A stretch of DNA of 64,000 nucleotides from Azolla caroliniana (taxonomy: Eukaryota > Plantae > Polypodiophyta), in contig JBHGNT010000007.1 in NCBI GenBank assembly GCA_043228905.1, forward strand, positions 5,890,001 through 5,954,000, written 5' to 3'. This document shows, piece after piece, positions 1-64,000 of this stretch. Every line of letters starts with the position of its first letter. The stretch's first letter is position 1. Made by a program: the position numbers and the translations under genes. The notes under the pieces are model-generated. The model saw nothing but the letters and a program-made list of their open reading frames with translations, did not search any database and was not told the DNA's origin.

Positions 1-2881
1 GGTCAGGAAGTCTATGTTGTTATGATGGTCGGCCAATGTGCTACTAATACAAAATATTATGCAAATGACTATATTTGAAGGTTAGAAATGCAATGTCACA
101 ACTCACAACATCCATGCTAAGTTTTAGCCTTCGTGTTTTCAATGGTAGTTTCATAGTGAGCAAACCCATGCACGTTCTCTTAATTGAAGATTCATCTTAC
201 CCCCAATGTTATTGTGTGAGTTTCCGTGATATTGGCACCCCCTTTATTAGAATCATCATTAAAGTATTCCCCTTTGATCATAGCTTCTAGTAACCGTTTT
301 ATGGGGAGTTTCTAACCATAATAAGTTGTTGATTAAGTGCAATTGCATTTAATAGCTATAATCTATGGAATCAAAATCAAAATCCATCGCTTGACATTAC
401 TCTCTATAAGCCAATCTATATTTACTCTCTCTCACTCGCACACCTGAAGAAGTTATTATCAGGAATGTCATCGCCATACTTTTGTTGTATGCAAATAATG
501 TAGTGCTTATTGCAAATACTTTAGACTGAAGGATTGGATATGGGTCAAGAAGTTGTTTGGTGGGTACAAAAAAATTGACAACCTCCCAAGGATGGCATAT
601 GGGGAGAAAGCAAATTTGGGTTCCTATACATAATTGAGTACATGACACCTCTAACAATACGAGTTTGGGAAAACAAAAACAATTTCTGACACCCCCCATC
701 CTTGTTTGAAAATGAATGTGTTAATCAAGGGAACAACAATTTATATGACTTATTACATTCTCTTGTCGTCCTCACCTATTGTTGCTTCATCTTTTCCCTC
801 CAATCATCTTTAACGAGTATCGAACCCTTAACCTTTTGTTAACAAAGGATAACTCTAGTAGTCATTTAAGCTATCATTTGTTGTTCTTGGCATCTTTTTC
901 TAATAATGTGATCACACAAACAACATTAGCGTTCTCATGGTCATATGTGTGAGGTGGGATTAAGTGAGGCACCTCCATTCCCTAGTGGTGTGTATGGAAG
1001 AGAATTGTAAAGCAAGAGGTGTACACACAAAAATAACACAATGGAATAGTAGAAAAGATAGATTGCACAAGAAAAAAGATTGATTGGAAACATATATGTA
1101 TGCGAATAGATAGTAATGCCCTCCAATTAGTGCCCATTCTTTTCTGTACTCACACACACATATAAAGCTACCAATTGAAGTTGAAAAGGTAGTTCATTAA
1201 TGAGCAACAAACTCAAAACCTCTGCGAACATTATTTTTGTGATGCCCAACCTCTCACATTAAGACCTTTTCATGATATCAATTCAGCTCCGACACCTTAA
1301 ATCCAATAATTAATATTACTAATCCTTCAGAATAACATTGAAGAGATCTTGGAACTAAGGTTAGGATTAATGAAGTCAAATTACCAAATACCAAACATCT
1401 CTCTTGCTTTAGAGTCTTTGTGCTTCCATTTCACACTCATATGCTAGTTTTTGCTACAACAATTATGGGTTATCCAAATGTCCCAAGAGTGCCCAAAATC
1501 TGAGCCAATGGAAAAAGTTGGCATCATCTTGTATATGTAAGAAAGGAGACAAACGACCAAAACAATTTTCTTAACTATGTGTTTAGAAACCTAAGTTGAA
1601 GGTTGCCTTTAATTTTAATGAAAGTTCTTGTTGATAAACAAGTACATAACAAGTGAACCAAATTTTCAAACTCGCCATGACATCTCAAACAAAGGGAATG
1701 ATAATATTGTTTTTCTCCAAGTAGAATCCAATCACAGGTAGACATATATGCATACAAGCTGGGGATTCCAACATTCTTTTTCTTATTTTTAATGTTCTTG
1801 TTTTCTCTCTTTGTTTCTTTCTTTTTATTTTTTGCAATGTTAAATGTCACAATCCGAGTCGTGTTTAGAAAGACATAGAAGTGTACTATAATGTCGCAAT
1901 CTAAGTCATGTTTGAGCAAAGTTAACACCTTGTTTTGTAGCAGTGTAGAATCTTGACAAGAAATCAAAGGTCATGACTATTGTACATGCTTTGGATTATG
2001 AACTACACATAGTTGTATGTGTCCCTATCTATCATGAATGGTTGGACCAAATTGCCACTTTGGGCAATCATACATCTTAACATTTGTTGGTCTTGCCGAA
2101 TATATTATCAAATGTTGGTGCTTATATAGATTTTGGAGTTGTAGAGAACTCCAAGTTGAGCTAGGTTGCTTCGTGGGAGTTAGGCTATGGGACGGGGATA
2201 TGATTTTGACCTTGAAATGAATTCCTCATGTGTCTCCTCTCTTTTAAAGGTGTTGATGGTGTGCTACATGGCTTATTTATGTTTAGTTTTGAAGTTTCAC
2301 TCATTAGAGATGTGTGATGCTCCTTTAATCTCATAAAATTGTGTTCAATATGGATAAACCTCTCTAGGAGTAAGTCTCATACTAACTTTCTTTCCTAATT
2401 TGCAATTCCTATTTCGCAAATCATAGCCTTTAAGGCTTGTCCGGTCACAGAACTTGATCATCCAAATTTCTATCTCCTTTTCTACCACTGTAAGCTCAAA
2501 TAGGATTTTTTATCAATCATGTCCTAGTGTGGTAGTGGGTTCCTATTTTGCAAATGATAACTTTTAGCCTTGTCCCACACAAAACTAGATTGTCCAAACC
2601 TTTATCTCCTTTTCTACCACTTGAAGCTCGTATAAGATTTCTAATCAATCATGTTCTAGTGTTTTGTAACGAGATCCTATGTTGTGGATCATAGCTTTCA
2701 ACATTGTCCCATACAGAAGTTCAGAACTGGATCGCCCAAAGTTCTATAATCTCTTTTTCAATTGCTTTAAGCTCTAATAGAATTTGTAATTGATCGTGCT
2801 CTAGTGAGGTACCATCCATTATCGTGCTAATATGCTTGGGTGTGATGATAGAGGAGGTGCTTGCTATGGTGACATTTGTTT

Positions 2882-2918
<37 letters not shown>

Positions 2919-3419
2919 GGGTCAATGAACCGTCACATGTTTTTTTTGCTCAACCGACCCTTCACCAATGGGTAAAATTGTTTAGGGTTTTCTTTAGTCA
3001 TTCAGGTGGGTTTAAATTTAAAAATATCATCCTATCAATACGTTTTCTCTTTTGACATTTTGTTCGTTTTGAAAAAATCTCTTTTCTTATTGGGAAATGA
3101 TTTCTCGTCTAAGATCTAACTTCTCATCAACAAATCTTTTCTCCTCTAAAGATTTTCACCTCCAGCCAAGAAATGATATCTTGTCCAAATTTTGATTTTT
3201 TGTCAAGAAATTATTTCTAATTGGGGCATTGAAATCAAGGGATATATTGCCATTGCAAAAAGACCTCATTGACATAGAAATATATTGATGCATCATGAAA
3301 CATGTGTGTTTCATCCCATCTTCCCACCCATTTTTTCATAGCATGCATCACTAGGACACTAAACTTTGCTTTTATCTATTTTTTGTAGTTTTTTCTTGCT
3401 TCCCATACGATTTTAGGCA

Positions 3420-6010
3420 ATGATGTGGTGAAGTTCTGGATAATGGTAGGTTGTTATTAGTGGAGGAGGAATCTTCAATTATGTCTTCTGCCAAGCAACT
3501 GCCAGTGCGAGTAATTGCTAGAATAGATAAAAAGATATTTATAGATCCTAATCCATTAATTGCTAATTACTCATCTCATATGTGGGTTTTACACTCTAGG
3601 CCAATTGCTGATCTGTAGTGGGATCCGTCGGATTATGGTTGGAAGTTGTCCAAGTCTGAAACTTCACAGACGAAAGTTTTTCCATTCTTCACATATATTT
3701 GTGGCATTGGGTAGAATTTTTTTGTTGAATCAGATAGAGTTGGTACCTGTGGGGGAAAAGTATTGGGAGGCAGGTAATGTGTCATCTTCTCATATGTTGA
3801 AGTTCTAGAAACAGTTTCGGTCACTTAAATGTATGAACAAGGTATTGGAATTTAAATGGTTGATGATCCATTATGCATTGCATGTAGGAGCTTTATTGGG
3901 GGGAACGGTGCCTGATTGATAATGTGTTATGTGTGGGTTTGCATCTGAGACATTGCATCATGTTTTTGGGGGATGTGTTGCAACCAAATGTTTCTTGTTT
4001 CGTATTCTTAGGCTTTTAGGTTGTAAGTATAGGTCGGCTATCTTCACGTGGGGTACAGTCTTTTGGGGAACGTTAGCTCAACAAACGGTTTTTTATCATC
4101 ATCATCATTCATTGTTGACTTTACATGTGAAAAGTTTTCAAGTGTACACTACTTCAAGCCCCTTGCAGGGAATCAAGTTCTTCTCCTGGTGTTATGTTTA
4201 GAAGATTATCTCCTCTGTAGCCTTATTGATTATTTGGAAAGCGAGGTGTTCCAAAATATATAATGTTGAACAAACTAATGTTGTGGATCAGGTTAAGTCT
4301 TTCTGGGAATTATTGGTAAATACGGTTAAAGGTGAATATGATCATTACAAGGGTTATGGAACTACAACTAACCGGAAAAGAAGTAGAATTCGAAGAGTTT
4401 GGTCAACTATTCCTATTATGTTGGATGCAGGTGATGATGTTAAGTGGAACTATGTTCCACCTCGTTGGTTGTTTTCGCCACCGACGTCGTTCTTACTGCA
4501 TACAACATGACTTAACAGGGAGGTCCACGTTAATTACTCCTTATTGATCAATATTGGTGGATTCATCGAGATGGTTGAGGATTCTGATGTTAATTGGAGA
4601 GACTGTTGATGTGAATAATGTAGAATGTCTCCTATTTTTTATCAGGATTAGTGAAGATGGTGGTAGAGGCTGAACCATAGTTTCATGAGGGGATGAGGAG
4701 AACACACTCATTCTGTTTTTTGTTTATACAGAATTTTGTTGGTAAACGGCGAGACGACGGTTGATGTGGAAACCAAGCAATTTTCAATTGTACAGGGGGA
4801 TGAAGCATAATTTCATGACGGGATTAGGAGAGTAGTCTCATTCTGTTTTTTGTAGGTACATGCCCTTAGTGGTATACATCGAGATGGTTGATGTAGTCAC
4901 TGAAGCAAATTTTCTACTTTGTAAGGATGAGTGATGGTGGTGTCGGGGGCTGAAGTAGTAGTAGTTTTTTATGAGGGGATGAGGACAACTCATTCACTCT
5001 ATTTTTGTTGGTATAGGACTTTGGTGGTAAACGAAGAGATGGTTTATGTGGAAAACGAAGCACATTTTCTATTTTTGCAAAGGATGAGTGACGATGGTGT
5101 TGGGGGATGAAGCATAATCTCATGAGGGGATTAGGAGAGTAGTCTATATGTTCAGTTTTTTGTAGGTACAGGACCTTGGTGGTATACAGTGAAATGGTTG
5201 ATGTGGTCACTGAAGCAAATTTTCTATTGTGTAAGGATGAGTGATGGTGGTATCAGGGGTTGAAGCAGTTTTTTCTAAGGGGATAAGGACAACACATTCA
5301 CTTTATTTTTGTTTGTACAGGACTTTGGTGGTAAACGAAGAGATGGTTGATGTAGAAAATGAAGCACATTTCTATTTTTGTAAAGGATGAGTGACGATGG
5401 TGTCGGGAGAAGAAGCAAAATTTCACGGGGGGATCAGGAGAGTAGTGTCATTATGTTTTTGGGTATGTACAGGACTTTGCTAGTCTACAACGAGATGGTT
5501 GATGTAGACTTTGGTGGTAATCGACAACATGTTGGATGGGGAAAAGGAAGAATATTCTCTATGTTTGATAAGGATGAGTGTTGACGTTGTCAGAGGCTGA
5601 AGCATACTTTCATGAGGGGACGAGGACAATAGAATCATTTTCCTTTCTAGTTTATGAGTGTTGGTGTGGAGTTGGAAGCATACTCTTGATGGTCGGCTAA
5701 ACTACATGCTTTGAAGATCACATTCTAGGATTTATAAAGCTGGTTGATTTTGTAGGTATGTTTGTGATGTGTGCTTTTGAGAAGCTGGCTATTTTGTTGG
5801 TTTGTGTTTTTTAGAGGTTGGACTATTCATCGTGTTTATTTGGAGAAGGATATGGCTTCATTGTATTTTCTTGGTCTCTAAAGATTGGCTACATGTCTTT
5901 CTTACTTATCTTTACCTACAAAGGTTGACTACAGTCATATGTAATATTGGACAATTTTGTAGTAAGGCCTCCGGCCACTGTAATGGAGGATATATTTTCA
6001 AAAACAATAA
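3420..6010 (+). mobile_element. 5'-truncated, degenerate L1-like LINE (ORF2 C-terminal zf-RVT region, long 3' UTR, A-rich tail)
   Basis: Broken frames give C.MCGFASETLHHVFGGC (zf-RVT-like) and IIWKARCSKIY...WNYVPPRWLFSPP, a motif shared with the LINE pieces at 22.9 kb and 60.3 kb. It ends in AATGGAGGATATATTTTCAAAAACAATAAA near 5982-6010. The 5' boundary is approximate. Confidence 0.75.
4550..5640 (+). repeat. Tandem array of ~150-155 bp monomers (about 7 copies, alternating A/B variants)
   Basis: The motif GGTACAGGAC(C/T)TTGGTGGTA...GAGATGGTTGATGT...AAGGATGAGTGA recurs near 4725, 4855, 5010, 5165, 5315 and 5465. Confidence 0.85.
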
Positions 6011-8085
6011 ATTATTTTGTGCATCTCCTAAAGTATTCAACATACAATAAAAACATAATGATGGCATTCCCAATGGTCACTTCTTCAATGGCTTGTTTCT
6101 TTGCAAACTTGGTATCTTAGTTGTGACACTCAATTTTCAAGAATTTTACTTATGGATGTTGAAAGAGAGACAAAGAGGGAGAGAAAAAAATTGATTATTG
6201 ATTGAAAGGTCTTTAGAAAAATGCAAAAAGCGTTTGGATCTTAATTGTAATTGTTTCATAAGCATGAGAGCATCCCATGATTATCTTCCCAAGAATGAGA
6301 TCCACTCTAAGACAAATCAAACCAAGTAGAGCACAGATCACAAAATAGAATAAGGAGCATAGGTCGTAAAGGAGACATGAATATTTATTTAAGGGAATAA
6401 ATATATGTACATACATATTCACCTGAAGTTAAAAATTCTCAAAACATTAACATGAACCACAAAGTACATATTAAAGCATTAAGTGTTATAGCATGGTGTA
6501 TACAACATACAAATCTCCTTTGCACACAAAACAATACATACATACCTACATACATACATACACCCATAGAAATGCATACATATTCATACAAGCATGCAAC
6601 ATGTTATATAAATCACAGGCATACATATGTATTTATATAGACAAGCATACAACATATTATATAGAATACATGCATGCATATTGATACACATACATACCCA
6701 ACCATACTTTACTTTTGGATATGTAAGCACGGGATTGCACATTTTAGCAATGGCATAGTGTTGTAGACAACATTATCCTTTATCATTTCCAATAATGATC
6801 CTTAGGTTTAGTTGTAAACCATGATATTTATAACCAAAAGCCTAATAAGTCAATCATTGATTGGGACATATTTCACATGTTCTAATGATCCTTCACTATT
6901 GTGCTTTACCCAAAACTAAAATGTGCATGACTTGAAATACTACTCTTCAAAATAAGTTTTAATATTCCAAAGGCTTCGACTTGCAGTGCCTTGTTTTCTC
7001 CATACTATTACATAACAAGAAGAAACAAGCACATTTTTATATGATAATGGAAATGACACTATATAGGACATGTATACTTCATTACACCAACATACTCGAA
7101 TGTTTTTTAATCCAAACACAAGGCCCTAGGGCATAGCAAAACTCACATGTTCAACCTAACTCACAGATGTACATACAATTTCACAAGCATGTAATGCCTT
7201 CAAAGTTTTCACATGTACAACTATACATGTATAGACATGTAAGTTGGCCAAAATGAGATGCAAACCAATCACGAATTCCACTCACCAGACAAAATATTAC
7301 TGATGTCAAATCATCACTCATGTCAAATCAATGAAGATGGCTCAAATGAAATTGCGTGTCTTGTTATGAAATTATATGTATCTATGTATGTGTGTTTATG
7401 TATTCAATAAATTATTTAGTTTATGTTTGTACATAGACATATCTAAAGATATACGTCGTGTAAAACCAAAAACAAGAGTTTGTGCTTAAAGAGGGTATTC
7501 AGAAAATAGGAAAGTATTTAAAAGTAACTTATTAATCAATATAATGATAAACCTTGAAGCATAAATACAAATATTGAAGTCATGTGTGCAATGGTCAGTT
7601 GAGTAGGAACTACAAGATTATCAACTTAATTGCAACCCCCCATAAGAAAGTTATGAATCACACCGTTACAAATTATAAAGATTTAAGTTCATTATAACAA
7701 CTTCAATTACAAAAGGTAAGTAGACCATTGCAAATGTCATAGATTTAAGAAATGCATTATAACATCTTCCATTAGAAATTTGTGGATAAAGATAGACATG
7801 TATACATATCAGTAAGCGGATGGCTAAATGGTAGTAGCTACATCACAACATGACTGAGAAGTTTTGACAACAACTTGACATACATTTAACAATAGTGTTC
7901 TTTTATAGTGCCAAAGGTGTCATATTCAACTACAGAATAACTATACTAGATTGAGAAGTTCAGAAATGGTAAGAAATTTAGTGAACTCTAGTTTGGATAG
8001 AACATTGAAGACGTAAAGAAAGAAAGAAAGTGGCCTATGCTATATCATACTCGTAAATATAGATAATTTTTTTGTTAATGGAATA

Positions 8086-9735
8086 CTAGATGGGAACTTG
8101 GTTTCCCTCAAATGTTTGCCCAAATCGCCAGTTTGAGGGAGCAACATCATAAGAGGTGACAACATGTCCATGGCTTAGCACAACTATAAAAGAGAGGCCT
8201 TGACCAACAAGGATAGTATCACATTGCCAATTTTGACCCCAATTTCTCTTCATTTGCATCCACCCTGTGCTCGATCCCTTGATATACATTTGTGCAACAT
8301 CTCCACTGCCCGCAACATTGGTTACAAGCACGAGGTTGAAGTAGTCGAAGCCATTCATTGTGAAACGAATCCCGCCTTGTTTAACACAAGGGACACTGGA
8401 GAGAGAGTGAGAGAAAAAGATAGTGAGGGTGCTAGTGAGAGAAAAGTCGCCTATAAAAAGCTTAAAACACCAAAATATCCCCAACTTTTAAACAAATGAT
8501 GGGAATGCACCTACATGTTTCAACATAGCCCTACATTTCGATGAAATCATAAATATTAGCAATTTAACATCTAGATGATTATGAACGTTAAGTATAGGCT
8601 CATGTCCCTGAAGAGTAAACATTGCTTTACGAGAGTGCGGGTTACTAACTCCGATTTCCTACTTAAAAAGAGTTAAGATTTATAATGGGTGTTGATTTAT
8701 GGGGGTCTTGCTCAACTAAACAAATGAATGACACTCGTAAGTAAGTAGGGGGGGGGGGGGGTATATGGTCGGTTAACACAATGAAGTTGATGAAGCTTTC
8801 CGGGCCGAAAATGATTGAAAAGGAAGGGAATTGGCCGAGCAAATGAGACTAGCGGAAAGGCGAGACCGAGTGCTTTTTCTTTAAATAGAAGGGGGCTAAC
8901 TAGTTCGGTCAAGGGCAATTAGGATCGATAACTAGAATGTAGTAGAAGGAGTTTATATCGGGGCTAAACTTGTCGGCATTGCATCGTGTGGGTGCGCCCA
9001 ACGGGGAAAAGGGGCCATATATATATATATATGTAATTTTTAGTGACAATTTGAGTCTACTATGAAAGGAAGTAGAAGAAGTGAGTAGTAGAACCGGCGG
9101 TAAAGAACAGGGACTATGCCCCCACGGTAATGGGCGATCTTGAGGAAGGCCGGCTGGGCCATGTCGAAGTGCCGCCTCGGAGGGTTGCACCACCCGCCAT
9201 TGTCGGTCGGCTGAGCCCAATTGGGGGGGCAGAAGTTCGTGGCGGTCACGATCACGGAGAGCCCACCTCCTCCGTCCACACACCATTGCGGGTCATCCAC
9301 GCATCGGATCTCGTAGCACGCCCCGCACCTCTCGCCTCCCACGAACAATGCCGTGCTTAGTGCCGCCGTTTGCGTCCCGTACCCCTGGCTGTAGAGATCA
9401 CCATACCCGCACGCACCGCCTACACACATACACACGCACGCACATTCGGTTCAAAACAAACAAATGGATCGATCGCAAGCATGCACGCAAAAAATGGTAC
9501 TAGAATTATGGTTCGATTCAATGAATGAACGATTAATCTCCTCTCTCTCACCCATGGTGCCGGATGCATCGCTGCCGCCGTAGAACGTGGCGTGGGCATG
9601 CCTCCACACTGAGTAATGGGCGTGGGCGAGCCGAGGGGAGGTACTGTAGAATGTCCATAGTGCCACGAATATGGACGTCCAAATCGAGGCAGGAAGACGA
9701 GAATTCGGGTTCATCATTGTCGGGGTCATGGGCAT
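8086..9735 (-). CDS. EXPA: Alpha-expansin; exons 9735-9552, 9419-9095, 8395-8086 (~272 aa)
   Basis: Motifs [15 protein letters not shown]|[14 protein letters not shown]...TATNFCPPN...[10 protein letters not shown] and [13 protein letters not shown]...NWGQNWQ...W.FGQTF. GT-AG introns are at the conserved expansin positions and phases are consistent (184+325+310 = 819 nt). The start may be a slightly downstream Met. Confidence 0.96.
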
Positions 9736-9930
9736 CCAATGTGTGGGAGGGAAGGCAAGATTGGATTTTACAAGGAGAAGTTAATGATTTGTGGGTGTGT
9801 TTTTGGCTCCCTCAAACAAAACACACACACATATATATACACATATGAATGAATGGATTGTTGTGCATACATATATGGACTTATAATATTAAGACATCAC
9901 TTGGTACTATTATATTAGTGAAGAAATTAG

Positions 9931-9971
<41 letters not shown>

Positions 9972-12900
9972 GTAACAAAGGAAACAAAGCTTTTTTAAGT
10001 GATTTTGTTTGGTGTCCCAATGTCCCTAAATGTGGACGTGTGTGAAAACTAGAAAGTGTTTAAAAAAAAGGAAAAAAGAAAAGAAAAGGTGATTGCTTTC
10101 ATCACAAAACTAAAAGAGAAAAAGGTCACCCAATCACACCTTACCCATGTACAACCATGTACCTGTGTGCACGCACACGCACGCATATATCCATATATTA
10201 CACCTCAATCTTACCCCCCCCCCCCCCCCCCCCTAGCCATCAGAATCACAAAAATTCAATGTCACACGACGTTCACCTTCTCTACACCCACGCCGACAAG
10301 CTAATATATGATTTGGATACTATATAATGAGCTTTACCTATGCGGTGTGCACTGCACATTTTCATAGGCCATGCTACTAAGATTTGGATACCATATCGTG
10401 AGCTTACCTACATGTCCTTATTTTTCCCTTTTTAATCTGGATCTTACTTCATGTGGCACTTGCATGCACATCATGAGTTTTAACTACATCGTTTCTAAAT
10501 TCACATGTGATACACCTAATCTACCTTCAGACATGACTCAAGAAAAATAATCAACTCAACTACGTGTGGTGTTACCATTGTCCATGTATATATGAGAACA
10601 CTTTCGCCCCAAACTTATCGATAGTTTGGCATACATCCTAGATGGCTTGATGGTTTGAGACAAACCTTTGCATGGTGCATCATGATGAGAACCCATGAGT
10701 CCCATCATGAGGAGCATTACATGCCGATGTTGGAAACTCCTGTGATGTACTAGTAATAATCTTACTCTTGTCAAGCAAAATAATTAGCACCCATGAGTTT
10801 CATCATGAGGAGCATTACGTGTCAATGTTGGCACTCTTGGGATGTACTAGTAACAACCTTACTCTTCTTACTGTTAACAATCTTATTGTATGATCATGAT
10901 GCGATATAATGCATATTCATGTTATGCTATTAAAAGGAAAACTATTAAGGTTGATGCACATTAAAAGAAAAACCATCAAGCTTATTAAGTACCCCTAAAT
11001 GAAACTATTTATATCATAAAGTCGATTCCGGTTTTTAACTTAGTACGTCTCAAGTTATGACCACATCTAGTTCTCAGTAAACATTCCTTAAATGTATTTT
11101 TGATAGGTCTATATGTATATATTTTTAAGGTTTAATCATGTGGTCCAAAAATTTCCCCCACACCCTTCCTCCCCACAAAAAAAGAGAGCCCATGTACGTT
11201 GTTGGGCTCTTGAAAAGCATAATCATTGTGTTGTTCTTTGTGGATTGAATAAGTTCATGATATGGATTTAGGTTTCGACCATGCCCTTAAATAGAGCTTA
11301 GAGCAATTATTGATATTGTAATAGAACGATGCCCAAAAATTATGCGAGAAAATTGTCATACATTACTACGACAAACTCAAACCCAAGAACCCAAATAGAG
11401 AATTATACAAATTTAGATTATAGCATGCTTTTTGTAGGGTAAATAGCAAAAAGAAAAGGTTTCAACTCATTGTATATTATGGTTACATTTTTGTGAGGGA
11501 GACCCTTTGAGGGTATCACAACCTCCATCACTTCTAACCCCTTGGCCTTAATTTTACCCTATAATTGATGGCTAGTTGTTTTGCGCTTACACAAAACTGA
11601 CAAGTTAAAACTGAAGTAATTTGGTTAAGCCATGATATGATGTCTTGGACAATTGATTTGGTGTTTCACCCAATTTGTTAGCCTTGTTATGGTTGTGCTT
11701 TTTGCCATAAACATGCCCCACATTGCTTCTTCTAATTGTTCTCAGGGTCATGGATTTCATTACATTGGTGGCCATTATTTGGTGCTTGTATTCAGCCCCT
11801 ATCTGCACAATCCTAGTACTTCTTACATACATTATGTCGTTATTTGTGTTTGTTTATACGCATTCCAATATTCCCTAGTTAGGGGCTTAATTAACTAAAT
11901 TTGTTTATTCATCCTTATTAACATTTTTGTGGTTACAAGCAATTTATATTCTCCAAAGCTTTTTCCTGTCTTATGAGTTATATAACTCCTTTCCATTTGG
12001 GAGCTTATAGCTTCCCTTAATCTCCATGGTGTATTTGGGACCAACTACCCTCGTGTCACACTTTATTTATTCTTTTCATTTATTCTAGCTTTTCATCTCT
12101 TGTCCTCTTTTCTTGCATATAAACTTGCCTCCTTAGTACCAATACCAATGTCGACACCAATGGAAAGTGTGAGACATATGACAAGTTTTTAACAATAGAG
12201 AAACTATATAGAACAAATAGATCATATAGTAAGAGAGGCAAGCGTTGATGCAATGATTATAATAGAAAAAGTATACACATGAGCATTACGATCAAGTGAA
12301 ATAGGTCATATAGTAAGGGCAAGCATCGATGCATGATTATAATAGAGAAATTATACAACACTAGCATTATGATCAAGTGCTCCTAAGCAAGTAGATAAGA
12401 TACACACCTTATTATCTTCAAGTGAAAAAATGATGTTAGAATTCTCATTAAGGTTCCTAGAATATATTAGATTGCTAACCTTAGCAACAAGTTCATCTAG
12501 TGCATTTACCTTCGAACCACATTTTCCATCGAACAGAATCAAGGGCTTAGTCAGTAACTTGGTGACACCAACAATTGTCACGTAGGAATCATACATGTAA
12601 GTGTTGACATCTAAGAAACTGATTTCCGAGGGCAAGTAACACGGGCACCACAATCGCCGGGAAGTATCACAACCCGATCAGATAAGAAACATAGGTATCG
12701 AGAATCGCCAACAAGTGTCCTATTCCGATTAGGTTAGAAACATGGGTATCGCGATCGCCAACAAGTGTCCTATTCAGATTAGGTTAGAAACATGGGTATC
12801 GCGATCGCCAAATAGTGTCATAGGGACCGATATATGTCCGGCATTAAGGAACTTAGTTAGGACTAACAATGGACATGGCCCATCTAGCATCATCATTCAC

Positions 12901-13799
12901 TCCCCCCCTTTCCCATTTCAAATTCCATAGCCCTGCAGGCTGCAACCAAACAAGAGCAGGGTATATTGAATTCAAAGACTGAAATGGCAATACGAGCTGA
13001 GAAAACGTCATGGCAGCATCCCTAGGAGACCGTAGCACTGGACAAACCTCGAATTGATGCAGAAAATGGAAGTAAATTTCATTCAATTTGCCCCTAGGAT
13101 CGACAAGTTCATGATTTGGATATTGGAACCCTATGTGAAATCTATGCTTGAAGCCAATGACAGGACCAGGCGCAAAAGGATGCGATATCTTCAATGATCA
13201 ATGCTGCCATACATTGGACCTTGTTAGTATATTCTTTTCTCTCAGGAAATTCGTTATATTTCATTTCTTGTTGTGCTTGAAAATTTTCTAGAATTTGGTG
13301 TGCAAAGGGGATTGCAAATGATGGGTTTTGTGCATTCTAGGTTTGAGCATCAATCTTCAGATGGAGTAACTTGAACCGGTTTGAAGAGAGATCTTCTCAA
13401 TTGATCTGAATCTTTCATGGCATACTCTTTTTCCTCACTAGGTTAGGTCATGACTCATGAATGCACCTTTGGCTGGTAATGATCTCATATATATCTATAA
13501 TCTTTCTCCCACACGTTTGTAACTTTTCAAAAGATGTTGTATATTCATGAGCATTCCTGATTATTTTCATGTGTTGCTTAAGCCTACAAGAATTCTGCAT
13601 CATCATCATATGGCAGCTGGCACGTTGTCAATATCACGGGGCTTATGCCACAGTGGAACCAGAAAACCATTCGTCCATCTGTATGTATAGACATCTTGGC
13701 ATATAAAATGATTGAGCTTGAAATTTAGGTTCTGAAGTTTACTTTTCTTCAAAAACAATATCCTTGTTCACTTACAGGTCTTACTATCAAATAACCAAG

Positions 13800-16202
13800 A
13801 TGAGCTTTTCAATGTCTAGGCACTGTGCCAATGATGTCTCATCAATGTTTAGTACATCATTCCCTGTAAGGGAGACACAAGCATTGTTGTCAGAGTGTTA
13901 CATCGATGATTCTGTAGTGAAGAGTTTATGTGTAAATGGAGAATTGAAGGAGGCTGTGTTGGCCTTAGATGAGATGGAGCATCTCGGTGTTAGAGTGAGT
14001 GTAGAAACTTATCTCATCCTTTTACAACTGTGTCTCAATCTTCAGAGCCTTACTTGTGCTCGCCAAGTCCATGCTTATATAGTCAAGAATGGATTACTGC
14101 CCAACACTACCCTGGAAAATCTCCTGGTGGAAATTTATGCCAGATGTGAGAATATGGATGAAGCATGCTATGTGTTTCATGCCATAGTGGAACGCGATAT
14201 TGTATCATGGAATGTAATCATTGGGGGGTTTGCTCAACAAAGGAATTCGGAAAAGGTTTTCATTTATTTTTCAAGGATGATGCTGGAAACACAGCTCACG
14301 CCGAACACATTCACCTTTTTAAATGTTCTAAAGTTATGTGCAATTTCTCAAAACATGACCAATGGCACAATTGTCCACTCCTACATTGTAGAAACTGGGG
14401 AGGAGGAAGATTCAGATGAATATGTGGCGAATGGCCTTATTGATATGTATGTCCAATGTGGTAGCATGAGAGATGCACACAAAGTTTTCTGCACAATGTG
14501 TGAAAGGAAAAGGAATCTTGTATCATGGAACATGCTAATCTGTGGGTATGCAAAGGGTGGATGCAATGCACCTGCATTGGAACTGTTCTGGACTATGGTA
14601 GAGGAAGGAAGGAGGCCAAATCGGATAACTTTCTTAGGTGCCCTTAAAGCATGTGCTGGGTTAGGTTGCTTAGACAGTGGTAAGAAAGTGCATGAATTCC
14701 TTGCGAGATATGGACTTGAACTGACTTTGTATCTGAGCAGTGCACTTATTGATATGTATGCAAAGTGTGGAAATTCAGAGCTGGGACGCCTACTTTTTGA
14801 CAAACTTCCCGAACGCAATGTTGTGGTGTGGACGTCTATGATTTCAGGCTATCTACAGCAAGGAGAACATGAAGAAGCACTGAAGCTTTTTGGACAGATG
14901 GGAAGAGAGGGTGTGTGCCCTAACCAAGTCACGTTCATTGTGGCTCTAAAAGCTTGCTGCTCTGCTTCAGCCATAGGGTATGGCAAAAGAATACATTCAC
15001 TTCTTGCAAAAATGGAAGCACAATCAGATGTAGTTTTACAGGGCTGCCTTGTGGACATGTACACAAAATGTGGCAGCCTGGATAATGCAATGTGTGTGAG
15101 TGATGAAATGCCAATGCAAGATAGCGTGTTATGGAATGGGATGGTTGCGGGTTATCTTGCATACGAGCATCCTAAAGATGCATTAGTTCTTTTCACTAAG
15201 ATGGAGCAAAGAGGTGTACAAATTGATGAAGTTACCTTTGTATCTGTTCTCAAAGCATGTGCCTATTTGAACAAACTGGAATTTGGCAAGGAGGTCCATT
15301 TAAAGATTATCGAATCTAATGTTAATCAAAATAAGTTCTTGAACAACATGCTAGTCGATATGTACCACAAATGTGGGCAAAGGAAGGAGGCCTCTAAGGT
15401 GTTCAATGAACTTGTAGAAAGAGATGTCGTCGCATGGAATATCATTATGTGTGGACATGTGGCTGACGGAGATATGGAAGCCATGCTGATACGGCATACT
15501 GAGATGATGCATGCATCTGTATTGCCTGATGGAGTTACGTTTCTCAGCATGCTTCAAGCATGTGCTAGCTTGGGTGCGTTAGATCTTGGTAAGAGGTATC
15601 ACTCTTGTGTGCAAGAATTTGGTTACGTCATTGAACCTGCCACGAGTCTCTCAAACACATTGATCGATATGTATGCAAAGTGTGGTAGCATAGAAAAGGC
15701 GTCTTCAATATTCTTTAGCATGCCGATTCGTACATCTGTGTCGTGGAATGTGATGACCGCTGGATATGCACAACATGGGTATGCAAAGGAAGCCATTGAA
15801 TTATTCGAAGAAATGCAACTGAAAGTTGGCATGACACTTGACCATGTCACACTAGTAGCTGTGATATGTGCATGTAATTTTGCAGGTCTTGTGGATGCTG
15901 CTTACTACTACTTTGCACTCATAACACAGGTTTACAATATCGAGCCAACAGAGGAGGCCATTGCGTCCATGGTCGACCTACTGGGACGGGCAGGGCTATT
16001 GGCAGAGGCAGCTCTGTTTATGGAGGAGACAAGATCAAAAAGTTATGTGGTTGTATGGAAGGCCATGCTAGGGGCAAGCAGAATTCATAATGACGTGACT
16101 CTAGGAAAACATGCCGCTCAATCGGTTTTAGAATTGGACCCACAAGATACTGCTGCTTTTGTTCTCTTATCCAATATTTGTGTTGAATCCATTTCTTTTT
16201 GA
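13800..16202 (+). CDS. PLS-class pentatricopeptide repeat (PPR) protein with truncated E domain; probable organellar RNA-editing specificity factor
   Basis: Repeated P-L-S motifs (LIDMYAKCG, VSWNxMI, PNxVTFLxxLKAC) and an E-domain start (MVDLLGRAG...VVWKAMLGASRIH...LELDPQDTAAFVLLSNI). No DYW domain. First ATG is at 13800; an acceptor-like TTACAG at 13772-13777 suggests upstream exon(s). Confidence 0.93.
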   Translation: MSFSMSRHCANDVSSMFSTSFPVRETQALLSECYIDDSVVKSLCVNGELKEAVLALDEMEHLGVRVSVETYLILLQLCLNLQSLTCARQVHAYIVKNGLLPNTTLENLLVEIYARCENMDEACYVFHAIVERDIVSWNVIIGGFAQQRNSEKVFIYFSRMMLETQLTPNTFTFLNVLKLCAISQNMTNGTIVHSYIVETGEEEDSDEYVANGLIDMYVQCGSMRDAHKVFCTMCERKRNLVSWNMLICGYAKGGCNAPALELFWTMVEEGRRPNRITFLGALKACAGLGCLDSGKKVHEFLARYGLELTLYLSSALIDMYAKCGNSELGRLLFDKLPERNVVVWTSMISGYLQQGEHEEALKLFGQMGREGVCPNQVTFIVALKACCSASAIGYGKRIHSLLAKMEAQSDVVLQGCLVDMYTKCGSLDNAMCVSDEMPMQDSVLWNGMVAGYLAYEHPKDALVLFTKMEQRGVQIDEVTFVSVLKACAYLNKLEFGKEVHLKIIESNVNQNKFLNNMLVDMYHKCGQRKEASKVFNELVERDVVAWNIIMCGHVADGDMEAMLIRHTEMMHASVLPDGVTFLSMLQACASLGALDLGKRYHSCVQEFGYVIEPATSLSNTLIDMYAKCGSIEKASSIFFSMPIRTSVSWNVMTAGYAQHGYAKEAIELFEEMQLKVGMTLDHVTLVAVICACNFAGLVDAAYYYFALITQVYNIEPTEEAIASMVDLLGRAGLLAEAALFMEETRSKSYVVVWKAMLGASRIHNDVTLGKHAAQSVLELDPQDTAAFVLLSNICVESISF

Positions 16203-18139
16203 GAACAGATGTGCTAATGAGGTATCAGATGAACCCACGATTGGTATTGTATGAAGGTGATACCACCAAAAACTTGGTTGGATCCATTTCTTTTTGAGAG
16301 CACACAGCCTACCTCCAAAGAGTGATCTAAATGATATCCTTGATGCCACATAGAATTGTTACACTGTGGTGCTAATGAGGTATCGGATGAATGTAGGTAG
16401 TCAATCAAACAAAGGCTGTTTGCATACTCACATGCAAGTCATCAATATTGAATGGAGTAATGTGCATAAAGCTGATGTGCATTCACTCACCACCGATACA
16501 AGATAAACAAGAGAGAAGCACAACGTGAAAGCATTGCATTTACATCTGATAAGAATCTTCAGACTTCCAATGAAGTTAATGCATATAGATTCACAAGCTT
16601 GCCTCAAAAATCCAAAATGTTGGTATTGTGGTAAAGTTTGTTCTTTGCAATGTTAAGATGTGTGGTTAAGTCTCATCCCGTTGAGTTGATGTCGTGCTCC
16701 TACGAAAAACTGTTCAAACACTGAACACAAAGATTGTGGTACAAACTTACCAACACAAAACTTGATTTGTCACTTGTCGTACTACCTAAACTATGCTAAT
16801 ATATGTCGTGATCTCTTCACCCACCAAATATGGATGCCAACTTCTTAGTGGCGAAAGGAATCAATGGCAATGACCAAGTACATGCTCTTGCCGAAGCATT
16901 CAACTTGTGGTCGAGCACTAGATGAACCAACTGAAGTGGTGCTGTGCCATTCTATATCAGTGTGATCCAAGATTAACCATATATACTTCCTTATGCCTGG
17001 TTGATGCGCATGTTTACATCATTTTTTCCGTGTTATAACAATTTCTATGTGCCTACACACCATATTTATCAAGGTGGCACATATGATTGAACTCAACTTA
17101 TATAGTAGGATGCATTTTCTATTTAACATGAGTGAATAACTTATGTATGGCTGAATCTTGTTATATGTAAAAATGGTATGATGCTCAACATGTCGTTGGG
17201 ACGTTTCGCAATCTTATCCTTTTTTATGCTGATATCAAGTTTGTTATTGAATTACATTTAACTATTGTGGGAATTGCAATCTTTCTTGGACATGGTGTAG
17301 TACTTAATGCTCATGGCTGAAGACAAGGTCTCATGTATGACATGAACTCTCCAAACAATTACGTGGATGCATCAATAATAAGTACTACATAATTTCCTAT
17401 TCTTGTGGGTCCATTGAATTTATATTTTATAATGGTAGACGATTATATCCTATTGATCACTGCCTCTATGAAGGGTAACACCACTCATGATACCCTAACG
17501 ACACACTAACCATTCAATTAATACAAATTAGATAATAGGTAACAATAAACCAAAGTACGAATTACATTAAAATAGCAAGAGGTACATTTGGATATTGTAA
17601 GATTGGATGAAATATCAAGCATGTCTTTATATAGGCTACAATGTAGAGGAAAATTGGTGACTCATGTTGACTCTTCACCTAGACTTGCTTAAAGAATGTT
17701 CACATTATGCTCTTGGCCACGAAATAGGATACAATAGGTTCATATGTGAGAGCCATTTGCAAGGCAAGTTGGCTCCTAATTCTAATCTTTGTAGTCCAAG
17801 GCCATAGAAAATCAAATAGTCTCAACATCAACATAAGTACAAACCCAAGTCAACATGATAAGACATTGTCAAGACTAAGTAGCTTTATACAACTCATGTT
17901 ATTGCTGACACATTGGCAAAGCGCCATGGCTATACATTTTTAAACAAGGAAAGCACAAGTACTTTTTAATGACCCGGTACAATTAAAATCTAGATGAAGA
18001 CAAAAGGTTCTTATTACATCAGAAGTTTGCAACCAACAATTTTTTTTCTTCAAAGATTTTCCTCATTAGTATTAAGAAAAACATGTGAATGCTATAGCTT
18101 AAGCTTATGTGCCCAAAAGCTTACAATTTTCATGTACAA

Positions 18140-18720
18140 TTATATACTTCCTAGGCATTGATAATGATTTAGTTTAGTTCGGTTCAATTTGTGAGTCTCA
18201 TACTCAAACCGCGTAATTTTTTTGCAATGTGAAAAGAAGCTAACTATGAAACCAAATCATTTGCAAGATTTTTGAGCTCAAATCAAATGGTTCAAGATAT
18301 TAATGAACCGTTAAGCACCATTAAGCCATTAGGTTGTGGTTTTGCAATTCAAATTTGGCTTGAACTAAATTATTTATTGACTATACACTCAATTTTAAAT
18401 TTGTGGTAAAAGGACTAATTTTTTAAAACTCAAAAGAAAACAAGAACTTAAAAGAATGTTGGATTCAAAGTTAAAATTTTATACTACATATTATATCATT
18501 TAAAAAGTTTATTTATATATGTAATAAATATCTAAAAAATTGTCTCCTGAAATTGTTAAGTTGATAAAGGATCAAACCGTAACCTTAAATCCCCACGCCA
18601 AACCAAACCCAAATCAAACCGTTTACAAAATTTTGAACCTGAATTGATGTGAAGCCATTAAGCTGTTAACTCAGGATTTCATAGCTTGGCTCGACTCAAA
18701 CTAAAATGTTGCCAACTCAA
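18140..18720. mobile_element. Degenerate hAT-like MITE remnant (AACCG/CGGTT-rich ends, AT-rich core)
   Basis: GTTCGGTTC and AAACCG motifs cluster at both ends, as in the better preserved MITEs at 25.8 kb and 58.7 kb. Termini were not resolved. Confidence 0.4.
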
Positions 18721-20976
18721 ATTCATTCCTCAACAACAAACTTCTCTAGCCAAGTCTTTGAGCATCTTCCACACATTCTTTCTATATTATGCTTTTTCTC
18801 AAGTTTTGTGCCAACATTTTCTTCCCTACAAGCAATGAGCTTGTCCATTTTCTTGTTTTAGGACCTCACACGACCCCATTATTTCTATCATGACTTGGCC
18901 ATGTAGTAAAGATCTCAATCCATGGGTTTCTAATTTGTTTGAACCTCTATATGGTTTCTTTTGAGCCATAGATAGTTCAATCTAAGTATTCCTCAAGTAT
19001 GGGGAGAGATACAAGCTCTAGGGCCATATGCACCACTTGTGCTATGATTATTTTAGATTTTTTGCTCTTTGAGCACATGAAGAACAAATGAAAAAGAATT
19101 TCGACCTTGTCAACCTTATGTGTAGTTCAAGGACCATTGAACAAAATCCACATAGTTCACTATCAATTTTCCATCTCTTCCTAAACTCCAAATTTGTTGA
19201 GTCTAAAGTTGCCACCAATGAGTGAGCCAACAAGGATTTCATTAAACCTATCGTACTTCCAACACTGTTCCAAGATTCCCTTTCATGTCTTCCTAAACAT
19301 CAAATTCATTGAGTCTAAAGTTGGCACCAATGAGTGAGTAAACTAGGAACTCGTTAAACCTATCGTACTTTCAACAATGTTCCAAGGTAGGGAATTGAGC
19401 TGGGATTTTTGTTTAGTCTCCTCTTGGTACACCACATGTATGGTTCAAGGGGTGAAGTGGCTTGGATAAAGGATGGATTATCTTCATCCCATTGCTGAAT
19501 TCTAGTTCTACTTAGTTCCAAGTCTTGGTTGCTTAATTGGCAACTGGCTTGAACTCCCCTTCCCCTTTTAAAGGTCTTGGCATTGTAATTTCATAGATCA
19601 CCACAAGTGTGGAGACCTATTCGATCGAGTCTTGGAAACTTGTCTTCGCCTACATTTCTTTTGGTTAGCTAACATGGCAGAATGCAACTTAAAGGATGGA
19701 ATATTAAGTAATGTCCAAAGCCAAACCTAGTTCATTTAAGTCTTATCAATCAAATGGAAGAATCCTTTCAAGAATTAGAACAATGACATGAAGAACAATA
19801 AGCAACGGCTGATAAGGCAGATTCAACTTAGTGATGGATATAAGGACACACTTAGCATGGAGTATTAATGTCCAAAGATAATCCTAGTTGATCTAACTCT
19901 ATCAATGCAAGAATCCTTTCAAGAATTAGAGCACAATGAGGTGAAGAACTCTATCAATCAAATGGAAGAATCCTTTCAAGCAAATGGCTGATAAGGCCGA
20001 AACTAACAATGGATTATAAGGACACATTTTAGCATCTTATGGAGACAATTGCCAGAATCAATTAAGTTTACTTCATCTCATTGTTTGTTTCATCGTAGAA
20101 TGATGACCCTACTTCCTTCTGGTTTTGAGAGCATGGCCATTTTGATCACACAAGGGAGTGATGGTTATTTCCCCAACACAAATTTGCAGTGCACATCATA
20201 CTATGTATGCACATACCTACATTAGAATTTAAAGAAAACTTCATGCCAGGAGACAACCCATTGATAATTTAGAATTGAAAAGCTTCATGTAGTAGGATAA
20301 TTGAGCCCATTGATTAGAATTGAAAAGCTTCATGCGAGGATAATTGAACCCGATTAACTAGAATTGAGATGCTTCATGCTAGGGGAGATTTAATCCGATA
20401 GCGGGACTAAACAACTTGGACGGACGAGACGGTATCAAAGCACAAGCAGACACCACTACCTCATATGTATGATAGTTTGTTTGTTTTGTCAAGTTCCATT
20501 TGAGGATTTTGAAAAGCTAAGCCTGGGAATCTATAAGTAGTAGTAGTAGTAGTAGTAGTAGTAATATGATAGTTTGATAGACCCAATTGGTAGAGAGGAG
20601 ACATTTGGAGGGTTACATTGGCTGGCCTTTTTCTAAGCAGTTCTTGCTCTCAATGCCATTGGATATGGAAATTTTATAGATGATTAATGTTTTGACAGTT
20701 TTTGAGCTCTCAATGTCAAGATGTATGGTGATGATGGTTGACATGGTGCTGCACACCATGATTTAATGGAGAAGGTGCTTTTTCTGTAACATCACAAGAA
20801 GAGATGAATGAATTCAAGGCCTTCTTTTTTTGTTTGTTTTAGCAGTGGGAGAAAACCTTGTGGAATAGGGTTTTCCCTTCATATTCTGGTAATAACCTTT
20901 TCTTGCTAAGGATTTGGTTAATTATATCAAATATGGCTCCTTGACAGTATGATATATATATATATATATATACAAA

Positions 20977-21413
20977 TCATGGCATGTACAATCTTCCTTC
21001 ACATTTACATCGCCATGCTTCAGGATAGTATTGATCACAATCATTTATGCACTGCATTGTGGTGAAAGAAGAAGCAGAAGAAGAAGATGATGATGATGAA
21101 GATGAAGATGAAGATGAAGATGAAGATGAAGATGAAGATGCAGGTTGGATTCGGACTTGCACAGCCTTGCATGGACTGCAACCTTTACACTTTGAAGCTC
21201 CGCATTTGGACATGGGATTGGAGCCCATTGCTATTAATAATGACTTTCTCGCATTAGGGTTAGCATTAGGGTTAGCATTAGGGTTACACAGATTGAGGAA
21301 CAAAACAAGCAGCCCATTAGAACTTGAAGAAGAAGAAGAAGAAGAAGAAGAAGGGGAAGTGCAATCTTTCCTCTTCCTGTTGCAAGACATAATGATTTAA
21401 GATTAGAGCTCAT
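20977..21413 (-). CDS. EPFL: EPIDERMAL PATTERNING FACTOR-LIKE secreted cysteine-rich peptide (EPFL4/5/6-type C-terminus)
   Basis: Mature domain GSNPMSKC..KC.GCSPCKAVQVRI...YYPEAWRCKCEGRLYMP in ORF 21390-20977. A signal-peptide-like segment starts at ATG 21413 in another frame, so the 5' gene structure is uncertain. Confidence 0.88.
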
Positions 21414-22829
21414 AATAATGGTAATGAAGGAGGGGGAAAAGAAAGGATCTGAGAGAGAGAGACAGAAGGATGAGAGGGATGGGGACAAAAGGCGGAGCAG
21501 AGAATAAGAAGGAAGAAAGAAAGAGACAGAGAGAGGATGGATTGGATGGATTGGATTGGACTTTTGATTCCCTTTGAATTCTTCTGTTCTGTTCTGTTCT
21601 GTTCTGTTCTTTTTCTTCGTCTGTTCTTCTTCTTTCTTTTTCTTTTTCTTTTTCTTTTTCCACCATTCCTTCATATATATAACTGATGGTCCCAAAAGAA
21701 AACAAACTCTGCCATAACACCCCCCAAATATGGGGAAGAAAAATACTCTCTCCTCTCTTGAATTTTTGTTCTTTTCCTCCCCCTACTAAACATGGCTCTA
21801 CAAATATAGCAGAGCAGAGCAGAAACAGAGCATATCTATCTTCTCTCATTCTTCTTTCTTCTTTCTTCTTTCTTCTCTCTGATTGATTGGTACATGTGTT
21901 TGTAATTTCCCCTCAAATTTAGTTCATGTTTTCTCTTATGATTTATCATTCTTCAAATGTATCAAACTTTTGCAACTTGCATAGTACGTAACATTCGTTT
22001 TCCTACGTTGGAAAACGAATGCCAATGTTATTCAAACATTCTTGTGTTTTTTTTCCCCCAATTTATAAAGTTTTTTTTCCCCCCTTTCTTTAGGTTTATT
22101 TACACTCCTAATAAATAGTTAATCCAAAAGTATGGTATTTACCATTCTTAGAGGGTGTTTACCATACTCGAATGATTGAAACATACTATGCTTGCAAGAA
22201 TGTATATTGGTATGCATACATACATCAAATAGTACGTCATATACTCGTAATATACTCGCATGCATTGGCAAACATTCTTGTATTTTTTCCCGAACGCGTA
22301 TGTTATCAAAACATTCTTGTGTTTTTATTTTTTATTTTTACACTTTTTAGTATTTACCTTAACTTTCTTACCTTAAAAAAAACTTTGCCTTATAATAGAT
22401 AATGAATACAATAAACTTTGCCTTATACTAAATAATGAATACAAAAGTATGGTATTTAAACATGCTCGAATGCGAATGCACGTATGGTTCATACTATGCA
22501 TACAGTGAGTGATACATTTATTTATGCATGTAATGTATCCATGCAAGTATATATACATAGTCGAATCATGAATGTATCAATGCATACATGTATGTACATA
22601 CCTAGTAACCTACCTATGTATATGTATATATATGCACGCACGTACGTACATATGTATGTGTGTAGTTAGACATATTTGCATGCATGCATGCATGTGTGTG
22701 TATATGTATATCTATGTATGTCTCTACATATATGTATGTTGTATACATGTATATATGTACATCTACCGTATAAAAGTAAAAATAAACTTGTATGCCCAAA
22801 TGACACGATTATTAAAATTCAAAGAGGAA

Positions 22830-23355
22830 TAATAATGGTGATGCAACGAAGTCAAATGGAGGCTCCTTACATGTTAAAGACAATGCAAGAGGTATAGGAG
22901 CTACTATGCACCACCACAATGTGGTTTATTTGGATTGCTAGGTGTTCTAAGGTGTTTGGTAATACTACTGTTCATCTAGTGGAAAGTGTACGGAATGTCT
23001 GGATGGAGATGGTACATACCTTGAAAGGGCGGTATGAGGATATTAAAGTTGAGACAGATGCTGCCGTGTTGCAACTTGCAATGTCTCGAATTTATTGCCT
23101 ATTGGAAGAAGGCCCCCTTTTCTCACAGTACAAAATTCAAGACCTAAATGGTGCTTAGCACCACCAGTATGGTTGTTCCCACCACCAATCACATAACTTG
23201 GTTAAGGAGTGGTGGAGTGTTCATACTATTTATCCTTGAGGGATGGGACCTAAGGAAGAATGCACCAGATCAATGGTAGCTTGATGGTAGGTAAGTTTTT
23301 ATTGTAATAATTGTTCATAACTAATGAAAGGATATTTTTCTAGGAAAAAAATAAA
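22830..23355 (+). mobile_element. 3' fragment of L1-like LINE
   Basis: MWFIWIARCSKVF...VWMEMVHTLKGRY followed by a PPVWLFPPP remnant and the tail AATGAAAGGATATTTTTCTAGGAAAAAAATAAA; same motifs as the 3.4-6.0 kb LINE. Confidence 0.7.
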
Positions 23356-24339
23356 TTAGTTCTGTCCTAAGTGAAGCTTAAAAACTCAGCAACATTTTCC
23401 TTGTGGAAGCATGAGTGAAAGGAAATTTACGGCTTGAAATAACGGGTGTAAGAGAAACTTGGGCTGTTGGGACCTGTCCATTTTTTTAAAAACCCTATTA
23501 TGGGTTGGAACTAATGTGTGTGTTTTTTATTGTTTGAGAGAAAGGTTTTCGGTGGGCCATGTTTCCGAAAAATTGACTAGTTGTAGTTTGTAGACATAAC
23601 TATAGAGTCAAAATGCTCTTTCGAAGTCAAATGTTTTATGGAGGACTTCTACATAACTATTAGTTATGGAAGTGAAAATACATATTGATATGAATGCTTT
23701 TGGAGAAAGGGAGTTGTTAAGTATCAATGAATGATATTAAAGTCAAAATCTTCAGCAAGAAACATATGATTGGACATGCTTCCACGGCTGGAATCCCTAA
23801 GCAAATACACAACCTTCCACTTAGGAACTATAGAGAATTAAAGGCTTGCTTCAAAAATACGGAAAAAGTAAAGGCAATGATTTCATATTACGTGCTAGTG
23901 CATAATATCGTATAATGGATTAATAATTAAGCAAGAAATGTGGCATGAAATCTTAGTATATATGCGAGGTACAATGCTTAATCCATAATATAAACGTTGT
24001 ACGTTCTCTATAGTGAATATAATTCTACAGAAGTACTAATGCATATATCTTTGAACTTACCAATTTAAATCTCAATAACTTGGAGATTTAATTATTCCTC
24101 TTCTTAAGTGCAAGAAATTTAAATGTAATTCTTAGCACTCAAATTGTTGGGAATGAAGTTTTTCCATGAAAATGTTAATGATCTAGGATGATGATTGGCA
24201 CCCTTTTTCCGTGAGATATTGAATGATAGTGGTAATATATTTGGTTGTTCACATAAGAATGAGACATAGTTAAAAATATATAGTGTTAAATAATAATTTG
24301 TTCATTGGTATTAAAAGCAAAGTGGCCAGAGGCAATATA

Positions 24340-24630
24340 CAAAGTAGTTCAATATTACAAGAAATGTTGTGAAATAGTGCCGAACGACCATAGCCAAGCT
24401 TTATAGGTAAAGATAACGATAAAAATCCTCAATAAGTATTGGACTAGTAAAGAAAGTACAACCAAGCCATAACTTTCTCTAGAGCTACAAAGTAGTCCAA
24501 CGTTACAAGAAATGTTGTGAAACAGTGCCGAATGACCATAGCCAAGCTTTATAGGTAAAGATAATGATAAAAATCCTCGTAAAGTACTGGACTAGTAAAG
24601 AAAATACAACCAAGCCATAACTTTCTCTAG
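24340..24630 (+). repeat. Direct tandem duplication, period ~148 bp
   Basis: CAAAGTAGT..AA..TTACAAGAAATGTTGTGAAA.AGTGCCGAA.GACCATAGCCAAGCTTTATAGG occurs at ~24340 and ~24488. Confidence 0.85.
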
Positions 24631-25836
24631 ATCAGCAAGATGAAGAAGAAGCCAATGGAGGATATTTCTCTTGAAAAAATAAATGAATAAAAATAATAAT
24701 TCTTTCATTGGTTTGCTATTCATTTGTTATTGAGTTTAGACATAATGGATAGCCCATAAAACACGTGTTTTCTAACCTTAACCATTGTGGGTATTTCTTC
24801 ACGATAAAAACTCTTTTCAAGACTCTTGTTCAAATGCTTCAAGTCATGTTGATTTTGATGGTAGAATTAACCACAAACAATTGTTGGTGAAAATAAACAT
24901 TGACTTTGTGGATCACCCAAGTGTTTTCTATTCCAAAAAAACTATTCTTCATTAGTAGAACTTCTGCATACATGATGAAATGATTAGGCTGAAAACATTA
25001 CAATGGCTCTAGTCATGATGACCTATAATGAACAACAAAGAAGCATAGTGATAGACTATGTAATGACATTGGACATCCTATATGTAATGAACGTCTAGCA
25101 AAACCCCTTTTGAGGATGATTTATCCTGACCTTCTTCAGACATTGAACAATCAACGCATACTGGTGCATTCGAATTAGCTGAAGAATTCTCTACACTGTG
25201 GAAGAAGAGTTTTGTACACTTACCAATCAATGAGCTTATGTTTTTCTCCCTTTTTATGTGAACAAATGAAGAGTGTGTTGAATAAAACATGCACACACAA
25301 ACTTGAAAGTAAATGTAAAATAAACTTTAAAGAAGTATATTAACCAAGATAGACCTATTATAACCAAGACGTTGATCATACCACTAAAATATACGAAATC
25401 CTTACAAAATTGTATGCATATAAAGACTGAAGCCCATGACTCTCGTCCATTTCAAGTCTATGAGGCAGAATGCAAAAGACATGACATATTGGCCATAGTT
25501 TTATTAGTCTATAGAGTTGAACAAAGCCAAATTGACACAAAAGATTCATTCTTCCTTTCCAAATTGATGAGGAATGTATATATTTGGGTTTGTGGAAAGT
25601 CCTTGCCCAAGAAAGCGTTATATGGAGAGCTTCCTAGCCTACAATCAATCATTCCAAGGGAGTTATAGGTTATCCGTCCCAATAGAAATTTGAAAAACCA
25701 AGTTGTGATCGAAAGTGTGGGTCGATGCTCTCTATACATAGGTGACAACTACGTTGGTTCAAATCCAACTTGACCCAATATATTCGACCAATAAATATAA
25801 ACATTGGCTTTCAAAGGTTGTTGGGGAATGCCTATG

Positions 25837-26232
25837 TAACAATTGGCAACGGTTCGGTTTGAACTGAACCGTGAAACAACGGCTGAACGGTTTAAACAGT
25901 TCGGTTCAGGTTTGGGATTTTTTAACGGTTCAATTTCAAAAGTTGGAAATGGTTTAACGGTTTTTTATTGTTTTAAAACAATCTTTTGATTTTCATGCCT
26001 TATTTTCACATTTTAGGATTAATGAAATATTTTAAATTTGACCTAAGCTGAAAAACCGAAACCGAACCACGAAACCGCGGTTTTATCGGTTTAATGCTTA
26101 ACGGTTTGATTTTTTTTTTAATGGTTTGGTTTAACGGTTTCGTGGTATGGTTCGATTTGGTTCAAGTTTATAATTTTATAAATGGTTCGGTTTTGACCCT
26201 CTCGAACCGAACCAAACTGTTGCCGATTGTTA
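25837..26232. mobile_element. hAT-like MITE (~396 bp)
   Basis: TIRs TAACAATTGGCAAC...GTTGCCGATTGTTA, subterminal AACCG repeats, and 8-bp flanks TGCCTATG / TGCCTCTG (7/8 identical TSD). Confidence 0.85.
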
Positions 26233-26631
26233 TGCCTCTGTCGTGGTATCATGTAACCATTGGTATTGTTGCTACATCATATTAAGTTTCTTATAGTGGT
26301 GTCAAGCCTCATCTCAATGGCTCATCACACAAGTCTACACACTCATAGAGATCCTTTCTACGAATCCAACTTCCTTCCATCACCGTCCGACGGAAGACTA
26401 AAGGCATCATCGATGGTGTTACATGAAAGGGGACGGATCGGCCGACGGCCCGAAAACCGGACCACAACCATCCGTCCCAAAAGAAAAGGAAAGGATCTTT
26501 TGGTGGAATCCTGATGGGGAGAATCCTTTGGATCCTTTGACGGTCAGTTGGGATATCCTTTGATTTCATGGGGCTTGAGCGCAACTGCAAATTGTGTTGA
26601 GAGAGAGAGAGAGAGAGAGAGAGAACCAAAG

Positions 26632-28563
26632 ATGTTGGTGGCGGTGGCCGGCCAATTTGTGCGGCGCCACGTGCGGATGTTCGCATCGGAGGCGAACCTT
26701 GCGAAGCAGCAGCCCAGGATTAAGGCCGGTGCGCGCCGCCCCTCGGCTCCTCCAGTTTCTCCGGGAGAGAACACAGCCCGGCCCGATCTTCTTGGGATTG
26801 TCGCCACCAAACGCATAAGGCTGGTGCATCATCATCTCCTTGGCAGGAGGCGGTGGACGAAGCCGGGCATTAAAGCCCACGGCGGCCTTTATTTTGGCCA
26901 GGGTCATGATGGTACGCTCCCGTTGCGGATAGCCGGTGACTCGGACCTTCATGCCATCCTCGCGGGAAGCCGCGCGATTTGCCTCGCCCCCGCGGAACGG
27001 TTCCCAGACAATCCCCTGCCGCACCGGCATGCGTGGCGCATCTCCGGCGATGGCACACGCCGCTTCTCGGACCTCCAAGAAGACGCCACGTATGTCCTTG
27101 TCCACATGGAACCCCCCGGGCCGCGACCACCCCAGCCGGGAGACGCAAGCTTGCATGGCGAGCTCCGCAATAGAGCTTTCGGTGAAGAAGGCGAACTCAA
27201 TGAAGCCATGCTCCGGATTTTCTCGCCTGAACGAGGGTTCCCCGACATGGTTTGTCCGATCTCGCACTCTCTTTCTTTTTTCCCGTAGATATTCGCTTGC
27301 TTGCATTTCGAAAGGGGGAAAAAAACACCACCATGACTAACTTACAATGGATTTTAGATCCATACCATCATGACTAACTTTCAATGGAATTTGAACTCAC
27401 ACATCACCATGCCTAACTTACATTGGAATTTGGATCCACACCACAATTGACTAGCTTACAATGAATTCAAACTAACTTACAATGGAATTTGGATCCACAC
27501 CACCATGAATAGCTTACAATGAGTCCGGTCACTCCATCCCTTTCTCTCTCACACACTCATAATACAAAAGCATCCATTACCACACCAAATTGTATGTTGC
27601 CCGGAATGGAAATCTATGTGTTCGTATGACTAATGAGAAGCGAAGTGAGCTCAAAATTTTTCTTATTGAGTTACGTAAGTGGTAACTTGATTCAATGAAA
27701 AGGGACACGTATGCTTAGGTGATGCAATTGCCTTACCATGGCCCTTGCTCTTGAAAGAGTAAGTTGTAGGTTGATGTTGCACATTAGTCATTAATAATAA
27801 TGTGCACAATGTTGGATTGATCCCGTTCCACAGTAGTTATCATAGAAGTATTCTCCTATAGCCTATTATCATAGCCTCAACATGTTTTATTAAAAAATTA
27901 CAAAACAGAGACCAAACGAGATGCTCTTTTCTTATTCAACAAGAAGACGAAGTGTGAATTTTTGAGTAACTTCTCCCTCAGTCCATAACAAAAAAAAAAC
28001 ATTTAGTTGTTACAATTCATATATTAAAATAGAATTTTAAGGATTGTGATGTGGGTGATTATAATTGAGTATTCAAATAAAAAAGAACCAATCATGGGTG
28101 AAACTTTAACCACAAAAGCAAGAATAAGTCGTACAACATAATGCAAACCATTCTTGAAAAATTTAAAATTGTTAATAACAGATATCTTTTGCATTAGGTG
28201 AGCAAACAAGAATGGCGCATTGTCCAAAATGAAGAAGTTGATGCTGTCATTTCTTCTCCTCGTGCCCTTGCAATTGGTTTCCATTGCAATAAACTAACTC
28301 TCGACGAAGTTCAAGGTGCAGCCAAGCGTGTGTCTACTTGGATCCAAAAGGCAAACACTTGTAACAGTCTTGACCATTCTTTTCTTCTTAGAAAAGATAT
28401 CTATGTGGTCATGTCCGGAAACTTCTTATCTAAAGAAAAAGCCAAAAGCGTCATTCCAGCTTGCAAAAAGCACAACTTCATCCTTCTCTTGAAAAATGGC
28501 ATTAACTTTTCTATGGAAAACTCTTGTCTTCCTCCACAACAAATTTTGCCCGCTAATGTATAA
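26632..28563 (+). CDS. Uncharacterised ~327-aa protein; exons 26632-27249 and 28198-28563; possible mitochondrial presequence
   Basis: GC-rich open exon after a (GA)n leader, donor ATG|GTTTGT, acceptor TTTTGCATTAG|GTG. Both junctions are phase 0 and the second exon is open to TAA at 28561-28563. The N-terminus is Arg-rich and acid-poor (MLVAVAGQFVRRHVRMFAS). Confidence 0.65.
27330..27525 (+). repeat. Intronic minisatellite, ~38-40 bp unit, about 5 copies
   Basis: Unit CACCACCATGACTAACTTACAATGGAATTTGGATCCA repeated with variation. Confidence 0.85.
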
Positions 28564-29003
28564 TGGATATGATTAAACATCATTCAACAACCATTTCCAA
28601 ACACATACAAATGTTGTTTTTTGTCTTAAAAATGCACTTTACAAGCATCTCTTCAAGCAGATTGTGACTTTGCAATGGTTGGGAATCACATGTGATTTCT
28701 TTTATCAACAATAACTAGATATTGCTAACTCTTATTAACTTAATCAACTTAGCTTCTAAGTGCCACAATTCCCTAGGTGACTATTATTCCACGTGAGAAA
28801 TAGTGAGTAAATTCAAAATTTCTCATAGAATAATTTTCAACTAGGAATTGCTACTTTAGAAGTCAAAGAGGCTTAAATCTTCCTAAGCTTACATGTGCAT
28901 GTTAAAAGTACATCCTACATTGTGAGAGACATATACCATGGTGTAATGTGTTATTAAAACAAAAATACGTACATGCCAAATCATCATCATCATTCAAGAG
29001 CCT

Positions 29004-29435
29004 TGTTATGCCCTTAGATTATGGGGGTCTCAAAACCACATGAAAACACAATTGGGAGGTAATTGGGATAAAAAGGATGAATTATATTATATGAAGATAT
29101 ACAAGCTTACAATGGTCCCAAGTTGGGAAAAACCAAAAATGAGGTTGGGACGAGTCAGGATTGAATTAGGACTAAACCGAGATCCGTCGGGACAACCTCC
29201 CAAAGAGATGTTGAGGGACTAGAGTGTTTCAGAGGTTACAAGACGAGAGAGTAGAACTCAGAGGTTGAGAATGAGCAAAATGAGGAGAAACTCCTCCTTA
29301 TATACCAAGATATGGCTGCTGGGATTGGCTGTCCCAACCTAGGGTGGCGCCCCTTTTGGGATTGGGATTGGGATTGGCCCCTTTTGTGAGTCCTGGTTCA
29401 AATTGGGACTACATCCCGGTTGGGATAGGATAAGC
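29004..29435 (-). mobile_element. Degenerate LTR copy related to the LTR at 31792-32306
   Basis: Collinear similarity: TGTTATGCC...AAAAGGATGA..TATATTATAT...ACAAGCTTACAATGGTCCCAAGTT...GAGGGACTAGAGTGTTTCA...GGTGGCGCCCCTTTTGGGAT. Confidence 0.7.
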
Positions 29436-29646
29436 ACCGGGGTGCAGTGGAGCTTGAGTCCCATTAAGCTGAAAAAATTGTCCCAAGTTCCTTTGTTGCT
29501 TGGGTTCGCTGTCGGGGTAGTTGTGGTTCGTGCGGCGAAGTCGCGGGGACTAAGGTTAAGGGGAGTTGAAGAAACTTAAGTTTTAATAATGCTTGTATGG
29601 TGATGATAGAATGGTTAAGGATAGTAAGACGAAGAATTACGAGTAA

Positions 29647-29695
<49 letters not shown>

Positions 29696-29854
29696 CATAG
29701 ATAAAAGATAGAGACAATGTATGATTCAAGAAAGAAGATTGAGACAAAGTATGATTCTAGAAACAAGAGTATATGATATAATCATGATGTATATTTAAAA
29801 ATATAATATTTTACCAACTTTACAATCCTTGATCGTAAGATGAATCTTTTCAAT

Positions 29855-30360
29855 ACCGACCCTTGATTTGAACCCACGACCTCAACTTCGAAACGAGAGG
29901 TTCTCCACCCAATGAGCTAGTCTTCTCTACTTGATTGTCTTATTTTCTCACTCTCTCTTGATTCCTTGATTCCCTTTTGTTTTCCTTTCCCCTCTTTTTA
30001 TAAGTATTTCCATGCATATGGTAATGTCATGCATGAGTTACATCTGATGCATGATCGCCATTTGGCGCACATGCATTGCATGTGATGCATGATAGCCATC
30101 ATACTCATTTGAGCTCCTATGTATTGGGATAAGTATAATGATGGATATAACTCTAAAACAAATAACCTAGCTTAGTGGTGTATAGTTTGTGCTTGATATA
30201 CAAGGTTGAGGGTTCAAGTCCCTCAATTTTACTTAATACAATATTTAAGTTTATTCTTATATAGTGAAGCACATTCTTGACAACATTTTAAAAAACAAAT
30301 AGCCTACCCTAGTGGTATATACATTGTGCTTGGTTTATAAGGTTGTGGGTTCAAGTGTTT
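29855..30360. repeat. Cluster of three degenerate tRNA-derived (SINE-head-like) motifs
   Basis: Minus strand ~29925-29860: TAGCTCATTGG...GAGGTCGTGGGTTCAAATC. Plus strand ~30167-30224: TAGCTTAGTGG...GGTTGAGGGTTCAAGTCCC, with a tandem copy at ~30303-30357. No intact acceptor stems. Confidence 0.6.
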
Positions 30361-30699
30361 GAAATATTATTGAATTCAATATTTAAATTTATTTTTATAT
30401 CGTGAAGCAAATCCTTCATGACATCGCGCCTTATTTCCTTCGACTATCCCTTGATCACTCTTGCATTAGTCTTTTCTAGGACTTCATCCCTTCTTGGTCG
30501 AGCTTTCGACCTTTGGTCCATCTTCTATCCTTAGTTTCTCAGTCCTTCACATGACTCCTACTTGGGAAGCATGTTTGATATTCTTTGTCTCGAGTTGATC
30601 TTCCTTGCTTGCCTTGGTTGGGAGACACTTGATTCCCAACCCTTGCTTAGTCTCACCCTTTAAAGGTTCTCGCATCCCTTTTTCCTCGTTTGCACCGAG

Positions 30700-31340
30700 T
30701 AAAATTCTCTCATCCGATTGGGTTGTTGACATAAGGAAATGGTTCAGAAGATGGGGTGTGGATGATCTTTTAGAGCTTTCGAGCAATGTTATGCATTATA
30801 TAATGATTGAGGAAAGGTTGGTGGAATCATTATGGATGAAGTGGGAAGATGCTAAGAGGACAAAGTTAGAATACTACATGGAAAATGTTAACCCTGAACG
30901 TTGGTCTCAATATAAGGCAAGAATGCATATTGATCGTATCCAACCTTATCTCATTACCAATATGCGTAGTAATGATTGTAGATCCCTCACACTACTTCGT
31001 AGTCGATCTCACAAGGTTGAAGTTGCAACGAATTTGAAGGCATGTAAAATATGCAATGAAGGCACGATAGAGGATGAATGTCACTTGCTCTTCACATGCT
31101 CGACACATTGTCATAATGCAATTCGTTCAAGATATGATGACATATTAAGAGGGAGTGATAAACTTTAGACACCGGCTAGAGGATTGAGCTCATGTTTATG
31201 CCTTATTCACGTATAAAGACTTTGTACTTCAATGTATGAATCCCCCTTCATAGGAAGGAGACATATCAAGAACACATGTATACATGGTCCCATAGGTCAA
31301 AATTGGCCTCTTTATGGATGATACAAAATTCTAATTCTAA
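30700..31340 (+). mobile_element. 3' fragment of a non-LTR retrotransposon (C-terminal Cys/His domain)
   Basis: LLRSRSHKVEV...CKICNEGTIEDECHLLFTC...IRSRY is typical of the zinc-binding end of LINE ORF2. A related fragment lies at ~54190-54350. Confidence 0.65.
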
Positions 31341-31399
31341 CTTAAAAGGTTCTGTGGAACGAAATACTCCCTTATCCATTGTTTGAAATCCTCCCAATC

Positions 31400-32306
31400 T
31401 TCAAAGGGTTCCCTCCGCTCCACCAAAAAGTACCGCTTTCTTGAGGTATCAACTAGCTACCTTCACCCATGGTCTTTGTGTCGCCCGACTTTGCTCCAAA
31501 AAGCACTCCATGTCATGGATCCAATTGTTAAGCACCAAGCACTCCGTTGTCACAACGTACTCCCTTGGGGGTACCAACTTGCAGTTTTGAAAGTCATATT
31601 CTTCATCGACCCTTTCTCTTTGGCTCCTTCTTGGTGAGCTTCCTTCCTTCGATTTCCCCATGAGGATTTCCACAAATTTGACCAAAGCAATCTCCACCGG
31701 GTTCCCTCTCGTCGTTTGCTCCTCGATGGTCCCCTTCTCCTGCCTCGACATCACGTCTTTTCCCAACTTGTGTTATCGCTATGATACCAAGTGTTATGCC
31801 ACTAGAATATGGGCGTCTCAAAATTACAAGAAAACACGGTTGGGGCAAAGAAATTTGGGATGAAAAGGATGATTTATATTATATAAAGAGATACAAGCTT
31901 ACAATGGTCCCAAGTTTGGACAAACCAAAAACCAGGTTGGGACAAGTCGGGACTCAACAAGATCCTTCGGGAAAATCTCCCAAAGAGGGACTAGAGTGTT
32001 TCAAAGATTACCATAGGAGACAATAGAACTCAGAGGTTACAAGGGGAGAGAATAGAACTTAGAGGTTGAGAATGAGAAAAATGAGGACAAGCTCCTCCTT
32101 ATATAGGCCAAGATATCATCGTTGGGCTTGCTGTTTGGAGGGCTAGTTGTTGTGTACTCCATCGGGACTACCCATTGGAACTGGTTGTCCCCACCCATAG
32201 TGGCGCCCCTTTTGGGATGGGAACTAGGACTAGGACTAGCCCCTTTTTTAGATTGGGACTGTGTGCTGGTTGGGACAAGACAAGAGCAACACAAGCCTTA
32301 CTAACA
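31400..32306 (-). mobile_element. Truncated LTR retrotransposon: 5' LTR 31792-32306, tRNA-Met PBS, gag remnant
   Basis: TGTTA...TAACA termini. GCTATGATACCA at 31778-31789 reads TGGTATCATAGC on the minus strand (PBS). A gag-like remnant (LNNWIHDMECFL) lies in ORF 31766-31449. Confidence 0.7.
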
Positions 32307-32396
32307 AGATGGTATGGTTAAATCTTGTTAATTGCAATGTCAAAGTTAAGGGCTGCTTTCGGGCGTGATTCTGTGTAGTAGAAAATATGTGTGTGT

Positions 32397-32444
<48 letters not shown>

Positions 32445-33199
32445 ACAAGGTATATAGAAAATACTAAAACTGTATTAACAAGAGAATAAACAACGAACTG
32501 TTACAAAGAAAAGGAGAAGATGCTTATGTAGTCATCTTCTCTCTATATTCTCTTACTACAACCACCTCTTGGGGAGGTGGAGACTTAACTACCTAGGAAC
32601 TATGCGTCATCGGACTTAACTTCTATGACACATTAGTTATGAATCATGATACAAAGTGGTGGGGTGTTCTCACACATGGCTATTCCCAAGGTGTGTTCCC
32701 ACACTAGGGAAGTTGAGTTTGATTCTCAACACACCCCTTCAAGATCAACTTCTGATTGCTTAGAAAGTCTAATTTTCGTCTTGTCGATGAATGGGTCGAC
32801 TTCTATAGTTAGTTTCGGCTTCAGTTGTGGGTGGTCTGCTCACTTGTGCTCATTCTGCTCTGTCTGACTCTAGGTGGGGCAACGACTATTTACTCCCCCT
32901 CAAGCTCGGCTCGTTGGTAATCGAGAGACCTAGGCTTAGCGTGAACTATCGTGGCTTTTGTGAAGATGTCGGTCGTCTGTAGGTTGATGTTGATGTGGTG
33001 CAGGTTGACATCTCCACCCACAACACGTTCTTGGATGAAATGATAGTGCACCTCAATGTGCTTAGTCCGAGCGTGGAGGACTTGATTCCGAGCTAGTTGG
33101 ATGTTGTTCATGTTGTCGCAGTAGAGGAGGTTGGGATCTTTGTAACGTTCAGATCCTTGAGGATCCTCTTAAGCTATACGACTTCATATGCTGGCACGG

Positions 33200-33816
33200 T
33201 GTCGCGGAAATCTGCGCATGCAGGTCGGTCGAACGGGACCACCGGGGTCTTTGACCAAGCAGGATGGATCGGGTGACTTGTGCTTGTAAGGAATCGACCG
33301 TTGTTTAGGTTTACAATCGGGTCGTTCTTGTTGTTGAAGATGCCTGTGTGGGTTGACTGAGAGAGAGAGAGAGAATATTTACCGCACCACAAAGATGTCG
33401 TGAAGCACGTGACACATGTGCCAAACGTTGTGATGTGCGCGTTACATGTGCGCAGACAAGCACCGGCCTCTATCCGCAAGTGGTGATGGAGGATCGAAAG
33501 GATCGTTCAAGACAATGGAATGGCAGAAGGACTAGGGCATGCGAGAAGTATTAAAGATAGATTGATAGATAGATACGGATGGGACGAATTCCCGGTTTGA
33601 ACTTTTGACTTCAAACCCTTACTTGCACCTCATAGTATGCGTTAGGCTTATTTTATATAGTTGTGTAATGAACACCTAAACACACATCACATGTGCACAT
33701 TAATGTGTTAACATACGCGTCTAACCATCACTCCTTTCATACATGTGCACATTGAACCTTCTCGATTTCCCTCGTTCCACGTGATTTTCACACTGTTGCT
33801 GAAAATCTTCACGACA
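33200..33816. mobile_element. Probable solo LTR (617 bp) inserted in RNase H of Copia A
   Basis: TGTCGCGGA...TTCACGACA termini. Removing it plus 4 bp restores the host motif GAAV(P)A(Y)EVV (cf. GAAVAACEVV). The TSD is degenerate (ACGG/GCAG). Confidence 0.65.
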
Positions 33817-36479
33817 GCAGCTGCACCCGTGTACTCTGCTGCCTCTTTGCGTGACTATGAGTTGCTTTTTGTTGCTCTAAGATATGGTTCCGTTGCCTAG
33901 GGAGAAGACAAACCCTGATGTTGATCGCTTGTCAGCTTTGTAGCCAACCCAGTCGCATCGATGTATCCTTTGGGTCAAATCGGTGTGGCCGATTTGTAGA
34001 GAATACCCATCATAGATCTTTTAAATTAGTGACTTCAGCAATGTTTTCTGGTTCATAAACAATTACCACCATCATAAAGGCATAGTCGTAATGCCATCTA
34101 GTCGTTATAGCCAAATCGACTAACTAGATTCTTCTCACAAGTGGAGTGTCCGATTTTTTCATTTGTTGTGGCAATGGCTTTCTGTACACCAAGTGTCCCC
34201 ATAATAGGCACATCAAAGCCATCAAGCTCAGTGTCGAGTGAGTGAGTTGATTCATTGTCGTCAGATTTCTTGTCGTCATATTACATCATTTTTTCCTTTC
34301 CTTTGTTTGAATTCGAACTTGGCCGTGACATGCTTTTCTCGCTTGAAGGCTCATGTGGTCCGCTCAATCTGGTTGAGATCGGACCTTAGCCGATCATTGT
34401 CCTCGGTGTCGTCAAGGTCGACTGGAAATGGTTCGAGTGGAGTTGGCTTTGGTTTGTACCAAGATGTTGATTCGTCAAAGACTACGTCCCGACTGACGCG
34501 AACCTTCTGAGTTGAGGGGTTAAGCATTTGTACCCTTTTTTCTCTAGTGTGCATCCTATGAGGATACATTTCTCCGACTTGGGATCTAGCTTTTTCCACT
34601 TTTCATCGAGAATGTGCACGTATGCAATAGAGCCGAATATCCTTATATGGGATAGATCCGACTTCTTTCCATAGTACTTCTCGTGTGGGGTGACCTCGTG
34701 CACATTGGATATTGTACATCTGTTCCTTTGGTAGATGGTTGGGCATGTTGCTTCGGCCCAATATGACTTCAACATGTGCTTCTCGTTCATCATGGCCCTT
34801 GCTACTTCGAGGATGTGCCAATTTTTGCATTCGGCCACTCTGTTTTCTCGCCAAATTCCTTCTTTACGAGGATGGACTATAAATTCATCCGAGAAGTACT
34901 CCTTTCCTCTGTCTGAATGAAGGCATCGAACATGTCGACTGGTTGCCTTTTCGACTTCGTTTTTAAATTTATGGAAGTGCGACAAGACTTCATTGTTTTG
35001 CCACTTAGGATAAATCTAGGTGTGGCTAGGGAAATCGTCGATGAATGTGATGTAGTATCACCATCCACTGAATCTGGCCATTTGAGCCAGTTCCCACACA
35101 TCTAAATGTATTACATCTAGGATCCCTTGGCGTACGTTCCTCTCTTTCGGGAACGGTTGTGGATGTTGCTTGCCGAATTGGCAAGCGTCACACACTCTTG
35201 CAATCTCCTTCTCATCAAAGGTCAGGAGTCTCATGACAACTCCTTTCGAATGCATTCCTTTAAGCTTCTGAAGATTGATGTGACCAATTCTTTTGTGCCA
35301 CAATTCAATGTTGGCGTCAGCTTTATGGACTTTTGCGAACATGGCAGATTTTATCTCATTTGACTTGAGGATAAACATTCGGCCTTCCCTTCGAACACGA
35401 GCGATAATTAGGCCTTCCTTTTCAATAAAGTAGCTTCCGTGATTGAATTGGACTTGCATGCCTTGCTCCACGATTTGGTTGACTGAGACCAGTTCGTTAT
35501 AGTTGGAACATGCAAGACGTTCTTCATGTACGTTTGTTCACCATCTTTTCCGAATGGGACATTGCCGACATACTGGATGGGGTGGATTGTGTCATCCCCT
35601 ACTTCCACATTGCTGGATCGCTCAGGCTCTCCCAAGTCTCAAAACCATTCTTGGTGAGATGTCATATGGTTCAAGGTGCCTGAGTCGACAAACCATACAT
35701 CTTCTGTGTTGGACGTACTTGGACGTACTTGTCGGGCTGGAAGCCATCATAGAATTCACTCTATGCCGCATCACTAACATTCCGCTAGGATCGTCGTAGT
35801 CAGAGTTTGAGGCAAAGGTGGTAACTCACTTTTCTTCTTCTGACACTCTGCCTCATGGTGGCCGAATTTGCCACAGTATCCCCATTGGACAGAGTTGTTT
35901 TGTCGGCTTCTTTTGTTCGACACGTCTTGCTGGTAGTAGAAGTTGTGCTCATGGGATTGCCCTTGGTTGTGTCGGCCTTGGACGAATCGGCCTCTTCTTT
36001 CACGACCGTGTCCCCTCCCTCCATCCGAGTTCGAATAGAGCATGTGTCCTTCTTGTACATTGCCCCTCGTTCAGACATGATTTTCTTCGACCAGTATTAT
36101 CGACTGGAGGTCGAAGGAGGAGGGTGGATTCTCCCTTACGAGGACGGCCACCTTATGGCACCGAACCAAGGTGCTAGGCCACTGAGGCATATTTGCACCA
36201 TTTCGTCATCGTCAAGGTTGACATTAATCGACCTGAGGGAGTGACACAACTCCTTGATCTCCAAGGTGTAGCTACTGATTGACATATCCCTTTGTTGGAT
36301 ATTGTTCAATTCTTGACGAGGTTGAAGTTTTCGTGCGGTTGTGTTGGCCATGAATATCTTTTTGAGGTTCCCCCACGGCTCCTTCGTGATGGAAACTGAG
36401 GCCGTCAATGTGAAAACATCAACAACACCTTTAGATGAAGATCACCAAGTTCACAAGAGAAAGCAAGATCAAAGAATAG

Positions 36480-36510
<31 letters not shown>

Positions 36511-38770
36511 CCAAGAGGCACACAATGTAACAATTCTTATTCCGTGGTTACAAAAATGGAGGCAACAACTCTCTAACAATAGCAACAACTTTTTGAGCGA
36601 GGTTACAAAGCTCGTTATATATTAACTGGGCTAGGGAAACTGCCCTTTGTCATATTTACACAAATGTCCTAAACCTAGAATATCCAAGGGACGGTGTGAA
36701 TATGACCATTATATGCCCATTATTCAAAGGGATCGGAATCGATCTACCAAAAACACTTGGTCATCCCATCTGTGACATTATTGGCTGTAGATATCTTCTC
36801 GAGGCCGATTTTCCTTGGAATGACACAATCCCGAACAAAGTGATATCAAACGTCGATATGGTTGAAGGCATTGTGATGAACCGGAGTTTTTGATAGAGCA
36901 ACAACACCCTCACTGTCGATGTAGACAAATGGAGCCGAGTCGGAGTTGACTTGTCGAAACGTGTGTGCCAGCTGACCGAGCTATAAAGCCTCTTTCGCCG
37001 CATCGGACACGGCTAGATATTCGGCCTTGGTTGTTGATGTGGGAGTGCACTCCTGAAGTTTCGATTTCCACGAGATTGCTACATTGCCAAATTTGAAGCA
37101 ATATCCAGTTGTTGACTTTTGACTGTCCACAAAGCTGGCAAAGTCAGAGTTGGTATAATCGACTATGCCTCATGCATTATCTGGGCCGAATAGGATGCCA
37201 TAGTCTTTTGTGCCCACGAGGTATCTGAACACATGCTTAACTGTGTTCCAATGCGGTTGACCGGGATTGTGCATAAATTGTCTGACGACTTTGATAATGT
37301 GAGCAATATCATGTTGTGTCGCGACCATCACGTACATCAAGGAGCCGATTGCCGGTGCATACGGTACCGACTTCATAACTTCCCCTTTCGACCAAATGTC
37401 AGGCAGTCTAAGCGAAGATTAATCAGGAACGGGGTCAAAGTAGATTTGGCCAATTGCATGTTAAAGCATTCTAAGACATGTTCAATATAGTCGGATTCAA
37501 ACAACTGTCTTTGAGTTCGATTTAGACTTATCTTCATCTCGAGAATGTGTTTTTCCGGACCACGGTCCTTCATGGCAAACTTCAACGGCAGTTGCTGAAC
37601 AAGTTCGGTGAGATCTCTGGCATGTCGTCCGGAGAGTAGCATGTCGTCCACGTAGATGATGAGGAAGATGGGAGACCCATCTCGAGCTATTTTCGTGAAG
37701 AGGCAATGGTCCTCATCACTCTTAGAGAAGCCAACCGACTGGATAAAGTCGTCGAACTTCTTGTACCACTGCCATGGTGCCTGCTTGAGGCCATAGAGAC
37801 TCTTCATGAGTTGACACACTAGATGTTCTTGGCCTGCTACAACGAAGACTTTCAGTTGTTCCATTTAGATTTCCTCTTCTAGGTTGCCATGGAGGAATGT
37901 TGTCTTCGCATCTAACTATATAAGCTCCAAATCTTCAGTTGCCACGACGCCGAGCATGAAGCGAAGGGTTGTCATTTTCACCACTGGTTAAAAGATCTCG
38001 TCGAAGTCGATGCCATATTCGTATCGGAAACCCTTTGCTAAGAGTCTAGCCTTGAATTTTGGGGTGGTCGAATCATACGTCTCTTTTAATATGTAGATCC
38101 ACTTGCATTAGGTGTCGGAGTCAGATGATCTAAAGCTGAATCGTTTGGCTGTGTCGAGTCGGTGGTAGAGGATTCGACTACCCGTGAAGCCGATCTTGTG
38201 TTATGGGCTGACTTCGAAAAAAGTTGTCCTTCGGACTTCAATAGGCCTTTCGATCGTTTTATGCGTAACCAACTCATTGAATGCTACATCCGAACTTTGG
38301 ACAATCTGTTTGTGCTCGGGGTCCCAGAGTTGGTATCCGATCTCGTCGTCTGATCCATAGCCAAGGAAAATACATTTCTTGGACCATGGTTCTAATTTTC
38401 GGCGGTGGTCTTTCGGTATGAGGGCATACGCCTCGCATCCGAAAATCCTTAGCTTGTCATAATTCGGCTTCCTCCCGCTCCATAATTCCTGAGTGTCATG
38501 AAGACATACATCTTGGCTTATCATGACATTCATCTTGGCGAACCAGGAATCGAACCCATAACCTCTTGGTTTACATATTGTACTTTAACCATTGTAATAA
38601 CATATGTGAGATGTAATCATAATAATTATATGTTTAGTTATTACGAGATATTTAGAACGTTCTAGATTATTCTAGAATGTTCTTGAATATTTCATGATTA
38701 TATTTATTATTATTATTATTCATAAATATCTAAAATATTCTAGAACATTCTAGAATACTCCATAAGGGCC

Positions 38771-38778
38771 TATAAATA
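38771..38778 (+). promoter_or_regulatory. TATA box of the chromovirus 5' LTR
   Basis: TATAAATA lies 33 bp upstream of the 11-mer (38804) complementary to the PBS, consistent with a start site there. Confidence 0.75.
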
Positions 38779-39127
38779 AGAGTCCATACACTCATCACAA
38801 CTCATTCGGTTCAACACCAGTCTTTAGCCCTTAGCCTACTCCTTGTAATCTTCTTTCTCATAATATAATCGCATTCCCATTTCTTATCTCTCACTTATAC
38901 TTTTCTCTCTCTCGCACTCTCTCCCTCTTTCACTCTCTTTCTATCACTATCGCTATCTCTACCGCTCTCGCCATCTCTATCGTTATCGTTATCTCTATCG
39001 CCATCGCTCTCTCTCTCTGCTTCCAACTCAAGAGTCACGACAGTTTGAACCGAATATTTCTTTTCCCTTTCTCCAATAACTCTAGCAAGCTTTCTTCTTT
39101 ATCCTTCTTTCTTTTTCCCCCGCGGTT

Positions 39128-40255
39128 ATGGAGTCGGTCAGCAAGCAAGAGTATATGCGTGTCCTTTCGGAGCTCGATATGCTCACCACTAAGTTTGTGG
39201 CATTAGAGCAAGAAAATCAAAGGCTACTCGGGGATCTTCAACAAGTCAGTACTGAGAAAGCTCATCAATATGAGGAGTTATCACAACGGGTTCATCAACT
39301 TGAGGCTACTATATTAACATTACGAGAACAAGCGGCGGGGGTTCAAAACTCCCCAAGGGAACCAAAGATTAGCCTCCCTGCCAAGTTTGATGGTACCAGA
39401 TCTCTCTTTCGAGGTTTCCTGAATCAAGTTCGTTTGGTGATTCAGTTACATCCCAATCGGTATCCAACTGATGCTGCCCGTGTGGGATTAATAGGAACCT
39501 TGCTAAGCGGTACAACGTTAGCATGGTTTGCACCACTTCTTGAGAAGAAATCACCATTACTGGAGGATTTCGAGGCATTCGTTAAGGAGTTTCAAGCTAG
39601 TTTTGGAGATATGGATAGCACTAGGACTGCAATAAACAAGATTCGAAGACTCCGACAAGGAGATCGTCCCGCTTCAGCTTATGCCGCAGATTTCCGTCTC
39701 TTGGCATGCGACATCCCTTGGGATGAGGCAGCCTTAATGGATCAATTCCGTCAGGGTTTGCGTAACGATGTCAAAGATCTTCTTCTTACTTTCCATGAAG
39801 ATCCAAAGTCTCTTACTGAAGTTATTAGCCGAGCTGTGCGATGTGATAATCGCCTATTTGAGCGACGTTCTGAACGTCAACAAATGTTACGCCGCCAACC
39901 GGAACAGACATACGCTTCTATAGTCGCCACACCGCCACAAGGTTCTAGACCTGTTACGAGGGATGGTCCCACTCCGATGGAAATAGAGTCGACACAACGT
40001 CGAGGGCCCTTATCAGATGCTGAGAAACAACGACGTCGGGCGCATCGCCTATGCCTCTACTGTGGTGGTCCAGGACATATAGCTGTGAATTGTCCACATA
40101 AACCCAGGCGTCAAGTTTACCAAGTAAGTGCACATGACAACCCTACATCAAGTTCTACTATCACTTCTAATAACTTAAGTACTAAGCCTACTAGCCCATG
40201 CCATGAGAATAGATTTGATGTCTTGAGCCAATTAGAGGATGTGTTAAACGAATAA
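39128..40255 (+). CDS. gag: Gag (375 aa; coiled coil, capsid, CCHC knuckle)
   Basis: PAKFDG...FLNQ, LRQG...YAADFR, GPTPMEI and CLYCGGPGHIAVNC; uninterrupted ORF. Confidence 0.95.
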   Translation: MESVSKQEYMRVLSELDMLTTKFVALEQENQRLLGDLQQVSTEKAHQYEELSQRVHQLEATILTLREQAAGVQNSPREPKISLPAKFDGTRSLFRGFLNQVRLVIQLHPNRYPTDAARVGLIGTLLSGTTLAWFAPLLEKKSPLLEDFEAFVKEFQASFGDMDSTRTAINKIRRLRQGDRPASAYAADFRLLACDIPWDEAALMDQFRQGLRNDVKDLLLTFHEDPKSLTEVISRAVRCDNRLFERRSERQQMLRRQPEQTYASIVATPPQGSRPVTRDGPTPMEIESTQRRGPLSDAEKQRRRAHRLCLYCGGPGHIAVNCPHKPRRQVYQVSAHDNPTSSSTITSNNLSTKPTSPCHENRFDVLSQLEDVLNE

Positions 40256-43200
40256 GTCCGGCCAAAATAGGAGCCATTTGGTTGGACCATCCTAGTTATG
40301 TAGAGTCAGTACCTAGTTGTGGTTCCATTTCATCAAATCAAGTTAGTAGAGTTTTTTCTGCACAAGTCGAGCTTAGCACATCTACAGGTCATCGCGCCCT
40401 AGCCTCTGCCCTCCTAGATTCCGGAGCCAATTCTTGTTTCATGGATCGCGAGTTTGCATTGACTCAAAACATCATCTTGAAAAAACTCCCAAACCCAGTA
40501 GCTGTAGGAGTCATCGATGGTCGCCCTATAGCATCAGGAGATATAGTCGAAGAGTCTGAACCAATTCGTGTAGTCCTAGGTAATTTGGCTAGTGTCATCT
40601 CATTTAACATCATTAGTAGTCCGGAGCACTCTCTAGTTCTTGGTCTTCCTTGGTTTGAGTTACATAACCCAACCATTGATTGGAGAAAAATTGAAGAGGT
40701 CACCGTACAATCCAAGTCTCTTGAAGCTCCAACTAAGGATCTAGGATCCCCCACAATTTCAACAATCTCTATACATCAATTACGAGAGGATGGAAGAAAG
40801 GAAGACATGATGGTATTTGCGGTTTTAGCAACTCCCTCATCTAGCTCACAAGAATTGGGGGTCCAACTACCAAAGAAGCACATAGAATTCTCCGATGTGT
40901 TCGATAAGGTGAAGGCTAATAGACTACCAGAGCATCGACCATATGATTGCCCAATTGATTTGCAGCCAGGAAAAGAGCCTCCATGGGGACCAATTTATAA
41001 TCTTTCGCCCACGGAGTTAGAGGTTCTTCGAGAATATATCAATGAGAACTTGGCAAATGGTTTTATCCAACATTCAAAATCTCCTGCTGGTGCACCCATC
41101 TTTTTCGTTAAGAAGAAAGATGGTACGCTTCGTATGGTCGTGGATTATCGAGGCTTGAATAAAGTGACCGTTAGAAACCGATATGCTCTCCCATTGATCT
41201 CAAGCCTTCTAGAACGCCTCAGTGAAGCAAAGTATTTCATGAAGTTAGATCTTCGAGGTGCCTACAACCTTGTTCGAATTCGTCCTGGGGATGAATGGAA
41301 GACGGCGTTCCGCACTCGCTATGGTCATTTTGAGTACACAGTGATGCCTTTTGGCCTCACGAATGCACCAGCAGTCTTCCAACATATGGCGAATGATATT
41401 TTTCGAGACTTCCTCGATATCTTCATCATTGTTTACCTGGATGATATCTTGATCTACTCAAAAACTCAAGAAGAACATGATATACATGTTCGCCAAGTTT
41501 TGCAACGGCTACGAGAGTATGGTCTCTATGCAAAATTGGAGAAGTGTAGTTTCGACCAACGTCAAGTGGAGTTTTTGGGGTACATAGTCTCTTCAAATGG
41601 CATCTCTATGGATCCATCAAAGGTTCAAACAATTTTGGATTGGCAAACACCACAGTCCGTGCGAGATGTGCAATGTTTTTTGGGGTTCGCAAACTTTTAT
41701 CGCAAGTTCATCAAAGACTATTCAAAAATTGTGTTGCCCCTCACTCAACTGACGCACAAGAATCGATCATTTGTATGGAGTATAGATGCGAACTCTGCAT
41801 TTGAGGGTTTAAAGCAAGCATTTACATCCGCACCAATCTTAATCCATGTCGATCCAATGAGGCGCTTTATACTTGAAGCTGATGCATCGGATTTCGCACT
41901 CGGAAGTGTACTATCCCAAATTGGTGATGATGGTGAACTGCACCCGGTGGCTTTTCACTCACGAAAATTTGAAGCCGCAGAAATCAATTATGAGATTCAC
42001 GACAAAGAGCTTCTTGCCATTGTGGATTCTTTTCAACAATGGCGTCATTTTCTGGAGGGTTCTTCTCAGCAGATTATTGTCTACAATGATCATAAAAATC
42101 TAACATACTTTCAAAGTGCTCGAGTCTTGAATCGACGACAAGCTCGTTGGGTGCAGTTCTTAACTCGTTTCGATTTTGTAATTCTATATCGCCCTGGGAT
42201 GCAACAAGGAAAAGCAGATGCTTTATCTAGACGTTCGTATATGGAACTTCAACCTGGAGAGGCCGCATTTGAAAGCCAAAAGCAAATCCTCTTAGGTCCT
42301 GATCGTCTACGAATAATGGCAATGCATACCATCAACACACCGGGAGATTCAAGGCTTCTTGATTCCATTCGTGAGCAGATTGCGACTGATGCGTTCGCCC
42401 AAGAGGTTTTGAGCCATATTATCCCAAATCGTGCATCTAGCTCCCAAACTCAAAATCCTCGTCTAGACTACACCCAGTTTAGTTGGCATGATGGGTTACT
42501 TTTTCGACAAACTCTCTTGTATGTGCCTGACGGTCCTTCTCGACTCAAAGTCATGCAACAATGTCATGACACACCAATGGCGGGACACTTCGGCATCCAC
42601 AAGACTTTTGAGTTGATTTCTCGCCGATATTGGTGGCCACGGCTTCGCCATTTTGTTACGGATTATGTTCGTAGCTGTGATACATGTTGCCGATCAAAAA
42701 AACCTCGACATCATCCATATGGCTTATTACAGCCAATGCCTATTCCGGAGAGCCCATGGAAATCTATTTCCTTGGACTTTATTACGGATCTTCCACCTTC
42801 CAAGGGATTTGATTCGATTCTCACTGTTGTCGATCGTTTTACGAAGATGGCACATTTCCTTCCATGCACAAAGACCATTACTAGTCAAGAGACAGCTGAT
42901 TTACTCATGCGGGAGGTGTTTCGCCATCATGGTCTTCCGGATGATATTATCAGTGATCGGGGTCCCCAATTCATCTCGAAATTTTGGCGGCACATGTTCA
43001 GACTCTTACATACTTCTTGTAAACTCTCTTCCGGCTACCATCCAGAGACTAATGGGCAGAGTGAGCGCACCAACCAAACAGTCGAGCAATATCTACGTTG
43101 TTTTGTCAACTATCAACAAGATGATTGGGTGGATTTACTACCTTTGGCAGAATTTGCTTATAACAACTCCGAGCATTCTTCTACTGGATATTCCCCATTT

Positions 43201-43881
43201 TTTGCAAACATTGGGTACCATCCTCGTTGGACGATGCTTGAACATCCTGAACTCCCAAAAAACCCAACTGCTGAAGATCGGCTCACTCGACTCCAAGAAG
43301 TTCAGGATATGCTTTTGCATCATTTATGTGAAGCCCAAAACACTCAAAAGAAGATTGCTGACCGTCATCGGCGTGATTCATCGACTACATTTCAAGTAGG
43401 CGATCGTGTATGGCTCTTACAAGGTAGCATTAAAACGACCCGACCTTGCTACAAATTGGATTATCAACGTTTTGGCCCATATGTCATAAGTGGTAAGATC
43501 AATGATGTGACATTTCGTCTTGATCTTCCTCCTCATATGCGTCTTCACCCGGTCTTCCATGTTTCACTTTTGGAGCCTTACACAACGAGCTCTATTCCGG
43601 GTCGTGTTACACCTCCCCCACCTCCAATTGACGTTTCCAATGGCTCTGAATATGAGGTTGCCGCTATCCTCGACTCCAAGATCATTCGCAACAAACTATA
43701 CTACTTGGTTGATTGGTTAGGCTATACACCTAATGATCGAACATGGGAGCCTGCCGAACATCTTGCCAATGCCTCCGACATGGTTGTTGCATTTCACAAC
43801 CAATATCCTCATAAACCAAGTCTGAACTCTTTTCTTCCGACTCGTGCAACTCGTCATCGAAAAGGGGGGATAATGTCATGA
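40219..43881 (+). CDS. pol: Pol (PR-RT-RNase H-integrase-chromodomain) in the -1 frame relative to gag
   Basis: LLDSGA, MPFGLTNAPA, YLDDILIY, DASDFALG, the HHCC motif and SDRGPQF, GPY, and chromodomain EYEVAAILDS...YLVDWLGY...TWEP. The frame is open from 40219 and overlaps the end of gag; its stop lies inside the 3' LTR. Confidence 0.96.
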   Translation, partial: CLEPIRGCVKRISPAKIGAIWLDHPSYVESVPSCGSISSNQVSRVFSAQVELSTSTGHRALASALLDSGANSCFMDREFALTQNIILKKLPNPVAVGVIDGRPIASGDIVEESEPIRVVLGNLASVISFNIISSPEHSLVLGLPWFELHNPTIDWRKIEEVTVQSKSLEAPTKDLGSPTISTISIHQLREDGRKEDMMVFAVLATPSSSSQELGVQLPKKHIEFSDVFDKVKANRLPEHRPYDCPIDLQPGKEPPWGPIYNLSPTELEVLREYINENLANGFIQHSKSPAGAPIFFVKKKDGTLRMVVDYRGLNKVTVRNRYALPLISSLLERLSEAKYFMKLDLRGAYNLVRIRPGDEWKTAFRTRYGHFEYTVMPFGLTNAPAVFQHMANDIFRDFLDIFIIVYLDDILIYSKTQEEHDIHVRQVLQRLREYGLYAKLEKCSFDQRQVEFLGYIVSSNGISMDPSKVQTILDWQTPQSVRDVQCFLGFANFYRKFIKDYSKIVLPLTQLTHKNRSFVWSIDANSAFEGLKQAFTSAPILIHVDPMRRFILEADASDFALGSVLSQIGDDGELHPVAFHSRKFEAAEINYEIHDKELLAIVDSFQQWRHFLEGSSQQIIVYNDHKNLTYFQSARVLNRRQARWVQFLTRFDFVILYRPGMQQGKADALSRRSYMELQPGEAAFESQKQILLGPDRLRIMAMHTINTPGDSRLLDSIREQIATDAFAQEVLSHIIPNRASSSQTQNPRLDYTQFSWHDGLLFRQTLLYVPDGPSRLKVMQQCHDTPMAGHFGIHKTFELISRRYWWPRLRHFVTDYVRSCDTCCRSKKPRHHPYGLLQPMPIPESPWKSISLDFITDLPPSKGFDSILTVVDRFTKMAHFLPCTKTITSQETADLLMREVFRHHGLPDDIISDRGPQFISKFWRHMFRLLHTSCKLSSGYHPETNGQSERTNQTVEQYLRCFVNYQQDDWVDLLPLAEFAYNNSEHSSTGYSPFFANIGYHPRWTMLEHPELPKNPTAEDRLTRLQEVQDMLLHHLCEAQNTQKKIADRHRRDSSTTFQVGDRVWLLQGSIKTTRPCYKLDYQRFGPYVISGKINDVTFRLDLPPHMRLHPVFHVSLLEPYTTSSIPGRVTPPPPPIDVSNGSEYEVAAILDSKIIRNKLYYLVDWLGYTPNDRTWEPAEHLANASDMVVAFHNQYPHKPSLNSFLPTRATRHRKGGIMS

Positions 43882-45135
43882 AGACATACATCTTGGCTTA
43901 TCATGACATTCATCTTGGCGAACCAGGAATCGAACCCATAACCTCTTGGTTTACATATTGTACTTTAACCATTGTAATAACATATGTGAGATGTAATCAT
44001 AATAATTATATGTTTAGTTATTACGAGATATTTAGAACATTCTAGATTATTCTAGAATGTTCTTGAATATTTCATGATTATATTTATTATTATTATTATT
44101 CATAAATATCTAAAATATTCTAGAACATTCTAGAATACTCCATAAGGGCCTATAAATAAGAGTCCATACACTCATCACAACTCATTCGGTTCAACACCAG
44201 TCTTTAGCCCTTAGCCTACTCCTTGTAATCTTCTTTCTCATAATATAATCGCATTCCCATTTCTTATCTCTCACTTATACTTTTCTCTCTCTCGCACTCT
44301 CTCCCTCTTTCACTCTCTTTCTATCACTATCGCTATCTCTACCGCTCTCGCCATCTCTATCGTTATCGTTATCTCTATCGCCATCGCTCTCTCTCTCTGC
44401 TTCCTACTCAAGAGTCACGACAGTTATTCATAAATATAATCATGAAATATTCAAGAACATTCTAGAATAATCTAGAATGTTCTAAATATCTCGTAATAAC
44501 TAAACATATAATTATTATGATTACATCTCACATATGTTATTACAATGGTTAAAGTACAATATGTAAACCAAGAGGTTATGGGTTCGATTCCTGGTTCGCC
44601 AAGATGAATGTCATGATAAGCCAAGATGTATGTCTTCATGACACTGAGGTACTTGAAGTCCTGGAGGCCTACTCGGTGACATGTTAATTATGTATACTGC
44701 CGTAAGTAAGGCCTCTACCCAAAAGCCATCTGATAGTGCGGAGTGGTAGAGCATGGATAATATCCGTTCTCGAATTGTCCGATTCATCCGCTTGATAATT
44801 CCGTTCTACTCCGGACTATAGGGTGTCATATATTCATGACGATTGCCACATTGTCGGCAAAATTTGTTGAATTCTTCAAACTTAAACTCTCCCCCGTTGT
44901 CAGTGCGAAGGCATTTCAGCTTTCGACCAGATTGGTTCTCTACCATGGAAAGCCATTCTTGGAAGATCGAGAATACTTTATCTTTGGTTCTTGCTAGGTA
45001 AGCCCACACTTTCCTGGTCGAGTCGTCAATGAAACTGACGAAGTAGGAGGTGCCACCAAGGGACTGATGTGGCATCGGGCCACCGACGTTCGAATGGACT
45101 AAATCAAGGGAACTTTAATCTCATGGTGATGCCAT

Positions 45136-45954
45136 TGTCGTAAAAGGATATGACCAGCTGGTGCGACCGCGATTCCATAGTTGCCTCAACTACAACCACG
45201 TATCTCGACTTGGTTTGATGACCCAACACTCCTTGGAGATCCACTTGATTTGACTCATTGGAGTTTATTTACATTCTAGACTCAAGCTTCTTTAGTATTA
45301 TTGTTATTAGGGATTTATATGCATTATTTTATCGAAACAAATTGTATAGTCGAGACTCGAAACCATGTAATGTATTGCATGTGCACCATATAATGCAGAT
45401 GCAAAGCTTCTCTACATGTGTGCCACATGGGCCACATGTTTTTTTCATAACGCACATGCACAAACTTCTCTAGGGGGTGCCACATGGCCCACATGTAAAT
45501 CCATCCATTTAGTATAAGAGGGGAGGATTATTGTCATGATGGGGGGGGGGGGGGGGGGGGGGCAATCAAAGAGACATATTTTGTAAAGGGTTTTTTCTTC
45601 TCGAGGAAATAGAGATTTTCTATTTGAATTCTTTCTTCTACCGTGCTTGAGGGGTAGTTGTGTATGGTGTTTTATTCATGACACTCAATTATGGCGTCCG
45701 TTTTCGACATTCTATAGCTTGTTGGAAAGCTCTTTCTAAGGGCTTTCCAATCTGTGTCTGCACACTTAATTTTGTTACATCAGTGGAATGATACAAGGAT
45801 GTTCGTGTTCACGGGTAAGGTTGCAAGCTACTTGTGGCTATTGGGATACTTTCAGCTCGACTTCCTACTCTTCTCTTCCTTCTTCTTATTTTCACTCTCC
45901 TGGTTCAAAACCCTAGTGGTTCCGCCTGGACACGCCAATTTCTTTGACATGACA
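45136..45954. mobile_element. Probable solo LTR (819 bp) inserted in integrase of Copia B
   Basis: TGTCGT...ATGACA termini with 4-bp flanks CCAT/CCGT. It separates the integrase zinc finger (CEH..YGKQ) from LDLVHS. It contains a TATA-like motif and a long G run. Confidence 0.65.
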
Positions 45955-48794
45955 CCGTCACTGGTGTGAGGTTGCGACTTGTTTGCCATAGTACTGAGAA
46001 TGCTCACAGAACTGGTGATCCGAAAGGAGAGTGTGGGGATGTATTTGGCTCTAGATAAATGCATTATGCTGGCCTTGCTAAGGTGTCCAAGTCATCCATG
46101 CCATAATGATGACACATGAATATCAACCATGAACAAGTCACCCTCTTTGAGTGTGACATATAACGGGTACAATGAATGTATGTTTGATCCTCTAGAAAGC
46201 AAGAGGTTCCCTCTGTAGAGTGTCCACCCTCCTGATGAGAAGCCAGCACGGATGTCGTCTTCATCAAGTTGTCTGATTGAGATCAATGGTCTTGAGAGCT
46301 CAGGAACGTGTAAGACATTGTGTAGTACTAATGTAGAACCACCTGGGACGTTGAGTTCTACACTGCTGATTCCTATAATAACGCAGTGATGCGAGTTTCC
46401 GACTCGTACTGAGTCGGAGTGTTCGGGCCGAATATTGCCGAAACTGAGATCTATGAGGGGTCACGTGGTAGGATGCACCCGAATCCAAGAGTCATGTGCT
46501 CGATTCCTCACTTGTAAGTAAAACTTCTTATTCGACTAGGTTTTCAATGGATAGTATGTTCGGGTCTTTCGACAATACTTCAGTAGTGGAACCCACGTAA
46601 TTGACCTCCTCATGCCGGCCACTCTTCTAATCAGCTCGATGAGCTTTATCGTTCTTAGCTTTGAGTGCACGGCAATCGGTTTTGATGTGCCCAAGTTTCT
46701 TGCAATAGTTGCAGATTCGATTATCCCAGGACTTGCTCCAATTTCGGTGATTGTTCGTATGTCGAGAAGAACTTCTTCCTCGATTGTTTGGCCGGTTGGC
46801 CGAACCTTGTGCTACATATGCTTCATCTGTCGAATCTTTTGCAAACGATTTCCTCCGAGCTACTTCAGTCAATATTGCGCTCGAAACTTCGGAGTACTTC
46901 ACAGCGGCAATAGAAGCATTGCACACGCTTGTGACAAAAGTTTCCCATGATGGGGGCAGACTACTACATGAGCAACATTGCTTTCAGTTCATCTTTGATT
47001 GTTACCCCTGAGCCGAAATCTGGGAGCCTAAACTTTCATACTCGTTCCGGTGTGCCTGAACCGAGTCGGATTCTTTCATCCGCAGGTTGTAGACGCGCCG
47101 AATCAAATATATCTTTGTGGCGACAACCTTTTCTCATACATGTCCGACATTGTTTTCCACAGTTGAAACGCAGTCGAACACGATTGCATTGTGAAGTACA
47201 CTGACAGCGAAAGGTGCATCCGAATGGTGGATTAGACAATTTTATTGAGTTTCGTCCACTCATTTGGCTTGATTCCTTCTAGAGGGTTTTCATTCTCGAT
47301 TGGATCTATTTGACCCTTGACTATCAGATAGTCTTGCATCTGCTCCTTCCAGAAATTGAAGTTCGATCCGTCGAACTTCCTTAGACTCATCTTTGATGAG
47401 CCGGATGTCGATGCCATCTGTGTTGGCTTGTTAGACTCTGTTCGGAGTTGACTACAAATGGTGGTGGAATGCAACCAATTGGCTCACCTGATATTGTTCT
47501 AGTCGGATTCGAACACAAGTCGAGCCGGCTTCCCGAGTTGGATCTGTCGATTTGATTTCAATGCCAATTTCGAGATGTCGATCACAGGTTTTGTGTTGAT
47601 TATACAGGCCAATCCTGCTTCGGGTGACTACAACGATGAGAGGGACGAAGCTGACTGGTCCTCCCGAATGTCGTTCAACCGAATGAAGTACGGAGTGGGG
47701 TTGTTCCCTAGGGCTAGATCTGCTTTGAGAGGTTACAACAAATGAGTAGATAGTGTCTAATCTAGTAAAGCACGATCGAGGCTGATTGAACAGAGATTCC
47801 ACTCTGAGCGGCTGCAATCACAGAAGCAAGATGTTGCCGATTGGCTTACCTTAAGAGTGATTTAGCTTAGTAGAGTGCAAATCATCTTTTTTCTTTCTCT
47901 TCTCAAGATGAGATCTTGGACTCAGGTTCTTCAAGGGAGAGGAAGCAAGAATGTTGTTGAAGACTGATGACAGCTGGCAGCGAGTTGAAGAACCTTCGCT
48001 TTAATACCAGATGTTGGAAATTGAGGCCGTTAGTGCGGAAACATCAACAACAACTTTAGATGAAAATCACCAAGTTCACAAGAGAAAGCAAGATCAAAGA
48101 ACAGAATGAGAGAGAGAAACACCAAGAGGCACACAATGTAACAGTTCTTATGAATCAGTGGTTACAACAATGGAGGCAACAACTCTCTAACAATAGTAGC
48201 AACTTTTTGAGCTAGGTTACAAAGCCCGTTATATACTAACTGGACTTGAGTAACTGCCCTTTGACATATTTACACAAATGTCCTAAACCTAGATTGTCCA
48301 AGGGACGGTGTGAATACGGCCATTATATGCCCATATTCGACACTTCGGCGTTTTGACCTCTCGGATGTAGCCGAGCATGTGATCGTGAACACATGATGTA
48401 AGGCAATACAACACATGACTTGACGCTTGCTCCGATGTTGGGTGGTCGGCGTGTGTTGGGTTGGGTTGCGTTTTTTGTGCTCCCTTGATATAACTCCAAT
48501 GGCCTTGACCGACAAGGTATTGGTGCATCTTGTACTCCCAAGATGCGAAGTTGTTTCTATCCAGCTTTTCGTTGGGGAGAGAGTTGCCCATCTTAGTGTT
48601 CATGATGGTCGACTTGTGATTTTTTCTTCTCTGTGATACGAACTATGCAAGGTTGCTGCTACAGTGATCAGTCAGTTCTTCATGAACATCAGCATAGGCA
48701 CAACTCACGCGGATGGGCCTAGATCAACCTACTAATCGCTCTGATACCACGTAAAGAATTGGATGTGATTTTGTGGAGCGGAAAATGTGTGTAT

Positions 48795-48844
<50 letters not shown>

Positions 48845-49527
48845 AACGTATACAAAAAACGTTAAAATTGTATTAACAAGAGAATAAACAACCAATTGTT
48901 ACAAAGAAGAGGAGAAGATGCTTATGCAGTCATCTTCTCTCTATATTCTCTCACTACAACCACCTCTTGGGAAAGAGGTGGAGACTTAACTACTTAGTAA
49001 CTATGTGTCATAGGGACTTAACTTCTATGACACATTAGTTATGAATCATGATATAAAGTGGTGGGGTGTTCTCACACATTGCTATTCCTAAGGTGTGTTC
49101 CTACACTGAAGTTTGATTCTCAACACTTTATTACAAAGGAAACGTTTGAAAACCTAAACAAATATTGATTTCAACATGGATTAACAACATTGGCACTAAT
49201 ACTTCTTCCACTACATGAGGAATGATAACCATCAGCATGTCTTATAACAAGAAAAACTAATAATAGGTATTCTACATGCTAATTATAATTATATTTGAAG
49301 CTTATAGCTTACACGATGTATTTTATCATGGTATATGGGGATGGATTAAAACTACATGAGCATTACCTAAATATTAACCTATTCTTAATCGAGCCATTTA
49401 TTTGAACTCCATACCTGGACAAGACATGAAATAAGCATCTTGCCACATCAATCAGTAGTTTTATTTGAATCAACAAGAATTTACAAAAGTGCTTACAAAT
49501 TCTTTTTAACCATTCATACATTTTGAG

Positions 49528-49742
49528 ACAAGCGCTTGGAAAATTGTTAATCGTTCATAGAAATGACATATTCTCGTAAGGTTACTATATGTAAAGAATG
49601 AACTAAATTGAAAGATACATGAAGCATAGTTATTGTCAAGCGCTTGGAAAATTGTTAATCGTTCAGAGATAATGACAAATTCTCTTAAGGTTACTATATG
49701 TAAAGAATGAACTAAATTGAAAGATTCATGAAGCATAGTTAA
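49528..49742 (+). repeat. Direct duplication, period ~110 bp, downstream of the EMB1273-like gene
   Basis: CAAGCGCTTGGAAAATTGTTAATCGTTCA...GGTTACTATATGTAAAGAATGAACTAAATTGAAAGAT occurs twice. Confidence 0.85.
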
Positions 49743-49980
49743 TGTGTGGAGCTTTGAGGACAGTAATGGAAACATGACCAAGTGTATTTCACTTAGCACA
49801 TGCAGCCTATCGTGTGAGAAACACTAATCTTACATCCAAATATCAGTTACAAAGGTTCCCAGCATGTTCCCAGCAGACGCAGAACCCCAAACATTTGCTA
49901 CTCATTATCACCAAAATTTGTTCCCTTCATAAAAAAACTCAAAAATGTTGCAAATGATAGGAAGAACGATGACAATTCCT

Positions 49981-52900
49981 TCACGCCAACTCCTGTTTCT
50001 GCTGCCTATACAGCAGGATGAGGGTCTGCACCAATCCCGCATTCGCGACATGTGGTAAAAACACAGCAGCCCAGGTGGGATAATAGGGACCAGGAAGCTT
50101 CATTAGAAGAAAGAAAGAGAACATCACCATCAAAGGCCATGTGGTTCTCCCATTGTCCTGCAAGGCACTTTCACACTATGACGGTAGACGAGAAAAATAT
50201 GTCAAACCCAAAAAAAGAAGCAGCATATTGCAAAAGTCCATCAAATGAAGTAGCAGAAGAAGCAAAACACAGTCTCATTTCATCTATCTCCAGTTCCACC
50301 ACTATTTTACACCTATAGTTGACTTTACATGATGCTATCTTAATTTTTTCTACCTCCAACCCCACAATATTGTGTGCGGAGCATACCTCCAGCAGAAAAC
50401 TGGAAAGTTTTTCAACCACTTTTTGCTTAGACTGGTTCACCGATTCTGTACGTCAAGGAGAGCAGGGTTTCTAAAGAGAGATACAAGAGAAACCGCACTT
50501 TTCTACAAGTTTATGCACAATGTAGGGTTCCGGAAGGGTTTCTTCCATCCAAAAGTGCTAGAGACGTAATGGATTCCTCCTATGTAGTATGAAAAGAGTG
50601 TGAGGATCACGAAAAGAGTTATACCTGAAACTGGACATCAAGGAAAGCATTGCCAACAACTTTTGCAATGAGAAAGCCAGTGAGCATTCCAAGTGGTATG
50701 AACAAATCCTTCTTAGCCAATAAAGTAAACAAAATTTCCCTCACTGCGGACACAGCCAATAGGGGAGGCATGAGCCACTTGAATGGCCCCCACCCTAGAT
50801 CGATCGTACGCTCCACGAATCGTCTGCCTGCCTTCTCCCATGGGAAACTTTGAACTGCTTCGCTAACATTTCCAGTTAATGATGTTGCCACACTTTTCTG
50901 GTTCCCACCATCTTCATGTGATGCCTTAAGTTGACAAACAACATTTCTCCTTTCACACACACAATAGGAACTAATGCCCTGAAAAATGTGTCCATTACTA
51001 CGATGACATGAGATCAATGACAAGAATTTCCAGAAAATTCAAGAAACATATATTTATGTGACATAAATATACATATTTATATGTATATGTACTGATACTT
51101 GGCTACAGAATTAGCCCTCAACCTGTATTCTGTTCACGATCTGCCCTGAATGTGTCCTTGATGAGCTTTTAACTGAATGCAAGACACCTAAAGGAAAGAA
51201 TGCATTTAGTACGTGAACCATAATTTTCTTGATGCCTAAATTTATAACTAAAAAGAATCTTCTTTTTTCCAATGATATTCTGATGCAGACCTACTGTAGA
51301 ATAAGGATGATATGCGGACATCAGAACATTCGTATTTTCTTTATTACAAAGATACTGAATTTCTGATATGCAGACATAGGACCTACTGTAGAATAAGGAT
51401 GATAAGCAGAATGGGGAACATCTGGATTTTCTTTATTAATATGGCATGAGAAGTTATGTACCAAGAGAGTGAAGCTATCAAGAAGGTATACTAGTGAAAT
51501 CTGCATATTAGCTGACAAAGCAAAATTGACCAAGAGATGAACACAGAACTGTTACAGTGTTGTCAAGTTATTCAATTTGCTGTTGAAAACCCAAATAGTT
51601 TGGAACAAAACCTTTGAAAAGACACAGATGGGACACTCTTTTACAGTCCGAAACAAAAATCTTTCTGGAGCTACCACTTCCATGATGAGATTCTAAGAGA
51701 TCAAGTGGTTTGAGTTCAGCTCTAATAGTATTATGTCAAGAAAATGTGATTGCACATTTTGACACACGACAATATATTGTGGGCTATATTCAAGAATCTC
51801 AAAGATTACTTGATTGCTAAATAGTTTTCTGGAATTGATATACTCTAAACACATGTATTAATTTTTAAGTAGATTGTAACGTGTGTTCAAGTACAAAGTA
51901 TGTTGTTATTTTTGTGTTCAAGAAATTCCCTCAGTTAACCACATGAGCATGCATACACATTTAAGATATTAAAAGACAAATAAGATGCCAAATCAGGTGA
52001 ACAAGGCCATAAGATGGCATACGGTTAATGCACTGAGGCAACATACCAACAGGCAAACAAACATGAAGAATCAACATCAAGTCAATAACTATGTGAGAGA
52101 TTCTGAGAGCCAGTTCCAATATGTAAAACCAGGTGAACTAGGCAGGCACAATTGAACTCGTTTTTCTTTATATAATGAAGGCACAAATACACTACAAAAA
52201 TCTCTTCTTGTCCACACAGCGGATGAATCTAAACTGATAGCCTCTATCATAACCCAAACTTCCACCATGAAGAAATAAACCTCTATAGTCTGAGGTTATG
52301 CTAAATTCTCGTTCTTTACAAACAGCCTATTTGGCCATTATGTTTCCTATTAGTGCTGCACTCCCAAATATCTTCACCTAACAATGTTCTTCCATTGAAT
52401 TCTCCTAGCATAATATCAATACTCTTGTTAAATACCTTGAAACATAGAATTTTGCCCCTCTTAGTTTTCCATGCAAAAAATAGCCTACTTTCCATAAGCA
52501 TTATAGCAATGCAAACTTGAACCCTTCCTTTCTTTCATCTTACTTGTTCTTCAACTGCAATTGTTTCTTTCTAGTTACTTTGTCTAATTTCGCTGTAGAT
52601 TGTTACTCTCTTTTAAAGTTCTTTCCATACATTCTAATATTAACACATGGTTTTTGACAATACTCCAGAAGAGGAGGCTCTAGGCCAATGCTCTTATAGT
52701 GCCTCATACATGTCATGTTTTTGGCACCCCTGGGGATGTTAAATTCACCCTCTCCCTTTCCAAGACCCACCCATAGGATGACAACACTTCACACTCCAAA
52801 TCGAAGCATATTCCACTATTTGAAGATTGCTTTCCACCCTCACTCACTCAATGGATCAATCTCATATATCATCCCATATGAGTTAGCTATCACCATACCA

Positions 52901-53373
52901 AATTCAAGGGAGCTGCATTTTATCCTTGTTTGAGAATAGGAAAGATTAGTGAAAAAGTCAGCATTCTTATGGAGGAGATTCTTGTTGGTCTATGGGCCGT
53001 GTTCCTGTGGTCTCTCCAAACTGAAGTCAATAAGATATCATCATCATTATCACCTCTCCCCAACCTCCCAATCCTCTCTTGAGATAAATCATCATCATTA
53101 TCATCTATGCTTATTAAGACAAAAGAAAAAACCCTGCTCCTTGTTCGAGTATATCCACATTTCTGGGATCAATTTCGTGACAAGCATCACAAAAGTATTG
53201 CTCCTTGTAACGCAATCGGATGAATGGAAATCACAGCACAAAGGCATGTGTCACACGGGTAACCTTGGGTTCCTAAAACAAAACAAAACAAAAAGAAAAA
53301 CAGAACAAAAAAGTGATGTGGGAGGGAAGAGAAACAGAAACGGTGACTCACCCGGAGCAACGAGTAGATGCAT
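49981..53373 (-). CDS. EMB1273-like putative plastid membrane protein; exons 53373-53352, 51187-51123, 50978-50625, 50157-49981 (~205 aa)
   Basis: Four GT-AG exons with consistent phases (22+65+354+177 = 618 nt), a Ser-rich transit-like N-terminus and hydrophobic segments. SFPWEKA and KLPGPYYP.W...LPH.AN.G resemble Arabidopsis EMB1273 from memory; not searched. Confidence 0.75.
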
Positions 53374-53710
53374 CCTTCTGCAGAAGCTCGGGGGAAAGAA
53401 AAGAAACAGAGAATCACGCAGAAATCCTTTTGGGAACAGGAGACGGGAGAGAGAGACAGACAGACAGAAACAGGGGAAGGGGCTAACTAAACCAGCATTG
53501 TGTGGGTTTAGTGTTAGATCAAACAATTTTCCTTTTATTTCCCAGAATGCCCCTCGGTTTTCCTTATTTCTCCCCCATGCCCTCCCAATGCCACCCATCT
53601 GGCCTTTGCTTGCTTCGCACCAGCCCCAACAGACACATCAATTACTTCTACAAATATCACTCTCTCCTCCTTTTGTCCCATGGGCCAGATTTGATCTTAG
53701 AAGACGTTAA

Positions 53711-53712
<2 letters not shown>

Positions 53713-53779
<67 letters not shown>

Positions 53780-53792
53780 GCGCGTGCGCGCG
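53713..53792 (+). repeat. (TG)n microsatellite grading into (CG)n, upstream of the EMB1273-like gene
   Basis: About 30 TG units followed by CGTGTGCGCGTGCGCGCGC. Confidence 0.95.
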
Positions 53793-55787
53793 CACATGCT
53801 AGCCATGTAAAGAGTATACAAGTATATCACAAAAGTTGAGAATATATGTGATCATAGATTGCTCAAACAAGCTTGGAACATTGTATGCAAGGTACAAAAC
53901 ACTAATAAGATCAAAGACCTCTTATTCGGCTAGATGCTTGACATTATGAAATGGATGGGGTGTAAAAGATCTATTGGATCTCTTGGATGATGTTATGAAG
54001 TATGTGATCATTAAGAATAGATTACTAGAGGCCCTAATTATGAAGTGACGTGATGCTAAAATGTCAAAACGGAACAATTACATTGCAAATATTAGCCCCT
54101 AATATTGGCCCCAATACAAGGAGAAAATGGCAAAACTTATCCAATTGCATCTCACTACCCCCATAAGCCTTGGCTCTTGAAGAGCCTTAACACTTCTTCA
54201 AACACGTTCGCACAAGTTCGGTGTTGAGGTAGCATCATGGAATCATCATAGAAACAAGGTATGCAATGGAAACTTACTGGAGGATGAATATCACTTACTT
54301 ATCCCACGCTCAGCGTACAAGGTAATTCACGAGAAATATGATGAGTTATACAATATTCCATCTTTCAGCACATATGAGAAGTTAATCATAAATGTTATTG
54401 TGATTCCATTTTAGGTTGGGGCTTTCCACTTCCATAGACCTTTTATTGCTTCAAGTAGTTCCACTTATGCAAAGGCCAGAGTCTAGTTTATTTGCTTCTA
54501 CCTAGTTAATGATGGGTACTACATGTGAGAGAAGAATTCTTTGAACACCTAACACCTTTTGAGTTTGTATAATCTAGCACTAAATATTTTCATGCAAATT
54601 GGTGTTGGATGTGAGTCTGCTTCCCTTCTCACATTTCACATATTTAATTGTTTCTTTTTGTCCAAAACTATGTATCCTTTTTTAAAGAAATTGTCGCAAA
54701 AGTATCCATTCTCACTAAGACATTTGACGAGCACATTTGTCTAGAACTATGTAGCCCCGAATCTTTGGGATTTTATTCAAGGGGAGATTGTAGAAGTCAA
54801 TGAAATAGTTGGGCTAAAGAGCATGGAATTATGCGGAATGGATGCATACCGAAGAGGATGAATATTCTTGTTGCTTGAATATATATCAATTTACACCACT
54901 TAAACACAATATTTTATCGTCTCAACTCTCGAGAATGTACGATGATTAACTTAACTTAAAACTTCTCATATATGTATAGGGAGAGATATCTTAACTCTCA
55001 ATGGTTGTTTGACAAGTGAAAGCTCGTGTGATATTCTCTCTTATCACTATCGTCGTCTTCTTTTTCTTCTCTATCATTATTAGTTTTCTTCCTCATTTTA
55101 CACTCTTGCTCCTTAATGATCCATATTCAAGTTTCTAGAACCTTCCTTAAAATTACACATATGACCTTTGATATACATATAGGGTCTATATTAATTCATA
55201 ATGAAAACAATAATCTTTCTTACTTTTAGACCAATCCTTTTTTGAATTCACAACTATGGCCTAGACATTTGAGATGCTACAACTTAGTCTTTGAACGTTT
55301 CATTGATACATTGCCCTTATTACTAAGCCTAGTTGTTGGTGCCAAAATCCACCAAATTTGCCTCATCAAGTGTGAGCTTCATGACGACATAGATTTGAAA
55401 TCTCATATTTGAGATAATTGTCATTAACAATCAACAGTGTTTGACCATGAAGAGGCACATCATCATATTTGATTCCAAATTGCAATTGGATCGATATTGG
55501 TGCAATATTAGAAAGTTGAGATGTAAAGTAAATCCATAGATTAGAACAATATTTTGCATCATTACGTTGGATTCCAAATTGCAAGTATGATAAAAAAGAT
55601 TAGTGGATGATTAGAAAGTTGAGATATATGGTCAATCGATAGATCACAACAATATTTTGCATATTGGATGGAGTTTATCATGTACCATCAAGTTTGGCAT
55701 ACTATTTAGAATGTGATACATGATAGAAAATATAGTTTGCCACTTTCATATATAATTGTGCTCTCCACATTTAGCATATTACAAATT

Positions 55788-56412
55788 ATTGAGCAATTGT
55801 CTCTAAAATCTAAAGTATTATTGAAATCTCCAAATATAAAAGTATTCTAAACCACATATCAACTCTTTATTTTAAAGCTTGATGCTTCGAGACCACACTT
55901 GATGCGATGGATGCCCATCCATGTACAATGAATGTCATTATAAGCCAGAATGGGATTAAAAATCTCTTGCTTTACTATTGTTAACAATCATAAAGCATTT
56001 CCTTGGCTGACATAAAGTATAATATAGCCAGCAAAGCATATTGCTTGACCAATACATTTTCTTATGGCTTATGTTATTGACCACACTATATTGAGCAATT
56101 GTCTCTAAAATCTAAAGTATTATTGAAATCCCCAAATATAAAAGTATTCTAAACCACAAATCAACTCTTTATTTTAAAGCTTGATGCTTCGAGACCACAC
56201 TCATAAATTTCTCCACACTTGATGCGACGGATGACCATCCATGTACAATGAATGTCATTATAAGCCAGAATGGGATTAAAAATCTCTTGCTTTACTATAG
56301 TTAACAATCATAAAGCATTTCCTTGGCTGACATAAAATATAATATAGCCAGCAAAGCATATTGTTTGACCAATACATTTTCTTATGGCTTATGTTATTTG
56401 ACCACACTATAT
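55788..56412 (+). repeat. Direct tandem duplication, ~300-320 bp unit
   Basis: ATTGAGCAATTGTCTCTAAAATCTAAAG...GACCACACTATATT occurs twice; the second copy carries an extra ~20 bp bounded by CCACACT. Confidence 0.9.
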
Positions 56413-57152
56413 TTGGTGGGTGGAACTTGAACATAATTCCAAAATAGTTTCCATTTAACATAGTTATAGATCCCCCTTTAGATTTTGGAAACACACTTGA
56501 ATTTTAGATGGGCCATGTGATAAAAGTCAAATAAGATAGTTATAGGCCATGTGAGAAAAGTGGATGCTTAGCATTGAATCACTATAAAAATACCTGAATT
56601 CCTAGAATCCCCCCCCCCAAAAAAACATTTGGATGAATGAAAATAAAATAAGCTCCCCACGATTAGTTAAGATGCCTCTAACTATCTCTACAATTAGTGA
56701 TCCTCAGCAAAAACCCAATACCATGAAATAGAAAGGTTGTTTTTTCCCCTAAAATTTTGTTGATTTTTAGTCTCAAATTTCTCAAAACTATACTCCATAT
56801 TGCGTTTTAGATTTATAGTTAGTTGCCTATCATCATTAATAAGAAGTGCCTCATTCCCCATCAAAACTTCCCATTGTAAAAATGTGGTCTTAGTGCAATA
56901 CAAATCTTCTACCTTTGTGAGGTATAATTTAATTGTCTTCTCCCTCTTTTCCTCCTAACTCCTCTTTGCTGGCGGTGACTTTACTTCTTCTAAAATCTAT
57001 TTCATTGTTACAATATCTTGTTCTAACATCCTACCAAAATTCAATCTTCTACTCCAATTTTGGGTGGCAAGTGGTAAGGCGAGACAAAATGACCTGGGGA
57101 CTGAAAACAATGCAACGCTAAAGGTGTTAAAGGGCAAATTTCAGATATTGAA

Positions 57153-57502
57153 ATGAGTTTAGGCAAATTAGATTGATTATTAATGCATGATTATAAACAG
57201 CTCCAATTTTCATTCCAGCTACTTTTGTTCATTATCCCTGGTATGCCATACCTCATAAAAATGAGGTTGAAAAGGCATCACCAATTCTCTTATATATTTC
57301 ATGAGTCCATCATTAAGGAGATGCCTAGATGAATTTAGGCAAATCAGATTGATTATTAATGCATGATTATAAACAGCTCCAATGTTCATTCCCACTACTT
57401 TTGTTCATTATCCCTGGTGGTATGCCATGCCTCATAAAAATGAGGTTGAAAAGGCATCACCAATTATCTTATATATTTCATGAGTTCATCAAATAAGGAC
57501 AT
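57153..57502 (+). repeat. Direct duplication, ~175-180 bp unit, in the 3' region of the ANTH gene
   Basis: TTTAGGCAAAT.AGATTGATTATTAATGCATG...TCTTATATATTTCATGAGT occurs twice. Confidence 0.9.
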
Positions 57503-57504
57503 GA

Positions 57505-58419
57505 CTATAAGACCGATTTAAGATGAGTCTTGACGTTCAGCAATTCATAGTCAGTTATTAGGATCTCCTTGAACCTCACATTGTCATCCATAACATCACT
57601 ACATACTTCAAACAAGTGTGTCAATAACATCGTCTGGCTAGAGAGTCTCTCACATACTTGCAATAGATTCGCTGCTTCGGATCGCGTCAACATTGAGATC
57701 CTCGCCGCAATCTGTTTGAATCGGCATTGAAGCTCTTCGTATGCCCTTCCGACCACAATCATCACGAGCTTCAGGCTCTCCTTCACTAAAAGATGATCTA
57801 CAAATGAGTCCATGGCCATCGATGCTTCCTGAAGGAACTCGTGGAGGCACATAAATTGCGTGACGAAATTCGCTGTGGGCAATGCCACGATGTGGTCGGA
57901 TTCGCAATCCGACCTAACAGTATCACAGTTGAAGAAAAGCCCTAACATTCTTGAGGTTTGGATCCATTTCTCCACAAAGCCGGCGTACCAACGGACCCAA
58001 CCCGATGCCGACCAAGAAAGAGCGGAATCCCTGTCTTTGAAATTCGACATATTCAGGCAATTCCGGCCGCTACTGAGCTCTCTATGGAAGCTGATCTGAT
58101 CTTGGAACATGAAGCCTCCTTCACATAGGCATCTATGGATGAGGATGAGGCATTTTAGGGCGACGACCCAGCTATGTGTCTTGCTCAGCCTTCCCATAAT
58201 CATCTGCACGCAGCGGGAAACGCGCACTCGGGATTGCGACCCGATGCCGACGATGATTTGAGCGACCGCCGCTTCATCGGGGAGCATTTCTTGGTCATGA
58301 TTGGTTGCGCGAAGCACAGGGACAAGGGCAAGGCTTACCTGATTGTGTTGTGATTTGGCGATGGCAGAGGACCATTGATCTTGCACGCGATTCACGTGCC
58401 GCTTGATCCAGCGTGCCAT
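57505..58419 (-). CDS. ANTH/ENTH-domain putative clathrin assembly protein (short, intronless PICALM-like type)
   Basis: VLRATNHD...P, RLSKTHSWVVALKCLILIHR, GRNCLNMSNFKD and SGWVRWYA; 304-aa uninterrupted ORF. Confidence 0.9.
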   Translation of the reverse strand: MARWIKRHVNRVQDQWSSAIAKSQHNQVSLALVPVLRATNHDQEMLPDEAAVAQIIVGIGSQSRVRVSRCVQMIMGRLSKTHSWVVALKCLILIHRCLCEGGFMFQDQISFHRELSSGRNCLNMSNFKDRDSALSWSASGWVRWYAGFVEKWIQTSRMLGLFFNCDTVRSDCESDHIVALPTANFVTQFMCLHEFLQEASMAMDSFVDHLLVKESLKLVMIVVGRAYEELQCRFKQIAARISMLTRSEAANLLQVCERLSSQTMLLTHLFEVCSDVMDDNVRFKEILITDYELLNVKTHLKSVL

Positions 58420-58707
58420 GATGTTTGGGGTCTGCTAGACACTCAGGACTCCGTCTGTCTGTCTGTCTGTCTGTCTGTCTTGTCTGAGTCTCTTCTCGGA
58501 TGGGCAGCTATGGCGGCTAGAAATTTGTTTCTCATTGCTTCTCAGGTCAAATCTGCCCCTACCCCATACATACATACATACATACATACATACCCCATCC
58601 CATGTATGTATGTATGGGCCATGGCTTTACACTCACATACATACATATACTTGCTCTCCTATAATATACAATATGTACCTATTGTCAACACTCTGCTCTC
58701 CAACTGC

Positions 58708-59124
58708 TAACAATCAGCAACGGTTCGGTTCGGTTCGAGAGGGTCAAAACCGAACCGCTTTGGAACCGAACTGTTTTACATTTTTTCAAAACATGAGCCG
58801 AACCGAACCGAACCACAAAACCGTTTAAACCGAACTACTAAAACCTTTTTTTCAAACCGTTAAAACCGCGGTTTCGTGGTTTGGTTTCGGTTTTCAACTT
58901 CGATCAATTTTTAAAATTTCAAATATTTCATTATTTTTAAATTTTTAAAATTTTAAAGATGCTTCTAAAATGTGAGAATAAGGTCTAAATATAAAAAGAT
59001 TGTTTAAAAACACTTTTTTTAAAATAAAAAAATAAAAAACCGTTTTAAACCGCGGTTTCGGACAATTGAAACCGAACCGAACCGTTTAAACCATTAAGCC
59101 GTGGTTTCGCGGTGCCGATTGTTA
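58708..59124. mobile_element. hAT-like MITE, same family as 25837-26232, in opposite orientation
   Basis: TAACAATCAGCA...TGCCGATTGTTA termini. Its left end GGTTCGAGAGGGTCAAAACCGAACC is the reverse complement of the right end of the 25.8-kb copy. TSD unclear. Confidence 0.8.
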
Positions 59125-60144
59125 ACCACCACAAAAGGAGACCGCATATGTCCGCGTACCCCTGCCCATCAAACCCATGAAGCATATGTTTGAGTACCCC
59201 ACCCATCGGACCCATGATGCATGTCCGGGCATGTGGCACGACACCATGGATGAAACCGGGCATCCCCTGCCCCTGCACAACCCAATTGAAAAACACTTTA
59301 TACTTCTGTCCACTATATGCACCTAGCATTCCATCCTAACTTGTTAACCTATCACTCGTCGTCCAACAAAAATAATACCAAGATGATTGGGTGCCCACTG
59401 TTGGATTATCTTCTTGTTTTGTTTTCATCAAAGTCGACCGGGAAATAAAATAGTACAGCAGGACAACCATGTTGTGCAGAATGGAATTGGTTACTCGTTT
59501 TTTTTGCAGGTAGCTGCTAGCTCTACGTGTTTTGACGTGTTGTTTTTATTTAGTTTTTACTCGGTGGCAATCTTACTGATGAAGAAAGATAATGAAAATT
59601 GTCTTCTCACTTACTTGGCCCCCAACCTTAGGTAGCGCAAGGTTAGAAATTGTCGTATAAATGCACACAAACTCTTCGAGTTCAACCTTCATGCAATTTC
59701 CATAGAAACAAACCATTGTGCAAACTTGCACAAATTCTTTCAGTAAAATCCTCATGTTGATTTCAATCAACTCATTATGAATAGTTGCTATCTTGGTGAT
59801 GCCATGCATAAGAAGACATTGTTGTGGTATGGTCATATTTTCTTTAAAAAGTTTGTTTATGTTAGAGGTTACTTTTTTTGTGTGTGTGTGTGATAGATTA
59901 ATTTAATTTTTTGTAGAAATAAAAGGATACCCATAAAAGGTACACCATCAAGGAGTTACAATCCAAATAGTGTAAAATGGAAAACGAGTAGCAAAATTGA
60001 AACAAATAGCGGGTTTCCTTCAAAATCACATTATTGTGCAAACCAAGATTGTAGTCTTTTATTTTTGAAAGTTTCATGAGAAAGAACAAGCGATTTATAA
60101 CCTTTGTAAACCGAACTGTGGGAATCCAACCCCCTTCAAGACAC

Positions 60145-63100
60145 TTTTTTTTTTCCAAAAAAACACTACTTCCCATTAGTTAGCAAACAAAGTACATCAA
60201 AGTTCAGCCATAATCAACAAAACTCACACCACTCCACACAAAACTAAGCATAATCCCCCTCTTTTTACATGGTAACCACATAATTACATCTTCTGTCCAC
60301 TAATGGAAGCCAATGACGAAAACAACCATCTCGGTGCTTGGTAGTTCCATTTAGGCCCTGATGCTGAATTTACCATCATAGGAGAACGACCCCATTTCAG
60401 CAAAAACTTTGACCGAGCCCTTTCTGCTTCACCCAAGTTCCCTTCAATTGAGTTGTATCGTCCGCGCAGCCAAGATACTAGCTTGAACCAAATGTTTAGC
60501 AACACTTCACCGTGTGTGAGTTTTCGTTGCTAAAAAACATACATCGTCTGATCCAAATGTGCCAGACCGAGAAGCATGCCACCAACATCCATATCTCCTC
60601 AAAAAAACCAGAGTTTGTACCAGGTTTCATTCCAACACATTTGAATACACTACCACCCTGCACTATAATTCCATGACCATTTGGATTTAGTTGTTCCGCC
60701 CAGCCTTCCCTAGTTAGCTTCAAACCTTGTAAGGAGCCCCACACAACTCTCCCATTCACACCGCATGTTGCCACTATCCTGAGACTTCTACCCCAAATGT
60801 TGATTGCCTCTGCACAGTTCCAAAAACAGTGAGGTATCGATTCCAAAGAGTGACCACATAACTTACAACCAGCCTCCCCACCACGACACCTCATCCACTC
60901 CCCTACGGGTATCGCCTTATGACTAAGAAGCCAAAACCAAACCTTTATTTTTTCTGGCATATCCAATGCCCAAAGTCTCCTCCAAAATGACCATCAACAA
61001 CCTTGTTTATCAGTTGGGTCACCTTCTCAAGCCTACCAAACTGACCCTCACTCCTCTTCATTCTGAAAACATCCCAATCTCTTACTGAACTAACATTGTA
61101 CCCTAACATGCGCCCCATGGCAAATATTTTTTCTGTCCAAGCATCATGCCGTCTTCGCTTCTAATCCTAGGGTTCCAAAATAGCAGTTGTCAAAGTTGTT
61201 CCTCCAATGTTTTCAGTTGTATTAAGACCAACCCTTCTTTTACACTTGACCAGGCCATCATTATGGCACATGCCACCCTGTCCTCCATGCTAGTTGGTAC
61301 TTTCATCTTTAGATCTGGACTAAACAACCACCACATCTTTACCTTCCAAGGGCCGCCATTCCTCGGACACCAAAGGTCAGCTTTGTCCCTAAGAAGCATC
61401 TTCCACAATTCAGGTCCAAGTTGTAAACATCGCACAAGTAGCTTACCGAGTAAAGCCTTACTTTGGTGAACTGGATCCACCAACCCAAGTCCACCCTGGT
61501 TTTTCGCCTTGATCAAACAACTCCATGCCACTCTTTAAAATGCTCAGGTAAGCGTCCAACAGCCCATGCCTCATTAAGACCATCAACCAATTCAACCTTA
61601 ATCACTTCCCAAAAAATTTCAAAAAAATCTCTTGATAATCCATATGAGACTTCAATGTGTACCACAACCAGCTAGATTACTTGCCCATATGCTCCTTATC
61701 TTTCTTCCCACTTCCACATCCTCAAAAAGCTTAATGTTGATCCTCATGTTGTAGTCTCTTTTTGGCCTCCTCTGGTTGACTAATGTAATCTTAACCGTCA
61801 TATGATTAGAGTAAGCTGAACCAACGATTATTTCAACATTGTTACCATATTTTTCAAGTTCTGAACTTATGTATATTCTGTCTATGCGAGATATGCAAAA
61901 GCCATTTATACCGCCTACTCTTGAAAAGCTTAGCGAACTCTGAGGCTTTTTTAGTACATACCACGCATCTTTCACTTCTAATCGTCCCATCAACAAATCC
62001 CATGCAACTAACTCTAACCCTTGGACCACTGTATGAGTGCCACCCACCTTGTCCTCTGTGTGCAAAGTCATGTTAAAATCCCCTGCAAGAATCCACGTAT
62101 CTGCAAATGGCAAGCCATCAACCAATTGCCTCCAAAAAGGGGCCTACAAAGTTGATGAATTAGGTGCATACACATTTATTATCCCAACTATACATTGATG
62201 CCATCTGACAGTCACATAAATGGCATGTCCCTCCACTATGGTGTCCTGACCCATGACAACAATATCCGGATTGTTCCTAATAGATGTACAAACACCTCCT
62301 TTTCTACCATGCTCACCCTCAATTGGGGACCAAAAAGTATGCCAATCCCCCTCAAGAGGATTGCCAATACTCAAGATTCTGTCCGCACTCAAATGATGCT
62401 CTTGCAAGAGCAAAATGTCCGGGATCCCCTTAAAGCACGGGGATTTGAACTCTTGACGGAAGTTCTTCCTTTCCATCATGCATTTGCTTCCACCAAGACC
62501 TTGTATGTTCCACGTGATTAATTTCATGAAATCAATTGTGAGGTCTCCCAAGAAGGACAAAGTCCCTCCCCCTGAGTCCATGCCCAACCTCCCTCATTGA
62601 TCTTCTCCCATCCTAACACCACATCCTGCCTTATATCTTCTTCCAGTTCCTCCTCATGGAAGTGTAACACCTCATCGAGGGAGTCTACCTTCTCCTCTAG
62701 GCATAGTAGTAGTTGCTTTTTAATGCAAGCATTGTTGAAACTCCCACATATCATTCCAACATTCATCCACATCGACATCCACTCATCCCCACTCAAGGTG
62801 ATTGGCATGTTGTTAAAGTATTTGTGCGCCTTGACTTCTATGGAGCTAGATATCCGTGGCATGTTGCTAGCCGAAACCTCCAGGTCCATCAGGCCAAATG
62901 AGAAGCCTACTTTCGTCAACTTGTTTTGTTCAGCAATAATCACATAAACCCTCAGCCCTAGGGCTTCCTCATGACACAAATCAGTCAGTCTCGTGAGAGC
63001 CTGCTGGCTAAACTTGCACCCCATGCCTAGTGTGCCCCTTTCCAATCTTTTGGACCTAACAAAATTGACAGAAACTCTGACAGGTGCCTCCCTACTTACT

Positions 63101-63700
63101 TGTCGCGACTCTTGCGGCTTCTGAAATTCGGAAGTGGTGGATGATCTTTCTTGACATCTCCCATTGCATAACCATTTTTTCATTGCTCTCAATCCAATAC
63201 TTCCACTTTTACCAATGGAGGAGGGGGAGATCATGACATTTTCTTGTCTGAGCTGTGTATTGTTTAGGAAGACATCGGGTGTGCACGCTACCACCTCTTC
63301 CACATTAGTTGTCCTTTGATCCTGTAATAGGACCTCCTCTTCTTGCAACACTTCAAAACGATTCCTCAAATCTACATGAGGTGAAGCTATGTTTCCTTCT
63401 TGTTCCAATCCATTTTTACGTCCCAAAACAAGAGTCCAAACGTTGGCATTACCCCTTCAAGACACTTTTAACAAATGAAAACAATCAATGAAATTCACAA
63501 ATTGAAAATCATTAGCCAACGAGTGGATTGAGAAGAGCACAAGAGAATGCATTGACTCCGCAAAAATTGTGAACACCAACCTCACCAAGGGTCCAACAAA
63601 AAATGAAGAGTGGATTTCGTGCATTTCGACCTACTTCATCGAAGAATCAAAGAACCTCAGTGTAAGAAGCAAACATAATCCCCACCATGGCAAACAAAAG
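60145..63700 (-). mobile_element. Internally deleted L1-like LINE (ORF1 remnant, APE endonuclease, RT core missing, zf-RVT, poly(A))
   Basis: MKLITWNIQGL, LLLQEHHL, INVYAPN, ILAGDFN, SRIDRIY and SNH mark the endonuclease. A short RT entry (GLSRDFFEIFWEVI) jumps to W.....K.QGGLGL, then CKLCGHSLESIPHCFWNC and WNYQAPRWLF. An A-run lies at 60154-60145. The 5' end is approximate. Confidence 0.88.
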
Positions 63701-64000
63701 AGATTGATAATGTCTTGTTTATACACTTAACAGTCAACAATATGATTGCTTAAAAATTTATCAAAAAGGTTGTTTGTTAGTACTTATCCAATATAACATC
63801 ATGAATACATAAGCGTTCACAATAGTGCAAGACCAAGAAAAAGGAGATAAAACAAAATTGAGTCAAGAGCTTTAGGCCAAATGGTTGTCCCAATGTGAAA
63901 GCAGACAACATTTTTGTAAGTGAGATGTAAAAGTTGCTTTTGTGACTATGTGGTTTTATTGTTGGATCTTTAATTTTCTCTCTCTCATTTAACCTAACCT

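What the first reader, a model, noticed from the sequence alone, without database searches (positions are those of the whole stretch)
38804..39055. tRNA-independent self-priming signature: 11-nt PBS complementary to the element's own 5' end
Seen: there is no TGG-starting tRNA PBS after the 5' LTR. Instead TTGAACCGAAT (39045-39055) is the exact reverse complement of ATTCGGTTCAA (38804-38814), 33 bp downstream of the TATA box. Established: S. pombe Tf1 primes reverse transcription from the first 11 nt of its own mRNA annealed to the PBS and cut by RNase H, and similar signatures are described for Tf1/sushi-type chromoviruses. Inference: this is an intact, recently mobile plant element using that mechanism, which makes it a tractable model.
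Basis: partly seen in the sequence, partly recalled or inferred. Interest (0 to 1): 0.75.

Follow-up and report, generated by a model that had tools for sequence, protein, structure and literature searches.

The report
Self-priming fern retrotransposon, predicted kind
A young jumping gene in a fern genome has no tRNA docking site; the 11 bases after its left repeat pair with the predicted start of its own RNA, and relatives keep this pairing with different letters, so it likely primes its own copying as yeast Tf1 does, a route already predicted in print for related moss elements.

Summary
Observation confirmed. 39045-39055 is the exact complement of 38804-38814, starts 2 nt after the LTR's CA, and its partner lies 33 nt after TATAAA at a C|A start-type step; chance 25 of 20,000 shuffles. 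The element is a 6.15-kb Ty3/gypsy chromovirus of the Tf1/sushi group (Tcn1-like), LTRs 547/549 identical, in a fern. The decisive test was met: 13 distinct primer/PBS pairs from 20 elements average 10.2 of 11 Watson-Crick pairs with their own partner against 4.4 with others, with changes on both sides at all 11 positions (11 of the 20 were found by requiring complementarity). Start site and cleavage are untested; no RNA run held it. Not new in kind: Neumann 2019 predicts self-priming for 83% of 1,500 plant Tcn1 elements, and this scan noted it before in moss genomes. Modest additions: a fern host (a 2010 PCR screen found none in 26 ferns and horsetails), no leader-side duplex of the Tf1 'pretzel' in this branch, and a right end made of an inverted U3 piece flanked by the target duplication.

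The parts
38489..38493 (.). left copy of the 5-bp target-site duplication (CTGAG)
   Evidence: empty-site joint 38488->44644 with 5 letters fitting either side in one contig each of X1 and X12
38494..39042 (+). 5' LTR (TG...CA, 549 nt)
38530..38599 (-). antisense A-box/B-box-like (tRNA-promoter-like) module in U3; side finding
   Evidence: same spacing (43 nt) in L001 and L002; no Rfam tRNA match
38665..38760 (.). imperfect AT-rich palindrome in U3
   Evidence: 78% over 100 nt, plus/minus
38771..38777 (+). TATA box (TATAAAT)
   Evidence: invariant in family contigs at 5% threshold
38804..38814 (+). predicted self-primer, first 11 nt of the predicted transcript (start of R)
   Evidence: start site itself untested
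38816..38822 (+). post-primer stretch that pairs weakly with the U5 end (2 + 3 bp), predicted
   Evidence: MFE and pair probabilities 0.46-0.59
39043..39044 (+). GT spacer between LTR end and PBS
   Evidence: GT in most relatives
39045..39055 (+). primer-binding site complementary to the self-primer
39129..40255 (+). gag (Retrotrans_gag, Ty3_capsid, DUF4939, zf-CCHC)
40219..43881 (+). pol in another frame, overlapping gag by 37 nt: protease, RT, RNase H, integrase, chromodomain
43859..43873 (+). polypurine tract
   Evidence: sequence
43874..44422 (+). 3' LTR
44423..44437 (+). junction: GT spacer letters plus a 14-nt piece identical to plus-strand U3 38716-38729
44430..44643 (-). inverted copy of the first 214 nt of U3, forming the element's right end
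   Evidence: 214/214 identical to the 3' LTR, 213/214 to the 5' LTR
44644..44648 (.). right copy of the target-site duplication (CTGAG)

Best explanation
This is a recently inserted Tf1/sushi-group (Tcn1-like) Ty3/gypsy chromovirus in a fern whose primer-binding site is complementary to an 11-nt stretch of its own LTR, and it likely starts reverse transcription without a tRNA: transcription is predicted to start at 38804, the RNA's first 11 nt would fold onto the PBS, the element's RNase H would cut after base 11 as in Tf1, and RT would extend the freed 3' end, copying the GT spacer and U5-R. Shown: the complementarity, its position, its covariation across families, the absence of a TGG site, the domain set. 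Inferred from homology: start site, cleavage, extension.
For: Exact 11-bp complement, 2 nt after the LTR end, chance 25 of 20,000. In a fold of the predicted 5' RNA the 11 pairs have probabilities 0.79-1.0. Covariation: 13 distinct pairs from 20 elements, own partner 10.2 of 11 WC pairs, other partners 4.4 (3 of 156 reach 10, all close variants); every one of the 11 positions shows at least two WC pair types; L083 and L100 add two more distinct pairs. Unselected set (LTR end fixed by an LTR pair): 0 of 13 have TGG; 7 of 13 have an unbroken 9-12-bp helix, 5 of these 7 start 33-35 nt after a TATA-like motif and the other two 38-40 and 50-52 nt after; the helix starts at a pyrimidine|A step in 6 of the 7, the plant start-site rule (PMC1832190 passages). 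Within the family, contigs of four runs vary at five places between TATA and primer but at none in 38792-38826. RT-RNase H tree puts the element with a Mucoromycota element and fish/frog elements (UFBoot 94), the group for which self-priming is described (bioRxiv 2022.12.06.519325 passages). RNase H acidic motifs are present.
Against: No start site was mapped and no cleavage shown; the whole 337-nt fold is no more stable than shuffles (z -0.5). The PBS-adjacent leader duplex that the Tf1 three-duplex structure is said to require is absent here and in 5 of 5 other near-branch elements. Five of the 13 unselected relatives (L032 group, one lineage) show only 8 WC + 1 GU pairs near U5 with no TATA within 60 nt, and L005 is decayed. 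11 of the 20 elements in the covariation count were found by requiring complementarity (11 of 52 loci scanned), and families are related, so the counts are not independent. One uncompensated G>A variant inside the PBS reaches 12% in run X13. No host tRNA set was available for a direct comparison.
Confidence: 0.88

Rival explanations
1. A host tRNA or tRNA fragment primes at this site, and the LTR match is incidental (the primer 11-mer contains a T-loop-like GGTTCAA).
For: The T-loop-like heptamer is in the sequence (recalled motif); tRNA halves prime some Copia lineages (PMC6317226); host tRNAs could not be screened (no genome held).
Against: A mature tRNA needs TGG, absent at offsets 0-5. Relatives change the tract freely, losing the T-loop-like motif, while keeping the pairing with their own LTR. 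Half-tRNA priming was found only in Copia lineages.
Confidence: 0.04
2. The duplex is real and conserved but serves another purpose (packaging, dimerisation or translation control), or the primer comes in trans from a second RNA copy or a short LTR transcript instead of a fold-back and cut in cis.
For: Sequence cannot tell cis from trans; the accessory leader duplex of Tf1 is missing in this branch; start-site choice can vary in Tf2 (PMC5341516 passages).
Against: The 3' arm sits at a fixed 2 nt (0 in two elements) from the LTR end, where minus-strand synthesis must start, and no other primer site exists; the unprocessed right end of this copy keeps CA-GT, as expected if synthesis starts at the spacer (inference).
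Confidence: 0.07
3. Chance complementarity.
For: The same 11-mer occurs by chance at 9444; the scans also returned 10-14-nt chance-like matches without the geometry.
Against: 25 of 20,000 shuffles; repeated with different letters and the same geometry in relatives.
Confidence: 0.01

Closest known systems
Plant chromovirus|Tcn1 clade (REXdb; Neumann et al. 2019, PMC6317226: passages, supplement 5)
   Same: No tRNA PBS, self-priming predicted (83% of 1,500 elements), 5-bp TSD, size 5.5-9.4 kb, overlapping gag and pol frames, chromodomain, kinship to fungal/vertebrate Tf1/sushi elements.
   Different: Reported only from mosses and club-mosses; the word 'fern' does not occur in the main text. The paper used one-element complementarity, not covariation, in the passages read. 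No named Tcn1 reference was in my tree; its element table and FASTA supplements were too large to read.
Tf1/Tf2 of Schizosaccharomyces pombe, with Tj1 and Tosmo1-3 (PMC7175516, PMC4600332, bioRxiv 2022.12.06.519325; passages)
   Same: 11-nt 5' RNA end complementary to the PBS just after the LTR's CA; chromovirus; RNase H present.
   Different: Mechanism is proven only there. Tf1 has a single ORF (recalled) and needs a three-duplex 'pretzel'; here only the central duplex and a 2+3-bp U5 stub are predicted, with no leader duplex.
SM-Tcn1 of Selaginella and the PCR survey of Novikova et al. 2010 (PMC2864245; passages)
   Same: Two ORFs, TG...CA LTRs, no tRNA PBS, pyrimidine-rich leader.
   Different: No self-primer was found for SM-Tcn1, and Tcn1-like clones were not recovered from 26 ferns and horsetails; this element is in a fern and has a clear self-primer.
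Plant TAR-lineage Copia elements (PMC6317226)
   Same: Self-priming predicted (89% of 203).
   Different: Copia superfamily; unrelated domain order.

Membership tests
Ty3/gypsy chromovirus | LTRs, gag, PR-RT-RH-IN order, C-terminal chromodomain | tested here: met
Tf1/sushi group | RT groups with fungal and vertebrate chromoviruses | tested here: met
   UFBoot 94 clade with Cunninghamella, Dendrobates, Hemibagrus, Pungitius proteins; no seed-plant chromovirus or Tf1 itself was in the tree
Tf1/sushi group | PBS complementary to own LTR, at least 10 nt, starting 0-5 nt after the LTR; no tRNA PBS | tested here: met
Tf1/sushi group | complementarity kept through compensatory changes | tested here: met
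Tf1-type self-priming | self-primer is the 5' end of the transcript | tested here: inconclusive
   position fits (33 nt after TATAAA, C|A step) but no start site was mapped
Tf1-type self-priming | RNase H cleavage after base 11 and extension by RT | not testable with these tools
   RNase H motifs present only
Tf1-type self-priming | three-duplex 'pretzel': U5-side duplex | tested here: inconclusive
   2+3-bp stub in the MFE of 4 of 4 undecayed near relatives, probabilities 0.42-0.79; not better than shuffles as a free duplex
Tf1-type self-priming | three-duplex 'pretzel': leader-side duplex | tested here: not met
   window 198 of 200 shuffles as good; 32-88 of 100 with longer windows; present in 5-6 of 7 sister-clade families
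REXdb chromovirus|Tcn1 | clusters with named Tcn1 references (P. patens, S. moellendorffii, C. neoformans) | not tested
   no named reference sequence was available from the tools
REXdb chromovirus|Tcn1 | 5-bp TSD, 5.5-9.4 kb, overlapping gag/pol frames | tested here: met
REXdb chromovirus|Tcn1 | type I chromodomain with aromatic cage | tested here: inconclusive
   Pfam Chromo 2e-11; aromatic residues at the usual places read by eye in the translation; cage positions recalled, not aligned to HP1
tRNA-primed plant chromoviruses (Tekay, Reina, Galadriel, CRM) | TGG-starting PBS complementary to a tRNA 3' end | tested here: not met

The most novel reading that the evidence does not exclude
A fern-inhabiting branch of the Tf1/sushi group self-primes with a stripped-down RNA: only the primer:PBS helix and a short U5 stub, held open by a G-poor, unstructured loop and leader, without the leader duplex that Tf1 needs; the branch also extends the group to ferns, where it was thought absent.
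Probability: 0.45. Interest if true: 0.5.

Novelty: new member of a known kind. Interest (0 to 1): 0.33.

Why it matters
Self-primed reverse transcription is proven only in fission yeast and predicted elsewhere mostly from single-element complementarity. This family gives covariation support in a vascular plant, extends the Tcn1-like group to ferns, and suggests that the three-duplex structure is not universal, which a short in vitro assay could settle. It does not open a new mechanism.

Tried and rejected
No whole genome held, so no copy census and no host tRNA set. No RNA holder listed; the four-run lays used contigs, which cannot show a start site. ARAGORN found no tRNA in the window. Viral contigs gave 0 loci with the single query and 3 distant loci with the alignment. 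Cluster look-up gave no organism names for the 10 nearest clusters. Three primary Tf1 papers were not held; Tf1 mechanism details come from passages in reviews and later papers. Rfam gave nothing at gathering level for the LTR or four relatives; the hits are AT-rich hairpin noise, so the U3 module is not filed as a tRNA. Dropped before the unselected count: L006, L040, L045 (LTR pairs cut short), L030, L048, L068 (short or weak repeats) and contigs whose repeat is only a terminal assembly overlap. Chance-like complements without CA-GT or TATA geometry (L011, L027, L031, L065, L076, L094, L103, L107, L111) were not counted. No X XXY YYZ slippery site was found around the gag/pol overlap. In one search the L083 loop was sliced one base off; one search has the correct slice with the same result. 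Literature searches for Tcn1 in ferns and for tRNA-promoter modules in LTRs returned no describing paper in the listings; the library lacks most subscription papers and genome-paper supplements were not checked.

Full report
1. Observation. The two 11-mers are at the stated coordinates and are exact reverse complements; pairing stops on both sides. The LTR pair is 38494-39042 and 43874-44422, 547 of 549 identical, TG...CA. After the 5' LTR come GT and then the 11-mer; there is no TGG at offsets 0-5. TATAAA begins at 38771, 33 nt before 38804, and 38803/38804 is C|A, the commonest start-site step in Arabidopsis, with the TATA box expected at -50 to -20 (PMC1832190, passages). In 20,000 dinucleotide shuffles of the LTR, 25 held an 11-nt complement anywhere.

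2. The element. Gag (39129-40255) and Pol (40219-43881) are open and overlap in different frames; Pfam gives RT, RNase H, integrase and chromodomain, and the catalytic motifs are present. A polypurine tract precedes the 3' LTR. The 5-bp duplication CTGAG flanks 38494-44643, and one contig each in runs X1 and X12 joins 38488 to 44644 across it; these may be other copies of the surrounding Copia element or an empty allele. Two LTR mismatches give about 0.14-0.28 million years with recalled plant rates. The family is present in runs labelled with four to five organisms and in leaf and plant metagenomes; contig depth suggests many copies but is not a count. The host is a fern: the PPR gene's best named full-length matches are Adiantum and Ceratopteris at 53-55% against at most 43% for the named lycophyte, gymnosperm and moss proteins, and the only species-named ANTH hits are Adiantum. 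The genus was not determined. 'Intact' holds for the reading frames only: Pol has 12 private differences at columns invariant in 6 close relatives, and the right end is aberrant (see noticed in passing).

3. Lineage. Among the 120 best Pol relatives, the named ones are fungal, fish, frog, algal and amoebozoan; none is a seed-plant element. In an RT-RNase H tree of 42 sequences (chosen from the 110, plus L083 and L100) the window element lies in a clade with L001, L002, L005 and L083 (UFBoot 100), next to L003/L004/L007 (76), inside a group with Cunninghamella and three vertebrate proteins (94). That is the Tf1/sushi, or fungi/vertebrates, cluster as described in bioRxiv 2022.12.06.519325 (passages). 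No named Tcn1, Tf1 or seed-plant reference was in the tree, so 'Tcn1-like' rests on this kinship plus the matching feature list in supplement 5 of PMC6317226.

4. Covariation. Of 82 loci had an LTR pair that fixed the LTR end independently. With the window element, 0 of 13 have TGG; 7 of 13 have an unbroken 9-12-bp helix between the tract after the LTR and the LTR itself; 5 of these start 33-35 nt after a TATA-like motif, the others 38-40 and 50-52; L005 is a decayed case at 32 nt; five elements of one distant lineage do not fit. A scan of 52 further loci that required complementarity found the same layout in 11, among them the closest relatives L001, L002 and L004, and a scan of 54 loci found two more, L083 and L100. 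The 20 elements give 13 distinct pairs: 10.2 of 11 Watson-Crick pairs with the own partner, 4.4 with others, and at least two pair types at each of the 11 positions; L002 carries a matched one-base insertion in both arms. Selection and relatedness inflate these numbers, but the unselected set shows the same layout. Within the family, contigs from four runs show 29 variant rows at 5% or more in 38740-39110: five between TATA and primer, none in 38792-38826, and one uncompensated G>A in the PBS at up to 12%.

5. RNA structure. Folding from 38804 puts the 11-bp helix in the MFE and centroid with pair probabilities 0.79-1.0; the whole fold is not unusual (z -0.5) because the loop is G-poor (8% G). 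Tf1 is said to need two further duplexes, each between a PBS-adjacent stretch and the LTR. On the U5 side, the window, L001, L002 and L004 share a predicted 2+3 to 2+5-bp stub with one change on both sides in L004, which would explain the conserved CACCAGT after the primer. On the leader side nothing better than shuffles exists in the window, L001, L002, L004, L005 or L083 (lowest 7 of 100), whereas sister-clade families L009, L010, L012, L018 and L021 have one (0-3 of 100 at 25 nt), L063 weakly (12 of 100) and L071 not. This is a prediction from folding energies and a small sample.

6. Mechanism. Shown: complementarity, position, covariation, no tRNA site, RNase H domain. Inferred from Tf1 (PMC7175516, passage: first 11 bases pair with the PBS, RNase H cuts between 11 and 12): start at 38804, cleavage, extension across GT into U5-R. 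The CA-GT kept at the unprocessed right end of this copy is consistent with synthesis starting at the spacer but is not specific to self-priming. Confidence 0.88; rivals are a different role or trans priming (0.07), a tRNA fragment (0.04) and chance (0.01).

7. Prior art. Earlier notes of this scan report the same layout in moss genomes (e1-7226285, e1-7364707); I had reached the reading and the paper before that look-up. New here, within the searches named under Tried and rejected: a fern host, where Novikova et al. 2010 recovered no Tcn1-like clones from 26 ferns and horsetails (passages) and Neumann's main text does not mention ferns; covariation evidence; the missing leader duplex. Lineage tables in fern genome supplements, which I did not see, may already list Tcn1.

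8. Verdict. Real feature, likely Tf1-type self-priming, a new member of a known and already predicted kind. Interest 0.33. The most novel reading, a pretzel-less minimal variant in ferns, has probability about 0.45 and would deserve about 0.5.

Noticed in passing
window 44423-44648: The element ends in U3 on both sides: after the 3' LTR come the spacer letters GT, a 14-nt plus-strand U3 piece and an inverted 214-nt U3 start, then the TSD. Fits a plus-strand DNA that snapped back at the U3 palindrome, was opened in the loop, joined to an unprocessed U5 end and integrated with two U3 ends (inference). The empty-site joint supports the outer ends; the inner junction was not seen among the joints shown, so an assembly error is not excluded.
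   Followed up: partly
window 38530-38599 minus strand; L001 and L002 U3: Antisense A-box/B-box-like module with identical 43-nt spacing in 3 of 14 U3 regions scanned (the three closest families); elsewhere in the 64-kb window the pattern hits only the other LTR copies and 30210. Possible Pol III promoter or TFIIIC site pointing out of the LTR. Patterns were partly drawn from these sequences, and Rfam sees no tRNA.
   Followed up: partly
window 30150-30430: Two 137-nt-spaced repeats with tRNA-promoter-like A and B boxes, SINE-like.
   Followed up: no
L002 about 4270-4300; L004 about 1965-1985: An inverted copy of the primer region lies in U3 just upstream of the predicted start (about -13.5 kcal/mol); it could mask the primer copy at the RNA's 3' end or in upstream-started transcripts. 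Absent in the window element.
   Followed up: partly
L032, L037, L046, L058, L061: One lineage has no TGG and only an 8-9-bp (about 13 with a bulge) match about 90 nt inside U5, without a TATA box nearby: priming route unclear.
   Followed up: no
L006 about 410-520: A 13-nt primer/PBS pair appears interrupted by an insertion of about 35 nt inside the PBS (read by eye).
   Followed up: no
window about 34400-38490 and 44650-46200, minus strand: The element sits inside a decayed Copia element; further Copia pieces lie to the left.
   Followed up: partly
window 13722-16202 (+) and 57505-58434 (-): PLS-class PPR gene and ANTH-domain gene; best named orthologue-level hits are ferns (53-55% and 43%).
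   Followed up: partly
L083-L159: Many bacterial and archaeal genome records carry contigs of eukaryotic Ty3/gypsy elements, probably binning contamination.
   Followed up: no

What the first reader, a model, noticed from the sequence alone, without database searches (positions are those of the whole stretch)
43874..44648. Chromovirus integrated with U3 ends on both sides: a perfect 214-bp inverted LTR copy lies inside the TSD
Seen: after the normal 3' LTR end (...CACGACA, 44422) comes GTTATTC, then an exact reverse complement of LTR nt 1-214 (44430-44643), and only then the TSD CTGAG. The host frame is restored only if the whole LTR-gag-pol-LTR-inverted-U3 unit is removed, so this was a single insertion ending TGTCA...TGACA. 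The inverted piece carries the 3'-LTR allele (A at 44039, not G at 38659). The junction retains the GT that follows the LTR end before the PBS, and TTATTCATAAATAT matches an AT-rich fold-back inside the LTR. Inference: an unprocessed U5 end was joined or template-switched to an inverted U3 and integrase used two U3 att sites. This is either a rare aberrant product or a family-specific end structure. Read-through transcription would give a 214-bp perfect hairpin, a possible siRNA source against the family.
Basis: partly seen in the sequence, partly recalled or inferred. Interest (0 to 1): 0.85.

Follow-up and report, generated by a model that had tools for sequence, protein, structure and literature searches.

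The report
Retrotransposon misfire with two U3 ends
One young copy of a common plant jumping gene carries an extra, mirror-image piece of its left end on its right side, inside a single target-site duplication; it is likely a one-off copying accident that the element's integrase pasted in, not a trait of the family.

Summary
The structure is exactly as described. An intact self-priming chromovirus (38494-44422) is followed by GTTATTC, a perfect inverted copy of LTR nt 1-214 and the 5-bp TSD. The decayed Copia gene it interrupts stays in register across the TSD (50 of 53 usable homologues). A short-read contig of a public run crosses the inverted-U3/host junction; no listed contig crosses the inner junction, so that one rests on the assembly. 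The extension is not a family end: in four studies nt 214 runs on as normal LTR and U5 ends run into the PBS or plain flanks, and it lies outside the element's predicted RNA. The inner junction falls in the loop of a U3 hairpin, as expected if a snapped-back, hairpin-capped U3 fragment was opened and end-joined to an unprocessed U5 end, integrase using two U3 ends. The '3'-LTR allele' is simply the family-major base and tells little. Hairpin siRNA is untested. The scan noted similar U3/U3 misfires in four other genomes and a related hybrid in this genome (unchecked notes). Verdict: real, rare aberrant product; modest interest.

The parts
38489..38493 (.). Left target-site duplication CTGAG
38494..39042 (+). 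5' LTR, 549 nt, TG...CA; carries the minority base at both positions where the LTRs differ (nt 166, 532)
38804..38814 (+). Predicted self-primer (LTR nt 311-321), 33 nt after TATAAA at nt 278; predicted transcript start
   Evidence: pairing probability 0.79-1.0 with the PBS
39043..39055 (+). GT dinucleotide plus 11-nt PBS complementary to LTR nt 311-321
39086..40255 (+). gag ORF, stop to stop (Retrotrans_gag, Ty3_capsid, zinc knuckle), uninterrupted
40219..43881 (+). pol ORF, stop to stop (RT, RNase H, integrase, SH3, chromodomain with Y/W/Y cage residues), uninterrupted, -1 frame relative to gag
43859..43870 (+). Polypurine tract
   Evidence: sequence
43874..44422 (+). 3' LTR, 549 nt
44080..44109 (+). 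Apex of the U3 palindrome: 8-bp stem (LTR nt 207-214 with 229-236), 14-nt loop (215-228); likely fold-back point
44423..44429 (+). Inner junction GTTATTC: GT(T) as after the 5' LTR, overlapping by TT with loop nt 223-228 in plus sense
   Evidence: not bridged by any listed contig
44430..44643 (-). Inverted copy of U3 nt 1-214, exact, ending TGACA on the + strand (second U3 att end); lacks the TATA box
44644..44648 (.). Right target-site duplication CTGAG
   Evidence: crossed by a 175-nt contig of run X1
36387..48338 (-). Host: decayed Ty1/copia element (LTRs 36387-36725 and 48012-48338, 86.6% identical), interrupted between integrase core and SH3

Best explanation
This is one insertion of a self-priming Ty3/gypsy chromovirus that ends in U3 on both sides within one 5-bp duplication, likely made by integrase from an aberrant cDNA in a one-off accident. 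Most likely path (inferred): a plus-strand strong-stop DNA ended at U3 nt 229-236, snapped back on the 8-bp stem at the apex of the U3 palindrome and was extended to its own 5' end, giving a hairpin-capped duplex with a perfect U3 att end. Integrase joined this end and the left U3 end of a full-length cDNA to one target site. Before or just after that step, host repair opened the hairpin in its loop (nt 222/223) and joined it through a TT microhomology to the full-length cDNA's U5 end, which still carried its unprocessed GT. The element's own predicted RNA is normal, so daughters would have normal ends.
For: Shown: exact inverted nt 1-214 ending TGACA directly before the TSD. Host Copia protein in register across the 5 bp in 50 of 53 usable homologues of 150; host LTRs collinear, 5,797 nt without the insert. 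The outer junction is present in run X1 as a 175-nt contig at depth 15.3, similar to other low-depth X1 pieces over the host flank (7-24), though with only 29 nt on the LTR side. The inner junction lies within the 14-nt loop, 6 nt from the strand switch: required by hairpin opening, about a 2.5% coincidence (14 of 549) for an unrelated break. The G at 44423 is not in the loop but matches the base after the 5' LTR. The U3 region folds strongly as ssDNA (z -5.9, 0 of 200 shuffles). Not family-wide: an X1 contig of depth 4358 runs unbroken through nt 214/215; nt 214 continues normally at depth 9250, 3720 and 340 in X3, X4, X6, while variants of depth 27-118 were kept in X1; 3 of 3 metagenome U5 ends (2 distinct flanks) have plain flanks.
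Against: No listed contig in X1, X3, X4 or X6 bridges the inner junction (26 of 106 pieces shown, the longest kept), although X1 holds the outer one; contigs drop rare links, so this is unresolved rather than negative. The unprocessed-end claim rests on one informative base plus a 2-nt overlap. The apical stem is only 8 A-T pairs. The sequence cannot tell hairpin opening from two RT template switches. The flanks are near-palindromic (7 of 10 bases), which leaves room for a later template switch.
Confidence: 0.6

Rival explanations
1. Same integrase event with two U3 ends, but the aberrant cDNA was made wholly by reverse transcriptase: the plus-strand 3' end (...ACAGTT) jumped to U3 nt 223 on the minus strand, copied 12 nt, then switched at the 8-nt stem onto plus-strand strong-stop DNA and ran to its end.
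For: Gives the identical sequence. Template switching can make complex LTR insertions in plants (PMC1950507, abstract); Ty1 composite insertions were attributed to erroneous priming and strand switching (PMC2939329, Introduction); Tf1 RT has 2-nt clamp activity (PMC3035444, passages).
Against: Needs two switches 6-14 nt apart. The clamp was reported for HIV-1 RT to need a C or G in the dinucleotide, whereas the overlap here is TT, and Tf1 RT showed it mainly with Mn2+.
Confidence: 0.17
2. The interior is mis-assembled: the two U3/host junctions are real but the inner junction, or the length between them, is an assembly or library chimera (for example a collapsed inverted dimer).
Against: A read fold-back would run on into PPT/pol or the mirrored left flank (CTCAG...), not into CTGAG plus the collinear host. 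The seven junction bases occur in neither orientation of a normal copy at that place. The outer junction exists in short-read data.
Confidence: 0.1
3. A normal insertion was rearranged later: a replication or repair template switch copied inverted U3 from an LTR and returned to the right flank using the near-palindromic target.
For: The mirrored left flank and the right flank agree at 7 of their first 10 bases; the A allele is family-major, so any of many copies could have been the template; 0 differences in 214 nt does not date the arm (0.78 expected, P0 = 0.46).
Against: An integrated 3' LTR would have been followed by the TSD, not GT; both the LTR end and the TSD are intact to the base; the fold-back is still needed; palindromic targets are usual for LTR elements (PMC6911290, title and start of abstract in listing).
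Confidence: 0.08
4. A family-specific, programmed end structure.
For: The fold-back point is a palindrome present in the family's U3, so the accident could recur.
Against: Normal continuation dominates at both break points in four studies; 3 of 3 metagenome loci normal; the extension lies outside the predicted R-to-R transcript and cannot be inherited by retrotransposition (standard LTR replication model).
Confidence: 0.02

Closest known systems
Tf1/Sushi-group self-priming chromoviruses, plant Tcn1 clade (PMC6317226 and PMC2864245, passages; bioRxiv 10.1101/2022.12.06.519325, passages)
   Same: Chromodomain with aromatic cage residues, PBS complementary to the element's own LTR, separate gag and pol, TG...CA ends, 5-bp TSD, similar size to SM-Tcn1 (5.7 kb).
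   Different: This copy has a second, inverted U3 end inside the TSD. Clade membership was not tested with reference sequences.
Complex LTR insertions by template switching (Sabot and Schulman 2007, PMC1950507, abstract) and Ty1 composite integrants (PMC2939329, Introduction)
   Same: An abnormal cDNA inserted as one unit with one TSD.
   Different: Those in PMC1950507 are fusions of two parent elements sharing an LTR; here the extra piece is an inverted U3 fragment with a loop-opened junction.
Aberrant retroviral proviruses with one defective end (XMRV clone in PMC2857682, passages; RSV work of Oh et al. 2006, titles in that reference list only, papers not held)
   Same: A faulty or unprocessed viral end, apparently completed by host repair.
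   Different: The XMRV case had an abnormal 273-bp duplication; here both outer ends are clean att sites with a normal 5-bp TSD, implying concerted integration of two U3 ends.
Mu killer of maize (PMC3440606, start of abstract in listing)
   Same: A partial inverted duplication of a transposon that could give hairpin RNA on read-through.
   Different: Muk is a DNA-transposon derivative with a ~4-kb hairpin driven from a flanking gene and shown to silence; here the stem is 214 bp and neither transcription nor silencing is shown.
Palindromic cis-regions of Sirevirus LTRs (PMC4728375, abstract)
   Same: Palindrome-rich U3 that can form hairpins and varies between copies (table 5c).
   Different: Different superfamily. 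It suggests ordinary copies may already offer hairpin RNA, which lowers the added value of this locus.

Membership tests
Chromovirus (Ty3/gypsy) | RT-RNase H-integrase order with C-terminal chromodomain | tested here: met
   RVT_1, RT_RNaseH, Integrase_H2C2, rve, SH3_Tf2-1, Chromo
Tf1/Sushi group, Tcn1 clade | PBS complementary to the element's own 5' RNA end (self-priming) | tested here: met
   11-nt complement at LTR nt 311-321, pairing probability 0.79-1.0; a prediction, not an assay
Tf1/Sushi group, Tcn1 clade | Chromodomain with aromatic cage | tested here: met
   Y...WxxY present (cage positions recalled); feature of Tcn1 in PMC6317226
Tcn1 clade | Clusters with Tcn1 references in an RT-RH-INT tree | not tested
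   No reference Tcn1 sequence at hand; the closest hits (82-93%) are unnamed metagenome proteins, named hits are fungal, algal and vertebrate Ty3 proteins at about 41-65%
Integrase-made insertion | CA-3' at both outer ends and a clean 5-bp TSD with no host loss | tested here: met
Heritable inverted-LTR element (DIRS-like or TIR-like family) | Inverted ends present in most copies | tested here: not met
Inversion-type autointegration product | Processed CA end joined directly to an internal target (feature recalled) | tested here: not met
   An extra G separates CA from the LTR-derived bases, and a strand switch follows
Mu-killer-like hairpin silencer | Long perfect inverted duplication | tested here: met
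   214 bp, 342-nt spacer; folds at -387 kcal/mol against -100 for the LTR alone
Mu-killer-like hairpin silencer | Read-through transcript, siRNA and trans-silencing | not testable with these tools
   No RNA data for the locus were available
Helenus/TRIMp3 (tRNA-bearing LTR) | tRNA-derived box A and box B in the LTR of a non-autonomous TRIM | tested here: not met
   Element is autonomous; box B exact but antisense; box A departs from TRGCY..YGG (PMC10886601 section 3.5); no ARAGORN or Rfam tRNA hit

The most novel reading that the evidence does not exclude
Palindromic U3 regions regularly shed hairpin-capped plus-strand fragments that integrase pairs with full-length cDNA, so U3/U3-ended insertions with a loop-opened junction form a recurring in-vivo class, and some, perhaps this one, are transcribed through into perfect U3 dsRNA that silences the family in trans, an LTR counterpart of Mu killer.
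Probability: 0.12. Interest if true: 0.65.

Novelty: new variant of a known kind. Interest (0 to 1): 0.3.

Why it matters
As a single fossil it is a clean natural record that a plant retrotransposon integrase can likely use two U3 ends, possibly from two molecules, and that host repair can close the gap. It also warns annotators that the TSD may lie outside the LTR pair. It would matter more if such events prove recurrent across families, or if the 214-bp stem is transcribed and silences the family; neither is shown.

Tried and rejected
No whole genome was held, so copies could not be counted directly. No RNA holder was listed; this says nothing on expression. No listed contig covers the inner junction in X1, X3, X4, X6; contigs drop rare links, so it is not proof of absence. 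The U3-start pattern found 0 matches in genome contigs. The viral-contig scan gave 10 distant loci at 40-48% identity, not analysed further. ARAGORN found 0 tRNAs in the window; Rfam over 43800-44700 gave 16 matches, all far below gathering score, miRNA-like hairpins and one snoRNA. The 3'-LTR-allele argument was dropped because A is the family-major base. Read fold-back was rejected because the sequence runs into the true right flank. A loop-inverted family variant that would remove the need for a fold-back was not seen: no listed piece on the inverted side starts before 44430. Inversion-type autointegration was rejected on the extra G. Paper searches returned no listing that describes a plant LTR element with an inverted U3 fragment inside the TSD; these were word searches of an open-access library, read mostly as listings, and four papers on RSV and Tf1 ends were not held. 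No supplements were read. Earlier-findings look-ups by sequence and near place were empty.

Full report
Observation. The element has two 549-nt LTRs (38494-39042, 43874-44422) that differ at nt 166 and nt 532. After the 3' LTR come GTTATTC and an exact reverse complement of LTR nt 1-214 (44430-44643), then CTGAG, which also precedes the 5' LTR. The unit therefore reads TGTCA...TGACA between one 5-bp duplication.

The element. gag and pol are uninterrupted; pol carries RT, RNase H, integrase, SH3 and a chromodomain. The PBS follows a GT dinucleotide and is complementary to LTR nt 311-321, 33 nt after a TATAAA; the two pair with probability 0.79-1.0 in the predicted 5' leader. That is the self-priming design of the Tf1/Sushi group and of plant Tcn1 elements (PMC6317226, passages; bioRxiv 10.1101/2022.12.06.519325, passages). 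I did not place it in a tree with references. The closest proteins are unnamed metagenome sequences at 82-93%.

One insertion. The target is a decayed Ty1/copia element on the minus strand with LTRs at 36387-36725 and 48012-48338 (86.6% identical), integrase core on one side of the insert and SH3 and RT on the other. I aligned the two sides separately to 150 homologues; 53 covered both sides under my filters, and in 50 of them the TSD-encoded residue of both sides fell on the same position. So only 5 bp were duplicated and no host DNA was lost, which is an integrase footprint with a U3 end at each side.

Independent data. In run X1 a 175-nt contig (depth 15.3, 1 mismatch) covers 44615-44789 and so crosses the inverted-U3/TSD/host junction; it has 29 nt on the LTR side, under the tool's 31-nt rule for bridging but about the most a contig beside a high-copy repeat can have (32 of 2423 pieces shown). 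X1 may or may not be the source sample. None of the listed pieces of X2-X4 crosses this junction. The inner junction was not bridged in X1, X3, X4 or X6 (26 of 106 pieces and 19 of 21 loose ends shown). A single-copy link between two nodes thousands deep is the kind of path contig builders drop (inference), so the inner junction rests on the assembly.

Not a family trait. An X1 contig of depth 4358 runs unbroken over LTR nt 1-256, and nt 214 continues as normal LTR at depth 9250, 3720 and 340 in the other three runs, while X1 kept minor variants of depth 27-118 in the same region. U5 ends continue into the PBS or unrelated flanks. Three metagenome loci with this U5 end (two distinct flanks) also have plain flanks. 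By the standard LTR replication model, nothing beyond the 3' R region is copied into progeny, so the extension could only recur anew.

Mechanism. The junction bases 44424-44437 are plus-strand LTR nt 223-236. Nt 229-236 pair perfectly with nt 207-214 around a 14-nt loop, at the apex of a long imperfect U3 palindrome. The top strand thus reads: U5 end, GT, the 3' part of the loop, the right stem arm, then the complement of U3 back to nt 1. This is the sequence of a snapped-back plus-strand strong-stop DNA, extended to its own 5' end and opened in the loop. Stopping exactly at nt 1 points to a cDNA template rather than the integrated 3' LTR, which is continuous with pol. The G at 44423 is absent from the loop but is the base after the 5' LTR, as expected of a U5 end that integrase never trimmed; TT is shared by both partners. 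I infer concerted integration of two U3 ends and host end-joining of the inner ends, in either order (0.6). A purely RT-made product with two template switches gives the same letters (0.17), though the reported 2-nt clamp needs a C or G (PMC3035444, passages). Interior mis-assembly (0.1), later rearrangement helped by near-palindromic flanks (0.08) and a programmed end (0.02) remain.

Hairpin RNA. A read-through RNA over 43874-44643 would fold into the full 214-bp stem (-387 kcal/mol against -100 for the LTR alone). It would have to pass the element's own 3' end, or come from the old host Copia on the other strand. The inverted piece lacks the TATA box at nt 278. No RNA data bear on this. Ordinary copies already carry a U3 palindrome, and such regions are siRNA hotspots in maize Sireviruses (PMC4728375, abstract), so a special silencing role is possible but unlikely.

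Comparison and novelty. Abnormal cDNAs inserted as one unit are known in plants and yeast (PMC1950507, abstract; PMC2939329, Introduction), and faulty ends completed by repair in retroviruses (PMC2857682, passages). My ten word searches gave no listing of this exact architecture, but coverage was limited and key RSV and Tf1 papers were not held. The scan's own unchecked notes report U3/U3 or inverted-LTR misfires in four other genomes and a hybrid with facing LTRs in this genome; these are leads, not support. Verdict: a real, well-preserved aberrant insertion, a new variant of a known kind, interest 0.3.

Noticed in passing
window 38546-38556, 43926-43936 (minus) and 44581-44591 (plus): Exact tRNA-type box B in U3, antisense to the element, with a weak box A-like stretch and an anticodon-arm-like hairpin upstream; 0.05 matches expected per window, but all three are one origin; no ARAGORN or Rfam hit. 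Possibly a worn tRNA or SINE relic.
   Followed up: partly
window 44025-44140 (LTR nt ~152-267): Long imperfect palindrome in U3 (DNA fold z -5.9) that varies strongly between family copies, with small duplications and replaced segments in run contigs (tables 5, 5c).
   Followed up: partly
run X4, behind 44422: One family variant has AA instead of GT between the LTR end and the same PBS (loose ends).
   Followed up: no
run X4, joint 44137 to 44532: One low-depth contig (20.4) joins plus-strand LTR nt ~264 to inverted nt ~112 through 24 other letters: a possible second U3 fold-back or a diverged palindrome; only 21 nt on the short side.
   Followed up: no
window 4565-5646: Degenerate tandem array with a period of about 150 nt.
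   Followed up: no
window 13722-16202 and 57505-58434: PPR gene with E motif (+) and an ANTH-domain ORF (-).
   Followed up: no
window 26052-26232 and 58708-58894: Two copies, in opposite orientation, of a small repeat rich in AACCG/CGGTT units, perhaps a MITE.
   Followed up: no
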